In this document: positions 1 to 64,000 of the stretch, in pieces
Position numbering within the stretch: the stretch's first letter is position 1
Layout: every line of letters starts with the position of its first letter
DNA from: Ignavibacteriota bacterium
Lineage (GTDB): Bacteria; Bacteroidota; Ignavibacteria; UBA10030
Length of the DNA: 64,000 nucleotides
Direction: 5' to 3'
Assembly: GCA_963778945.1 (NCBI GenBank)
Contig: CAVZWL010000014.1
Coordinates: forward strand, 152,387-216,386
The notes under the pieces: model-generated
Databases searched by the model: none
What the model saw: only the letters and a program-made list of their open reading frames with translations
What the model was told of the DNA's origin: nothing
Made by a program: the position numbers and the translations under genes

Positions 1-918
1 CCGTATGGCGAGTGGATTGAATTCAACGATGGAGCGCAGGTTTGGCGCCCATTTAATCTTCCCCCCCAATGGCGGCCGTATTCTCTGGGACGCTGGGAAT
101 GGACCGATGAGGGCTGGTATTGGATATCCGACGAACCTTTTGGATGGATTGTTTACCATTACGGGCGCTGGTACTACGATGATTTTTATGGATGGGTATG
201 GATGCCTGACGATGTCTGGGCCCCATCCTGGGTTGAATGGCGTTCCAGCGACGATTGCATCGGGTGGGCGCCTTTGCCGCCGTATGCAGTTTTCGATTTT
301 TCATTAGGTTTGCATTATTCCCGGCATTGGAGAGCGCCCGAGCATTACTGGTCATTCGTACGATATGATAGATTTACACTTAATTTTCGACGGAATGATT
401 TCATGAACAGAGAGGATGTCCACCGAGTTTTCGGCAGTACGCGGGATGCATCAAGATATGAAATTGAACGCGGTCATGTTGTCAATCGCGGTTTTGCACC
501 GAATGAGATTTCGCGCCTCGGAAACATCCGCATTGAACAACGGATGATAAGCGAACGGCAATTTCCGGGGGAACATTATGCGAATTTGCATGAATCGAAG
601 ATTGAAGTCTATCGTCCCGCACCGGCCGAACTTCACCGGCCGCTTTCATCTCCGAATTTCCGCAAAGGCGAACGCCCGCTTTCAGGAGATTTTCACAGCG
701 TTTCCAGAATGCAAACACCGGCGTCCAGAGTCGTGCCGGGTACTGGATCAGTTCATCCTTCTGTCTCACGAAATCAAAAAAACGCCCTGCATCAGGAACA
801 AGCGACTGTGAAACCGCAAAAAGAAAGGCGCCAGCAGCTTATGGAGCGCCACAACCGGGACCGCAATACGGGACCTGCATTGCATCAGCCGAAAATGAAA
901 TCAGGCAGGAGAGAATAA
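1..918 (+). CDS. W/G-rich repeat protein, DUF6600-like, 5'-truncated by the window edge, with a basic low-complexity C-terminal tail
   Basis: Frame 1 is open from base 1 (PYGEWIEFNDGAQVWRPF..GRWEWTDEGWYWISDEPFGWIVYHYGRWYYDDFYGWVWMP..WVEW..IGWAPLPPY) and runs into the 202..918 ORF. The repeated GW/WxxGxW motifs are as I recall for DUF6600-type proteins. Family call is from memory only. Confidence 0.55.
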   Translation, partial: PYGEWIEFNDGAQVWRPFNLPPQWRPYSLGRWEWTDEGWYWISDEPFGWIVYHYGRWYYDDFYGWVWMPDDVWAPSWVEWRSSDDCIGWAPLPPYAVFDFSLGLHYSRHWRAPEHYWSFVRYDRFTLNFRRNDFMNREDVHRVFGSTRDASRYEIERGHVVNRGFAPNEISRLGNIRIEQRMISERQFPGEHYANLHESKIEVYRPAPAELHRPLSSPNFRKGERPLSGDFHSVSRMQTPASRVVPGTGSVHPSVSRNQKNALHQEQATVKPQKERRQQLMERHNRDRNTGPALHQPKMKSGRRE

Positions 919-938
919 GAAAGTCTGAGTTTGTTATA

Positions 939-1005
939 AGTTCTTGGTTCTGAGTTCTTAGTTCTGAGTGCTTAGTTCTTGGTCGGTTCATTGGTTTTTT
1001 ATTTA
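939..1005. repeat. Short imperfect tandem repeat (unit about AGTTCTTRGTTCTG, 3-4 copies)
   Basis: Read directly from the sequence: aGTTCTTGGTTCTGAGTTCTTAGTTCTGAGTGCTTAGTTCTTGGTcggttcattggtt, immediately after the stop at 918. Confidence 0.5.
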
Positions 1006-1222
1006 TTTGGTGGTGTTCAACGAGAACGACGAACTCAATACCATAGTGGGATGCCCGGAAATTTCTTTATGATTCACATTTTTTACTATTCACCATTTGC
1101 AATCTGCTCAATAAAATCTCATTTTTCTGCAAAAAACGCTAAAAATCCTTCTTAGACGCTGGATTGTTTATTTCATCCCCCCATAAAACATTTTTTTGAA
1201 ACTGTTTTTTTTGATTAAACCA

Positions 1223-1278
1223 TTTCCATACTGAGATGTCTAAACGCTAACACGTTTTATGGAAAGTTCTTTTTTTTC
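1223..1278 (+). terminator. Hairpin plus T-run (terminator-like, plus-strand orientation)
   Basis: tttccata (1223-1230) pairs with tatggaaa (1259-1266) and is followed by gttcTTTTTTTT. The 28-nt loop is long, so confidence is weak. Confidence 0.3.
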
Positions 1279-1330
1279 GAGAAACAAGCTTATACCGAGG
1301 CGAAGTTGAGTGGTCTTTGCCTCAAATAGA

Positions 1331-1393
1331 AGAGAACGGATGCTTTTGAGTCCTCGTGGTGGAGGGGCCTAAGTTTGCCGTTCTCTTTTTTTT
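1331..1393 (+). terminator. 9-bp stem hairpin followed by T8. It is a strong plus-strand terminator-like element abutting the rluD stop.
   Basis: agagaacgg (1331-1339) pairs with ccgttctct (1378-1386), then TTTTTTTT follows. An inner cctc/gagg stem is possible. The U-tract is on the plus strand, although the only adjacent gene end (rluD) is on the minus strand. Confidence 0.45.
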
Positions 1394-2381
1394 ATTTTGC
1401 CTCAGAAAATTGAAAACTCGCCAATATCTCTTTCATGTCTTCGGGTAATTCAGAATCGAATCGCATAAATTCCTTCGTCGCAGGATGGACGAATCCGATC
1501 GTTTTGGCGTGGAGCGCTTGCCGCGGGATTTTTTTAAGCAAGTTTGCCGCCCGCTGTGTTTGAGAACCATCCAATCCTCCCCATGTACTGCTTCGCCCGC
1601 CGTACGTCGGATCCCCGAATACCGGATGCCCGATGTGAGCAAGATGAACTCGAATCTGATGTGTCCGTCCTGTTTTGAGATGCAATCTGACCAGCGAAAG
1701 AAAATCCAGGTTTGCAAGCACTTTATACTCCGTCACCGCATGTTTTCCCTCTTTTGTGACGGCAATTTTTTTCCGATCCTTTTTACTCCGGCCAAGGTTC
1801 GCATCGATCTCCCCTTTCTGTTTATCAAATGCACCCCAGACAACTGCCCAGTATTCCCGTTCAATCGTGCGCCTGGAAAATTGATCTGCCAGGAATACAT
1901 GAGATTGATCCGTCTTCGCGACAACCATGAGACCGGTGGTGTCTTTATCCAGACGATGAACAATGCCGGGACGCAGCGCTGTATTCATGGAAGACAGAGA
2001 GTTGCAATGATACAGCAAAGCATTCACCAGCGTTCCTGTATAATTCCCGTAAGCAGGATGCGTAACCATTCCAGCCGCTTTGTTAACGATCAGCAGCGTA
2101 TCATCTTCATAGACTATATCCAGGGGAATGTTTTCCGACAGAGCGTCGGGAGCTTCGGGATGCGGCAGTGTGACAAGTATATTGTCGTTCGGATTGAGCC
2201 GGTAGCTCGATTTTATTTTTTTCCCGTTCACAAGAACCAATCCGGCTTCGATGCCCGACTGAACCTTGCTGCGAGTCGCATTCATGATGCGCTGTGTAAG
2301 ATATACGTCAATCCGTTTACGATGTTCCCCCGGCGGAACAATGATATGAATTTTCTGCCGGTCATCTGCCCTGTCAATCAT
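1392..2381 (-). CDS. rluD: 23S rRNA pseudouridine synthase, RluA/RluD family
   Basis: Intact 329-aa ORF with an N-terminal S4-like region and the catalytic motif HRLDKDTTGLMVVAK, plus KTGRTHQIRVHLAHIGHPVFGD. Confidence 0.9.
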   Translation of the reverse strand: MIDRADDRQKIHIIVPPGEHRKRIDVYLTQRIMNATRSKVQSGIEAGLVLVNGKKIKSSYRLNPNDNILVTLPHPEAPDALSENIPLDIVYEDDTLLIVNKAAGMVTHPAYGNYTGTLVNALLYHCNSLSSMNTALRPGIVHRLDKDTTGLMVVAKTDQSHVFLADQFSRRTIEREYWAVVWGAFDKQKGEIDANLGRSKKDRKKIAVTKEGKHAVTEYKVLANLDFLSLVRLHLKTGRTHQIRVHLAHIGHPVFGDPTYGGRSSTWGGLDGSQTQRAANLLKKIPRQALHAKTIGFVHPATKEFMRFDSELPEDMKEILASFQFSEAK

Positions 2382-2429
2382 TGCTGCTCCGGATGTTTCG
2401 ATTGCTCGATGCGCGAATTGAATGAGTCG

Positions 2430-3095
2430 TTATATGGGTTTCCCTTCGCTGCTCATATCCGATTCCCCGATATTCGGCATTCCGCTTTGCTGCGGGCCGC
2501 CGAGGGGCGATCCGGTTTTCGGCATATCCGCCGTAAGGCCTGCGTCTGATTCATTTTTCTTTCTTTCCGGTGCACGGTGAAACATCAGCATTAAAACCAG
2601 TCCGACGCTGACCGATGCATCTGCAATATTATATACTGCAAACCGATTCATGTGAATTCCGAAAAGATTGATTTTAAAAAAATCCATATCGATAAAATCC
2701 ACGACCTTTCCGTACATCAGCGGCCCTTCGCCGAACAGGACACCATAGAATATTCTATCGATAAGATTGCCTACTGCGCCGCCGAGAATCATAGCAAAAG
2801 GCAGACGATTGAGAAAACGTTCGTGACGAATGCTGTAGAGATACCATGCAATTGCAGCAGCGGCAATACCGGTGACAAGAACCAGGATGGGACGGTGCTC
2901 GACCTCAATGCCGAACGCCATACCCGGATTCTCCACAAACGTCAGGCGAAGGAAACTTCCGATGAGGGAAATACTTTCTCCAAGCTGCATGCCGGGATAA
3001 TAGATGTGCAGAAACGGCAGCGCAATACCTTTGACAAAAAATTTTGTCAGTTGATCGGCGATGACGACTGTCAATGTAATATAGAACGCCTTCAC
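2430..3095 (-). CDS. lspA: Lipoprotein signal peptidase II with a roughly 50-aa hydrophilic C-terminal extension
   Basis: Motifs DQLTKFFVKG, FVENPGMAFG, GGAVGNLIDR and YNIADASVSVG. The likely start is GTG at 3095, preceded by GGAGGG. The longer 3212 start in the ORF track overlaps the dksA-like gene. Confidence 0.85.
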   Translation of the reverse strand: MKAFYITLTVVIADQLTKFFVKGIALPFLHIYYPGMQLGESISLIGSFLRLTFVENPGMAFGIEVEHRPILVLVTGIAAAAIAWYLYSIRHERFLNRLPFAMILGGAVGNLIDRIFYGVLFGEGPLMYGKVVDFIDMDFFKINLFGIHMNRFAVYNIADASVSVGLVLMLMFHRAPERKKNESDAGLTADMPKTGSPLGGPQQSGMPNIGESDMSSEGKPI

Positions 3096-3177
3096 TCTTT
3101 TTCCCTCCGAGAGCAATAAAAAAGCCGGCGATGCTTTTCCGAAATCACCGCCAGCTTCAGTTTCATGACTCGTTTCG

Positions 3178-3705
3178 TTATGGATTATTTTTTTGCAATT
3201 TGCACTTAACACAAAGTGTTGAATGCGGAACCGCTTCCAGACGTTCTTTATCGATCAGTTTCCCGCATTCAGTACAAAAGCCGTAATCTCCCCGTTCGAT
3301 TCTCTTGAGAGCATCGTCCAGATAATTTAAGAATTTTCCTTCCCGCGATGCAAAAAGAAATGTCTTTTCACGCTCCATCGCATCGGTTCCCTGTTCCATA
3401 TGCAGCGAATATGTCGAGTTTTCAATTTCATACTGACCGGTCGTCACGTCCATCATCGTGGACTTTAACGATTCAAGCTCTTCGAGTATTTCCTGCCTTT
3501 TGGCAAGAATCACTTCCTTAAAATGGGCGAGATCTTCTTTGTTGAAACCCTTTTTTGTAACAGCTTTCGTCTCCGGAAATTTTGTTTTGACCTGGACGGC
3601 TTTCACAGGTTTAAGCTTTTTGGGCTTTGCGTTCTGCTTCGCGGTTTTTTTCGCTATTTTTTTTACAGCTTTTTTTGTCGCCTTCGTTGCCGTTTTCTTT
3701 GCCAT
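3178..3705 (-). CDS. DksA/TraR-family C4 zinc-finger protein with a Lys/Ala-rich N-terminal tail
   Basis: C-terminal CTECGKLIDKERLEAVPHSTLCVKCK (a CxxC..CxxC finger). The N-terminal 42 aa read MAKKTATKATKKAVKKIAKKTAKQNAKPKKLKP. Confidence 0.8.
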   Translation of the reverse strand: MAKKTATKATKKAVKKIAKKTAKQNAKPKKLKPVKAVQVKTKFPETKAVTKKGFNKEDLAHFKEVILAKRQEILEELESLKSTMMDVTTGQYEIENSTYSLHMEQGTDAMEREKTFLFASREGKFLNYLDDALKRIERGDYGFCTECGKLIDKERLEAVPHSTLCVKCKLQKNNP

Positions 3706-3765
3706 ACTGATCTCCCAAACTCCGGAAATGGATGCAGCACTGAATAATAGGTTTACAAATATACG

Positions 3766-6700
3766 CTATTTTTTTTCAACCGCAAGTGCAGTCTGTTCTC
3801 CGTTAATATCTTCTTCCTTTGCCTGCTTGAGTTTCAAGTCTTCCAGGGAGAGTGGACAAATGTCGACTGCCAGCGTTTCCTGTGCGATATAATCACGAAG
3901 CTCCGTCAGGACTTTCGTCAGGGGCTCGGATGAATGATGATAAATCGCAATACGATCGGTCACCTCGAATCCCGCATCCTTGCGCATGTTTTGGATGCGA
4001 TTGACAAATTCACGCGCAAGCCCTTCCTGTACAAGTGCAGGCGTTAATTCCGTTTCAAGAGCGACAGTAAGAGATCCATCCTGGCCGACGAGCCAGCCCT
4101 TAATATCTTCCGCGAGGATAGCCGCATCTTCGCGCTGTATTGCAATATTCTTTCCGTCGACGTCGATTTCGATACATCCTTCCGCATCGAGTCTTTGGAT
4201 TTCCATTGGATGAAAAGAACGTATTCTTTCCGCAATTTTCGAGGTCAACTTACCGTGCTTTTGTCCCAGGACTTTAAAATTCGGCTTGATTTTATATTGA
4301 ATAATATCATTGCTTACTTTGACATCTAATTCTTTGACATTCGTTTCTTCCAGAATAATGTCTTTAACTTTTTCGAGCATATCTGATTCGGATTTATCTT
4401 TAACCGGGATCAATATTTTTTGCAGCGGCTGCCGAACTTTCAAGTTCGATTTCATGCGCATTGAGCGTACGATGCCGACGATCCGCATGGCATGTTCCAT
4501 TCTGTCCTCAAGCTCCAAATCGATGCATTCTTCCCGGAATTCCGGAACCGTCTCCAAATGAACGGAGAGTTTTGCCTCTTTGCTTCCGGCAGCAAGATTT
4601 TGATACAGTGTTTCCGCTAAAAACGGAGCAAAAGGCGCGATGAGCCGAGTTATCGAGGACAAACATTCATGGAGAGTTTGATATGCGGCAGTCTTGTCTT
4701 TGCCGGTTTCACCTTTCCAGAACCGCCGCCGATTACGCCGAACGTACCAATTCGAAAGATAATCGACCGTAAAGCCGCTTACCGCCCGCGCTGCCTTTGT
4801 GAGGTCATAACTTTCCATACATTTTTGGTATTCTTTCACCAGCGAATCGAGTGCTGAAAGTATCCAGCGGTCGATTTCCTGCCGTTCCGACAGCTGAAGA
4901 ACAGGCTCGTTTCCCGTGAAGCCGTCGATATTTGCGTAGAGAGCGTAGAAAGAATATGTATTGACCAGCGTGCTGAAAAATTTTCGCTGTACTTCTCCGA
5001 TGCCTTCTTCGTCGAAAAGAGTCGTACGCCATGGAGGGCTCTGTGCAATAAGATACCACCGCACGGCATCAGCGCCGTATTTTTGCATTAGGACAAAAGG
5101 GTCGACAGAATTCTTTTTCGTCTTCGACATTTTTTGCCCCTGCTTATCGAGAATCAGTTCGTTGACCAGCACATTCTTAAAAGCCGGTTTCTTAAATAGA
5201 AACGATCCAATCGAGTGCAGCGTATAGAACCATCCGCGTGTCTGATCGATGCCTTCGGAGATAAAATCCGCTGGATATGATTTTTCGAATATTTCCTTGT
5301 TCTCGAACGGGTAATGCCATTGGGCGAACGGCATGGAGCCGGAATCGAACCATACGTCGATTAATTCGGGGGTCCTTTGCATAATCCCGCCGCAGGAACA
5401 TTCGAATGTTACGCCGTCGACATGAGGTTTATGAAGATCGACCGGGTCCGAAAGTCCTTTTCCTTTTTTCAGTTCTTCAAGAGACCCCACGCATTTTTGT
5501 TTTCCGCACTCTCCGCAGATCCAGATCGGCAGAGGCGTTCCCCAAAACCGGTCGCGCGACAACGCCCAATCTTTGTTTTCTTCCAGCCAATTGCCGAAAC
5601 GACCCGATCCGACTTCCGGCGGGATCCAGTTGATTTCTTTGTTCAAATCGATCATACGTTGAGCATACTCCGTGGTTCGAATGTACCACGATTCCCGCGC
5701 GTAATACAGCAGCGGCGATGAGCAGCGCCAGCAATGCGGGTAACTGTGCTGGTGCATTTCTTTTTTGAATAAAATGCCCCGGTGTTTGAGGTCGGCAACG
5801 ATGTCCGCATCGGCGTCTTTAACAAATTTTCCCGCAAACGGCGGGACATCAGCGTCGAATTCTCCTGATTTGTTCACGGGATGAATCGTCGGCAGTTTAT
5901 ATTTTCTTCCGACCTGATAATCGTCTTCACCGTACGCCGGCGCCATATGCACGATACCGGAACCGTCTTCCGTCGTGACAAAATCCGCACAAACGACATA
6001 CCATCCCTTTTCTTCAACAGGATGAAAAGAATACAGGCGATCGTATTCTTTTCCTGCAAGTGCCGCTCCTTTGAACTTTTCAAGCACGCTATATTCATCG
6101 CCCATTACCGATAAACGCGCCTCGGCAAGAATAATTTTTTGATCCTTGTGCTTTACTTTTACATAATCTACTTCGGGATGGACGGCGATGGCAACATTGG
6201 AAATCAGCGTCCAAGGAGTCGTCGTCCAGACGAGAAAATAGGTATTTTCCTCCCCTTTCACTTTCAGTTTTATATAAACGGATGGATCTTTAACATCCTT
6301 ATATCCCAGCGAGACTTCGTGCGATGAGAGCGGTGTTTCACAACGGGGACAGTACGGCTGGATCTTATAACCTTTGTAAATCAGCCCCTGATTAAAATAC
6401 TGCTGCATCGCCCACCAAATGGATTCTATGTAGTTGTTTTCGAAAGTTACGTATGGATGATCAAGGTCGACCCAATAACCCATCATCTTTGTCATCTCTT
6501 CCCAATCAGCTTTATACTTCCACACCGATTTCCGGCAATCTTCATTAAATTTCGCTACGCCATACTTGACGATATCGTCTTTGTGCTTGAAACCGAGAGT
6601 CTTTTCGACCTCGATCTCCACGGGCAATCCGTGCGTATCCCATCCGGCTTTTCGGGGAACCTGATATCCTTTCATGGTTTTATATCGGCACACGATATCT

Positions 6701-6894
6701 TTAAGCGTACGGGCCATAACGTGATGAATGCCCGGGCGACCGTTCGCCGTCGGCGGACCCTCATAAAATGTAAATTGCGGTCTGCCCTCCCGTTCGTCGA
6801 TGCTCTTTTTAAAAATTTGATTTTCATCCCAGAATTTTCGAATTCCGGATTCGAGTTCGTGGTAATTAATTTTATCGTTCAGCTGTTTAAACAT
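3766..6894 (-). CDS. ileS: Isoleucyl-tRNA synthetase (long, type-2-like form)
   Basis: Intact 1042-aa ORF with PPTANGRPGIHHV (HIGH region), KMSKTKKN (KMSKS) and typical editing-domain length. Confidence 0.95.
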   Translation of the reverse strand: MFKQLNDKINYHELESGIRKFWDENQIFKKSIDEREGRPQFTFYEGPPTANGRPGIHHVMARTLKDIVCRYKTMKGYQVPRKAGWDTHGLPVEIEVEKTLGFKHKDDIVKYGVAKFNEDCRKSVWKYKADWEEMTKMMGYWVDLDHPYVTFENNYIESIWWAMQQYFNQGLIYKGYKIQPYCPRCETPLSSHEVSLGYKDVKDPSVYIKLKVKGEENTYFLVWTTTPWTLISNVAIAVHPEVDYVKVKHKDQKIILAEARLSVMGDEYSVLEKFKGAALAGKEYDRLYSFHPVEEKGWYVVCADFVTTEDGSGIVHMAPAYGEDDYQVGRKYKLPTIHPVNKSGEFDADVPPFAGKFVKDADADIVADLKHRGILFKKEMHQHSYPHCWRCSSPLLYYARESWYIRTTEYAQRMIDLNKEINWIPPEVGSGRFGNWLEENKDWALSRDRFWGTPLPIWICGECGKQKCVGSLEELKKGKGLSDPVDLHKPHVDGVTFECSCGGIMQRTPELIDVWFDSGSMPFAQWHYPFENKEIFEKSYPADFISEGIDQTRGWFYTLHSIGSFLFKKPAFKNVLVNELILDKQGQKMSKTKKNSVDPFVLMQKYGADAVRWYLIAQSPPWRTTLFDEEGIGEVQRKFFSTLVNTYSFYALYANIDGFTGNEPVLQLSERQEIDRWILSALDSLVKEYQKCMESYDLTKAARAVSGFTVDYLSNWYVRRNRRRFWKGETGKDKTAAYQTLHECLSSITRLIAPFAPFLAETLYQNLAAGSKEAKLSVHLETVPEFREECIDLELEDRMEHAMRIVGIVRSMRMKSNLKVRQPLQKILIPVKDKSESDMLEKVKDIILEETNVKELDVKVSNDIIQYKIKPNFKVLGQKHGKLTSKIAERIRSFHPMEIQRLDAEGCIEIDVDGKNIAIQREDAAILAEDIKGWLVGQDGSLTVALETELTPALVQEGLAREFVNRIQNMRKDAGFEVTDRIAIYHHSSEPLTKVLTELRDYIAQETLAVDICPLSLEDLKLKQAKEEDINGEQTALAVEKK

Positions 6895-6959
6895 TTTTTT
6901 ACTTTTTATAAAACATTGCGTTCATTAAATATTGCAGTTCACGGTTTACCGTTCGCCGT

Positions 6960-7781
6960 TCACAATCTCTTAATAACTTCCATCATAATTGCGGTCATTT
7001 TCGGCTCTGCTTTCCGTGCGGTCTTGATAATATCTTCCATCAACGCCGGTTTGAGAGCATCGGGAAAACATTCATCGGTAAGGATAGAAAAACCGAGCAC
7101 CTTCATCCCCATATGAACGGCAACAATATCTTCCGGCACAGTCGACATACCGACCGCATCCCCTCCGATCATTCGCAGGAATCTATATTCGGCACGCGTC
7201 TCCAGCGCCGGTCCCTGCATGGCTATATAAACTCCCTTCCTTAAAGAAATCTTCAGATCGATTGCCGCCTCCTCGGCAAGAGCGATCAATCCGCCGTCAT
7301 ACGGTTCAGACATATCCGGAAAACGGGGTCCAAGATCTTCGTCGTTCGGGCCAATGAGGGGATTGTCTCCGAGGAGATTGATATGATCCGACATGAGCAT
7401 CACATCGCCTTTTTGAAACAGCGGATTCAGCGCTCCCGCTGCGTTGGAAACCAGCAATGTATTGACGCCAAGAAATTTCATCACCCGAACGGGAAACGTT
7501 GCCTGCTGGAGCGTGTATCCTTCGTATTTATGAAATCGCCCTTGCATAGCGACGACTTTTTTTCCGGCAAGTGTTCCGAAAATCAGCTTTCCTTTGTGAG
7601 TTTCCACGGTCGATAGGGGAAAATGCGGAATGTCGCTGTAATCGATCAGAGTTTCCTTCTTAATTTCTTTGGCAAGTCCGCCCAGACCGGTACCGAGAAT
7701 AATTCCGACGGCCGGTTTGAGCGGCGTCTTAGTACGGATAAAATCCAGCGCTTCCGCTATGTGTGTGCGCAGATCGTCCAT
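6960..7781 (-). CDS. punA: Purine nucleoside phosphorylase (PunA/PNP family 2)
   Basis: Motifs [40 protein letters not shown] and GMSTVPE. The start is set at [12 protein letters not shown] (7781) to avoid overlap with the divIVA-like gene. Confidence 0.85.
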
Positions 7782-7794
7782 CGTGCTTTCCTTG

Positions 7795-8322
7795 CTACAA
7801 CTTTTTAAAAATTTCCTCGAGTTCAAGATTTTCTTTCCCGGATCCCTTTGAAAGGTTTTTCGCTTCATCGTCGTCGCCGATGGCGAGTGCACGGATCAAA
7901 TCGAGTTCCGAGGAAAGAAGTATTTTTAATTTGCTGAGAGCGCTTTCTTTTCGCGCTTTGAGAGACGAAATTTCTTCCTTCACCTTTGCAAAGTCGAGCC
8001 GGGCTTTTTCAATAATCTGCGTTGCCTTGACCTCCGCCTCTTTGACAATAAGCTCCGCTTCGCGTTTGGAGTTTTCAATCGATTTGCCGCTGGTTTCCTG
8101 CGCCTGCATCAAAGTCTGCTGCAGCGTTTTTTCGATATTCTTGTAATCGGCGAGCTGCGTTTCCAGCGCGATGATTTTATCCTTATGCTCCCTGTTCAGG
8201 CGGACATATTCCTCAAGCTCGTTCGAGAGCATCTCGAGAAAAGTATCCACTTCCACGGTGTCGTACCCGCGCATAACTTTTTTGAATTTTTGATGTTTTA
8301 CTTCAAGCGGTGTAATTTTCAT
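7795..8322 (-). CDS. DivIVA-domain protein
   Basis: N-terminal [32 protein letters not shown], followed by coiled-coil sequence. Confidence 0.85.
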
Positions 8323-8331
8323 ATCCGAGCC

Positions 8332-9031
8332 TCATAAGGTTTTGTTTAATCGCGTGCCGAAAATTGCCGTTCCTATTCTGATCATCGTTGCACCTTCTTC
8401 GATCGCCACTTCAAAATCATGCGACATTCCCATCGAGAGATGCTCCATAAAAATATTTTCAATTGCTTCTTTTTCAACTGCCCGCTTTACATCCGCCAAA
8501 CGCCTGAAAGAGGAACGTGCTTTTTCCGGATTATCTGAGAACGGCCCCATCGTCATCAAACCGCAGACCCTGAGGTTCCGGAATTTTGAAAGCAGCCGGG
8601 CAAGTTCGATTGTTTTTTCCGGAGCAACACCCTCTTTGGTCGCCTCGTCGGTTGTATGTACCTCAATAAAGACGTCCTGCACTCTCCCCGCTCGCTCGGC
8701 CCGTTTGGAGATTTCCTCGCCGAGTCGCGCATCATCGACCGAGTGAATGAGATGCACGTATTCGGCTATATATTTTACCTTGTTCGACTGAAGATGGCCG
8801 ATAAAATGCCAGCGGAACGAAGCATCACTCAACCCGTTTTTTTTTCAGGTTCAATTCCTGAACATAATTTTCACCGAAATCATAAATACCGCACTCTACC
8901 GCTTGCCTTATACGATCCGGCGAAACAGTCTTTGAAACGGCAATGAGCTGAATTTCGCCGCTCTTGCGGCCGCATCTGCTGCAAGCCATTTGGATGCGTT
9001 CGCGCAAGCTTCGTATATTCTCAGCAATCAT
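8332..9031 (-). CDS. yggS: YggS-family PLP homeostasis protein, split by one frameshift
   Basis: The N-terminal piece (8825..9031, ..GENYVQELNLKKK) and the C-terminal piece (8332..8832, SFRWHFIGHLQSNK..MGMSHDFEVAIEEGATMIRIGTAIFG) join across a T9 run at 8837-8845. Confidence 0.8.
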
Positions 9032-9174
9032 TTTTTATCATAAAAATTAAATGTACTCCAATAATCGGCGAAAATCAATGAAGTCCGGCTTGGCTTCAAA
9101 TCATTGTTCTGTTTTCTTGACTTACACTCTGGATTTTATTTTATTATGGTATAAAGAGTCTAAAGGCGAGTTGC

Positions 9175-10590
9175 ATGTCTCATTACGATGATTTCGACGA
9201 TAACGAGTCCCATCCGCAGTCTTCCGAGCAATCAGAAGAAGCTGTTCGGCGTTTTCGCGAACTTATTAAAACCGGACAGAAAGATATCAACAATCCGGAT
9301 GCCCTGGAAGAAATCATTCAGTTTTATTTTTTTCACGAAAAATTCGACGAAGCGCTCATGTACGTCGAAAGGCTTCTTTCGTTTCAGCCTTTCAATTCGG
9401 ACGCACTGCAGCGCAAAGGCATGATTCTGAACAATCTGACCCGCTATGAAGATGCGCTCGAATGTTTCAAACGCGCGATAAGCCTGAATCCGGCCGATAC
9501 TGAAATTTATGTCAATCAGGGAATCGCATTTGATAACGTCAACAAAGTCGAAGAAGCAATGGCATCTTTCGACAAGGCTATCGCACTCGACCCGATGCAC
9601 AGTGATGCACTGTTTCACAAAGCAGTAACGCTGGAAAAAGTAGAAAAATTTGAAGAAGCGATCAATTTATTCAAAAACGTGCTGCATATCGATCCGGAAC
9701 ATCCTGAAGTCTGGTACGAAATGGGATATTGCTACGATTATATGGACAAACCGGAGGACTCCATACGCTGCTATGATGAACATATCAACCGTGATCCGTT
9801 CAATTTTAATGCATGGTACAACCGGGGTATCGTCCAGAATCGAATCGGAAAATTTCAAGAATCTATTGCGAGCTATGAATACGCCCTTGCCATCAAAGAA
9901 GACTTTCCTTCTGCATTATTCAACATGGGAAACGCCTATGCCAACCTGGGCAAATTGCAAGAGGCAATAAAATGCTTTAAGGCGACGATCGAATTTGATC
10001 CCAAGGATTATGCTGCATGGCACAATCTTGGAAATGCCTACGAAGAAATGCAGCAATATACGGATGCTATTTTCCATTACTCTCAGGCACTTCGATATAA
10101 TGCAGAACATCACGAATCGTATTTCGGAAGAGGATGCTGCTATGACGCCCTGGGAAAGCTGCCGGAAGCATTGAAAGACTATCGAAAGGCCGCCAGTTTG
10201 CAGCCTTCATTTCCCGAGTATTGGTATGCCTGTGCTGATGCGGAATACAACTCAGACCATAGAGATATTGCGCTTCAATATTATGAAAAAGTGACTCAAT
10301 TGGAGCCAAAGAACTATGAAGCATGGTTTGATTATGGAGACACATTGGTCGAAACCGGGAATTATAAGGGCGGTATTATCGCACTTGAACAGTCAATCAA
10401 GTTGAACCAAAAGTTCGGTCTGTCCCATTTTAGCAGGGCAAAAGCTCTTGCCGGATTGGATCGATTTGAAGAAGCCGCGAATGAATTTTCCGCTTCATTT
10501 AAAATTTCACCCGAATTACGAAGTGAGTTTTTAGCTATTTTCCCGAAGCTTGCTTCATGGCGCTGGTTTATGAAATTTATCAATCGTTAG
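9175..10590 (+). CDS. Tetratricopeptide (TPR) repeat protein
   Basis: Intact 471-aa ORF with about 11 successive 34-aa A/Y/F-patterned repeats (for example ..ALECFKRAISLNPADTEIYVNQGIAF..). Confidence 0.8.
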   Translation: MSHYDDFDDNESHPQSSEQSEEAVRRFRELIKTGQKDINNPDALEEIIQFYFFHEKFDEALMYVERLLSFQPFNSDALQRKGMILNNLTRYEDALECFKRAISLNPADTEIYVNQGIAFDNVNKVEEAMASFDKAIALDPMHSDALFHKAVTLEKVEKFEEAINLFKNVLHIDPEHPEVWYEMGYCYDYMDKPEDSIRCYDEHINRDPFNFNAWYNRGIVQNRIGKFQESIASYEYALAIKEDFPSALFNMGNAYANLGKLQEAIKCFKATIEFDPKDYAAWHNLGNAYEEMQQYTDAIFHYSQALRYNAEHHESYFGRGCCYDALGKLPEALKDYRKAASLQPSFPEYWYACADAEYNSDHRDIALQYYEKVTQLEPKNYEAWFDYGDTLVETGNYKGGIIALEQSIKLNQKFGLSHFSRAKALAGLDRFEEAANEFSASFKISPELRSEFLAIFPKLASWRWFMKFINR

Positions 10591-10641
10591 GCCTATCGCA
10601 TTTGTAATAAAAGACTTAACTACTGTCGCTTAAACTTTTCT

Positions 10642-11485
10642 ATGCAAAAATTTGCCATCATAGGTCATCCCATCAAACAGACACTTTCTCCAGTTATGCA
10701 TAATGCTGGTTTTGGCCTTTTGGGATTAAACTGCAGATATGAGGCTATTGATGTTCCATTTGACAGACTTCTTTTGATTCTTCCGGAACTTGTAAACCAA
10801 GGATTTTCCGGTTTTAATGTGACAATTCCTTTTAAAGAACAAGTCCAGCCGCTGCTTACAACCATCAGTCTCGAAGCGCAAGCAAGCGGTGCAGTTAATA
10901 CGATTCACGTTCGCGAAGATGGATGGTTTGGATACAATACCGATATTATAGGTGTTTTCAAAACTTTAGAACCTTATCAATCGCAAATCGATCAAAACGA
11001 AGTTTTAGTCCTCGGAGCCGGCGGAGCATCGCGCGCGATGCATTTATGTGCTGACACGCCACTTTAATCCAGCCCGAATTATCGTTGGAGGCCGGTCTAT
11101 ACAAAAGACGAATGTTCTTTTATCTAACTTTAGAGCAAATTCTCAAATTCCTCTCGATTCTGTTGATTTCAATCCCCATAAGTTAAATAATTACATCAGC
11201 ACTTCGAAGGTCATTATAAACACAACGCCGATCGGAATGTTTCCCAATATAGATGAATCTCCATTGCCCCCGAATGCGCCGCTGCGGAAAGAACATTTAC
11301 TTTTCGATGCAATATATCGTCCTCTTCAGACAAAATTTCTAAAAGAAGGAGCATCCGCTGGAGCTGCAACCCTTGATGGATTGACCATGTTTATTTATCA
11401 AGGAGCTGAATCCTTTAGAATATGGACCGGCTGCGATCTGCCCATCGATAAGATTCGCCAAATACTCACTGCACATCTCTCTTGA
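10642..11485 (+). CDS. aroE: Shikimate 5-dehydrogenase, split by one frameshift near 11040-11060
   Basis: MQKFAIIGHPIKQTLSPVMHNAGF..FSGFNVTIPFKE..GAVNTI..GYNTD..VLGAGGASRA in frame 1. It then continues as YVLTRHFNPARIIVGGRS..INTTPIGM..DAIYRPLQTKFL in the 11048..11485 frame. Confidence 0.8.
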
Positions 11486-11797
11486 TCTGTCCCTTTTATT
11501 AAACTAAAGAAACGACCTCTTTCTGCGGTAGAGAGAAACGGTTTGAATACACTTTTATTGACTTCTGCTTTTACTTTTTTCCAGATTGAAAACGTGTCTC
11601 AAAAAAACGATGTATTTCTTCATAAATTTAGGCCGTTTTAATGCCACCTTGAAAAAACCTTTTTTAATTTACTCCGTTATGAAAATCTCGCGAGTTAAAT
11701 AAGAAGGAATATTTTTAATATCATTTCATTGACTTTTGCTCCATTATTAAGTACATTTATTGATATTAAAATAAATGCTTAGAATTTGAGGAATCCA

Positions 11798-12107
11798 ATG
11801 TTTGCAGTAGTGGAAATTGCAGGTACACAGGTTACAGTTGCCCCTAATACTAAAATTTTCGTCCCCCGGCTGGAATCGGAAATAGGAACCACCATTAAAT
11901 TCGATAAAGTTCTTCTTAAAAATGACGATAAAAACACAGCCGTTGGATCTCCTTTTATTTCCGAGCTCTTTTATCGAAGCAAAAGTCCTGAAACATATCA
12001 AGGACGGCACAGTTATCGTGCTGAAAAAGAAAAAACGGAAAGGCTATCGAGTCCGCAATGGGCATCGACAGCAATACACGGAAATTGAAATTACAAAAGT
12101 AGAATAA
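11798..12107 (+). CDS. rplU: Ribosomal protein L21, one frameshift near 11960-11975
   Basis: MFAVVEIAGTQVTVAPNTKIFVPRLE..VGSPFI in one frame, then ..IEAKVLKHIKDGTVIVLKKKKRKGYRVRNGHRQQYTEIEITKVE in the 11922..12107 frame. Confidence 0.85.
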
Positions 12108-12125
12108 AGAGTTGGAGGTTTTACA

Positions 12126-12385
12126 ATGGCTCATAAAAAAGGTGCTGGAAGCACTAAAAATGGCCGCGAGAGCAATGCGCAACGTCTTGGTATCAAACGA
12201 TTCGGCGGACAAACGGTTTTGGCCGGCAATATCTTAGTACGTCAACGCGGAACAAAATTTCATCCGGGTCTTAATGTAGGCATCGGGAGCGATGATACTC
12301 TTTTCGCCTTGACAAACGGTGATTGTAAAATTTGAACGCGTCGGTAAATTAAGGCAAAAAGTAAGCATTTTGCCGTGCAGCGTAA
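12126..12385 (+). CDS. rpmA: Ribosomal protein L27, apparently two single-base indels near the 3' end
   Basis: [65 protein letters not shown], then (I)[17 protein letters not shown] in the next frame. Removing one base near 12372 gives ..SILPAA-TAA at 12383-12385, just before the terminator. Confidence 0.85.
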
Positions 12386-12404
12386 ACTCAAGAAAGAACC
12401 CTTT

Positions 12405-12440
12405 AACCTCCCTTCCTCAAAGATGCGGAGGTTTTTTTTG
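12405..12440 (+). terminator. Rho-independent terminator after rplU-rpmA
   Basis: cctcc (12407-12411) pairs with ggagg (12427-12431), followed by TTTTTTTT. Confidence 0.55.
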
Positions 12441-12547
12441 CGTTGTCCGCCTGAGGGAAAACATCTCCTCGAAGCAGGAATTTCTTTCCCGAATTATCGT
12501 GTTCTATAATCAAGCGGCTTATGAATAAAAATTCTCTCTTATTTTAA

Positions 12548-13499
<952 letters not shown>

Positions 13500-14205
13500 T
13501 TCGATTGTATAAACAAGATTTTCTCTTAAAGCGTAAGAACTATACTTAAGAACTATACTGTAGAAATTTGACCGGGGAGCGGCGGATACAAATATTTTTC
13601 CTATGCCTTCGCGGATTCGCATATCAGAAAACGCACAGGTTGCAGAGACTGATCACTGAACAACGTTTCATGGAGCGATGTCTTGAGCACGTGTCCGGCG
13701 ATCAAGAGCGCAGTATACCGGAAATAACCCGCATGGCCGCAAGCAAGGGGATGTTCATACTAAATGCGACGTGTCTTGCGCAGAAAATCATTTGAAAATA
13801 CCGGAATGCGGAAAAGATTCGATCCTTGTTTATTATGTCCGTCTCGCTTCATTTTTTTGACTCTCTGAGAAAGCCGCCTGTCTTAATAGATGCGGCGTCA
13901 GCAATTCTTACAACTTACCGATTGTCTTATTTTGTCTTTTCTTTTTTATTACAATTTCGCCGGCGTCATCGATTGCATCGTTAGCCTCTCCGTTTGATTT
14001 TTTTCCATCAGACAAACTTTTTGACTCGGAGAAAAAAAATTATAAAATAAGTAATTTTTTCGGTTATTCATAGAAAAACACAGCTTATTAATGAATATAT
14101 ATTCTGTAAATTGCATTTTATTTATCCATTATATATACTAATGCCGATGCGGTAGCATTATTTTTTTCCATTAATCTTTTCCAATCCATCTTTAAGGAGG
14201 ACTCT

Positions 14206-15521
14206 ATGAATTTTTCAGCTCGATTTTTAGGATTGCTTGTCCTTGTCACTTTTCTTGCGACAGGAACATTATTCGCCGGAGGTTATCAATTGAATGAACA
14301 AAATGCCCGCGCGGTCGGTATGGGCGGTGCTTTTGCTGCAACTGCATCTGATCCTTCTGCAATATATTTCAATCCGGCAGGACTTGCATTCCAGGATGGT
14401 TTTAATGTTCTCGGCGGTATTAATTTTATTATTCCATCGACCACATTCACACCTGCAGCCAATTCCTACCTGCAGCCCATCATTGTTTCTACAAATCCTC
14501 AGGTCTTTACTCCCTTTAATATTTATGGATCGTACAAACTTAATGATAAGATTGTCGTTGGACTTGGAATTTATAATCCATTTGGATTGGGTACACAATG
14601 GCCTGATCAATGGGGACGAGCGTATATGAATCCGTTCGGTGCAAATTATCTCGGCAGCTCTTTGGCCATTAATTCGAGCATTGCAACATATTATTTCAAT
14701 CCGACAATCGCATATAAAATCAACGACAAATCTTTCCGTTGGTTTGGGAGTAAGTTATGTCTACTCAACCGTCGATATGACAAAAGCCATACCATTGGGT
14801 ATTACTTGGTTTATTTATCCCGCCCTTAACGGTTTTACCGGAGTCAATGAATTAAAAGGCACCGGAAATGGATTTAATGCAGATATCGGTATTATTTACA
14901 AGCCGATCGATAAATTATCACTGGGATTATCATATAGGATAGAAACAGACATCGATTTTTCAGGAAATGCGACTTACACGAATATGAGCGCGCTTGCTCC
15001 CGCATTTCCCAATGGAACGGGAAAAGCAACACTTCCAATGCCGGGTAATTTATATTTCGGTGCAGCATATATGCTGTCGCCCGATCTGAGAATCGAATGT
15101 GACTTCCAATATGTCCAATGGTCTGCATACAATAAACTTCAGATCAATTTGCCCGCTCCCGTCGGCACTGAGACCTATGCAAAAAACTGGACGGACGAGC
15201 CTATTATCCGTCTTGGCGCAGAATATAAGGTAAATGAAAAGTGGACTTTCCGCTTTGGCGCAATCGAAGATTATTACACCGCAGCCTGTAAGCACGACCG
15301 AACCGATGCTCCCGGACGCAAACCGTACTGATATATCAGTCGGCTGCAGCAATAAGATTACTGATAAATTGTATGTCGACGTAGCTTATATGATTGTTTT
15401 GTTCGCTGATAAAACTGCACAGGATCGTTTCCCGGGTGCAACAAACGGAACTGCGACAATTCCAGGCACGTACAGCAGCACTGCGAGCATTATCAGTGTA
15501 AATTTCGGTTATAGTTTCTAA
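14206..15521 (+). CDS. FadL/OmpP1/TodX-family outer-membrane transport protein, spread over three frames (two frameshifts, near 14740 and 15290)
   Basis: Signal peptide, then GGYQLNEQNARAVGMGGAFAATASDPSAIYFNPAGLAF (the characteristic N-terminal hatch motif). There are beta-strand-like alternations throughout and a C-terminal ..ISVNFGYSF. Confidence 0.75.
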
Positions 15522-15544
15522 TATTCATCAGCGCTTCAATAAAA

Positions 15545-15576
15545 AGCCCGATGAGACATCTCATCGGGCTTTTTAG
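15545..15576. terminator. Bidirectional rho-independent terminator
   Basis: agcccgatgag (15545-15555), loop acat, ctcatcgggct (15560-15570). It is flanked by AAAAA on the 5' side and TTTTT on the 3' side. Confidence 0.7.
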
Positions 15577-15644
15577 TTACTTGATTTCCGCTCGCTCTTT
15601 GACTTTATAAATCCCCTCACCCAAGCATAAATCCACTCTTTCCA

Positions 15645-16064
15645 CTATCTTTTTATACTCATTCTAATCAGCGATCCATTTTTAAGTTTTTTGAATTTCA
15701 CGTCATCCATAAGCGAACGTATCAAGAAAACGCCACCGTCCGCTTTCCTTGAGCAAATTTCTCTCCTCAATCGGATTCGGCAGTTTTTCCGCTTCGAAAC
15801 CGGTTCCGTTATCTTTTACTGTTATCGTAATGTTGTGAGCGTGTGACGCAGCATTTTATATTGACAATTTTTTTTTCATCTAATTTGTTTCCATGAATAA
15901 TGGCGTTATTGACGGCTTCTGTAGTTACAATCAGCAATTTATAACACTGCTCTTGAGCAAGATGATTTTCCCTGCTCGAGCTTTTTGATAACAGCCTCGA
16001 TTTTTCGCACTTCTTTCGGATTACTTTTACAATTTAATTCATATTTGATTCGGCTTCCTGTCAT
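15645..16064 (-). pseudogene. RsbW/SpoIIAB-like anti-sigma-factor serine kinase (HATPase_c family), broken by at least 2 frameshifts and absent from the ORF track
   Basis: Hand translation of the minus strand gives MTGSRIKYELNCKSNPKEVRKIEAVIKKLE.., ..LAQEQCYKLLIVTTEAVNNAIIHGN.., ..TITVKDNGTGFEAEKLPNP.. and ..LMDDVKFKKLKNGSLIRMSIKR*. Each piece is under 60 aa. Confidence 0.5.
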
Positions 16065-16118
16065 GATCTTCTTTTTTGCTGATTCGCTTTTTTCATAATT
16101 GCCCTGCATAGAGATTCT

Positions 16119-17520
16119 TTACAGCAGCTCGAATTTATCTCCGCGCCGGGGAATAACAATATTGCTGTAACCTATGCTCGGCCAATTTTGCTTTCAATTT
16201 TTCAGCTTGTTCAATTTCGCCATGCACTAAAAATATTTCTTTTATTTTTGTCTTTATCTTCTTGCTCGTATATATCCGACAATTTCATCCTGTCCCGCGT
16301 GGGCAGAGAATGAATTCAAAACTGCATATTTCTGCGTTCACTTTATGCACATCTCCGAAGATGGTCACTTCCGGTTGTTTTTCCACCAGCCGCCGTCCCA
16401 ATGTATGTTCCGCCTGATAGCCGACGAAAAGGATGGTGTTCTGCGGATTTTCAATCGTATTTGCCAGGTGATGAACGACGCGACCGCCTTCGCACATTCC
16501 CGAAGCCGAAATGATAACACATGAACTTTTCATATCGTTAAGTTTTTTCGATTCTTCGACAGTCCGTATATATTGAAGTCGTCGAAATCCGAATGGATCT
16601 TCGTGTGCGTGCAGGAGCTTCATCGTTTCTTCATCAAAACACTCCGGATGAAGCCGGAAAACATCGCTTGCGTTGACGGCCAGCGGACTGTCGATATAGA
16701 TTGGAATCGTCGGCAGCCGGCTTTCATCAAATAATTCATGAAGCAAATAGACTACTTCCTGCGTACGACCGACACTAAACGAAGGAATCACGATTTTTCC
16801 GCTCCGTTCCGCCGTCCTTTGAATAACCTGGCAGAGTGAATCCTTCATTCCAGTGACCGGTTCATGAATTTTTCCCCCATAGGTACTCTCCGTGATGAGA
16901 AAATCGACGGGAGGCAGCGGCTGCGGATCCTTAATAATCGGCATGTTTTTTCTTCCAAGGTCGCCCGTAAATCCCACCAAGAATGTTTTACCCCTTTCTT
17001 CGATCTCCAGGAAGGTTACGGCAGAACCCAGAATATGTCCTGCATCGAAAAACGTAGCATGCACTCCATTGCAGACCTCAATGCGATGCTCATAACTAAC
17101 GCTGACAAATTGCTGCAGAATATCGGTTACGTCAACTACATCATAGAGAGGCTGTATTGTGGGTTCATGCTTCTTAAGATGCTTCTTGTTGACATACTGA
17201 ATATCCCGTTCTTGAATATACGCGCTGTCATAGAGCATGATATTGCAAAGATCGCGGGTTGCATCGGTCGTATACACCGGACCGTGGAATCCGTTTTTCA
17301 TCAATCCCGGAAGGTTCCCGGAATGGTCGATATGTGCATGGGAAAGAATGACTGCATCTATTTTTGACGGATCGAATGGAAAATTCTTATTTCGTTCAAA
17401 TGCTTCAGACCTTTTTCCTTGAAAAAGACCGCAATCGAGCAATAATTTGCTGCCGTTGACCGAAATGAGATGCATCGAGCCTGTTACGGTCTGTGCAGCG
17501 CCATAAAATTCAAAGACCAT
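16119..17520 (-). CDS. MBL-fold metallo-hydrolase with beta-CASP/RNA-specificity domain (RNase J/CPSF-like), 3' end shredded by about 3 frameshifts
   Basis: MVFEFYGAAQTVTGSMHLI..LDCGLFQG..ILSHAHIDHSGNLP in ORF 16285..17520. The C-terminus continues by hand translation as FSAHAGQDEIVGYI.. and ..IFLVHGEIEQAEKLKAKLAEHGYSNIVIPRRGDKFELL* (stop at 16119). Confidence 0.8.
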
Positions 17521-17708
17521 TGCTTCTCCTTTTACCCATTTTTACAAAATGAAAGTAGCGAGAAGATTAAAAAAAAGCAAAAAACAAAATAACAGAAGTT
17601 CGTAGTGCGTGGTGCTGCGTCGAGTTATGATTTATAATCTCCTGTGCAGAAGGTCCGACAAGTTAACCGTTCCGACCGGAAACGTCCGGTATGTCCTTGC
17701 AATCTTAT

Positions 17709-18191
17709 TCATGGCTGCAAAATAATTATTTTCAATTTCAGGACCAGAAGACTATGAACGAAGAATTTATTTTTAAACCAGTTCACTTTCAGCGAAAAAA
17801 AAGCGACTTCGAATCTGCCATTTTCAGGAGAATCCGATCCATGCACGATATTCTCTCCTTTATTGTCCGCAAATAATTTTCGTATCGTGCCTGGCAAAGC
17901 ATCTTTCGGGTCTGTCGCTCCGATCAATGTCCGGTAATCAGCGACAGCATTTTCTTTTTCAAGGGCTATTGGAACGCATGGTCCGCTTGTCATAAACTCC
18001 ACAAGACCTTCATAAAAAGGACGTCCTTTATGCACCGCATAAAAGGCTTCCGCTTCTTCCTTTGTCAGTCTGATCTGTTTCATTCCGAGAATTTTAAATC
18101 CGTCTTTTTGAATTCTCAAAATGACTTCTCCCTGTAAATTTTTCCGGACACAATCCGGTTTTAGAATTGCCAATGTTCTTTCTGCTGCCAT
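17709..18191 (-). CDS. ndk: Nucleoside diphosphate kinase. The as-sequenced ORF overruns, and the true stop is probably at 17773.
   Basis: [43 protein letters not shown]. Adding one base to the A8 run at 17795-17802 gives ..[15 protein letters not shown]. Confidence 0.9.
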
Positions 18192-18324
18192 AGGATTTTA
18201 ACAGCTCCTTCTTCTAGTTATTGATTTTTCTTTTTCAAAATTTTAGACTTGTTGAAGTTTCGTTTTCCGGCGCATCGATGCACCTGAGATTTCCGCCTCT
18301 GGAGAACAGCGCGTTTTGTGGATT

Positions 18325-19229
18325 TTACAGTAGCTTTTCAACAGTTTCGCCGATCAATGCCGGATTTTCAACGACAATAATGCCTGCGGCGCGCATTGCG
18401 TTCATTTTTTCTTCTGCGGTTCCTTTACCGCCGGAAATAATGGCGCCGGCGTGCCCCATACGTCTCCCCGGCGGCGCAGTTTGTCCGGCAATGAATCCAA
18501 TGACCGGTTTCCGTGACTTTCGCCTTAATAAATTCCGCCGCCTCTTCTTCAGCCGTTCCGCCTATTTCGCCGATCATGACAATGACTTTCGTTGCTTTGT
18601 CGCGATTAAATAATTTTACGGCATCGAGAAACCGTGTTCCGATAATCGGATCTCCGCCAATACCGAGACACGTAGACTGGCCTATTCCACGCCTGTGTTA
18701 ATTGATCTACCGCTTCATATGTCAATGTTCCGCTGCGAGAGATAATGCCTACATGTCCCGACATATGAATAAATCCGGGCATAATTCCAACTTTCGCTCT
18801 CTCCTGGCGTAATAACTCCCGGACAGTTCGGCCCGATGAGACGGACTTTTTTCTTTTGAATAAACTCATAAAACTTTCACCATATCGTTTACCGGTATTC
18901 CTTCGGTAATCGCAACGATAAGTTTCACTCCCGCATCCGCCGCTTCCAGAATAGCATCTGCGGCAAATGCTGCAGGAACAAAGATAATCGATGTATTTGC
19001 CCGTCTGCTTCTGAACTGCTTCTTGCACCGTATTGAAAATCGGAACTGCGATCGGAAAATGGTCTTTTTCATTTCCCTCATAGAGCGTCCCGCCTTTGCC
19101 GGGGGTAACGCCGGCTACCACTGAGGTTCCGTACTCTATCATTTGTTTTGTATGAAATGTACCTTCCGCGCCTGTTATTCCCTGAACAACAAGCCGCGTT
19201 TTCTTATTCACAAGAATGCTCATAAGCAT
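18325..19229 (-). pseudogene. sucD: Succinyl-CoA synthetase alpha subunit, at least 5 frame disruptions as sequenced
   Basis: The pieces read [163 protein letters not shown] and [60 protein letters not shown]. They lie in alternating frames (hand translation). Confidence 0.85.
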
Positions 19230-19255
19230 CCTCCTTCTGCAAAGAAGATTTAAGT

Positions 19256-20670
19256 TTAATTTTGATGTTCAAGAAAATCTGCGGTTCGGAGAAGCACCGA
19301 TTCACCAAATTGCGGCCCCATAATCTGAAGACCGATCGGCAGTCCCCGGCTGTCGATTCCGCACGGAATGCTGATGCCGGGAATACCTGCTAAATTCGCC
19401 GACGTCGTGTAAATATCGGACAAATACATTTGAAGAGGATCGTCCATTTTTTCTCCTGCCTTAAACGAAGTCGTCGGACTTGTCGGCGTTATGACGCAAT
19501 CGACTTCCTTGAATGCATTCATAAAATCCTGCTGAATCAATCTTCTTACTTTTTGGCCCTTCCGGTAATAGGCATCGTAATATCCGGCTGAAAGCACATA
19601 CGTGCCCAGCATAATACGACGTTTGACTTCGGCTCCAAATCCTTCGCTTCTGGATTTTACATACATCGATGAGAGTGTCTTTGCACTCTCGGATCTGTAA
19701 CCGTACCTCGCTCCGTCGAAACGAGCAAGATTCGAAGATGCTTCGGCAGTCGCAAGTATATAATACGCCGCAATCGTATATTCCGTATGAGGAAGGGACA
19801 CTTCTTTAATGAGGGCTCCGTTTTTTCGCAGTATATCTATGCTCTTTTCGACAGCAGCTCTTATTTCCTCATTCAGCGCTTTACCAAAATATTCCTTCGG
19901 CAATCCGATGCGAAGTCCACGGACATCGCACGTCAAGGAGGCGTGATAGTCGGGAACCGGAATATCAGCCGATGTTGAATCGTTCGGATCGTAGCCGGCG
20001 ATAATCTGGAGCACAGATGCAATATCTTTTACGGTGAGTGCAAAAGGTCCTATTGTATCGAATGATGAAGCATATGCCACGAGACCATAGCGGGATACGC
20101 GTCCATATGTAGGTTTTAAGCCGTAAATACCGCAAAATGCTGCAGGCTGACGAATTGAACCTCCGGTATCGGACCCGAGAGATGCGGTAGCCATTCCCGC
20201 AGTAACTGCAACAGCAGAACCGCCGCTCGACCCTCCCGGGACTCGATCCCGATCCTGCGGCAGCTTTACTCTTCCGTAGGCCGAATTCTCCGTCGATGAA
20301 CCCATTGCGAATTCGTCCATATTGCATTTCCGATCAGCAGAGCATCTGCTTCCTGGAGTTTCCGGATAACGGTTGCATCATAGAGCGAAACAAAATCTTT
20401 GAGAATTCTCGAGCCGCACGAGACTCTTGCATTCTTTATGCATATGATATCTTTGACGGCAATGACCATCCCGGCCAATGATCCGGATGTACCGGCCGCT
20501 ATTTTTTTATCGACCGATTCAGCCTGCGAGAGCGCTCGTTCCGGAAAAACGTCAAGAAAGGCATTCAAATCTTTTTGCTGTTCAATGGCATCAAGATATT
20601 GCCGGGTCACCTGCACACACGTAGTCTTTCCCGAGGCAAGATCTGCCTTGATTGCATGAAAAGTTTTCAT
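19256..20670 (-). CDS. gatA: Glu/Asp-tRNA amidotransferase subunit A, one frameshift near 20300-20330
   Basis: [35 protein letters not shown].. in one frame, then [44 protein letters not shown] in the other (amidase signature). Confidence 0.9.
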
Positions 20671-20689
20671 TTTAGATGGCTGAGTGCTT

Positions 20690-20893
20690 TTACTTTTGCT
20701 GCGGAGTCTCTTTTTTTTCGTCCGGCTTCTTAACCTCGGTTTCCACTTGATCCTGGACATCACGAACAGCTTTTCTGAATTCACGAATACCTTCGCCCAA
20801 TCCTTTTGCAAGATCGGGAAGTTTCTTGGCACCGAAGAAAATCAAAATGAAAAGAAATATAAGAAACATTTCCGGACCGCCGACATTACCCAT
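20690..20893 (-). CDS. tatA: Twin-arginine translocase TatA/E-family protein
   Basis: MGNVGGPEMFLIFLFILIFFGAKKLPDLAKGLGEGIREFRKA, followed by a charged tail. Confidence 0.8.
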   Translation of the reverse strand: MGNVGGPEMFLIFLFILIFFGAKKLPDLAKGLGEGIREFRKAVRDVQDQVETEVKKPDEKKETPQQK

Positions 20894-20909
20894 AACAACA
20901 ACTCCTCTC

Positions 20910-21637
20910 TCAAACAGCAGCGAACTGCTGCGCTGATGATGCAAAATTATGAACTATTGATTCGAAAATTCTTTTCCCGTCTGTTAATCCCAGCAGGACA
21001 TCCGATGCGCGCTCTGGATGCGGCATCATGCCCAGCACATTCCCCTCTTCGTTGACAATTCCCGCAATGTTATTCACCGAACCGTTCGGATTCGATTCCT
21101 TAGTCACGCGGCCGGATTCATCGCAATAACGAAAAACGACCTGACCGTTTTCTTCGAGTTTCTTGATTGTATCCGCTTCGGCAAAATAATTGCCGTCGCC
21201 GTGTGCAATCGGAATGTTCAACACTTCACCTTGCTTTACAGGATTCCGTGAATCGCGTTGAAACATTTTCTGTGCGTATCCATACATTCCTGCAGACAAA
21301 CAGAAGCGATTCATTGCGTAAAAGCACGCCGGGAAGAAGTCCGGCCTCCGTAAGAATCTGAAAACCGTTGCATATGCCGATAACCGCCCGCCATTCCGGC
21401 AAATCGCACAACATCCTTCATGATAGGGGAAAAACGCGCAATAGCGCCGCATCGAAGATAATCTCCGTACGAAAACCCTCCAGGCACGATAACAACATCG
21501 ACATCGCCGAGAGAACTTTCTTTGTGCCAGATGAGCCGCGAGTCCTGGCCGGCAAGCTGGCCGGATGCATAGTGCGCATCATGATCGCAATTCGAACCTG
21601 GAAAAACAATAACTCCAAACTTTATCTTTCCCATCAT
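20910..21637 (-). CDS. purQ: Phosphoribosylformylglycinamidine synthase, glutaminase subunit (PurQ), at least 2 frameshifts
   Basis: [56 protein letters not shown] and [29 protein letters not shown] occupy three frames. Confidence 0.8.
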
Positions 21638-21890
21638 CAGCCTTCGTGTTCTTCCAATGAGAATAGAGAAATCTTCCATAATCGGATTCGCTAAAAGTTT
21701 GTCCGATATTTCCCTGCTTATTTTTTCAGCTTCATCGCGGCTGCTCGTATCGATATCCATCTCTACACATTTGCCGATGCGCACATTGGAACCCCCGTAT
21801 ACCCGAGCGAGTGAATGCCAGCTCGACCGCTTTCCCTTGGGGATCGAGAATCGATTTACGCAGGATAATTGTTACTTTAGAATGATACAC
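21637..21890 (-). CDS. purS: Phosphoribosylformylglycinamidine synthase subunit PurS, about 2 frameshifts
   Basis: [25 protein letters not shown].. then ..[42 protein letters not shown]. An alternative frame ends LEEHEG-TGATGA, overlapping the purQ ATG. Confidence 0.7.
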
Positions 21891-21906
21891 GTTTTCCTCT
21901 TTTTTC

Positions 21907-22669
21907 TTAAATATCGATGCTTGAAAATCCATTTTCTTTTTCAATTTCCTTTTGCTGTCCTGCCGCGATCTTCTTCAGCCACTGGAAGAGAGCGCGCACT
22001 ATTCCAAAAAGTATATAGGCGCTCATAACGGGAAAGAAGAGACTTCCTTTTGAGAAGATAACGATTAAAGCCAGAAGGACAAAACCGACAATTTTCCACG
22101 GATGCGCCCGTATCTGTTTCTTTGTTAATTTCGGCAGGGTATCATATTTAATTCTGCTTACCATTAACAAAGACAAAACAATCACGATCGGCGCAAGAGC
22201 CGCAGCCGCCCATCCTGTAAGTCCTGTCTCGCTGTAATATTGGAGCATAAACGTACACAGTGCCATTGCTTGCGCCGGAATCGGCAGGCCTTTGAAATAA
22301 TCTTTATCGAATCCCACCAGTTGAACATTGAATCTTGCCAGACGAATTGCACCAAATACGAAAGGCAGGGACGCAATGAACAATGCCTACGTTATCGAAC
22401 GAATGCAGATAGGCCATGTATGCCATAAACGAGGGAGCTGCGCCGAAGGATACCACATCGGCCAGGGAGTCAAGTTCAACGCCGAACTGGCTCGATGATT
22501 TAGTGATTCTTGCCATTACTCCATCGAGCGAATCGAAAATTGCGGCTAGAATAATAAACCATGCAGCATGCCGGATGTGTCCTTCTTGGGCGCTGATGAT
22601 AGCAAGAAATCCGCAAAAAATATTCAGCGTCGTAAAAAGACTCGGAACGACAGCTCGTGTGATTCTCAT
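21907..22669 (-). CDS. pssA: CDP-diacylglycerol--serine O-phosphatidyltransferase, one frameshift near 22380-22400
   Basis: MRITRAVVPSLFTTLNIFCGF..FDSLDGVMARITKSSSQFGVELDSLADVVSFGAAP (CDP-alcohol phosphatidyltransferase motif), then continues in ORF 21907..22383. Confidence 0.8.
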
Positions 22670-23344
22670 CGGCTTTGCGCTCCTTTCTGCGCATTGAAAA
22701 ATTCCGCAAGAACAGTTTCTCCCGCCCGTGTCTTTTGCCCTACTTTCCACCCGGATGACTGCATTCTTCGGAACAAACACGTCGACGCGCGACCCGAATT
22801 TTATCATTCCGAAACGCTCACCCATCGTTACAGTGTCCTTTTTTTTCAAAGAACAAACGATTCTGCGTGCAATGAATCCCGCTATCTGTTTGAACAGTAC
22901 TTTCCCCTGAGCATTCTGCATACCAATAACCATCTGCTCGTTGCGTTCTGAAGCTTTGTCTGCATTCGCTGCGAAATATTCGCCTTGAACATAACGCAGA
23001 TATTCAACAATCCCGGAAATCGGATTGCGATTGACATGCACATTCAAAGGGGACATGAAAATGGAAATCTGCTGAACATCATCATTCATAAATTCCGCTT
23101 CGTACACCCTCTTCATGGCAATCACTTCCCCATCAGCGGGAGCGATAATAAAATTTTTATCTTTCGGCGTTGTTCTGTCCGGATCACGAAAAAAATTCAG
23201 CGTAAAACCGAAGAGAACGATAGAAAATATAATCAATGCACTGCGAATCGCTTTGGGCTCGATAAACACAAAGGAAATAACTGCAAGAATCAGACAGAAC
23301 GTTGTAATTGTAAAAAAAACATCGTAACCGTATCGTGTAATCAT
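22666..23344 (-). CDS. psd: Phosphatidylserine decarboxylase proenzyme (short type), one frameshift near 22750
   Basis: ..FFRDPDR..IIAPADGEV..FMSPLNVHVNRNPISG..GMIKFGSRVDVFVP (the GS of the LGST-like cleavage site). An alternative frame gives the C-terminus KVGQKTRAGETVLAEFFNAQKGAQSR-TGA, overlapping the pssA ATG (ATGA). Confidence 0.85.
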
Positions 23345-23350
23345 TTCATT

Positions 23351-24234
23351 TCAAACCTGACCCGCGGCATGATAGGAACTGCGCACTAATGGGCCCGACT
23401 CCACATGCCTGAATCCCATGGCCAAACCTTCTTCTTTAAGCATTTTAAATTCATCCGGATGTGCATATCGCACAATCGGCAAATGATCTTTCGACGGCTG
23501 CAAATACTGTCCGAGTGTAAATATATCGCATCCGATTATTTCGAACGTCGCGCATCGACTCAAGCACTTCTTCTGTCCGTTCACCGAGTCCCAGCATCAT
23601 TCCGGTCTTCGTAACAAATCCGCGTTTTTTTGCACGCTCCAGAACTTCAAGCGACTGTCTGTAATTTGCCTGCGGTCGAACGATTCGATACAGCCGAGGC
23701 ACTGTCTCAATATTATGATTCAAAATATCCGGTTTTGCTTCCAGCACGATATCCAGCGCTTCTTCGCTTCCTTTAAAATCAGGAATCAATACTTCGATCT
23801 TGCACTCCGGAACACGTTCATGGATGAGCCGTATTGTCTCTGCGAAAATCGGAGCGCCTCCGTCTTTTCGCTCATCCCGGTTGACAGACGTAATAACCGC
23901 ATGCCGCACTTTCATCATCTCGACAGCATCTGCAACACGCCGCGGTTCATCCCAATCCAAGCCCTCATCCGGCCTGCCTGTTTTCACGGCACAGAATCCG
24001 CATGACCGTGTACAAATATCGCCAAGAATCATGAAAGTTGCAGTACCCTGGCCCCAACATTCTCCAAGATTCGGACAATGTGCTTCTTCGCAAACCGTAT
24101 GCAGATTCGAAGTGCGCATGAAGTGCGTTAACATGGGCAAATTCGCCCCCTCCGGGAATACGCGCTTTCAGCCAATCAGGCCTTCGTTTGATTTGCTCTC
24201 CTTGAGCTGCCGATATTTTTTCAGGAGGATTCAA
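23351..24234 (-). CDS. lipA: Lipoyl synthase, 2 frameshifts (near 24125 and 23570)
   Basis: [17 protein letters not shown], then [33 protein letters not shown] (both Fe-S cluster motifs), then ..[31 protein letters not shown]. Confidence 0.9.
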
Positions 24235-25529
24235 TTCTTAATCTCGTTCTCCGTCATTTGTTCCAGATATTGACGAACGCGCGATGCAAATTGCCCGCCG
24301 GTCGCTCCATCTATAAACCGATGATCGAACGAAAGAGTCAGATAAAGCATGGAGCGAATCTCTATCGAATCATCGCCATCTTTTTCAACGGCTACAGGAC
24401 GCTTCTTCACCGCACCGATTCCCAGAATTGCCGCCTGCGGCTGATTGATCATCGGCGTGCCGATGATATTGCCGAAGACGCCGTAATTGGTCAAAGAAAA
24501 CGTCCCTCCGGAAATATCGTCCGGAAGCAGCCGTTTCGCGCGCGTCCTATATGTAAGATCGTAAATTGACTGCGCAAGTCCAAGAAAATTTTTTTCATCC
24601 GCACGTTTTATTACCGGCACAAGCAGGCCTGCAGGAGAAGCTACGGCAATCCCTAAATTGACGTAATTCTTAAAAACAATTTTATCTCCGATAAGGGAAC
24701 TGTTCAAAAGGGGAAAATCCTTCAACGCGCGGACAACAGCAAAAGCAAAAAAAGGAGTTAAGGTTAATTTAAACCCATGTTCCCTTTCAAATCCGCCCGA
24801 ATATTTCCGATAGAAGAAAATCATCGAAGATACATCCGCTTCATCGACAATGGTCACATGAGGAGATGTCGCAGCACTTCGCGACATATGTTCAGCCATT
24901 TTTAACTGAACGTGATCCAGGGGAACGATGCGGTGGAGGGGTTCAGGATATTTTGCCTGAACCTCCTCGATCTGCACATGCTGAGGTAAAAAACTCTTCT
25001 CTGCCCGCATCAAAGAATGAAGAAGCCGTTCCTTCTGTGAACAATAAGCTAAAATATCTTTCTTGCTGACGCGCCCGCCTATCCCCGTACCGCTTATGCC
25101 ATCCAATTCTTGATCCGTTATTTTTTCTTTCTCTGCAATTGTCCGGACAAGCGGTGAATAGAATCTTCCCGTCTTCTCCTTGCGGTGTAAAAGATAGTTT
25201 ACGCCCGATTTCTGATTCGAACCATTCTGGAATTGATTTTCGAAACCGGAGGAAACTCCAGGGACTTGAAGGACTGCAGCAGCTGACGCGGTCTCCGTTT
25301 CGATAACGGCAATCACCACGCCCACCGGTACAACGTCGTTTTCCTTTGCGCGTATTTCAACGAGCACGCCTGCAGCCGGAGAAGGTATTTCCGAGTCGAC
25401 CTTGTCCGTGCTGATCTCGAGCAATGTTTCTTCTTTTTCTATCCTCTCCCCTGCTTTTTTTGTCCAGCTGAGAATTTTCCCCTCCTGAATACTCTCACCC
25501 ATTTTTGGCATGACAATTTCAATACGCAT
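24231..25529 (-). CDS. Dihydrolipoamide acyltransferase (E2) of a 2-oxoacid dehydrogenase complex
   Basis: Intact 432-aa ORF. It has a lipoyl domain (..LLEISTDKVDSEIPSPAAG), a peripheral-subunit-binding domain (SPLVRTIAEKEKI..GTGIGGRVSKKDI) and a catalytic ..SFDHRFIDGA. Confidence 0.9.
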   Translation of the reverse strand: MRIEIVMPKMGESIQEGKILSWTKKAGERIEKEETLLEISTDKVDSEIPSPAAGVLVEIRAKENDVVPVGVVIAVIETETASAAAVLQVPGVSSGFENQFQNGSNQKSGVNYLLHRKEKTGRFYSPLVRTIAEKEKITDQELDGISGTGIGGRVSKKDILAYCSQKERLLHSLMRAEKSFLPQHVQIEEVQAKYPEPLHRIVPLDHVQLKMAEHMSRSAATSPHVTIVDEADVSSMIFFYRKYSGGFEREHGFKLTLTPFFAFAVVRALKDFPLLNSSLIGDKIVFKNYVNLGIAVASPAGLLVPVIKRADEKNFLGLAQSIYDLTYRTRAKRLLPDDISGGTFSLTNYGVFGNIIGTPMINQPQAAILGIGAVKKRPVAVEKDGDDSIEIRSMLYLTLSFDHRFIDGATGGQFASRVRQYLEQMTENEIKN

Positions 25530-25534
25530 ATCTT

Positions 25535-27583
25535 TTAATACCGGACAAGACGTTCAACTGCAGCGAGTATGTTTTGTTTATTGGGAAGCATTGCATCTTC
25601 CAGCGGCGGGCTGTAGGGAACCGGAATATCCAGGGCTGCAACACGGATAATAGGCGCATCCAGATGTTCGAAACAGTTCTGGGCTATCCTCGCTGCGATT
25701 TCCGCTCCAAAGCCTGCTGTCAGTGTATCTTCATGCACGAGAAGGACTCTATTCGTCTTCTTGACCGAATTATAAATTGCATTTTCATCGAGCGGATTAA
25801 GTGTTCGTAAATCGATCACTTCAACCGACACCCCCTTTGTTTCCATTGTTCGTGCGACCTCGAGAGACTGCTGAACAAGATAGCCGTACGTCACAATTGT
25901 TGCGTCGGTTCCGTCTTTTCGCAATGAGGCCTGGCCAAACGGCAGCAGGAAATCTTCCGGCGGCTCCGGCGCAGCAGCATATCCCTGGCGATATAACCCT
26001 TTATGCTCTAAAAAAAGGACAGGATCGTCGCCGCGTATTGCAGATTTCAGCAATCCTTTCGCATCTCCGGCATTTGAGGGATACACTATCCGGATTCCCG
26101 GAATATGCGTAAAGAAACTTTCGATGGACTGACTGTGATACATTCCACCATGAATATAGCCGCCCACCGGTACCCGAATCACCAGCGGGCAAGACCAAAC
26201 TCCATTTGACCGATATCGGATCGTTGCGAGTTCGTCACGTATCTGCATAAACGCCGGCCAGATATAATCGCCGAATTGAATTTCAACGACCGGTTTCCAT
26301 CCTTTGAAGGCCATGCCTATCGCAACACCTACGATACTCGCCTCTGCGAGCGGAGAATTAAAGACGCGCGTCGTCCCGTACTTCGTCGAGAGACCTTTTG
26401 TTGCGGTAAATACCCCTCCTTTTTTATCCGCAATATCCTCGCCAAAAATTACCATTTTTTGATTGCGGCCGAGTTCTTCATCCAGAGCATGGTTAATCGC
26501 ATCAACCATCACGACCGAAGATCCTTCCCTCACGGATACTGATTCTTTTTTTGGCGTCATTTCGTGCGCTATGCCGTATAAATGCAAGCCCACTGTCGAA
26601 GGATCGGGTAAACACTGTTCTTCAGCCCAATCCGATTCGGATTCAATCTCCTTTTTTATTTCAATTTTCAGGTCACTATCTTCCTGCTCATTCAAAATTC
26701 CTCTTTCGAGAAGCGAACTTAAAAAACGCGGAAGCGGATCGCGGAGTTTTTCCCGCTCCAACTCCTCCTCGCTTCTGTATTTTTTATGGTCGTCTGAAGA
26801 GGAATGAGGAAGCAGCCGGACAACATGTGCAAGAATAAGTGATGGTCCTTTGCCTGTTCTTGCGAGCTGCACGGCGGACTCCATGCTTGAGAAGGTCTGA
26901 TAGAAATCTGTTCCATCGCATTCTACGCGGTGTAGTCCCTCGAACCCGCGTGTTGCTTCAAATACCGAACCACCCGCCGTTTGCAGGGCAACAGGAACCG
27001 ATATGGCATATTTATTATCTTGAATGAAAAAAATGACGGGCAGCGATTCCCGGGCTGCCCAGTTTACGGCCTCAAAAAATTCCCCCTCGCTTGTCGCACC
27101 TTCTCCGGAGGAAACGTACACAACTTCATCCGTTTTTTCTTTTGTTATTGCGAGTGCAGTTCCGACAGCCTGTAAAAATTGAGTTCCGGTCGGACTGGAT
27201 TGTGTGACGATTCTTGCAGATTGTTTTCCCCAGTGGCAGGGCATTTGCCTTGATCCCGTCGCGGGATCGTCGGCACGATGAAGCGAGGCAAGCAGGAGTT
27301 CTCGAATCGTTATACCGTAAGCAAGAACGAACGATTGGTCCCGATAATAGGGAAACGCCCAATCGTATCCAGTCCTGAGCGCCAGAGCAGCAGCCACCTG
27401 AGCGGCTTCATGTCCCGATCCGCCGATTTGGAAAAAAGATTTTCCCTGTTTGAGCAACCGAAGCTGCTTCTCGTCCAGCAAACGGGATGTCAGCATGCAG
27501 CGATAGGCATGCTGCAATCTCTCATTCATCTTTTGAATATCCGGCTGCCGTTCGATATAAGTCAATTTATCCCGCATATTCAT
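25535..27583 (-). CDS. 2-oxoacid dehydrogenase E1 component, fused alpha+beta subunits (TPP-dependent, BCKDH-like)
   Basis: Intact 682-aa ORF. The N-terminal half carries ..GEGATSEGEFFEAVNWAA.. (the TPP-binding alpha region). The C-terminal half carries ..VFGEDIA.KGGVF..T.GL..RVFNSPLAEASIVG.. (a transketolase-like beta region). Confidence 0.9.
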   Translation of the reverse strand: MNMRDKLTYIERQPDIQKMNERLQHAYRCMLTSRLLDEKQLRLLKQGKSFFQIGGSGHEAAQVAAALALRTGYDWAFPYYRDQSFVLAYGITIRELLLASLHRADDPATGSRQMPCHWGKQSARIVTQSSPTGTQFLQAVGTALAITKEKTDEVVYVSSGEGATSEGEFFEAVNWAARESLPVIFFIQDNKYAISVPVALQTAGGSVFEATRGFEGLHRVECDGTDFYQTFSSMESAVQLARTGKGPSLILAHVVRLLPHSSSDDHKKYRSEEELEREKLRDPLPRFLSSLLERGILNEQEDSDLKIEIKKEIESESDWAEEQCLPDPSTVGLHLYGIAHEMTPKKESVSVREGSSVVMVDAINHALDEELGRNQKMVIFGEDIADKKGGVFTATKGLSTKYGTTRVFNSPLAEASIVGVAIGMAFKGWKPVVEIQFGDYIWPAFMQIRDELATIRYRSNGVWSCPLVIRVPVGGYIHGGMYHSQSIESFFTHIPGIRIVYPSNAGDAKGLLKSAIRGDDPVLFLEHKGLYRQGYAAAPEPPEDFLLPFGQASLRKDGTDATIVTYGYLVQQSLEVARTMETKGVSVEVIDLRTLNPLDENAIYNSVKKTNRVLLVHEDTLTAGFGAEIAARIAQNCFEHLDAPIIRVAALDIPVPYSPPLEDAMLPNKQNILAAVERLVRY

Positions 27584-28293
27584 TGCGGCATCTGCATTGA
27601 TGCCGGAACGGCGTTTATTATGTCCGACAATTCTATCGGTGAGATTTTTCTCAATGCATCGTATCCAAAGACCTTTTGAAATGCATTTTCAAGAACTTCT
27701 TCAACATCGTCCATCGGTATTTTTTTCTTGAGGATTTTTTCGAGAGATGTGACTCCTTTATGGAATATCCCGCATGGGATAATCCTTCCGAACCGCGCCA
27801 AATCCGTATTGACATTTAAAGCAAAGCCATGCATTGTAATCCAGCGGCTGACCTTGACGCCGATAGCGGCGATCTTTTCACCGTCGACCCATACGCCTGT
27901 AAGCCCTTCTTCACGCATTCCCACAATGCCGAAATCCCGGAGAGCAGCAATGATGGTTTCCTCAAGACTGCGCAGATAGAGATGAATATCAGGCATTCGT
28001 TTCTGTAGATCGATAATAGGGTATCCCACAATTTGACCCGGGCCGTGATAGGTAACATCTCCTCCCCGGTCGATATGAAAAACCTCTGCGCCGTCGATCT
28101 CAAGTTCTTCCTGCGAAGCAAGAAGGTGATTGTCGTCGCCGCTCTTGCCGAACGTGTAGACGTGATCATGTTCCGTCAGCAAAAGCAAATCTCCGATGGC
28201 CCCAGTCAGGCGCATTTGCCAGAGTGATTGCTGCAATTTCCAAGTCTCGCCGAATCTGGATCGTCCTCTATGTATAGACAACAAGGGAATCAA
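27580..28293 (-). CDS. lipB: Octanoyltransferase (lipoyl(octanoyl) transferase)
   Basis: ..LLLTEHDHVYTFG..IDRGGDVTYHGPGQIVGYPI..GVWV..EKIAAIGVKVSRWITMHGFALNV. Its stop overlaps the E1 start by 4 nt. Confidence 0.85.
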   Translation of the reverse strand: MIPLLSIHRGRSRFGETWKLQQSLWQMRLTGAIGDLLLLTEHDHVYTFGKSGDDNHLLASQEELEIDGAEVFHIDRGGDVTYHGPGQIVGYPIIDLQKRMPDIHLYLRSLEETIIAALRDFGIVGMREEGLTGVWVDGEKIAAIGVKVSRWITMHGFALNVNTDLARFGRIIPCGIFHKGVTSLEKILKKKIPMDDVEEVLENAFQKVFGYDALRKISPIELSDIINAVPASMQMPQ

Positions 28294-28326
28294 TAAATGC
28301 CTTACATTCAGTTGTTCGTCAAATTG

Positions 28327-29721
28327 TCAGATATGAATAGCAACGCCGTACGCCTCTCCTGCAGCCTCCATAATCGCTTCCGATAATGTCGGATGCGCGT
28401 GCATCGTTGCGTGCAGTTCATGCCATGTCGTCTCCAGCGCTTTCGCGGTAACGAGTTCCGCGATCATTTCTGTTGCTTCGGATCCAACAATATGTGCACC
28501 GAGCAATTCGCCGTATTTTTCGTCAAAAATTAATTTAACCGCTCCTTCGGATTCACCGAGCGCCATCGATTTTCCGAGCGGGCGGAATGGGAAACGTCCG
28601 ATTTTAATTTTGTAGCCTTTTGCCAGCGCAGCTTCTTCCGTCAACCCGACGCTTGCAACCTGAGGCTGACAATAGGTACAGCCGGGGATATTTGTTCGAT
28701 CTATACCGTGAACTGCTCTTCCGGCGATATGATCGGCAGCTACGATACCTTCATGCGAGGCCACATGAGCGAGCAGCGGAGGACCCGCGACATCGCCGAT
28801 AGCATAAAGCGCATCTACATTTGTTTTACAAAATTCGTTTGTTTGAATGAATCCTTTTTCCAGCTTGACGCCTGCATCTTCAAGTCCCAGGTTTTCAATG
28901 TTTCCCTGAACGCCGATCGCCATGAGAGCAACTTCGGCCTTCAATTCCCTTTTCCCTTTTACATCGGAAATAATAACCGTCACTTCATCCTGCGCGGCGA
29001 CCGACTCGACCTTCGTACCTGTTAATATTTCGATTCCCGACTTTTTTAAACTCGTTTCGACAATCCTGACATTTTCCTTGTCTTCTACGGGAAGTATATT
29101 CGGCATCATTTCTACGACGGTAACTTTCGTACCGAAGGTATTATAGAAATATGCAAACTCTATGCCGATAGCTCCTCCGCCGAGGATAAGCATTGTTTTC
29201 GGCTGTTCTGCCAAAGTCATTGCCTCGGTGCTGCTTATAATTTTTTTCCGATCGATGACAACACCGGGAATGGTTCGCGGTCTTCCACCCGTTGCAAGTA
29301 TAATATTCTTTGCCTTAATCGATTTTGCAGTTTCTCCGCCGTTTGATACTTCGAGGGAATAATTTCCTGTCAATTTGGCCGTTCCTTTGACAATGTCGAT
29401 TTTATTTTTTTTCATCAAATATTCGACGCCCTTGGATATCCGTTCCGAAATTCCGCGGCTCCGGGCTATAATCTTTGAAAAGTCAAAACCCAGACCTGTA
29501 TGGGTAATGCCGAATTCTGAGGAGCGTTTGAAGATCGAGTAGAGTTCGGCGCTGCGGAGCAGCGCTTTTGTCGGTATGCAGCCCCAGTTCAAGCACACAC
29601 CTCCTAGTTTATCCCGTTCTACGAGTACCACTGTAAGCCCATGCTGAGCCGCTCTGATAGCAGCTACATAACCGCCGGGCCCTCCTCCTATTATTGCGAC
29701 ATCATAATGTCGTTCAGTCAT
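28327..29721 (-). CDS. lpdA: Dihydrolipoyl dehydrogenase (E3)
   Basis: YDVAIIGGGPGGYVAA..GGVCLNWGCIPTK (redox disulfide) ..ILGGGAIGIEFA..YAIGDV..HAHPTLSE. The start is set at MTERHYDV. Confidence 0.9.
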   Translation of the reverse strand: MTERHYDVAIIGGGPGGYVAAIRAAQHGLTVVLVERDKLGGVCLNWGCIPTKALLRSAELYSIFKRSSEFGITHTGLGFDFSKIIARSRGISERISKGVEYLMKKNKIDIVKGTAKLTGNYSLEVSNGGETAKSIKAKNIILATGGRPRTIPGVVIDRKKIISSTEAMTLAEQPKTMLILGGGAIGIEFAYFYNTFGTKVTVVEMMPNILPVEDKENVRIVETSLKKSGIEILTGTKVESVAAQDEVTVIISDVKGKRELKAEVALMAIGVQGNIENLGLEDAGVKLEKGFIQTNEFCKTNVDALYAIGDVAGPPLLAHVASHEGIVAADHIAGRAVHGIDRTNIPGCTYCQPQVASVGLTEEAALAKGYKIKIGRFPFRPLGKSMALGESEGAVKLIFDEKYGELLGAHIVGSEATEMIAELVTAKALETTWHELHATMHAHPTLSEAIMEAAGEAYGVAIHI

Positions 29722-29954
29722 GCTCTTCCTTTCAAGTTTTCTTCCGGCAAAATATAACCAGAACTCAAACGAAATACAATGAAGGGGCAACTCTCATCTG
29801 CCTTCCCGTTTGTCTATTGAACACATAACGAGCCTTTGCAAGTTCCTTTTTCTTTCTTCCAGGCATCCAAGCAAAAAAATGCCAATCAAAGAAATATATA
29901 TTTTTTATTGATTATCTTTCACTTTTAAGGTAATATTAAATAAAAATTTTACGG

Positions 29955-30413
29955 ATGGTTGAGTCAAAAGCACGGGTTCTCATCAGCAATAGAAAAGCGC
30001 GGCACGAGTACTTCATTTTAGAAACACTTGAAGCGGGCATCGTTCTATGCGGAACGGAAGTAAAATCGATCCGGAAGGGAAACGCAAATCTTCAGGATAG
30101 CTTTGCTGTCCTGCGGAACGGAGAGGTGTGGGTCGAAGGGATGCACATTAGTCCGTATGAACAAGGAACGACAAACAGTCATATTCCCAAGCGCAAACGG
30201 AAGCTTTTACTGCAGAAAAAAGAAATCAGGAAATTGGCTGTTAAAGGAAACGATAAGGGTTTGACTCTGATTCCCTTGTCGGTTTATTTCAAGGGACCTT
30301 ATGCAAAAGTCGAACTCGGTGTAGCACGCGGTAAGAAAACATATGACAAGCGCCAGGCAATTGCCGAACGCGATGCAAAACGAAATTTAGACAGAATCCG
30401 AAGGAGAAGTTAG
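29955..30413 (+). CDS. smpB: SsrA-binding protein
   Basis: ..NRKARHEYFILETLEAGIVLCGTEVKSIR..ISPYEQG..RKRKLLLQKKEIRKL. Confidence 0.9.
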   Translation: MVESKARVLISNRKARHEYFILETLEAGIVLCGTEVKSIRKGNANLQDSFAVLRNGEVWVEGMHISPYEQGTTNSHIPKRKRKLLLQKKEIRKLAVKGNDKGLTLIPLSVYFKGPYAKVELGVARGKKTYDKRQAIAERDAKRNLDRIRRRS

Positions 30414-30419
30414 TAAAAA

Positions 30420-31637
30420 TTGTTTCCATCTATCAACGAACAAATGGACATCATTAAACGAGGCGCTTCGGAAATCATTCCGGAAGAGGATCTTGTACGT
30501 AAACTCGAACGATCCATCAAATTAGACAAACCGCTCAACATCAAACTCGGCTGCGATCCCAGCCGCCCTGATCTTCATCTCGGCCATTCCGTCGTTCTTC
30601 GTAAACTTCGGCAATTTCAAGATCTGGGACATCAGGCAATTCTCATTATCGGCGATTTTACCGGAATGATCGGAGACCCCTCGGGCAAAAGCAAAACGCG
30701 CCCTTCCCTGACGCTTGAAGAAACGCACCAGAACGGGGAAAGCTATTTTGACCAGGCTTCGATCATTCTTGATCCACAAAAAGCAAAGATGCTTTATAAT
30801 TCCGAGTGGCTCAACAAAATGAACTTTGCAGAAGTCATACGCCTTGCCAGTAAATATACGGTTGCGCGTATGCTCGAAAGAGATGACTTTACGCTGCGCT
30901 ATAAGTCGGGAGAAGCTATCAGTGTTCATGAGTTTCTTTATCCTCTCGCACAGGCAATGGATTCTGTCGCCATCAAAGCCGATGTCGAATTGGGCGGCAC
31001 GGATCAAAAATTCAATCTTCTTGTCGGGAGAGATATACAGCGGGAATTCGGACTTGAACCGCAGATTACGCTGACTATGCCGATTCTCATCGGCACAGAC
31101 GGCACGGAAAAAATGAGCAAATCGCTCGGAAATTATATAGGAATCAGCGACAGCCCTAAAGAAATATTTGGAAAAACGCTGAGTATTCCGGATGCACTCC
31201 TCTCGACATACTTTGAACTCGCGACTGATGTTCCAAAAGAGAAACTCGCCTCCATTAAGAAATCCCTTGCCGATTCTTCGATCAATCCGAGGGACATCAA
31301 ACGGGAGCTTGCACGTACGATTGTCCGCATGTATTATTCACAAGAAGCCGGAGAGCAGGCAGAGGAAGAATTCGACAGGATTTTTATTTCGAAAAACGTT
31401 CCGAGCGACATCGAGACCCTGAAATTAACTGCATCTCAAGCTGCTTCCAATGTCGGAACTTTGATATCGGAAGTTAAACTTGCCTCTTCGAAAAGTGAAG
31501 CGCGCCGGCTTATCGAACAGGGGGGCGTAAGTATCGACGGCGAGCGTATAACAGATTTTAACGCAGCGGTTCCTGTCAAAGAAGAGTTTATTATCAAAGT
31601 CGGCAAACGAAAATTTTTAAAGATTTTAAAACAATAA
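30420..31637 (+). CDS. tyrS: Tyrosyl-tRNA synthetase
   Basis: ..GCDPSRPDLHLGHSV (HIGH) ..GTDGTEKMSKSLGN (KMSKS), plus a C-terminal S4-like domain ..SKSEARRLIEQGGVSIDGERI. The ORF-track start is TTG at 30420, and an ATG at 30444 is an alternative. Confidence 0.9.
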   Translation: MFPSINEQMDIIKRGASEIIPEEDLVRKLERSIKLDKPLNIKLGCDPSRPDLHLGHSVVLRKLRQFQDLGHQAILIIGDFTGMIGDPSGKSKTRPSLTLEETHQNGESYFDQASIILDPQKAKMLYNSEWLNKMNFAEVIRLASKYTVARMLERDDFTLRYKSGEAISVHEFLYPLAQAMDSVAIKADVELGGTDQKFNLLVGRDIQREFGLEPQITLTMPILIGTDGTEKMSKSLGNYIGISDSPKEIFGKTLSIPDALLSTYFELATDVPKEKLASIKKSLADSSINPRDIKRELARTIVRMYYSQEAGEQAEEEFDRIFISKNVPSDIETLKLTASQAASNVGTLISEVKLASSKSEARRLIEQGGVSIDGERITDFNAAVPVKEEFIIKVGKRKFLKILKQ

Positions 31638-31670
31638 ACATCTATTCAATTAAAATTCGGAGATGAAAAA

Positions 31671-32216
31671 TTGTTCACCCCCACAAAAATGTTTTTTACG
31701 AAGGGCGTAGGACGTCATAAAGATTATTTACAATCATTTGAACTTTCATTGCGTGATGCCGGTATTGAAAAATGCAACATCGTTACGGTGTCCAGCATTT
31801 ATCCCCCCGGATGCAAGCGAATTCCGAAAGACGACGGCGTCAAGCTTCTCAGTTCGGGACAAATTACATTTACAGTTATGGCGCGCAATGCAACAAATGA
31901 ACCGAACCGCCTGATTGCTTCCTCCATCGGCGTTGCGCAGCCCGCAGACGATTCAGTTTACGGCTATCTTTCCGAACACCATCCATTCGGAGAAACCGAT
32001 GAACGCGCCGGTGAGTATGCGGAAGATCTTGCGGCAACGATGCTGGCTACGACACTTGGCGTTCAATTTGACCCCAACACGGCATGGGATGAACGCGAGA
32101 AGATCTTTAAAATGTCAGGCAAAATTATACGAACTTTTAATATCACACAATCTGCTGAAGGAGATAAAAACGGCTTATGGACGACAGTCGTTGCCTGTGC
32201 CGTACTTCTACCTTAA
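31671..32216 (+). CDS. pdaD: Pyruvoyl-dependent arginine decarboxylase (PdaD family)
   Basis: ..[41 protein letters not shown].. (the VSS self-cleavage region typical of PvlArgDC). About 180 aa. Confidence 0.75.
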
Positions 32217-32280
32217 ATTTATAGCTGATTTGTACAAGGGCGTTTTAATTATCTCATCGGTTTAAGAGAAGGTATCCGAA

Positions 32281-33120
32281 TGAAAATCCTTGTGCCCAGT
32301 TTTGATCCTATAAAATCACATTGTGAAATCTGCAGATCCCATGAGATTTTCCTTCATGCAATTGACTATAAAGGGATTCGGGTTTATCGTGCAGCAACTG
32401 CAAAGTGCAGTTTATGAACCCTCAGTATTCTGATCTTCACCTCAAGAAATATTATTCCGATTTTACTTTCGAGGAACCTGAATGGGATGAAGCTCATCTG
32501 ACGCTCACGGTTACTATCTTTCACTCATCGAACGATACACTCCAAACAAAGGCCACATTCTGGATATCGGTGCCGGAAAGGGACATTGTCTTATCGCCGC
32601 CAGACAGCGAGGCTGGAATCCGATCGGATACGATGTCGATGAAAAATCCGAAATTCATATCAGCAAGAAAATCGGCATTGATATCCTCTGCGGTGATTTT
32701 GTTAAAATTCCCTGGGAACGCGAATCTTTCGATGCAGTCTATATGCATCAGGTCATCGAACATTTAAAATCGCCTGTTCCATATCTCGAGATTATTTATT
32801 CCATACTCAAAAAGGATGGAATTCTCTTCGTTGCACAGCCGAATATCGAATCTCTTTCAATCGTGGTCAAGCGCTGCCTGGAGAAGATCGGTTTGAGGAA
32901 AAAAAACATCGGTGCCTACTACGGCACGGAAGGACATCTTTGTATGATACTCCTCAGACTCTTGCATTTCCTTCGTAAATTTGGATTTCAAGTTCTCTAC
33001 ACGAGAAGCTGTCACAAGGTAAGGCCTCATCAATCTGCGCTAAAACGATTCTTCCTTCGAAACGTTATCGAGGTAGTTCCATGGAAATCGACCTTCCTTG
33101 TCGTCGCTCGCAAAATATAA
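32281..33120 (+). pseudogene. Class I SAM-dependent methyltransferase with an N-terminal Cys-rich region, at least 3 frameshifts
   Basis: Hand translation gives MKILVPSFDPIKSHCEICRSHE.., then ..GHILDIGAGKGHCLIAARQRGWNPIGYDVDE.. (SAM motif I), then ..FDAVYMHQVIEHLKSPVPYLEIIYSILKKDGILFV.., then ..FLRKFGFQVLY..FLVVARKI*. Confidence 0.6.
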
Positions 33121-33542
33121 TATTCCAGGCTGGGGGGGGCAAAAAAAGACATCCTCGAATTGCCGCAATCAATGATTTTCCCCTTCCCTCGATACCGCCT
33201 AAAAAGAATATATCTCTTCCAGCAGCTTCTCGATCAATTTTACGCGAAGTCCCTGCAGCCGATTACATTAGACTGCCGGAAGAATGGATGTGTACAATTC
33301 GAAAATATTCGCTTTTACACTTCCCTGTAACATCATTCGGCTTTGACTTCAAATTTATTTTTTTTCAAAATAAATCGATTGAAGAGATCGGGAAATCGAT
33401 CCACCCTATGATAGCCCACATTTACGGATCGGCTGTGTGAAGAATGATCAGAACCCATCATTCATTTCCCTCATATTCCTGTATTTCCCTTGGCCGTATC
33501 TATTCAATCACATTGCTCCGACCGCTTACTTCCCTCGATGTC

Positions 33543-34221
33543 TCATCGAACCCCTTCGATGACTACGACAAATTCACCTTTGCGATTGTCCTTGAGGAAC
33601 TCTTCATAGAGTTTGGGCGCCTTGCCGTAATAGAATTTTTCCGTGGGCATGGTGAGATCAAAACCGACACAAATCTTTCTCTCCTGCCCATACACATCTG
33701 CAATATCACGCAGCAACTGGACCAGTCGATACGGTGTGTCCATGACAACAACTGTCCTTTTTTCTTTTTTCAATTCTTTTAATTCTGCAATACGCCGTTC
33801 CCGCTTTGGAGAAAGGAACCCATGAAAAACGAAACGATCAATGGCAAATCCGGAAGTAATGAGCGCAGGCATAAGCGATGAGGCGCCGGGTATCGGCACA
33901 ATACGAATACCCGCTTGAATAGCGCGATGTACGAGTTCCTTTCCTGGATCCGAAAATACCGGTGTCCCCGCATCGGAGATGAGTGCAACCGATTTCCCCT
34001 CCTGCAGTAAGCCGATGATAATAGAGCTAATCGCAATTTCATTGTGTTCATTTAATTCTTCAATCGGTTTTTCGATCTGGTAATGATGGAGGAGGCTTCA
34101 ATCCTTCTTTACGTTCTTCACACACGACAACGTCGATTTCTTTGAGAATTTTTAAAGCCCGAAGAGTTATATCTTCATAATTGCCAATCGGTGTAGCCAC
34201 AAGATAAAGGAGACCAATCAT
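33543..34221 (-). CDS. rsmI: 16S rRNA (cytidine1402-2'-O)-methyltransferase, one frameshift near 34100
   Basis: [35 protein letters not shown].. then ..[41 protein letters not shown].. (hand translation). The ORF track shows only the part after an internal GTG. Confidence 0.85.
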
Positions 34222-34227
34222 ATCTGT

Positions 34228-35532
34228 CTATCGTTTTATTCCGCCGTGAACCGGGGTTATTCCGTTTTTCCGGCGGGTCTCCCAGTCCCGAACGAACAGA
34301 ACAATCAAAGCCGATGTAGGCACAGCGATTAAGAGGCCGACAACTCCGAGAAAATACATGAAAACCAGCAACGAGAGAATAAGCAGAAGCGGATGCAGTC
34401 CCACTTTATTGCCGACAATTTTCGGAGAAAGAAATACTACCTCGAGAATGTGAAGAAAACCGATCGAGCCGACTGCAAATGCCAGTTTTAGCAGAGCCGG
34501 CGGATCGCTGAAAAGTGCAGATATGGATGAGAGAAAGAGAATAGCTCCCAGGCCAAAATAGGGAATAAGATCGAATACAGCGCCAAGCAGGCCGAGCAGT
34601 AAAGCATACTTGATGCCAATGATGGAAAAAAGAATTGCAATGATAGTACCCTGAACACAGGCGACAAGCAGCACTCCTCTGAGATAATGTCCTACAAGTT
34701 CGTCTGCTTGAGCCATAAGATCGGCTATTCTGTCACGGTTATGACGCGGGAAAAGCATTTTGAACCTGTGCGTAATTTTATGGAAATCGGTAAGAAAATA
34801 AAACGTCAGGAAAGGAATGATGGCAATGTAGAAAATCTGAGTAATAAATCCGCTGATGCTGCTCATCACCGTACCAAGACCAGCTAACACAGCTTTGAGG
34901 ATATCTTCAAAACGCGGCGTCAAATGGCTTGCGAATGAATTGCGCAATTCCGTCGAACTAATGCCGTATCGTTCCAAGATGACCACAAGTTTGCTGTTCC
35001 ATAACGCATCGCTGTATTCATTCGTCAGCTTTGCAAGTGATTCCAGCACCCCTTCAAACTGAGTTAATGCCAGAGGAAGCACAAAAAATATGATCAAAGT
35101 AATTCCCGAAAGAAACAGCAGTATAATAACCAAGGAACTCACCCAGCGCGCTATTTTCCTCTGCGTCAGCCAATCGACGACCGGATTGAGCGTGTATGCA
35201 AAAATGAAAGAAACAAGAAAGGGAACGAGAATAGGCGAGATTGAGTCGATAAACCACAATGCAAACAGCACAATACCGAGCCACATTAAATTGCGCGCCA
35301 GAATATATCGGCGCAAGGGATAGAGAAGAAACAAAAGTGCGCCGAGAACGAGAAAAGGAGAAACGATCGAATGGATCGTATAGATAAGCACAAGGAGCAA
35401 GAGAACCCCCCCCACGAGCAGCACGATCTCGATCCTGCCGAGTGAAGCAAAGACGGAATCCCACTTCAAATCCTTAAGCTGATCCTCCTCTGCCGCCCTC
35501 TCTATCCCCTTCTTAGGTTTCTTTGCGGACAT
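34228..35532 (-). CDS. AI-2E family transporter (PerM/UPF0118-type permease)
   Basis: Intact 434-aa polytopic membrane protein with ..LLGAVFDLIPYFG.. and a topology typical of the family. Confidence 0.75.
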   Translation of the reverse strand: MSAKKPKKGIERAAEEDQLKDLKWDSVFASLGRIEIVLLVGGVLLLLVLIYTIHSIVSPFLVLGALLFLLYPLRRYILARNLMWLGIVLFALWFIDSISPILVPFLVSFIFAYTLNPVVDWLTQRKIARWVSSLVIILLFLSGITLIIFFVLPLALTQFEGVLESLAKLTNEYSDALWNSKLVVILERYGISSTELRNSFASHLTPRFEDILKAVLAGLGTVMSSISGFITQIFYIAIIPFLTFYFLTDFHKITHRFKMLFPRHNRDRIADLMAQADELVGHYLRGVLLVACVQGTIIAILFSIIGIKYALLLGLLGAVFDLIPYFGLGAILFLSSISALFSDPPALLKLAFAVGSIGFLHILEVVFLSPKIVGNKVGLHPLLLILSLLVFMYFLGVVGLLIAVPTSALIVLFVRDWETRRKNGITPVHGGIKR

Positions 35533-36003
35533 TTATCGTATCTCCTTGGCAGCGATTCCGGAATGGCCAAACCCCCCCGCACCTCGCTGTGATTCATTCA
35601 ATGTTTCCGTTTCCTTCCAAGTCACTCTGCTGTAACGTGCGATAACCATCTGCGCAATGCGGTCGCCTCGGCGAACGACAAATGGCTTTCTTCCGAAATT
35701 GGTTAAAATAATTTTTACCTCTCCGCGATAGTCGGAATCGATCGTTCCCGGAGCATTGAGAATACCGATTTGATGCTTCACCGCGAGTCCGCTGCGGGGA
35801 CGGATCTGTGCTTCAAATCCTTGCGGCAATTCCATGCTGAATCCGGCAGGGATCAGAACTGTTTCACCCGGCGGAATATCCATAACTTCCTTGACATCAG
35901 CACAGACATCCATACCGGCAGAACCCTCTGTTGCATAGGAAGGCAGCGGAAGGTCCGTCTGTTCCGGGTTCGTTCGCATAATTTTTACAACCACATTTTC
36001 CAT
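35533..36003 (-). CDS. dut: dUTP diphosphatase
   Basis: ..[49 protein letters not shown]. Confidence 0.9.
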
Positions 36004-36080
36004 GAAAACCTATCCTTTTTCGGAAACGCCTGACCAAATGAATCTCGGCTTTTTCGATTACCGAAAATAAAACTTCTTCC

Positions 36081-37391
36081 TTAAAATTGGTAAACGAAAC
36101 TCACTTTCGGCTCAATTCGTTTCTGAGATACATATTCACCATTGAGCAGCGTCCATGTCCATTGATAGACGGTCGATACAATCATAAACGATACAGGCTT
36201 GTATCCGACTTCTGCGTAGAGAAGAGAGTTTTCATCAAGAGTAAAGAAACTGCCTATATTTTTTTTATCATAGCCGCCGTTGAGTACTACCGAGGGTATC
36301 ACATCCGGAATATCGAGCACAGCGTGGAAGAAACCGGCATTCTTGACACCGACAGGCGCTTGATAATTGCCTATAATTTTGAACGTATTCAAGATACCGA
36401 TAACGAGCGAGCCGTAATTACCCTGATTTTTCGTAACAGTTGTAAGCGAATCGGCTTTGCTTCTAAAAGAATTGCCTACAACCGTGAACCTGTCCAGCTC
36501 ATACAAAGCATTGAAGTAAGAAGGAATAAACTGATCGCCGTTAAACTGCCGTTCGTACTTCGCGTTTACGGTCATCAAACCCATTCCCGAAAAACGGAAA
36601 TCAATTCCCACGGCTGCCCCGTTCCCATAATTGACGATCTTTGCGTAGTCGAAAAAAAGCGTCGATTTCACGGTCTTGTATGCCAGAAGAGGCAATCCAG
36701 CATCGAAACCGTAGATGGACATTGCGTTGCCTATTAAAATATTGCCGTTCGACGGGTCTACCGCAACATCTGCATTCTGCGCACGATCGGTGACATAGGT
36801 CGCACCGATTTCAAAATTATTGACAACAGGAATTTTTTCGAGAGTGGTCAATTTCAGCGGCTTGACATATCCACGCACGCCTGTAATTCCGGCGTGGGCA
36901 AGATCGCTGGTCATCGATTCGATTCCAAACTGATTGAAATTCAGATCAAGTTCCATTCCGGTTTTTCGTAAATCGTAGCTGGAGGAATTCTGATATCCTT
37001 CCATGATAAAACCGTGTCCCAATAATGCATTATCCAATTCTCCGACGCGAACATATAAAGGGGCTCCCTTCTGTGCCCAGCGTGCGTAACGTATGAGCCT
37101 AAGATAATCCGAGAATGAATTATAGTCGGGTCTCAATTTTCCATTGGAGTCGAATCGAAGGTTGACATCCAAACCGATCCCGAAATTACCGAATGCAACC
37201 TCGGGTTCAAAATTGACAAGGTAGTATGCCTGGCCGTCTATGAATGTAGCTCCAAGACCTACCGGAACAACACCGCTGCTCGCTGCAGCTGCCGCAGCTT
37301 GTTCCTGCGGCTGGGCAATGGTGACTCCAGCCTGCAGCAACAGGCAGGCGACTACATATATCATCGTTCGCTGCATTTTCATTTTTTTCAT
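36081..37391 (-). CDS. Putative outer-membrane beta-barrel protein, family not recognised
   Basis: Signal peptide MKKMKMQRTMIYVVACLLLQAGVTIAQP. There is an alternating aromatic/polar beta-strand pattern, and the terminal residues are ..VSFVYQF (the C-terminal Phe typical of OMPs). Confidence 0.5.
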   Translation of the reverse strand: MKKMKMQRTMIYVVACLLLQAGVTIAQPQEQAAAAAASSGVVPVGLGATFIDGQAYYLVNFEPEVAFGNFGIGLDVNLRFDSNGKLRPDYNSFSDYLRLIRYARWAQKGAPLYVRVGELDNALLGHGFIMEGYQNSSSYDLRKTGMELDLNFNQFGIESMTSDLAHAGITGVRGYVKPLKLTTLEKIPVVNNFEIGATYVTDRAQNADVAVDPSNGNILIGNAMSIYGFDAGLPLLAYKTVKSTLFFDYAKIVNYGNGAAVGIDFRFSGMGLMTVNAKYERQFNGDQFIPSYFNALYELDRFTVVGNSFRSKADSLTTVTKNQGNYGSLVIGILNTFKIIGNYQAPVGVKNAGFFHAVLDIPDVIPSVVLNGGYDKKNIGSFFTLDENSLLYAEVGYKPVSFMIVSTVYQWTWTLLNGEYVSQKRIEPKVSFVYQF

Positions 37392-37404
37392 CCTTTATAA
37401 TTGG

Positions 37405-37953
37405 TTAAACAGCAAATAGAATCCTGCATATAAACAATGCTCCCAGCATACCGAAGAGATCTGCAATAAGACCGGCCGGAACAGCATGCCGTGTATTTTT
37501 AATTTGAACAGCGCCGAAATAGACGGCAAGGACATAAAAAGTCGTTTCCGAGCTTCCGTACATCGTAGACGCAAGAACGCCGATAAAAGAATCCGGTCCG
37601 TGTACTTTCATCAATTCCGCCATAATACCGAGCGATCCGCTTCCGGAAAGAGGGCGCATCAACGCCATTGGCAGCGCTTCTGCCGGAAGTCCTATAATGT
37701 TTGTGACAGGAGAAATCGCCTTAACCAGCAGATCCATAGCTCCACTCGCTCGAAACATACCTATTGCAAATAACATCGCTACAAGATACGGAATAATCCG
37801 TACCGCTGTTGCAAATCCTTCTTTTGCGCCTTCGATAAAGGATTCATATACTTTGACTTTCCTAACCGCGCCCCATACAAGAAAGATAAGAATCATCAGC
37901 GGAATAGCTGTGACAGCGATCAGGTTTATGATATTTTTGAAAAATTCAATCAT
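37405..37953 (-). CDS. Nucleoside-recognition (Gate) domain membrane protein, SpmB-like
   Basis: 182-aa, 4-5 TM protein with ..MALMRPLSGSGSLGIM.. It is translationally coupled (ATGA overlap) to the SpmA-like gene. Confidence 0.7.
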   Translation of the reverse strand: MIEFFKNIINLIAVTAIPLMILIFLVWGAVRKVKVYESFIEGAKEGFATAVRIIPYLVAMLFAIGMFRASGAMDLLVKAISPVTNIIGLPAEALPMALMRPLSGSGSLGIMAELMKVHGPDSFIGVLASTMYGSSETTFYVLAVYFGAVQIKNTRHAVPAGLIADLFGMLGALFICRILFAV

Positions 37954-38945
37954 TGTCTTCCGCTGTCGTTTATTTCTTTCTTTTCTTTATCGATTCTGTA
38001 ACGCGGCAGTTTTTGAAGGAATTTCGATGCTGTCACACCTGCAACAGTCGCACACAATGCGCCGAAAATCGATGTACCGATAATGATCCCGGGATTTGCC
38101 GAACCCGATGCAGCCCGAACGGCAATAGCCGTAGCAGGAATAAGAATCAGTCCACCCGTATTGATAGCAAGAAATGTCACCATTGCGTTGGTCGCAGTGC
38201 CTGGCTTCGTATTGAGCGAATTTAACTCTTCCATCGCCTTGAGACCCAGCGGAGTTGCGGCATTATTAAGCCCGAGCATATTTGCCGCCACATTCATAAT
38301 GATGGAACCGATTGCCGGATGATCCGGCGGGATATCCGGAAATATTTTTTTTGTAAGCGGCGCAAGCATTTTCGAAAGCAACTGCACAAGTCCTGCCTCT
38401 TCCGCAATTTTTATCAATCCCAGCCATAAAGCCATCACACCAACCAGCGCCAGCGCTATTTCGACTGCAGTCGCAGCAAAATCAATCGCGGCTTGCGTCA
38501 CTGCACGAAGTTTCACAAAGTGGATCGGCTCAAAAATGATTTCGGCGAGTGCGTTTTTTTTATCTTCAGCGAATTGAAGCGAAACAATATGTCCGGGAAG
38601 TTCCCCCTTTGACGAACCGCTTTTCGCCATGGCCTGCCAGATGATCGGAGAAGATTCTGATAGGACAAGCACTGCTTTTCCATTGGACGAGACGAAAGCA
38701 GGCTGTTTCACCGTATCGTTTTGACTGCTTCGATCTGCAATACCGTAGAATTTTCTCAATACCGCTCCTGAGATAATCAGATCTCCTTCTGCCTTTGCTG
38801 TTCCAGTGCAGATTTCTTTTGAACGGAAAGAAATCTGCAGGGGCAAACCGTTCCTGTACGTATTGTTCAGTTCATCGTACAAATCGTTTCCTGCCGCTGC
38901 AAGCAAAGCTAGAACAATGAGCATCCACCAGATATGATTCAACAT
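37950..38945 (-). CDS. Nucleoside-recognition (Gate) domain membrane protein, SpmA-like, with a roughly 125-aa insertion after TM1
   Basis: ..ALALVGVMALWLGLIKIAEEAGL..NMLGLNNAATPLGLKAMEEL..AINTGGLILIP.. The segment at about residues 20-145 is non-membrane and has no family that I recognise. Confidence 0.65.
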   Translation of the reverse strand: MLNHIWWMLIVLALLAAAGNDLYDELNNTYRNGLPLQISFRSKEICTGTAKAEGDLIISGAVLRKFYGIADRSSQNDTVKQPAFVSSNGKAVLVLSESSPIIWQAMAKSGSSKGELPGHIVSLQFAEDKKNALAEIIFEPIHFVKLRAVTQAAIDFAATAVEIALALVGVMALWLGLIKIAEEAGLVQLLSKMLAPLTKKIFPDIPPDHPAIGSIIMNVAANMLGLNNAATPLGLKAMEELNSLNTKPGTATNAMVTFLAINTGGLILIPATAIAVRAASGSANPGIIIGTSIFGALCATVAGVTASKFLQKLPRYRIDKEKKEINDSGRQ

Positions 38946-39218
38946 ATAATTTTCACACTGCTGTTATTCCGCATACATGACGAGAGAGCGAATAAAGAGC
39001 AAACATGTCATCGTTGATTACAATATTGGTTTTTTCTTTGAAAAAGAAAAGGGCTTTGAGCGGAAAAAACGCGTGCGCATGTTGAGAGAACGAGAATTGC
39101 TTCTTGTCAAATACCACTCGTGTAAAATTGATTTTCGTCCCTCATTCCGATGAATAGTTTAACGGTAGTTCAACAGAAAGAACAAACTACATAAGAATAG
39201 ATGTCACTCTCAGATATC

Positions 39219-40313
39219 TTATACTGCTTTCCGAACATCATCAATACTGAGAATTTCATAAAGGGTTGTACGTTGAGAAGGCACAAAACCGGATTCGCGG
39301 ATGAGCGATCTGCATTCCTCGACGCTCGTCTTATTGACAAACTTTGCCGAAGCATGAACGTTTTCTTCCGCCAAAACCCCGCCGAAATCATCCGCTCCAA
39401 AGTGAAGCGATATCTGTCCGATTTTTTTCCCCTCGGAAAACCACGATCCCTGTATATGCCTGAAGTTATCGAGATAGATACGCGATATGGCAATCATTTG
39501 AAGATAACGCGCCGGCGAGGCATAGTGCGGTATAATTTTTTCCAGCGGTGTATTGCCGGGTTTGAACGACCACGGAATAAACGCTGTAAAGCCGCCTGTC
39601 TCGTCCTGTAGACAGCGTAAAGCCTCCAGGTGGGTCATAATATCCTCGTCGGTTTCCAGATGCCCGTACATCATCGTAGCGGTCGTTTTATACCCAATTC
39701 CATGCGCAATTCGCATAACTCGGAGCCAATCGGCAGAAGTTCCCTTTTTACTGCTGATTTTCTTTCGAACGCTGTCGGAGAGTATCTCCGCTCCGCCGCC
39801 CGGCAGGGAGCGCAGTCCTTTCCCCCATAATTTTTCCAATACGGTCTCAATGCTGAGGCCGGACACTTTCGACATGATTAAAATTTCAGAGGTCGAGAAG
39901 AAATGCGGAAATATCTGCGGAACCTCATTGATTGTCCGTTCGACAAGCTCAAGATAATAATCAAACGGCAAATCGGGATTCACGCCTCCCTGAAGAAGAA
40001 CGGTCGTCGTTCCATTCCGGGCCGCATCTTTGAATTTTTCGATCATGTAATCCACAGTATGGGTGTAGACGCCTTCTTCTCCTGGATGACGATAGAACGC
40101 ACAGAAAATACAATCGACGGTGCAGACATTCGTATAATTCGGATTTGTATCAAGCACGTACGTCACATACGGTTTCGCGTTATTTCTAAAACGAATCTCG
40201 TTCGCCAAACCGCCAAGATCGAGTAATTCCGCATTGCGGAGAAGAAAGACTCCTTCATCTTTTGTAATCCGAACATTCTCTCGAATTTTTTTGGATATTT
40301 CTGCAACCGTCAT
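39219..40313 (-). CDS. mqnC: Radical-SAM futalosine-pathway enzyme, best read as cyclic dehypoxanthine-futalosine synthase MqnC
   Basis: Intact 364 aa with ..NPNYTNVCTVDCIFCAFYR (CxxxCxxC) ..LPGGGAEIL..TTATMMYGHLETDEDIMTHLEALRCLQDETGGFTAFIPWSFKPGNT. I recall the AFIPW pattern as MqnC-like rather than MqnE-like. The MqnC versus MqnE choice is from memory. Confidence 0.7.
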   Translation of the reverse strand: MTVAEISKKIRENVRITKDEGVFLLRNAELLDLGGLANEIRFRNNAKPYVTYVLDTNPNYTNVCTVDCIFCAFYRHPGEEGVYTHTVDYMIEKFKDAARNGTTTVLLQGGVNPDLPFDYYLELVERTINEVPQIFPHFFSTSEILIMSKVSGLSIETVLEKLWGKGLRSLPGGGAEILSDSVRKKISSKKGTSADWLRVMRIAHGIGYKTTATMMYGHLETDEDIMTHLEALRCLQDETGGFTAFIPWSFKPGNTPLEKIIPHYASPARYLQMIAISRIYLDNFRHIQGSWFSEGKKIGQISLHFGADDFGGVLAEENVHASAKFVNKTSVEECRSLIRESGFVPSQRTTLYEILSIDDVRKAV

Positions 40314-40431
40314 AGATTTACCTCAAGAGAACATATTGAGATGTGCAAGAGGGCTCATTCTTTTTCCCTCGAAGGAGAGATGAGAAAAATAAATGCACCC
40401 GTTTTCCATATCCCAAATTTTGTATTCTGTA

Positions 40432-41229
40432 CTAAATATTTACAGTATACCCTGCCGCCTTTAATTCTTTCATCAATTCAAATCCGGCTTCTTCCAGTTT
40501 GACCACAATCCGCTTAACACTCACACCCGGTATGTTGTCTGGAAAACTCACGTCCGATTTGCATAATATGCAGACATGGCCCGCTCCCAATTTCCCAACC
40601 AAATGGCCTATTTCAAACATCGCATAACCCAGATCGTCTTCGTTCAGAACAAAATAGGCGAATCGTATATCGGCACTTTCCTGAAAGGCATTAAACGAAA
40701 TCATCGTCCCATGTTGTCTTTCTATCAGAACCTCTTCAATTCCAATTTCCAACAAAAAATGCGCCAGCTGGATGTAGAGCGGACTGCTTTTCTCTCCGAT
40801 AATATAAACAGTGCGCGCAACAGCAGCGGCCGCTTGCGTTTTTTCGGTCTTGGGCGGAGGCTTTAGCACGCGGACACCCTCCGAAACGTTTTGTGCTGAA
40901 TGCTGGTTCTCCCGCGATTCCTGTCCGTCTGCAGTTGTCATCTCCGGAGAGGATTTAAGTTTAACATACAATTCATTGATCGAATGAAGGATCAGAAGTG
41001 CAGATACCTGAAAAAAATTGGATCCATTTTTATCGCCTAATATTTTGTTTTTATAGGGGATTCCGATAGGACCGGAGAGTTCCAGAATTTCGAGGCATGC
41101 TTTTCGCCACCCCAAATATGTATTTTGGAGGCGTGCATTATATCCGGAAAAATCAAATCCTCCCTGGGGGGCAAGTCTGCCCCCTGCCTCAATAAGCTCC
41201 TCAAATCTTTTAAGAATATGCTCGGACAT
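40432..41229 (-). CDS. TIR-like (Cap12/PycTIR-type, COG4271-like) domain protein with an unassigned helical N-terminal domain
   Basis: Intact 265-aa ORF. The C-terminal roughly 125 aa read TVYIIGEKSSPLYIQLAHFLLEIGIEEVLIERQ..IRFAYFVLNEDDLGYAMFEIGHLVGKLGAGHVCILCKSDVSFPDNIPGVSVKRIV..ELKAAGYTVNI. This follows the pattern I recall for the TIR-like domain (..FAivLlTpDD..FElGyfiGkLGr.rVc.L....lPSDi.Gv..). The N-terminal roughly 95 aa are helical, followed by a P/Q/A-rich linker. The ATG is 4 nt after the mqnE-mqnA stop. Confidence 0.65.
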   Translation of the reverse strand: MSEHILKRFEELIEAGGRLAPQGGFDFSGYNARLQNTYLGWRKACLEILELSGPIGIPYKNKILGDKNGSNFFQVSALLILHSINELYVKLKSSPEMTTADGQESRENQHSAQNVSEGVRVLKPPPKTEKTQAAAAVARTVYIIGEKSSPLYIQLAHFLLEIGIEEVLIERQHGTMISFNAFQESADIRFAYFVLNEDDLGYAMFEIGHLVGKLGAGHVCILCKSDVSFPDNIPGVSVKRIVVKLEEAGFELMKELKAAGYTVNI

Positions 41230-41233
41230 GTCT

Positions 41234-43096
41234 TTAAACTTTTTCCAACACTTCCAAATCTATTAAAATTTTCTCGAATTCTGCAATTGCATCGAGCTCT
41301 CGTCTGCCGAGACGGAAATTAAATCCCTCCAGGTATTCTTCACATTCCGGTTTTGTAAGCCCGATACGATGCGCATGTAACGCGCCTGTTTCCCCGTAAT
41401 TTTGTTCTGCCTTTTTAAGTGATGCCTGCAGGATTTCGGCCAATTCCAGTTTCACATCCGGATTCATCGTCTTCTGAACAGCCCAGATGGCAAAGACGAA
41501 TGGAAGCTGTTTCCATTCGTACCATTCCGCGGCAAGATCATAGATTAATTCGAAACCGGCAAGACCATGCTTTTGAGCATGGAGAGCCTCATCGCCGATT
41601 AAAAGTACAGCATCAAATGTCCTATAGTCATTCACACCGGAATTCATTCGGCGGAAGTGCGCCTGTACTCCGTATTTTTTTTCCAACAGCACTCTGAGAA
41701 GCTGAACGGAGGTTGCCGTATCATCGATAATGCCGACGGTTCTGCCCTGCAGGCCTTGCCATCCATGATTCGAAAAAAGCATAACGCTTTTCACTTGATC
41801 ACGCGTTGCAATACAGTAATCAAGAGGTTCCAAATGCTTCTGCTGCTGCAGATAATCGACCAAAGAAAAAAGACCGGCATCCAGCTGCCCCCTTGAGGAC
41901 AATACACCCATACGGCGGGGAGAAACAGGCAAGATCTTGAACTGCCGTTGTTCGATGTTTTCATAGAACGGCACGGAATTCAAATACGGAATTTTTCCTA
42001 CGACATTTTTGCCGTGCAGATTCAACGGATTATAATAAATATCTCTTTCCACCGGAATTTTTCCAGCATCGCGAATCATTTTAATAATTTGTTCTTTTGC
42101 CAGAACTGATGGACTTGTCGCACCTGCATCATGTGCGATTCGTTCGCCTCCCACCGTTCCATCCATATCATCTGCACCGAAATTCAAAGCGATCGATGCA
42201 ACTTCTTCCGTCAGCATGACCCAATAGGCCTTGATATGCGGAAAGTTATCAAGCATCAAACGTGAGACGGCAATCATTTTCAGATCGTCAAGAGCCGAGG
42301 TCGGCTGGTCCGGCGGCTTGATGCCAGTCGTCCCCGGCTGGAATGCTAATGGTATAAAAGAAAGAAAACCCTGGGTCTCATCCTGCAATTCCCGAAGTTT
42401 GCTGAGATGATAAACACGTTCTTCTTTTGTTTCAATGTGGCCGTATAAAATCGTCGCATTCGTCGGAATACCTAAGCTGTGAGCAGTACGATGAATGTCC
42501 AGCCATTTCTCAGATCCTATTTTCTGATGGAAGAGTTCCGTTCTCACGCGTTCTGAAAACACTTCAGCTCCGCCGCCGGGCATCGTTCGCAGTCCGGCTG
42601 CCTTCAGTTGCCGCAAAACATCTTCAATCGGAATTTTAAATTTCTTATGAAAATAATCGATTTCAACCGCAGTGAATGCTTTGATATCTGCATGTGGAAA
42701 TTTTTCGCGGATTCGGCTCAGCATATCCAGGTAATATTCCCACTTCCAGTCTGGATGCAGCCCGCCGGTGATATGTACTTCCTGGATATCGGAGGTAAGC
42801 TTGGCGAGAATTTCTTCTATCGTCATTTCGTATGCTTTCGCTTCGTTTTGCTGCACCGCAAAATCGCAAAACTTGCATGATAAGACGCAGATGTTCGTCG
42901 GTTCGATTTTTTGATTCAGGACGAAGTAAATTGCATCGCCGCTTTTTTGTTTTTGAACAAAATGCGCCATCTTGCCGAGCGAAATAACATCGTTTGTTGC
43001 GAAAAGAGTCAATCCGTCTTCAAGCGATAATCGATCCCCCTTCTGAACTTTTTGCCAGACGGGCTCAAGATTTGTATCCCGGAAATGTATCTCCAT
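41234..43096 (-). CDS. mqnE-mqnA: Fusion protein: aminofutalosine synthase (MqnE, radical SAM) N-terminal half plus chorismate dehydratase (MqnA) C-terminal half
   Basis: The N-terminal half has ..EPTNICVLSCKFCDF..HITGGLHP..IKAFTAVEI..MPGGGAEVF..ILYGHIETKEERVYHLSKLRELQDETQGFLSFIPLAFQ..NFGADDMDGTV..IRDAGKIPVERD. The C-terminal half has VGKIPYLNSVPFY..LDAGLFSLVDY..LLIGDEAL..LPFVFAIWAV (MqnA hallmark, with no SPCPND MqnD motif). The start is set at MEIHFRD (43096). Confidence 0.75.
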   Translation of the reverse strand: MEIHFRDTNLEPVWQKVQKGDRLSLEDGLTLFATNDVISLGKMAHFVQKQKSGDAIYFVLNQKIEPTNICVLSCKFCDFAVQQNEAKAYEMTIEEILAKLTSDIQEVHITGGLHPDWKWEYYLDMLSRIREKFPHADIKAFTAVEIDYFHKKFKIPIEDVLRQLKAAGLRTMPGGGAEVFSERVRTELFHQKIGSEKWLDIHRTAHSLGIPTNATILYGHIETKEERVYHLSKLRELQDETQGFLSFIPLAFQPGTTGIKPPDQPTSALDDLKMIAVSRLMLDNFPHIKAYWVMLTEEVASIALNFGADDMDGTVGGERIAHDAGATSPSVLAKEQIIKMIRDAGKIPVERDIYYNPLNLHGKNVVGKIPYLNSVPFYENIEQRQFKILPVSPRRMGVLSSRGQLDAGLFSLVDYLQQQKHLEPLDYCIATRDQVKSVMLFSNHGWQGLQGRTVGIIDDTATSVQLLRVLLEKKYGVQAHFRRMNSGVNDYRTFDAVLLIGDEALHAQKHGLAGFELIYDLAAEWYEWKQLPFVFAIWAVQKTMNPDVKLELAEILQASLKKAEQNYGETGALHAHRIGLTKPECEEYLEGFNFRLGRRELDAIAEFEKILIDLEVLEKV

Positions 43097-43098
43097 GG

Positions 43099-43510
43099 CT
43101 ATTTCCAAAATTCTTCCCATTGTGAATGGACTTTATTCACGACATCGGGATCCATAACAAGAGGATCCGGATATCCTTTTTTCCACGTTGCATCTATTCC
43201 CATAACACCGGAATAGAGCGGCGAAATTCCCAGCATTTTTTGATTCGTAAAATATACATCGCGCTGGCAGTCAAATCGCGTAAATATGCCCCAAATCGAA
43301 TTCACTTGATCTCTCACGATCGACATCTTCGCTTACTACCGCAATGATGCTGAAAGCCTGAAGTTCCTCGCTCCGGAGTAATTTTTGCAGAACCGGCCTT
43401 CCGCTGTTTTGTGATCCGTTCGATGTTGAAACGCTTGAGCGAACTTTGACGATAAGCAGCGTTTCTTCCCACGATTCCGCATCCACGATTCTTTTATCGG
43501 ATGCGATCAA
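43099..43510 (-). CDS. UbiD-family C-terminal-domain fragment (about 137 aa) with one internal frameshift. It is either a duplicate remnant or a separate small gene.
   Basis: ..ETLLIVKVRSS..AFSIIAVVSEDVD then (I)VRDQVNSIWGIFTRFDCQRDVYF..GVMGIDATWKKGYPDPLVMDPDVVNKVHSQWEEFWK. This repeats the region already present at the end of the upstream full-length UbiD homologue. Confidence 0.55.
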
Positions 43511-43564
43511 CTTGGAGATATGAGAACGCTTCAGACCAGATATCCTTTTACTGGTCTCAGTTGT

Positions 43565-44920
43565 TTATCTTTTCCCGTGTTTTCGCGTTGCATCGATAAT
43601 CATTTTACTGCCCAGTTCCATTTTAAAACTCGTAAAGTCGAGCGTATCCAGCGGGACATTCGGAATCATGACAAAGTCTAAATGCGGATCGAAATTTGCA
43701 TGAATTTCTTTTAGAACGGAAGACCAGTCTTTCGGATCGATATCTTCCGAGACAAGAACCATGCATTTTGTCAGAGATAATTGACTTGTCCCCAGTAACC
43801 CAAGAGCGGTCTTCATCGCTTCCTTCTTATATCGTGCTTCCGTCGAAACAACGAGCAGGTTATGAAAACCAGCTTCATAGTATGCCCAAAGCGAACGAAC
43901 CTCCGAATGCAGAAGCTTGATCAGCGGAGAAAGAATTTGCTGCGATGCATCGCCTAAAAATTTATCTTCCATCGGAGGAATGCCCACAACAGTTGCAGGG
44001 TAAACAGCATTGTTGCGATGCGTAAGAGCTTTGATGTGGAAGACCGGAAAAGGGGCTGCATGGGAGTAATGGCCGAAATGATCGCCAAACGGTCCCTCTT
44101 CTCTCCGCTCGCCGGGGTTCACATATCCCTCCAGTACGAATTCAGCCTGAGCCGGAACATCAATGGCGATGTTTTTTCCGCGTGTGAATGGAATTCTTCT
44201 GCTTCTTAAAAATGCGGCGAACATCGCCTCATCGATACCTTCCGGTAAAGGTGCAATCGTCGCAAGCAGCAATGCCGGATCGGTTCCAAGCGCAACGGAA
44301 ACCGGCAATGATTGATTCATCCGTTCTGCACGATAATAATGGAATCCTCCGCCTTTTTGAATTTGCCAATGCATGCCGGTTGTTGCCGCATCATACACGT
44401 GCATCCGATACATTCCAATATTTCGCTTCCCATCCGCCGGATCGTATGTGACAACCTGTCCCTGCGTAATAAATCGACCTCCATCGCCGGGCCAGCAGGT
44501 TTGAAGCGGCAGCAAATTGAGATCGGGCGGCAGGTCAAGAGACTTGCGAGAATCCAGCTGCAGTTTTATGTGTTTGAGCACGAAGCGCTTTAAAAAGAAT
44601 CGATCGATTCTTCCAGAGTTCCGACGGTTTCGGCGGTAGCAATTTTTCAGCAAAACCTGACAAGTTCTTCGCCAATCTGTACCGGATGCCGGCCTAAAGC
44701 GAGTTCTATCCGGCGTTCTGAAGCATAGACATTGATAGCGAGAGGAAAACGAGCACCTTTTACATTTTCAAAAAGAAGAGCCTGTCTGCCTTCACGAAGA
44801 GCTCGCACGGCAATTTCAGTTATTTCGAGATACGGATCGACCTACTTGCTTGATTCGTCTGAGTTCACCGATAGACTCCAGATACCGAACAAATTCGCCA
44901 AGCGCCGGAAACGTTTGCAT
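43565..44920 (-). CDS. UbiD-family decarboxylase (menaquinone late-step, MqnL-like), about 3 frameshifts in the N-terminal 110 aa
   Basis: [66 protein letters not shown] (hand translation), then ORF 43565..44653 with ..[56 protein letters not shown]. Confidence 0.8.
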
Positions 44921-45473
44921 TATTCCAAATCTCCGGAACGCCATCCTTTTGATTCCCGCACACCGAGAACACCGAGCAATTTTGCGATATATGCATCGAT
45001 ATATTCTTGAACAGAATGCGGAACAAAATAAAGAGGCGGAGAAATCGGCATAATCATACCGCCGTAAGCGGAAATTTTTGCGCATTGTTCGAGCGTAACG
45101 GTTGAGAGCGGAGTTTCCCGTAATGCAGAGAATCAATCGATATCGTTCTTTTAAAGCGACCTGAGCCGTACGCGTAATGAGCGTATCCCCTATCCCCGAT
45201 GCTATTTTCCCTACCGTTGAGATCGAACATGGAAGAATCACCATCGCATCGAATCTGTTGGAGCCTGACGCAGTGAGGAGCCGTTAGGTCATCATCTGAA
45301 AATTGTCTCTTTGCAAAAGAAGCGAATTCTTTTTCCGAAATGCCGAGTTCTTCCTTGACGACCACTTTTCCCCATTTGCTCATAATGAGAAATTTTTCTG
45401 CGTCGCATTGCTTCAGAAATTCCTGCGCAAAGATAACCCCGGAGGATCCGGTCACTCCGACAATAATCCTCAT
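44920..45473 (-). pseudogene. ubiX: UbiX-family flavin prenyltransferase (MqnM-like), at least 3 frameshifts
   Basis: MRIIVGVTGSSGVIFAQEFLK.., ..[37 protein letters not shown].., ..[31 protein letters not shown].. are spread over three frames (hand translation). The stop TAA overlaps the UbiD-like ATG (TAATG). Confidence 0.75.
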
Positions 45474-46313
45474 GGGAAATATACTCCTGCCAGCACCATT
45501 GCAAGAACTGCAAAACCGATAACAGCGTTTATTTTAAAGAACGCCAATTCGACATCTTCCGCTTTTCGATGCTCCAGATATAAAAGATATCCGGAAAAAA
45601 GCAGCAGAGGCAGCGCCGCTACAGCGCGGATTTCCATAGTAAAAAGACAGACCAGTACGGCAAAGGATAAAACATGCAGGCAGGCTGAGATTTTTAAAGC
45701 ATGTTTTCTTCCGAACCGCGAAGTAAAGGAATAAAGCTTCTCACCCCGATCAAATGCTTCATCGAGCGTTGAATAGATCACATCAAAACCGGTGGCCCAA
45801 AAAATCATAAAGAGCGAAAGCATCAATCCGGGAAGCATTCCATTAGTTGTGTTTTTTACTGCAAACCATCCTCCCAGCGGAGCCATCGATAATCCGAAGC
45901 CCACGCCAAAATGTGCAAACGGCGTGAAGCGTTTCATGTAAGGATAGATTAGAAAAATGATAAGGGGAACCGGCGAGAGAGCAAAACAAAAAGGCGATAT
46001 CAATTTTGCGCTGAGTTCATAAAGTGCAAGGCTTCCGACAAGAATAACAAAAGCACCGCCGAGAGGCATCCTTCCGCTTGGCAGTTCCCTGTTTGTAGTC
46101 CGCGGATTGCGTTTATCAATATGCCGGTCGATTATACGATTAAGAGCCAAAGCCGTCGTTCGAGCCCCAAGAGCTGCGGTGAGAATAAGCGCGATCAGTC
46201 TGAACGGCGGCGGTTTTGGGAGAAGCTAAAAAGACGCCGGCAAAGATCAGCGGCAAAGAAAAAAGCGTATGCTCGATCTTGATAAAATCCGTTATGCTTT
46301 TTATTTTTTTCAC
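45470..46313 (-). CDS. UbiA-family aromatic prenyltransferase (MqnP-like), one frameshift near 46205
   Basis: VKKIKSITDFIKIEHTLFSLPLIFAGVFLAS.. then ..ALNRIIDRHIDKRNPRTTNRELPSG (NxxxDxxxD-type motif) ..DVIYSTLDEAFD. The GTG start at 46313 is 10 nt after the metG stop, and there is a 4-nt overlap with ubiX. Confidence 0.8.
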
Positions 46314-46323
46314 ACTGCTCCTC

Positions 46324-48396
46324 TTATTGAACAACCGAGCCAGCCGGCATGTCGCCGCCCGGTTCAATAAATTTCAAATTCCCGCTCGTATCGCCTGCCG
46401 CTAATATCATCCCCTGTGATTCTTGTCCCATAATTTTTGCAGGCCGAAGATTTGCGACAAGAACGACTAATTTTCCGATCAATTCCTCGGGTGCATATGT
46501 TTTTGCAATACCCGCAAGAATCTGCCGCTGTTCAGATCCAAGGTCAACCTGGAGTTTTAAAAGTTTTTCGGATTTCAGAACTTTTTCCGCTTTGAGAACT
46601 TTTGCAATGCGTAAATCGATCTTTGAAAAGTCCTCGATCGTTATGGCCGGTTTAACCGGCACAAAGCCGGGTTTCAGCCCCGTTTCATGACCACCTTCCA
46701 GAAATTTGATAATTTCTTCGATACGGACATCCTCTATTTTTTGAATCAATATTTCAGGTTGAGCCAGAACATGGCCGGACTCAAGCAGAATTTCTGCTGC
46801 AGAATCCCAGCCGTCCTGATACAACGTCGAATCCATCTTCAGAAGTTTCCATATCTTTTCAGATGTAGAAGGAATAACCGGGGCCAGTAAAATTGCCAGC
46901 GTGCGGACTACTTGCAGCGAGACGTAGAGTGTCGATGCGCATTGTTCCGGGTCCGTTTTTTTTGTTTTCCACGGCTCGCTGTCGTTGAAATATTTATTGG
47001 CGGCCCGTGCAAGATTCATAGTTTCCATCAAACCGTCGCGGAACCTGTACTGCTCATAGTATTGCCCGACTGCACCCGGTGATTCCTTGATTTTAAGAAT
47101 CATTTCTGTATCGAGTGAACTCAATTTGCCGGGATGAGGAACTTTGCCTTCGAAATTTTTTTCTGCAAACGCAATGGTACGATTGATAAAATTACCTGCG
47201 ATATCTGCCAGTTCATTATTGATGCGTGCTTGAAAATCTTTCAAATAGAAGTCACTGTCGCTTTTTTCCGGCAAATTGACAGCGAGTGCATAGCGCAGCA
47301 TGTCGGCGGGAAAATGCTTTAAAAAATCTTGTACGTCGATTCCCCATCCCCGGCTCTTTGAAAACTTCTGCCCTTCAAAATTTAAAAATTCGTTGGCAGG
47401 AACGTTTTCAGGCAGGACATATTGTTCTTTCCTGCCGTCATTCCAAGCCATAAGCATGGCTGGAAAAACTATACAATGGAATACGATATTGTCCTTGCCG
47501 ATAAAAGGCACATATTTTGTCTCAGGATCGAGCCAATATTTTTTCCATGCGTCGGGTGTTCCTTTTCCGGCTGCCCATTCCTTGGCGGATGAAATATATC
47601 CGAGCACTGCATCGAACCAGACATAAATGACCTTGTGCTCAAATCCTTTTACCGGGACAGGTACCCCCCATTTAAGATCTCGGGTCACTGCACGGTCCTG
47701 CAATCCGTCTTTGAACCACCCTTCACAGTACCGCAAAACATTTTCTTTCCATGGATCCCGGGCATCGGCATCTTTCAAATATGCTTGCAACCTTGTTTGA
47801 TACCTTCCGAGCGGAAAATACCAATGCAGGGTTTCGCGGACTATCGGCGTGCTTCCGCAAAGCTTGCACTTTGGATCTATCAAATCGATTTGATTCAGCC
47901 ACGTACCGCACGATTCGCATTGATCTCCCCGTGCCTGTGTTGATTTACAATTTGGACATGTTCCTTCAACATACCGATCGGCCAAGAAGAGAGAGTCCTT
48001 TTCGCAGAACAACTGCTGTTCCTTCTTTTCCAGAACAATGCCGTTCTTATGGAATTCTGTAAAGAATTCTGTCGTTGTTGCATAATGCAGAGGCAGAGAC
48101 GTACGGGAATAATTATCGAAGCTCATTTCAAATGCCTCAAAAACCGATTTATTTGCAGGATGATAGCGGTCGATAATGGCCTGCGGGGTTGTATTTTCTT
48201 TTTCCGCAGAGACAGTAATTGCGACCCCGTGCTCGTCTGATCCGCAAAGAAAGAGGACGTCGCGTTTCTTTAAACGTTGATACCGGGCATAGATATCTGC
48301 CGGGAGGTATGCGCCTGCAAGATGTCCGAGATGTAGATAGCCGTTTGCGTATGGCAAAGCGGCGGTGATGAGTATGCGCTTAAATTTTTCAGTCAT
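46324..48396 (-). CDS. metG: Methionyl-tRNA synthetase with a C-terminal tRNA-binding (Trbp111/EMAP-like) domain
   Basis: Intact 690 aa with ..PYANGYLHLGHL (HIGH), the zinc knuckle CPNC..CESCG, KFSKSRG (KMSKS) and the C-terminal ..LKLQVDLGSEQRQILAGI.. Confidence 0.95.
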   Translation of the reverse strand: MTEKFKRILITAALPYANGYLHLGHLAGAYLPADIYARYQRLKKRDVLFLCGSDEHGVAITVSAEKENTTPQAIIDRYHPANKSVFEAFEMSFDNYSRTSLPLHYATTTEFFTEFHKNGIVLEKKEQQLFCEKDSLFLADRYVEGTCPNCKSTQARGDQCESCGTWLNQIDLIDPKCKLCGSTPIVRETLHWYFPLGRYQTRLQAYLKDADARDPWKENVLRYCEGWFKDGLQDRAVTRDLKWGVPVPVKGFEHKVIYVWFDAVLGYISSAKEWAAGKGTPDAWKKYWLDPETKYVPFIGKDNIVFHCIVFPAMLMAWNDGRKEQYVLPENVPANEFLNFEGQKFSKSRGWGIDVQDFLKHFPADMLRYALAVNLPEKSDSDFYLKDFQARINNELADIAGNFINRTIAFAEKNFEGKVPHPGKLSSLDTEMILKIKESPGAVGQYYEQYRFRDGLMETMNLARAANKYFNDSEPWKTKKTDPEQCASTLYVSLQVVRTLAILLAPVIPSTSEKIWKLLKMDSTLYQDGWDSAAEILLESGHVLAQPEILIQKIEDVRIEEIIKFLEGGHETGLKPGFVPVKPAITIEDFSKIDLRIAKVLKAEKVLKSEKLLKLQVDLGSEQRQILAGIAKTYAPEELIGKLVVLVANLRPAKIMGQESQGMILAAGDTSGNLKFIEPGGDMPAGSVVQ

Positions 48397-48399
48397 TGT

Positions 48400-49515
48400 T
48401 TATTCAGCCAAATTCTTTCGTAATCCAAGAGATACATTAATCAGGATAAGAGGAAGGTAGCCATTTTTGTCTATTTGAGCAATTGCCTGATTTGTCAAAT
48501 CAAGGGCACCGATAAGGTTCGCTTGAGGAAAATTCCGGGTAAAGCGTTTCAAACTTTCTTGGTCCCATGCCAATCCAGTATCGTTTCCCGTTTTTTGAAG
48601 CAGGAGGGCTTCTCGCAGCCAGATCTGAAGCAGTTCAAACCAGCGCTGCATGGCCGTCCTGTCATAGGTACTCGCCAATTCTTCAACTGCCTGCAGCATG
48701 GGAACACGCTGTTTGGAAAGGCAAAGGCGTAAAAAATCCACAACCTCCTCGCGCTGAGCGGCCATGTCCGCAGAGACCAGGCGGCGCGCGAGTCCGTAGC
48801 TTCCATTTGACAATCGTGCAGCAAGTCTGCTCTGACCGCTTTCGATTCCGTCGCGCTCTTGCAATGCCTTATCAATATCCTCTTCGATTAAAAGATCGCA
48901 CTGCACCGCCTGGCAGCGAGAAAGAAGAGTAGGCAAAAGGCTGTCTTTGGCCGATGTTGTCAGCAGGATAATGGTGTCCGGCAGAGGCTCTTCCAAAGTC
49001 TTGAGAAGTGAATTACTCGCCTCTTGATTCATCAATTCAGCATTGAAGAGAATAAATATTTTTTTCCCCTCTTCAGAACGCGACATCGAAGATTCCCGTT
49101 TCATGCCGCGTATACTGTTGATTTTTATAAAATTTGCTTTGGGAATTTCAATCTTATGATATGGATCTTCAGCTTTCAATCGAACCTGTTCTCTTACAGT
49201 CAGGATCTGCTCCTCCGTAAGCACGGCAAAGGGATCATCTCCTTGCTTTTCCCCTTTTCCCGCCGGCAAAGGGAAAATGAGTTTAACGTCGGGATGCTGA
49301 AGTGTTTTGAATTTTTTGCAGCTCGGGCATGAGCCGCATGTATCGGGCATACCGGACGAGCAGTTTATTGTCCGTGCAAATTCCAAGGCGAGAGCATCTT
49401 TGCCGATTCCTTCTACACCGTAAAAAAGGTAGGCATGCGCCAGTTGCTTCGTGCGAAGTGTATTTTGCAGCAGGCGCTTGACGCGCTCCTGTCCGATGAT
49501 TTTTGTCCAGCTCAT
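48400..49515 (-). CDS. holB: DNA polymerase III delta-prime subunit
   Basis: ..HAYLFYGVEGIGKDALALEFARTINC..CGSCPSCKK..HPD..LLKTLEEP..LPTLLSRCQ. Confidence 0.85.
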   Translation of the reverse strand: MSWTKIIGQERVKRLLQNTLRTKQLAHAYLFYGVEGIGKDALALEFARTINCSSGMPDTCGSCPSCKKFKTLQHPDVKLIFPLPAGKGEKQGDDPFAVLTEEQILTVREQVRLKAEDPYHKIEIPKANFIKINSIRGMKRESSMSRSEEGKKIFILFNAELMNQEASNSLLKTLEEPLPDTIILLTTSAKDSLLPTLLSRCQAVQCDLLIEEDIDKALQERDGIESGQSRLAARLSNGSYGLARRLVSADMAAQREEVVDFLRLCLSKQRVPMLQAVEELASTYDRTAMQRWFELLQIWLREALLLQKTGNDTGLAWDQESLKRFTRNFPQANLIGALDLTNQAIAQIDKNGYLPLILINVSLGLRKNLAE

Positions 49516-49524
49516 ATGATTTCG

Positions 49525-51583
49525 TCAAAAAGCATGACCGACGCCGAGCTGAATTACTCCTGCAGCAACGGTTTCGGGAAAAAATTTCTTTTCGGTAATC
49601 CAAGCGTTCTCGCCGGCAGCATATGCATCGGGATCGAACACACGCATGCCGAAATCTATACGAATCGGACCGGCAATAGTATTATAGCGCAGGCCGAATC
49701 CTGCCGCCATGGCAATCTGTGAGAAGCGAACTCTCGAAGGTTTCGACCATACATTGCCTATATCATAAAAAAGGACAAACGATATTTTTTCCAAATCGAT
49801 AAAAGAGAAAGACCCTGCGTTTTTAAGAGGATTGAGCCGCGCCTCGAGACTGCCATCGAGAAATGCATCGCCTCCCTGATCATCCGTGCTGTCCACAAAC
49901 CCCAATGAGCGCGCCCTCCATCCGCGTACACTCCCGCTTCCTCCTGAAAAAAATCTATGAGTAAGCGGAACATCAATGGGCGATGAACCGTAAAGCACGG
50001 CAGCGCCAGCATTCCATTTGGTTGCCCAGATTATATCTCGTTTCCCATTCGGATCCCAGTACCACTGGCCAAGTACTGTTGCTTTTACATATTGTGAATA
50101 CGGAAGAATAATGCCAAGATCGCTGCCGAACATTCGCGGCAGCGTACCAGATTCCTCAAGAGATATCGACTGTAAAAATCCATCCGAAGGATAAAAAATA
50201 TCATTCCGTTTATCGCGTTGGAGTGTAACTGTAAGGATGGAATTGAGCTGCTTTGTATACGTACCGATGGTTGTATCGTGCTGAGCAGCGAGTGCCTTTG
50301 GGCTGCTGTACTCTAGAGTCCAATCATAATATGCTTTTGTGTAGGTAGCGGTTTGTGTTATGATTTCAAATTTCTGCTGCAGAACCGGCAAATAATATGT
50401 TGCTTCCTTATCGATGATCCCTGAAACAGTCCAGCTGAGGCTCGTATGATTATTGAGAAAAAGCGGCTGCAAAATTTGAAGAGAAAGATTTAATTTTGCA
50501 ACAAGAGAGCTGTCCCGCAGACCGGTTTGCGAAAAGAGCCTTTTGAACTGAATGTTAAAAATTGACTGGAGGTTTGCATCAAAGCTTATGGAAAAATCGC
50601 GCGCACTTCCAAAAAAATTTCTATTATTATAGCTCGCGCCCATAGAAACATTAAATGCATTGTTCTCGTCGTTGACGCCTATTTCCGGAGAAAGCTCTTC
50701 GAACAACCGCGTACGAACCAGTACATTTGTCGGAATGCTGCGGGATGCCGCTGCCGAAGAAGGAGTCACATTTTCGATTTTTGAAACATCAAAAATTCCG
50801 AGCCGGTTTAAATTCCTCTCGCTCTGGGTCTTTTTTTGTTCACTATAGAAATCCCCCTCCTGATAATCGAGATGCTGAAGAATTGTCGTCGAATCTATAT
50901 GAGCTCTGCGATGCCGTATCTTCCTGTATGCTAATTTTCCCGAATGTATACCTTGCACCCGGTGTATAAGCCAAGATAACGGCAAAATTATTGGTGGAGG
51001 CGTAGCGATGAGCATCGATTGTATCGACCCGCATATGGACATATCCGCTGTTGGCGAGCACAGAGATATCACGCCGGACTTCAGTCTCCAGATTGTCCAA
51101 AATAAACGGGTCATGCAGATGGAGCACAGGACTTGCGATAATGCTTTGCCGGACGTCATCCGGCAAAACGTCCAATCCTTTATAGACGATCGAATCGATT
51201 ATTGAGCGTCTGCCCTCCTTTATTGAAAACAATATGTCAATGGTACTGTGTTCTTTATCGACAACAAATATCGTGTCAATTTTCGCCTGGTAAAAGCCAT
51301 TGCTTTCGTAATACTTCTTGACCGCTAAATAATCTGAGGTAAAAAAGAGAGGATCAAAATATTCAGGTTTTTGACCGATCGATTCGCTGAGATGCGCATA
51401 TATATATTTCCAGAATCCCCAGGGGGATTTTCGCGTCTGCATCAATGAGAGGAGCTGATCCGACTTTATGCTGGTATTGCCGGTAAACCGAAGGTCTCCG
51501 ATTTCTAATTTTCCTGAATTTTCCTGTCCAAAAAGAAAACAGGAAAAAGCAAGAAATAAAAAAAAGGGCGATAAATACCGCAT
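49525..51583 (-). CDS. BamA/TamA-family outer-membrane protein (POTRA plus Omp85 barrel), one frameshift near 50900
   Basis: Signal peptide MRYLSPFFLFLAFSCFLFG and POTRA-like repeats in ORF 50843..51583. The barrel lies in ORF 49525..51159 and ends ..RFFSGGSGSVRGW..IQLGVGHAF. Confidence 0.75.
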
Positions 51584-51593
51584 GAGTCCTCAA

Positions 51594-51623
51594 TAAAAAA
51601 AAACCCAGCACGAAAATGCTGGG
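51594..51623 (-). terminator. Rho-independent terminator (minus strand) after the DUF2795-like gene
   Basis: On the minus strand, cccagca / ttttcg / tgctggg is followed by TTTTTTTTTT (plus-strand coordinates 51604-51623 for the stem, 51594-51603 for the A-run). Confidence 0.65.
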
Positions 51624-51682
51624 CGATGTATATTATTTGTTCATCCCGAATTTAAAAAAACTTAACGATGAGGGATTGAAAA

Positions 51683-51907
51683 TCAATATTCCTTATCATC
51701 CTCATAGAAAAAATCTTCATCCGTAGGATAATCAGACCAAATTTCTTCGATGCTTTCGTACGGTTCATCTGTATCTTCCAATTCCTCTAAATTCTGAATG
51801 ACTTGAGTAGGGGCACCCGTACGTACCGCATAATCGATTAATTCATCTTTTGTTGCCGGCCAAGGGGCATCATCCAGATATGAAGCCAACTCAATGGTCC
51901 AAATCAT
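51683..51907 (-). CDS. Small acidic DUF2795-like protein
   Basis: 74 aa reading ..LASYLDDAPWPATKDELIDYAVRTGAPTQVIQNLEEL.. followed by a D/E-rich tail. Pattern recalled from DUF2795. Confidence 0.6.
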   Translation of the reverse strand: MIWTIELASYLDDAPWPATKDELIDYAVRTGAPTQVIQNLEELEDTDEPYESIEEIWSDYPTDEDFFYEDDKEY

Positions 51908-51948
51908 TTTTTATATCTCCTGCATCAAACCAATGAAAGAATACGGAA

Positions 51949-52899
51949 TCAATCACTCGCGTTAAGACTTCCCTTGGGCGACCTATTCCTATCATCACTA
52001 TTGAAAAAATAATCTATCGGGTTTTGTGCTACTCCGTTCAAACGGACTTCATAATGCAGATGCGGAGCTGAAGAGAGGCCGGTATTACCAGAGCGTGCAA
52101 TCAGCTGCCCGCGCCGGACAATCTGTCCTTCATGTACCAGGATTTTCGATAGATGGCCGTATACTGTTTTCAACGAGTATCCATGGTTGACTTCCAGCAC
52201 GATGCCAAAGCCTGTCTGATGACCGGCAAAGTCTACGGTTCCGTCGGCAGATGCATAAACAGGCGTACCTGTCATATTCGAGATATCAAGACCTTCATGC
52301 ATACGATAAATATGAAGAATCGGATGCAGTCTCATTCCAAATCCTTGAAGTGAATAATATCCCTCCATTGGTTTAATAGCAGGCAAATGAGAAAATCGGT
52401 CTTTATTTTTTTCTACAGTCTGCTCGACAGCATCATAGCTTGCTTTCTGAAGGTGCATCTCACCCTCCGTCTTATCGATTACAGCATGCAAATTATTCAG
52501 CAAGTCATTAATCTTCGTCGAGGAAGAAAAATCGATGCGGTTTTCAGTTCCGCCGATACCTGCCTTTCGTACGTCTTCATTGATCTTCGGTAAGTCTGCA
52601 AGCAACCGGAGTTCGTTTCCTTGGTCGCCCAGTTTATCGAGTGTTTTTTCGTCTTTTTCAAGCCGGCTGCCGAGATAGGCCAGCTGGTCCATAAGAATCT
52701 TATTTTCATTTGCGAGCGCGCTTTGCTGCCAGTATGAGAGACGCAAAAAATCGCCGTAATATTGATTGATCACGACAGTGGCGCTGATCAAACCAAATCC
52801 AAGCACGATACCGAGGATAATCAGCTTGGTTCTCCCCCATCGAATTTCTTTAAATTCGACGGACTGAGATGAATATCTATACAGCGGTAAACGTGCCAT
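51949..52899 (-). CDS. M23-family metallopeptidase (LytM-like) with an N-terminal TM and coiled coil
   Basis: ..HEGLDISNMTGTPVYASADGTV..GFGIVLEVNHG..TVYGHL..GNTGLSSAPHLHYEV. Confidence 0.85.
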   Translation of the reverse strand: MARLPLYRYSSQSVEFKEIRWGRTKLIILGIVLGFGLISATVVINQYYGDFLRLSYWQQSALANENKILMDQLAYLGSRLEKDEKTLDKLGDQGNELRLLADLPKINEDVRKAGIGGTENRIDFSSSTKINDLLNNLHAVIDKTEGEMHLQKASYDAVEQTVEKNKDRFSHLPAIKPMEGYYSLQGFGMRLHPILHIYRMHEGLDISNMTGTPVYASADGTVDFAGHQTGFGIVLEVNHGYSLKTVYGHLSKILVHEGQIVRRGQLIARSGNTGLSSAPHLHYEVRLNGVAQNPIDYFFNSDDRNRSPKGSLNASD

Positions 52900-52993
52900 A
52901 TATGTACATGTCGCTTTTTAATATTTAAAATTCTAGTTTCTGCGCAGGGTGAAGATAGGAAATTATTATTCTTTTGTCAAGATTATTGCGCAT

Positions 52994-54002
52994 TTATTCA
53001 AAATCGTGATCGAAATAATCAATAACTCTTTTTCCTTTCGTTTTTTCCGTAATTGCAGCATCTAACCGGCGTGCGAAAGCTTTTGCCGCATCATATCCGT
53101 AATGTTTCGATAGATAATCCAGCGCGACGACTTCAATGATAACTGTAATGTTTTTTCCCGGGAATATGGGAAGTTTTATATGCGGCATATTAACACCTAG
53201 AATCCCAATACTTTCATGATCAAGACCTGTCCGTGTATATTCAATATTTGGGTCCCATTCCTTAAGTTCTACAATAATCTCGATTCTCTTTTGATATCGG
53301 ATAGAACGAATGCCGAATGTAGCCCGAACGTCGATCAATCCCAATCCCCGAATTTCCATAAAATGTTTCACAACATCGGAACCCGAACCGATGAGAATAT
53401 TTTCACTCTTGCGAACGATCATGACGACATCGTCGGCAACAAGCCGATGTCCCCGCTCGACCAGATCAAGAGCAATCTCGCTTTTCCCAATACCGGAACG
53501 GCCGGTGATCAATACGCCGATGCCATAGACATCGATGAATGAGCCATGAAGAACGGTTTGCGGTGCAAACTGATCGTCCAGAAAGTCGCCTGACATAATA
53601 GACAAGCTTTGTCGTTTCAAAGGGTGAAAGAAAAACCGAAACATGTTTTTCCGTAGCGATCCGGACTAATTCTTGGTCAAGTTCGTTGTCACTCGTAACT
53701 ATAATACAAGGAAGATCAAAACTAAAGATTGTTTCAAAAACATGCAGCCGCTCCTGTTTACTCAGGTGATTCAGGTACCGCATTTCAGTATTGCCAAAGA
53801 TCTGGACACGGTCATACGTAAACAATTCGACATAGCCCGCAAGAGCCAGTCCGGGACGATGGATGTTTTTGTCCCGGATTTCCTTCTCAAACCCCACCTC
53901 TCCGTTCAGTGTCCTCAGCTTGAGCCGCTCTTTATTGACTTCGTATAAGAATCCGACGGTAATGCTTTTTTTCTGAGTTTCTTTGATGTGGTTCAGCGGC
54001 AT
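52994..54002 (-). CDS. hprK: HPr kinase/phosphorylase, one frameshift near 53600-53640
   Basis: The N-terminal domain lies in ORF 53466..54002. The catalytic part in ORF 52994..53644 has ..LHGSFIDVYGIGVLITGRSGIGKSEIALDLVERGHRLVADD (P-loop) ..FMEIRGLGLIDV. Confidence 0.85.
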
Positions 54003-54014
54003 ACAGTTTCCTTT

Positions 54015-54347
54015 CTATTCTTTCTCCCGTGCTTTCCGCACTATTTTTCTATCTTTCGAGTGAAGTTTATCTTTATATTTCTTGAGCTGTACAAGGGCCT
54101 TCTCCATTGCGTAATCGATGGATTTTGTATACTCATCGCTCTTTCCCAGCGCAGTCAGAACGGATCCGTAAACGGAAATAGTAATTTCCGCAATTTTTCC
54201 ATCCTTATGTTTTTTTTCGTAGGAAAGAATGACATCTGCTTTAATAATACCGTCATAGAAGTGGTTGAGCTTTTCTAACATTTCTTCGGTATAGGCAATG
54301 AGCGAATCATGCGCCTTAAAATGACGTGCCGTTACTTTGATCTGCAT
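54015..54347 (-). CDS. hpf: Ribosome hibernation promoting factor (short HPF/RaiA type)
   Basis: MQIKVTARHFKAHDSLIAYTEEMLEKLNHFYDGIIKADVILS.., 110 aa. Confidence 0.85.
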   Translation of the reverse strand: MQIKVTARHFKAHDSLIAYTEEMLEKLNHFYDGIIKADVILSYEKKHKDGKIAEITISVYGSVLTALGKSDEYTKSIDYAMEKALVQLKKYKDKLHSKDRKIVRKAREKE

Positions 54348-54373
54348 AGACGTCCTCCTTCATGAGCCGATGG

Positions 54374-55267
54374 TTAGGCTTTTGGATGCGTATCTTGATA
54401 AATTTTTTTTAAACGTGAAGTTGAAACATGGGTATATACCTGCGTTGTCGATAAACTTTCATGCCCCAGGAGTTCTTTGACCGCCTGCAAATCGGCGCCG
54501 CGATTTAAAAGATGAGTTGCAAATGTATGACGCAGCATGTGCGGACTCTTTTTTTGTATTTCCGATACCGCTCCTACATATTTTTTTACAATACGCCGAA
54601 CAGCCTGTGGATAGATGCGCTGCGTATTATTAGCAGCAAACATCGGCAATCGGGCATGTGCAGGGCTGTTCGATACATCCGTGCGTGTCTGTAAATAGCA
54701 AGACAATGCCTCGGCAGCTTTCTTTCCGACAGGTATAATTCTCTCTTTACTGCCTTTTCCCTTTACTTTAATCACCCCTTGCGTTTCGCTGTAATCTCCC
54801 ACGGAAAGAGCGACAAGTTCTCCGACCCGGATACCTGTACCATAGAGAAGTTCAAGGATTGCGGAATCGCGTTTTCCTTCATCGGTCGTGCAGTCCGGAA
54901 GATGGAGAACCTCATCCATCGTATGTTCATCAAGAAATTGCGGCAAGATGTTTCGGCATCCGAGGAGTCACCAAAAGCACAGCCGGATTTGCGGAAATAA
55001 TTTCTTGCCGTTTAAGAAATTTAAAGAAGGACCGCAGCGCAGCAATTTTGCGTGCAACGCTTCTCGGCTGAAATCCATCATCCATGAGCATTCCTATGAA
55101 CAAGCGCAGACTGTCTTTCTTAACCTCGGCAAATTCATCCGAATACCCTCTTTTTGAAGAAATTGCAGAAACGCTGTCAAATCCGTTTCATAGGAAAGGA
55201 TGGTATGCGGAGAATAATTCTTTTGAATTTCCAAATACTCCAGAAATTTTCGCAGTTGATGCTGCAT
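54374..55267 (-). CDS. Tyrosine recombinase XerC/XerD-type, N-terminal SAM-like domain broken by about 2 frameshifts
   Basis: The catalytic half is intact (..GIRVGELVAL..KGSKERIIPV..HMLRHTFATHLL..LGHESLSTTQVYTHV). The N-terminus by hand translation is MQHQLRKFLEYLEIQKNYSPHTILSYETDLTAFLQFL.., with the ATG at 55267 directly after the topA stop. Confidence 0.8.
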
Positions 55268-55268
55268 A

Positions 55269-57531
55269 TTATGCCGATTCAGCGAGTTCTGTTTGAACGA
55301 CTTCTTGTTTGCATGCTGGACACATCAAATAGTCACCTTTCATTTTCGAATATTTTGATACGATGTATGCGTTGTGACATGTCGGACATGCCTGATTTAC
55401 CGGCTTATCCCATGATGCAAAATCGCAATCCGGATACCGAGAGCATCCGTAGAAAACACGTTTCCCCTTTTTCGTCTTTCGTTCAACAAGTTCTCCTTGT
55501 GTACACTTCGGACATTTTATTCCCATCGAGATCGGCTTTGTATTCTTGCATGCCGGATAATTCGAACAGCCGAGAAATGTTCCAAAACGCCCTCCTTTCA
55601 CGACCATATCTCCGCCGCACAATTCGCATTTTCCGCCGACGACGTGCTGATGTTTTTGTGCATCTTCTGCAAGCGGCTTGGTATTCTTGCACTCCGGATA
55701 TCCCGAACATGCCATAAATCTTCCGTTCCGGCCCCATTTAATCACCATCGGCTTGCCGCATAATTCGCACAATTCCTCGGTAGTGGTTTGGAGCGACTTT
55801 TTAATACTCCCGGCAAGACTGGATGCTTTTTCCACCGAATGATAAAATGGCTCATAAAAATCCTGCATAACTTTTATATATTCCTGTTTCCCGGATGCTA
55901 TCGTATCGAGTTCATTTTCCATACGGGCAGTAAATTGGATATTGACAATTTCCGGAAAATGGCTGATCAAGAGATTATTGACTTGCATTCCCAGGTCTGT
56001 GGCAAACAATTTTCTTTCTTTTTGCTCCACGTAATTCCTGTCAATAACAGTAGAAACGATTAAAGCATATGTGCTCGGGCGTCCGATGCCCAAAGATTCC
56101 AATTCCTTCACGAGGCTTGCTTCCGTATAGCGTGCCGGCGGTTTGGTAAAATGTTGGCGGGGCAGCACATCGCTGATTGCAGTTCTTTGTCCGTGAACCA
56201 GATGTTCGGGAAGTTTTGAAGTCGGATCACCATCCTCATTTTCAGAGGTATTCTCTTCGCAATATCGTCATAGACTTGAAGAAATCCTCTAAACTTGGCC
56301 TTCTGATCCGTAGCCCGGAACAAGTAGTCGCCTCCTTCGACATCGATTGAAATTTGCTCGAACTCCGCAGGATTCATTTGACAGGCAACAAACCGGTTCC
56401 AAATCAGCTCGTAAAGAGCATACATGTCTTTATCAAGATATTTCTTTATTGTTTTGGGCGCATATTTTATTGAAGTCGGACGGATGGCTTCATGTGCATC
56501 CTGCGAAGATTTTCCTTTTTTGAAAAGACGCGATTCTTTCGGTACATATTCTTTACCGTAGTTATTATAGATATATTCTCTCACCTGTGCGACGGCTTCC
56601 TCGCTCAGACGCGTCGAATCCGTTCGCATATACGTAATAAGTCCTGTCGGACCTTCGTCGCCGATATTGACTCCCTCATAAAGCTTTTGTGCAAGTATCA
56701 TAGTACGCTTTGTAGACATTCGCAGCCTGCGTGCCGCTTCCTGCTGCAGGGTACTGGTAATAAACGGGGCCGGCGGGTTGCGCTTTACGTACACGGCGAT
56801 TAATAGCTCCGATTGTGAATTGCTGCTTCGGGATATCTTCCAGATATCCTTTCATCGTCGTTTCATCGGGAATCCGCGGATCTTCGCCGCGCAACCTTTG
56901 TAAGCTTTGCAAGGAATTTTTCTTCGTCGAGCGTCCTGAATTCCGCTGTGATCGACCAGTATTCTTCCGGAACGAAATTCCTGATCAGCACTTCTCTGTC
57001 GCAAATGATGCGTACGGTAACGGATTGTACTCTTCCGGCAGAAAGTCCGTAATACATCGTCTTCCATATGAATGGAGTGACTTTATAACCGACGATGCGG
57101 TCAAGCGCCCGCCGTGGCCTGCTGCGACATAACCAGGTGCTGATCAATTTTTTTGGGATGCGCCATGCCGTCTTTAACGCCGCTTTCCGTAATCTCGTGG
57201 AAAAGGACGCGCTTAATATTTTTATTGATACCTTTCAGTTCGCTCGGCTATATGTGCAGCAATTGCTTCCCCTTCCCGATCAGGGTCAGTTGCAATAAAG
57301 ACAGTTTTCGCTTTCTCAGCATGTGTTCGTAATTTTTCTATGACCGATTCTTTCCCTGCAATCGTTTCATACGAAACCTCGAAAGCCGTTTTCGACATCG
57401 ACGCTCAGTTTGCTTTTCGGTAAATTCTTAATATGGCCGACCGAAGCCTCGACGATATAATCTTTTCCGAGATATTTGTTGATGGTTTTTGCTTTTGCAG
57501 GAGATTCAACGATTAATAATGATTTTTCCAT
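55269..57531 (-). pseudogene. topA: DNA topoisomerase I, shredded into at least 8 pieces as sequenced
   Basis: [44 protein letters not shown].. and ..IATDPDREGEAIAAHI (hand translation). Then RALDRIVGYKVTPFIW..LSAGRVQS, ..ITYMRTDSTRLS.. (active-site Tyr region), ..RPSTYA.., and a C-terminal array of four CxxC..CxxC zinc ribbons in ORF 55269..56168. Confidence 0.9.
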
Positions 57532-57555
57532 AATTCCTATATTTAATGAATAGTA

Positions 57556-57992
57556 TCATTTGAGCCGAAGGGCAACATACAGCTCGTGCGTGCCAGGATC
57601 CAATAAATGCATGCGCGACCAGGGATTTCATTTCGGAAATTCCCAGCGAAGGAAGTCCGGATCCCATAATGCGATCAATCACCGATTCGATTTCATCGTT
57701 TCCGAGCAAGCCCAATTGAGAGCACTGGAGCAAATATCCGAAAGCATCCGGCTGGATCATCACGCGCTCTGCATCATTCAACTGCCGGTGAGAAGCCGCT
57801 CCTGCCGGGGTTGTTACCGATAGAATTCTTCAGACCGATCATGCGCTCAAAAATCCAGGAAAATGCCTTCGAAATTTCGTTTTGTGTATAACCGTCGCGC
57901 GTCAACGAACTCATATCGACTTCGTGCAAGTCGTTTATCTGAACGAACTCGATCACGAGATAGACAATAATTTCAACGATTCTTTCCTGCAT
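57556..57992 (-). CDS. smg: Smg (DUF494) protein, about 2 frameshifts
   Basis: MQERIVEIIVYLVIEF..LTRDGYTQNEISKAFSWIFE.. then ..RVMIQPDAFGYLLQCSQLGLLGNDEIESVIDRIM... An alternative frame ends DPGTHELYVALRLK-TGA at 57556. Confidence 0.65.
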
Positions 57993-58424
57993 CTTTTCTT
58001 TCTTTGCGTGGAGTTGAGCATTGATAAATATCGATCTTCGCGTTCATGGATGACGGTTTGTTCGGCAAGCCGTTGCATCATGATATCCAAGCAAATGTAA
58101 AGCGCCATGGATAAGAAGCCGCTGCGTTTCATGCCGAAACGTAACGCCATACTCGGCGGCTTGCCGCCGGGCAGCGTCGAGATTAATATAGAGTTCCGCC
58201 TCTTCGCCCTTTTCTTCGCCGAGATCAAATGTAATAATGTCCGTATCATATTGATGCTGCAAATATTTCCGGTTCATCGCTCGCATCTCTTGAGTATGAG
58301 TAAACACGATGGACATCGTCGGCAGTGTTTTCCGCCCTTCTCCTTTGTAGACGCATTGAAGAACATGAGGGACCAATTCTTTAGGGAATCGCAAAAAAGG
58401 GTGATTATGTGAAACGATAATCAT
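57953..58424 (-). CDS. ybeY: Endoribonuclease YbeY, one frameshift near 58080, 3' end uncertain
   Basis: MIIVSHNHPFL..MSIVFTHTQEMRAMNRKYLQHQYDTDIITFD..ETQRLLIHGALHLLGYHD (the H..H....H zinc motif region). Confidence 0.7.
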
Positions 58425-58961
58425 CCGGATCGTTTTCTCCGTTTCGGAACATTCGAGATGGTCTTTTTCAGCGGCTTTGGAGAGCGGGGGAAGAACCGAT
58501 TCAGTGAGCGATAATGCAATTCCGGACAACATGACTTCGGGCCCCAATCTCGTAAAATCTCCGGATAAAATACTCCGATCGACATTGGCATAGAGAGAGC
58601 ATCCTCCCCCGCGTTCAATCGTCAATCCTGATAATTTCCCGGCCGATTCACCGACAAACGTCACTTCTCCGAGCAATGCGCTGACGACATAACCGGTGCA
58701 ATAATGCAAGCTGAAGATGCGAAGCCGCTGTGTAGACCGAAATGAGATTCCCTTTCGCACGCCGATATCGATATCGGAATATATTTCCATCGAAAGCCGT
58801 CTGCGGCGAGGAGTATTGAGAAGCTCGAAACGCACTCCGTCGCCGATTTTTTTCGGCTGCACTTCTAAAACTCGCGCAATTTTTTTTATGTCGGTTTGTG
58901 TAAATGCAAACTTCATACGATCTTTCTCGTTCAAGCTTTCTTCAGGCAAATATACCTGCAA
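58425..58961 (-). CDS. Hypothetical protein or module, read in frame into ybeY as sequenced
   Basis: About 165-179 aa (MKFAFTQTDIKKIARVLEVQPKKIGDGVRFELLN..SGLTIERGGGCSLYANVDRSIL..). No family recognised, and there is no stop before the YbeY Met. Confidence 0.35.
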
Positions 58962-59880
58962 CCTCTTTGAATGTCAAGTTCAGATGGCAATCGTCGTATT
59001 TTCGATTGCCGCTTCGCATTCCAGCGAATAGCCCCGGCTTCGTGATTTCCTTTTTGCATTTTTTTAAAATATCGTCTACTTTCTCGTCGCTGTGATTTTG
59101 ATCATGATGGAAGAGATACAAACGTTTCGTATTCGATTCTACCGCCACGCGTAATGCAAAAAGATAATCAGAGTGTCCCCATCCCACGCGATCGATATAT
59201 TCTTCAGGCGTATAGGTAGAATCATGAATCAGAACATCGGCATCGCGGCAGAAATCGAAAATTCGCTGGTTCGGATCTCCTTTCAAAGCACGGAATTTAT
59301 CTTTTACAATTTGTTCGAAATTTGTCAGTGAATCCGCTGCGGCGGCATCAAACGGTTCGTTATCACTGATATAGATCAGAACTTTTTTCTTGTATTCAAT
59401 CCTGTACCCGATGGTAAAACCCGGATGATTGACATAGATCATCTTCACGACTGCATCGTACACCTGCATTTCTTGTTCTTCAGTTATCGGCACAAAATTT
59501 ATTTTTGCTTTGAGATCATGCAGCTGCACGGGAAAATAAATTCGATTCATTTGTTCTGCGATGATCTCGTTTAAAGGTTTTTCAGGACGTTCCGTGCCGA
59601 CGATCGTCAGTTCGTTCCCCGGAATGAATGCCGGTTTAAAAAAGGGAAATCCCTGAATATGATCCCAGTGCGGATGAGAGATAAACAAATACGCCTTGAC
59701 AGATTCTCCGCTGTTTATGAGAAAATCGCCGAAACTTCGAATTCCCGTGCCTGCATCAAAAATAAGCAGCCTGTCGTCATCAAGGCTCAATTCCAGACAT
59801 GGTGTATTGCCGCCATAGCGAACGGTATGCTTTCCAGGAGTCGGAATCGACCCCCGAACACCCCAAAATGTGAGCTTCAT
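58942..59880 (-). CDS. MBL-fold metallo-hydrolase
   Basis: MKLTFWGVRGSIPTPG..GGNTPCLEL..LIFDAGTG..LFISHPHWDHIQGFPFF..HDSTY..GHS. GGAAGGAG precedes the ATG at 59880. Confidence 0.7.
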   Translation of the reverse strand: MKLTFWGVRGSIPTPGKHTVRYGGNTPCLELSLDDDRLLIFDAGTGIRSFGDFLINSGESVKAYLFISHPHWDHIQGFPFFKPAFIPGNELTIVGTERPEKPLNEIIAEQMNRIYFPVQLHDLKAKINFVPITEEQEMQVYDAVVKMIYVNHPGFTIGYRIEYKKKVLIYISDNEPFDAAAADSLTNFEQIVKDKFRALKGDPNQRIFDFCRDADVLIHDSTYTPEEYIDRVGWGHSDYLFALRVAVESNTKRLYLFHHDQNHSDEKVDDILKKCKKEITKPGLFAGMRSGNRKYDDCHLNLTFKEVAGIFA

Positions 59881-60424
59881 AGAAACTCCTTCCAATTATA
59901 TCGGTCCTATATTTTTTTGCTTCAATAACATAACTTCGGGCCGATTGTTCAAAAAATGATTTTTCTTCTTGAGTGATCGAACGCCTTATTTTCCCCGGTA
60001 TCCCCGCTACTAATACGCCATCCGGTACCTCGAATTTTTCCGGAACCAACGTCCCGGCGGCAATCATGCTGTAATTGCCTATTCTTGCGCCGTCGAGAAT
60101 ACATGAACCCATTCCGATCAAATTATAATTCCCTATACTGCATCCATGTAAAATGGCGCCATGGCCTATCGTGTTATTTTCACCGATATGGACAGGATAA
60201 TTTTCATGCGTTACATGAATCACGGCGGCATCCTGAATATTCGTGCGCTTCCCGACAGAGATGGAATTTACATCGCCTCGCAAAACCGCATTGAACCATA
60301 TACCGGCATCTTCTTCAATTTCGACATTGCCGATAATCCTTGCACCGTCTGCTAGAAACACAGTCGGATGAATTTTCGGTTCTATACCGTCGTATCTTAT
60401 AATCGAATATGACTTTAATTCCAT
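59780..60424 (-). CDS. Gamma-carbonic-anhydrase-like / hexapeptide-repeat (LbH) protein. The as-sequenced ORF overruns, and the true stop is probably near 59907.
   Basis: ..PKIHPTVFLADGARIIGNVEIEEDAGIWFNAVLRGD..IGKRTNIQDAAVIH..IGHGAILHGCSIG... Adding one base to the T7 run at 59912-59918 gives ..EAKKI-TAG before the next gene's RBS. Confidence 0.8.
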   Translation of the reverse strand: MELKSYSIIRYDGIEPKIHPTVFLADGARIIGNVEIEEDAGIWFNAVLRGDVNSISVGKRTNIQDAAVIHVTHENYPVHIGENNTIGHGAILHGCSIGNYNLIGMGSCILDGARIGNYSMIAAGTLVPEKFEVPDGVLVAGIPGKIRRSITQEEKSFFEQSARSYVIEAKKYRTDIIGRSFYEAHILGCSGVDSDSWKAYRSLWRQYTMSGIEP

Positions 60425-61273
60425 TGCGGCGGATTCCATGAACTTCTCTTCCAGCTTAGCAGTTCGACTTTAACGCTGCCAAGGATGACTTTCATTTTCG
60501 CTTTTATGGGAATACAGGCCTGATCGTTGCTGAACCACCCTTCAAACCCGCCTGTCAGACCGAAAATTCCTGTAAAGTCCGCACGTCCTTCGAAGTGAAC
60601 ACAATCGATCGGGTATTGGACCGAATCAATTTCAATTTTTTCCCTCTCATTGAGAAAATTGATATACGTCTTCAGTTCCTTATTATCGATACACGTAGGA
60701 ACGTACTCCTCTTTTTTCTGGCGGGCATTGCCTCGTGCATAGAAAAACAAAGAGAGCCCATCCTGGCAATGGCCTGACAATTTAGTCGTATCAAATCTTT
60801 CCGGTCTATATTCATCGCCCTTCTTCGTTCCGTTCTCACCACGCAGAGTACTATCTCCGTATTGAAACCATATTTTTCTGTACGTCACTGTTTTTTTTGA
60901 ACTATCTTCGCTCAGCCAGGTACTTGAAAATAAATCTTTATCGATACCGCTGTAAAATCGGATGTGGAGTTCCACAAGCCAGGAGAGACCAGGATTGGAA
61001 TTTATAATTGCTGAGGTATGGTACAATTTCCCGGCCATCGACGCTCTCTTTTGAATTGACCGTCATTCGTATTGTTCCTATGTTAAAAAAAGAATAATGC
61101 ACTCCATAGGTCAATTCTTCCCCGACCTGCATCATGGACCCAATTGATCTTCAGTCAGGACCATATCGCCGGGAATGGCTATCGGCCGGGCGCTGCGCAG
61201 ACCCAGAGGTACAGACTGCAAGAAAGATGCCGCATGTGATGCTGCTCCAGATTATCCATTTTTTCAGAATCAT
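60415..61273 (-). CDS. DUF3108-like secreted protein, about 2 frameshifts
   Basis: Signal peptide MILKKWIIWSSITCGIFLAVCTSGSAQ (hand translation), then ..VGEELTYGVHYSFFNIGTIRMTV.., then ORF 60415..61038. Family call is from memory. Confidence 0.5.
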
Positions 61274-61287
61274 TTATTTTCCCCCGA

Positions 61288-62917
61288 TTATTTTAGATTG
61301 GCTATTTTTTCCGCCTCTGGAAACAATGTCATCGCTTTTTGAAATTGGTTATCCACTTCCAATATCACATCGATATACCCCTCGAGCCCGAAGAGCCACT
61401 GAGCGATCTGTGCCTTTAAGCGGGCTTTGATGAAGGTGAGATCCTCTTGATATTCTTTTTCATTAATCACGATCTTTTTCGTCTCAATATACTTGCGAAA
61501 ATCCTGCAGCGTAGCATCCGATATCTGGAACGACGATTTAAATTTTAACAAATCCTGTCCATATCGAGACCGCACTGAGCTTCCAGGGCCTTCGATATAC
61601 TCTTTTGAATAGTCATAGAATATGTTGCGCCGCCATAGAGTTTGCACGAGTCCCGTTACATTTCCTGATTTGACGACATAATCCGGCGTAATTCCGCCGC
61701 CGCCGAGAACTATGCGGCCTCCGAATGTTTTGAATTTCGGAATTGTGCTGTCGGCTTTTTCATCGTGAGTATGATCGATATTTTCGCCTTCTTGCTCATC
61801 TCTCTGGAACGCTTCCAGTCTGATATTCGTCTTTATTCTTCCCTTCGTACGATCTCTGGATAAGACGCCCGCTCGGAGTATAATAGCGCGCGACAGTAAG
61901 CCGAAATGCAGAACCATCCCTCAGAGGATATTGATGCTGAACCAAACCTTTTCCAAATGTTGTTTCCCCCACGACAAGCCCTCGGTCCCAATCCTGAATT
62001 GCTCCTGTGACGATCTCGCTCGCACTCGCCGTTGCATTGTTAACGAGAATAATCAGCGGAAGTTTCTCATACGGATCTCCCGACTGTGCATAATAAGCTT
62101 CTTCGAATTCCGGCTTCCGGGATTTCGTATAGACAATCGTTCGGGGATGTTCTGCTGTTCCACCCGATAAAAATTGATCCGCCATTTGATACGCTTCCTG
62201 GAGATATCCGCCGCCGTTGTCGCGAAGATCGAGTATCAACCTTTTCATTCCCTGGCCCTGCAATTTTTGGAGCGCTGATGCGAATTCCTCATGTGTCGTT
62301 TCCTTAAATTGATTGACCCGCACATAACCGATATTATCACTGACCATCATGGATGCATCAATGCTGTAGATGGAAATAATATCTCGGATAATTTCAAAAT
62401 CAAGAAGATCTTTTTCACCGATCCGCTTGATCGTAATCTTAACCTTAGTTCCTTTAGGACCTCGCAGTCTCTTCATAACGTCTTGATCGGTATATTTAAT
62501 CGCAGAGGAGTCGTTAATTTTTACGATTCTGTCGTCGGAGAGAACGCCTATGCGCGCAGAAGGACCGCCTGCGATCGGTTCAATAACGGTTATCGTATCG
62601 TTGATGACGCGGAAAGAAATTCCAACGCCTTCAAATTTTCCCTTAAAATCCTCAACCACTTTTTCAAATTGTTTCGGCGGAATATAGACTGAATGAGGAT
62701 CGAGAGAATTCAGCATGCCGACAATGGCAGCATCCGTTAATTTACCGGTATCGACTTCGTCGACATAATTTTTTTCTACGAAGCTCAGGATATCTCCGAA
62801 CTTGCGTATCTGATCATAAAGATTATCGGCGGAGATCAGACGATTAATTCCCATCCCGGCAATCATACTTACGATAATCAAAGCACATACTGTAATTGTA
62901 GAAAATCTTTTTTTCAT
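61288..62917 (-). CDS. Carboxy-terminal processing (S41, Ctp/Prc-type) peptidase, one frameshift near 61800-61920
   Basis: An N-terminal TM, a PDZ domain (..GVGISF..GGPSARIGVLSDDRIVKIN..) and the catalytic ..LILDLRDNGGGYL..LVNNATASASEIV..TFGKGLVQ. Confidence 0.85.
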
Positions 62918-63100
62918 AATTAAATTCCTTGCAGATACTATCCAGTGCAGATCAGACAATCGCAGACGGTACTGCCTTTTCTTCTGATCCATTCTCTTTC
63001 TCCCTTTTACTCATTTTTGCAATAATACGTTAATTCACGACAAAATCAAATCGCTTCGGATATACATATCACTTTTTAACGCGAATTTGAGCGAAAAGAT

Positions 63101-64000
63101 TCACTCTCTCATTTCCGGCTTCATTTGGGGAAACAGAACAACATCGCGTATTGATTCCTGATTTGTAAGAAGAATCGTCAGCCGGTCGATTCCGATGCCG
63201 AGTCCGGCAGCGGGAGGCATGCCGTACTCCAGCGCCCTGAGATAATCTTCATCCAAAACCTGCGCCTCTTCATCGCCGCGCTCGCGAAGTTTCATTTGTT
63301 CTTCGAATCTTGCGCGCTGGTCGAGAGGATCGTTTAATTCTGTAAAGGCATTGCACAATTCCTTACCGTTGACGATTGCTTCGAAACGTTCAACCAGTCC
63401 CTGTTTGGTCCGATGCTTCTTGGCAAGAGGAGACATCTCCAAAGGGTAATCGATAATGAATGTCGGCTGTATAAGAAACGGTTCGACCTTGGCGCCGAAT
63501 ATTTCATCAATGATGGCTCCGACACCGACCTTCGGCCCTATATCGATGTGCAATTCTTGAGCAGCCGACCGCAGATCTATTTCCGATTTCCCGCTTAAAT
63601 CTTTTCCCGTGAATTCTTTAATGGCGTCGAACATTGAGATGCGTCTCCAAGGAGGAGTGAAATCAATAATCTTGTCTCCGACTGTCGCTTTCGAAGATCC
63701 GTTCGCTGCAATTGCAGCCATTGAAACAAGATCCTCGACCATCGACATCATCCATGTATAGTCCTTATAGGCGACATAAATTTCCAGCATGGTAAATTCG
63801 GGACTATGGGAACGGTCCATCCCCTCGTTTCGGAAATCTTTAGAAATTTCATACACTCCGTCATAGCCGCCGACTATCAAGCGCTTGAGATAGAGTTCGT
63901 CTGCAATGCGAAGGAAGAAATCGAAATCCAGTGCATTGTGATGCGTTTTAAACGGCCGCGCAGATGCACCGCCGTAGATCGGCTGAAGGACGGGTGTCTC
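63101..64000 (-). CDS. lysS: Lysyl-tRNA synthetase (class II), C-terminal catalytic part. The 5' end lies beyond the window.
   Basis: The frame is open to base 64000 ([75 protein letters not shown]). Confidence 0.9.

Follow-up and report, generated by a model that had tools for sequence, protein, structure and literature searches.

A lasting TIR-like member, probably a repurposed immune-type protein, of the menaquinone operon in a group of Ignavibacteria

Within the whole stretch of DNA analysed here (64 kb, hereafter the window), a minus-strand gene that we call X (40432..41229; 265 aa) sits inside an operon for the synthesis of menaquinone (vitamin K2). Its reading frame runs from an ATG at 41229 to a stop at 40432–40434, starts after a 4-nt gap (“taa agac atg”) behind the stop codon (41234–41236) of an mqnE-mqnA fusion, and ends 118 nt before mqnC, in agreement with the intact frame and spacings given in the initial annotation of this locus. 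The directly upstream fusion (41234..43120, minus strand) joins an aminofutalosine synthase (TIGR03700, 477.9 bits) to a PF02621 domain over residues 374–618 and is found clade-wide; downstream, mqnC (39219..40313, minus strand, ATG at 40313) encodes cyclic dehypoxanthinyl futalosine synthase (TIGR03699, 441 bits). The 118-nt spacer between X and mqnC (40314..40431, minus strand) contains neither a terminator-like site nor an Rfam match, an Rfam search of the whole window and a promoter/terminator scan having returned nothing there; the sigma-70 consensus is a poor fit to Bacteroidota-type promoters. Late-step genes of the ubiA, ubiX and ubiD types belong to the same operon (43102..46367, minus strand, from Pfam matches), and in the window they are disrupted by frameshifts and in-frame stops relative to their orthologs in two related loci (L035 and L001). 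X itself has more than 400 full-length homologs (418 homologs collected) and is thus a real gene, not a chance reading frame; it matches Pfam and PADLOC models as well as the PHROG phage family phrog_16442, and its full-length AF2 model has a pLDDT of 77.6.

Three parts make up X: an N-terminal helical domain, a linker of low complexity and, at the C-terminus, a divergent TIR-like domain. The N-terminal four-helix bundle (residues 1–98; 40936..41229, minus strand) carries an invariant motif, GGF..SGYNARLQ..Y..WRK, is the most conserved part of the protein, and is predicted with confidence when modelled alone (AF2 pLDDT 89.6, pTM 0.83). As the first reading of the sequence had suggested, it resembles nothing that can readily be named: the N-terminal ~98 aa have no match in Pfam and no match to STING, SAVED or cNMP domains, and a Foldseek search of the PDB returned generic helical bundles (best E=1.1) and no fold neighbour. 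A profile of this domain found just 47 representatives among 1.84e9 proteins, and in distant relatives it is fused to canonical PF10137, TIR_2/TIR-TM, TIR_2/ThsB_TIR, DpnII-MboI-type REase or AbiJ/Abi_C domains, which defines a previously unannotated four-helix module common to PF10137-, TIR_2-, REase- and AbiJ-type effectors. The linker that follows (residues 99–136; 40822..40935, minus strand) is rich in P, Q and A and disordered (pLDDT <50), ranges from ~38 to ~250 aa among relatives, and is far less conserved than the domains on either side (majority fraction 0.49, against 0.76 and 0.73); a linker of this long, variable, low-complexity kind is specific to the mqn-embedded clade.

The C-terminal alpha/beta domain (residues 137–265; 40435..40821, minus strand) had been called TIR-like from its sequence pattern, with a PF10137 match anticipated over residues ~139–265, and profile comparisons bear this out. 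PF10137 matches residues 142–240 of X above its gathering score (26.2 bits against 24.7; E=8.7e-6) and scores 36–121 bits on relatives, five models of the PADLOC system PDC-S35 match X (best 1.5e-17), and hhalign pairs X with canonical members of the family at 99.9 % (E=3.5e-36) across both domains. In the structure comparison also envisaged at the outset, Foldseek of the full X model against the PDB placed TIR-STING, among the best matches, and the BtpA TIR domain at the same weak level as CheY-like and other flavodoxin folds, with nothing below E=1e-3; it cannot separate TIR from other flavodoxin-like folds, so that structure alone does not establish X as a TIR protein, and a sequence profile search of the PDB gave a marginal match to Cap12 alone (E=0.25).

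Residue comparisons within this domain show an active site that is partly kept and partly remodelled. Glu206 (codon 40612..40614, minus strand), part of an invariant MFE.GH motif, aligns with the canonical NVIFELGY motif and with Cap12 chain 9lmq, and is equivalent to E84 of SfSTING TIR, the catalytic residue on alphaC (PMC9402430). D199, M204, F205, E206, G208 and H209 are invariant in 62/62 full-length main-clade X proteins, those of loci lacking mqn genes included; among the aligned relatives, loss of the Glu is confined to a small sister sub-branch (P0131, P0134 and P0137), where it is replaced by Ala. That sub-branch has nevertheless kept its place in the operon, a hint that X may owe some of its function to something other than catalysis. 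A 17-residue deletion in X takes out the RARQN loop and with it the equivalents of SfSTING R78 and N80 (the RxN of RQNVIFE), which contact the phosphodiester and ribose of NAD+ (PMC9402430). Canonical members all have H115, G116, R188 and N190; at these places X has instead G145-E146 and L200/Y202, so that the canonical beta-A HG motif is missing, and the beta-A loop differs between sub-clades of X. A conserved tail, LEE..L.KELKAAGY, is new relative to canonical relatives. With the catalytic Glu kept and the Arg/Asn contact loop deleted, canonical NADase activity appears doubtful on these residue states; some proteins of TIR-like fold are nucleotide N-glycosidases, MilB being an example (PMC9402430).

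Comparison across genomes showed X to be an old resident of this operon. In a survey of 75 GTDB species, which was seeded on X and to which lineages that have lost X are invisible, 37 full loci and 12 at contig edges have X between mqnE/A and mqnC; the same placement recurs in 15/15 metagenome loci of a divergent branch with enough flank, in three further loci (L076, L077 and L080), and in 3/3 loci seeded from MqnE/A instead. X is thus present in 100 % of the mqnE/A-mqnC loci examined, across three flanking contexts, with median intergenic gaps of 14 nt and 9 nt around it (the X-mqnC gap has a median of 9 nt in 35 other loci), and it is syntenic within the core locus holB-MetRS-...-mqn in 75 species, consistent with vertical inheritance. 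It also evolves much faster than its neighbours (31–58 % identity, versus 71–77 % for MqnE and MqnC). X is an ancient, vertically inherited, syntenic member of the operon under purifying selection rather than a sporadic recent insertion. Of the initial proposal that an immune effector had landed in a core operon, the homology to a defence family stands; the notion of a recent landing is rejected by the deep synteny of X, and the Arg/Asn NAD+ contacts are lost.

The position of X coincides with a gap in the pathway. The futalosine route needs an N-glycosidic cleavage between MqnE and MqnC. The cluster encodes MqnA, MqnE, MqnC, MqnD, a UbiA-type prenyltransferase, UbiX/UbiD and UbiE, leaving the nucleosidase as the sole pathway step without a gene, and no MTAN or MqnB was detectable, with a validated E. 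coli MtnN query, in the 64-kb window (as had been stated for it at first reading) or across ~1.2 Mb of sequence from related loci.

X is also kept where the futalosine genes are gone. The survey contained 14 mqn-less loci and 4 with mqn remnants, representing at least four separate transitions on the MetRS tree, and X is intact in 13/14 and 4/4 of these, respectively. In about 17–19 species, futalosine genes have been deleted or fragmented, or a MenA-type gene has taken their place and mqn remnants persist (the genes missing or MenA-replaced being ubiA/X/D, mqnE/A, mqnC and mqnD) and X has been retained, with dN/dS of 0.10–0.29 as against 0.075–0.10 in the full-mqn clade of the window. Several mqn-less lineages are basal on the midpoint-rooted MetRS tree, and an ancestral mqn-less state is a possibility; that mqn can be lost is clear from the groups in which MenA stands with mqn remnants, and these document a repeated in-situ swap of the futalosine route for a MenA-type gene within one bacterial class. 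A menaquinone gene often remains beside X after the replacement (MenA-X in 8 species, X...UbiE in others), and five loci (L004, L007, L026, L043 and L058) have none left near it. A strict tie of X to mqn operons, one of the outcomes that the initial annotation had foreseen for cross-genome comparison, thus does not hold, and retention under purifying selection without mqn indicates that the selected function of X is independent of the futalosine genes. For the idea that X is the missing N-glycosidase, the operon slot and the absent step survive; a dedicated role in that step does not, given this retention and the Glu-to-Ala sub-branch that stays in the operon.

Taken together, we tentatively favour the reading, at somewhat less than even confidence, that X is an operon-embedded, vertically inherited descendant of a PDC-S35-type protein that has been repurposed (domesticated), and is not a dedicated (amino)futalosine nucleosidase. 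X would be co-transcribed with mqnE/A and mqnC. Its N-terminal bundle, a module joined in relatives to toxin-type effectors, would act as a sensing or assembly element and, through the flexible linker, may control self-association of the TIR-like domain; the latter, through the invariant Glu206, would hydrolyse a nucleotide or nucleoside at its N-glycosidic bond. Deletion of the loop that makes the Arg/Asn contacts to the NAD+ diphosphate and ribose suggests a substrate or binding mode other than that of the Cap12/PycTIR NADases. Several observations weigh against this account. Genes derived from defence systems are not typically fixed, in strict synteny, over ~100 species, and such fixation does not itself point to what X now does. 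The 100 % co-location with mqnE/A-mqnC wherever these are present, in three contexts, still speaks for a functional link of some kind with the pathway. The failure of Foldseek to tell TIR from other flavodoxin-like folds, the Glu-to-Ala sub-branch and the seeding of the survey on X count against it as well.

X could instead be a non-orthologous, TIR-fold nucleosidase of MTAN-like activity, taking adenine off aminofutalosine, the step between MqnE and MqnC, and also off the 5'-deoxyadenosine or MTA left by radical-SAM and other SAM-dependent enzymes. Such a housekeeping role on 5'-deoxyadenosine/MTA would leave X useful after the futalosine route was lost, and we regard it as possible, though unlikely. 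It is favoured by the placement of X in the exact slot between two radical-SAM genes at every mqn locus, by the pathway step for which the cluster has no gene, by the lack of MTAN or MqnB in the window and related loci, and by the invariant catalytic-type Glu; a phosphate-free substrate would accord with the missing diphosphate-binding Arg/Asn, and the N-glycosidases of TIR-like fold offer a precedent. Against it, the sub-branch in which Glu is replaced by Ala keeps the operon position, a simple metabolic enzyme explains neither a sensor-type N-domain nor a linker varying over 38–250 aa, X diverges much faster than MqnE and MqnC, the beta-A loop varies between sub-clades, and canonical MTAN is widespread in bacteria. 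Were this role to hold, which we likewise consider unlikely, X would be the first TIR-like-fold enzyme of primary metabolism, a domesticated immune-type N-glycosidase replacing MTAN/MqnB in these Ignavibacteria and releasing adenine from aminofutalosine (as well as from 5'-deoxyadenosine or MTA), and its loss of the NAD+ diphosphate contacts would mark the change to an adenosyl substrate that carries no phosphate.

In bacteria, TIR-like NADase effectors are known as mobile immune toxins with a patchy distribution. X could still be a working PDC-S35-type single-gene abortive-infection or anti-phage effector that chances to be housed in, and expressed from, an essential operon, in which case the N-domain would sense infection and the TIR-like domain would deplete NAD+ or a related cofactor. 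Full-length homology to PDC-S35, an N-domain common to AbiJ-, REase- and TIR-type effectors, the phage family match, retention independent of mqn as expected of a defence gene, and faster divergence than the neighbouring genes all speak for such a function, as does the accessory spot of the canonical relative P0151 (next to an N6-methylase-like gene, with transposases in the vicinity). We nonetheless judge it distinctly unlikely: strict vertical inheritance and synteny over ~100 species at a dN/dS of about 0.1–0.2 do not resemble the way defence genes come and go patchily, conservation in the protein is highest in the presumed sensor, and the R78/N80-equivalent NAD+ contacts and the HG motif are lost. 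Nor do other defence genes lie nearby; none was found among the neighbours scanned, and neither the neighbourhood in the window nor the conserved synteny of X includes a CD-NTase or pyrimidine cyclase; the initial annotation had likewise reported no cyclase or other defence gene nearby.

Alternatively, X may serve menaquinone biosynthesis in general without catalysis, as an adaptor or scaffold whose tethered globular ends join partners or bind an adenosyl or quinone intermediate for regulation. The clade-specific linker, the Glu-less sub-branch that is still in the operon, the loss of canonical substrate-binding motifs and the frequent adjacency to other menaquinone genes after pathway replacement are in keeping with this role; it is improbable in view of the active-site-like invariance of D199, MFE206, G208 and H209 in the main clade and of the five loci in which X has no menaquinone gene near it. 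Finally, that X is a dedicated replacement for MqnB, a futalosine/aminofutalosine hydrolase with no other role, draws on the operon slot and the missing step but is very improbable and was rejected, X being intact (dN/dS 0.1–0.3, motif invariant) in those about 17–19 species in which mqnE/A, mqnC and mqnD have been deleted, fragmented or replaced, in at least four independent transitions, barring a second futalosine cluster elsewhere in their genomes; a dedicated substitute is thus disfavoured, and a broader MTAN-like nucleosidase role is possible.

X is, then, a lasting part of the menaquinone operon in an entire group of Ignavibacteria, and probably a repurposed immune-type protein. On the favoured reading of a domesticated PDC-S35-type descendant, it offers a clean candidate for the domestication of an immune effector within bacteria, in which a full-length relative of such effectors has long been fixed in a core biosynthetic operon and this fixed descendant, still under purifying selection, has had its active site remodelled and has acquired a linker. 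As the single gene left unassigned in a futalosine cluster that wants nothing else but its nucleosidase step, X also presents a directly testable biochemical hypothesis.

Among known systems, MTAN (MtnN/Pfs) and MqnB are at most possible functional analogues, X standing in the operon at the place of the step that releases adenine or hypoxanthine and belonging to a fold family that includes N-glycosidases; these enzymes have the PNP_UDP_1 fold, to which the TIR/flavodoxin-like X is unrelated in sequence and fold, and X is not strictly co-distributed with futalosine genes. The TIR-like or nucleoside 2-deoxyribosyltransferase-like nucleotide N-glycosidases, such as the hmCMP hydrolase MilB, share the flavodoxin-like alpha/beta fold and a catalytic Glu on alphaC and act on substrates other than NAD+ (PMC9402430), but have no detectable sequence similarity to X and lack its N-terminal helical module and linker. 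Cap12 (TIR-STING) and PycTIR belong to the same domain family, PF10137, and the Glu of X, in a ..FE.G..G.LG motif, aligns with that of Cap12. Effectors of these two kinds are cyclic-nucleotide-activated NADases, whereas X lacks any sensor domain of the STING, SAVED or cNMP kind, a cyclase nearby and equivalents of the NAD+ contacts R78 and N80; NCBIfam Cap12 models score ~13 bits on X against a cut-off of 450, and the PADLOC PycTIR model gives E=0.0055. The closest likeness in architecture is to PDC-S35, a single-gene candidate defence system in PADLOC; our literature search brought up no paper about this system, nor any about TIR-like proteins within futalosine operons. X shares with PDC-S35 the two-domain plan of helical N-domain plus PF10137, the N-domain motif GG..GYN..Q..Y..WR and end-to-end homology to P0151 and P0145, the latter a canonical member that fits a PDC-S35 model along its full length. 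It differs in its 38–250-aa low-complexity linker, in having lost the HG motif and the 17-residue RxRQN loop and gained the LEE..L.KELKAAGY tail, and in its setting, since X is fixed and vertically inherited in a biosynthetic operon, not carried in accessory, patchy DNA of the defence-island type.

The TIR-like gene occupies 40432..41229 on the minus strand as an intact open reading frame of 265 aa, with an ATG start 4 nt past the stop of the upstream gene (the junction reads 'taa agac atg') and 118 nt between its end and the next ATG. Its upstream neighbour is an MqnE–PF02621 fusion (TIGR03700, 478 bits) and its downstream neighbour MqnC (TIGR03699, 441 bits), so that sequence and profile matches bear out the coordinates, gaps and mqnE-mqnA and mqnC flanks of the initial annotation; UbiD-, UbiX- and UbiA-type genes and MetRS lie farther upstream (Pfam scan). 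The 118-nt spacer before mqnC (40314-40431) measures ~117 nt in the related locus L001 and ~154 nt in L035, with a median of 9 nt in other loci (14 nt from mqnE/A to the TIR-like gene), and returned nothing in a terminator-like site scan or an Rfam search. The fusion of MqnE to an MqnA-type PF02621 domain (41234-43120, minus strand) recurs in all 120 best database hits (≥69% identity) and is therefore a clade-wide trait; most loci carry a second, stand-alone PF02621 gene downstream, which is presumably mqnD.

Comparison of 75 loci from GTDB species representatives revealed a conserved backbone, Omp85 – holB – MetRS – [UbiA – UbiX – UbiD – MqnE/A] – TIR-like gene – [MqnC] – Amidohydro_2 – [MqnD-type PF02621] – UbiE/MenG – … – TatD, present in full in 37/75, with 12 more truncated at a contig edge. 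The TIR-like protein is only 31–49% identical in a divergent sister branch, which carries the same trio of mqnE/A, TIR-like gene and mqnC in other surroundings: L076, L077 and L103 have an Iso_dh-side context, and L080 has unrelated flanks. The trio was found in 15/15 metagenome loci with enough flank, and the TIR-like gene in 3/3 loci picked from the MqnE/A side irrespective of it, in a sample otherwise retrieved mostly via this gene and blind to its loss. MqnE and MqnC hold 66–77% identity across these lineages, and the TIR-like protein therefore evolves much faster than its neighbours. Such deep synteny contradicts the proposal of an orphan defence gene recently landed in the operon, which we reject.

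The gene also persists where the pathway does not. In 14 loci it follows MetRS with no mqn (futalosine-route menaquinone) gene present, many of these also missing the MqnD-type gene between Amidohydro_2 and UbiE, and four others retain no more of the mqn genes than an MqnA stub and an mqnC in fragments. In eight species (L002, L009, L012, L013, L015, L021, L025 and L030, at roughly 9000-10000 in each locus) it adjoins a MenA-type prenyltransferase of 297 aa that replaces ubiA-ubiX-ubiD-mqnE/A and whose best NCBIfam matches are DHNA polyprenyltransferases, below cut-off. An mqnA stub and/or mqnC fragments persist beside this gene in L002, L009, L021 and L030, and the loci look as if the classical menaquinone route were replacing the futalosine route in situ, with the change still in progress. 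According to a published report (PMC3362086), the type strain of I. album uses classical men genes, and both routes are therefore present in this class. On a midpoint-rooted MetRS tree, loss or replacement falls at no fewer than four separate positions, and two MenA groups each contain one full-mqn sister (L014, L011). The TIR-like gene is intact in 13/14 mqn-less and 4/4 remnant loci, with dN/dS of 0.10–0.29 in these groups versus 0.075–0.10 in the window clade and 0.03–0.12 for MetRS (Nei–Gojobori estimates, with high dS in several pairs), and its D199/M204/F205/E206/G208/H209 motif is invariant in 62/62 full-length proteins of every locus class. Because it repeatedly outlives the pathway while under selection, we reject the strict reading of the initial annotation's 'missing N-glycosidase' as a missing MqnB. 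An uncharacterised Amidohydro_2 gene (PF04909; family F7, L003-L067, e.g. L099 9954-10877), conserved in the mqnC–mqnD-type interval on the opposite strand, is, like the TIR-like gene and ubiE, likewise retained in many loci that lost mqn genes.

The window clade (window, L001 and L035) differs downstream (34228-38945, minus strand), where two 'Gate' nucleoside-recognition-domain proteins, an unannotated 436-aa protein, a dUTPase and an AI-2E-family transporter stand in place of the usual Amidohydro_2-mqnD-ubiE block; mqnD and ubiE homologs were found nowhere in the 64-kb window. Late-step genes at 43102-46367 (minus strand) are disrupted in the window relative to intact L035 and L001 orthologs (ubiA by one frameshift, ubiX by two, ubiD by several in-frame stops). 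The Omp85-family gene carries one frameshift as well, at about 50903-50940; these disruptions are either real pseudogenes or assembly errors. MetRS, holB, mqnE/A, the TIR-like gene and mqnC are intact.

The mqn cluster encodes all futalosine steps but the nucleosidase, and a validated E. coli MtnN query detected neither MTAN nor MqnB in ~1.2 Mb of related loci or in the window, as the initial annotation had noted for the latter. Our favoured reading, held tentatively on computational grounds, is that the TIR-like protein would be a regulated N-glycosidase of a non-canonical substrate, with a role separable from the futalosine genes. This does not explain why its gene accompanies every mqnE/A–mqnC pair without exception, which is the main reason why an MTAN-like adenosyl-nucleosidase also serving the futalosine pathway, a reading that we rate as unlikely, is worth an experiment.

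The regulated N-glycosidase that we favour would have an immune-type ancestry. AlphaFold2 (89-sequence alignment) predicts a confident helical N-domain (1–98) that a disordered linker (99–136) connects to an α/β C-domain, whose PF10137 match (residues 142–240) narrowly clears the gathering score (26.2 against 24.7 bits) and upholds the TIR-like domain originally called. PADLOC returned five models (best 1.5e-17) of PDC-S35, a computational candidate for which we found no published test in the literature, and PycTIR at only 0.0055, NCBIfam Cap12 models scored far under cut-off, and the PHROGs match, phrog_16442, is a family annotated without function. In structural comparison by Foldseek, the C-domain had no more than weak matches to flavodoxin-like folds, TIR–STING and BtpA among the best, and nothing significant emerged for the N-domain, modelled by itself as a four-helix bundle (pLDDT 89.6). 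The best 120 of 418 homologs are full length and 51–84% identical (identical entry left out), from Ignavibacteria or Bacteroidota MAGs where the source is named; the N-domain has the invariant motif GGF..SGYNARLQ..Y..WRK, and the C-domain has the invariant residues D199, Y202 and M-F-E206-x-G-H. An N-domain profile retrieved only 47 proteins from 1.84 billion representatives, among them mqn-type proteins, canonical PF10137 proteins (P0151, scoring 121 bits, and P0145, to which a PDC-S35 model aligns over the whole length) and fusions to other effectors. This module (GG..GYN..Q..Y..WR), which lacks a Pfam model, is joined in P0140, P0147, P0158 and P0163, outside the window, to REase DpnII-MboI type, TIR_2/TIR-TM, TIR_2/ThsB_TIR and AbiJ/Abi_C (HEPN-type) domains, and is therefore an undescribed module common to conflict-system effectors. 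These fusions, together with a profile–profile match of the main clade to canonical members (99.9%, E = 3.5e-36, 231 columns, both domains covered), place the TIR-like protein among the descendants of a 'helical module + toxin' family of defence type. A still-active Abi-type effector is improbable on our computational assessment.

The PF10137-type TIR of SfSTING stacks the nicotinamide with F6, W33, F37 and L47 and holds the phosphodiester and ribose through S10, R78 and N80, with E84 as catalytic residue and D110 acting in trans (PMC9402430). From its spacing, R78-x-N80-x-x-x-E84 would be the canonical RQNVIFE motif. Canonical relatives invariantly carry H115, G116, R188 and N190; in the mqn-type protein the R…N loop is a 17-residue deletion, the HG motif is replaced and the Glu is kept. 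In one sister sub-branch, three representatives (P0131, P0134, P0137) read LMALGY and lack the Glu, P0131 still within a complete mqn operon. Computationally, a non-catalytic tether or regulator of menaquinone synthesis is very unlikely. With the missing-MqnB and recent-landing readings rejected, the TIR-like protein stands as a fixed and remodelled offshoot of an immune-type sensor–effector protein, its Glu-centred site still under constraint but without the build of an NAD⁺ site.
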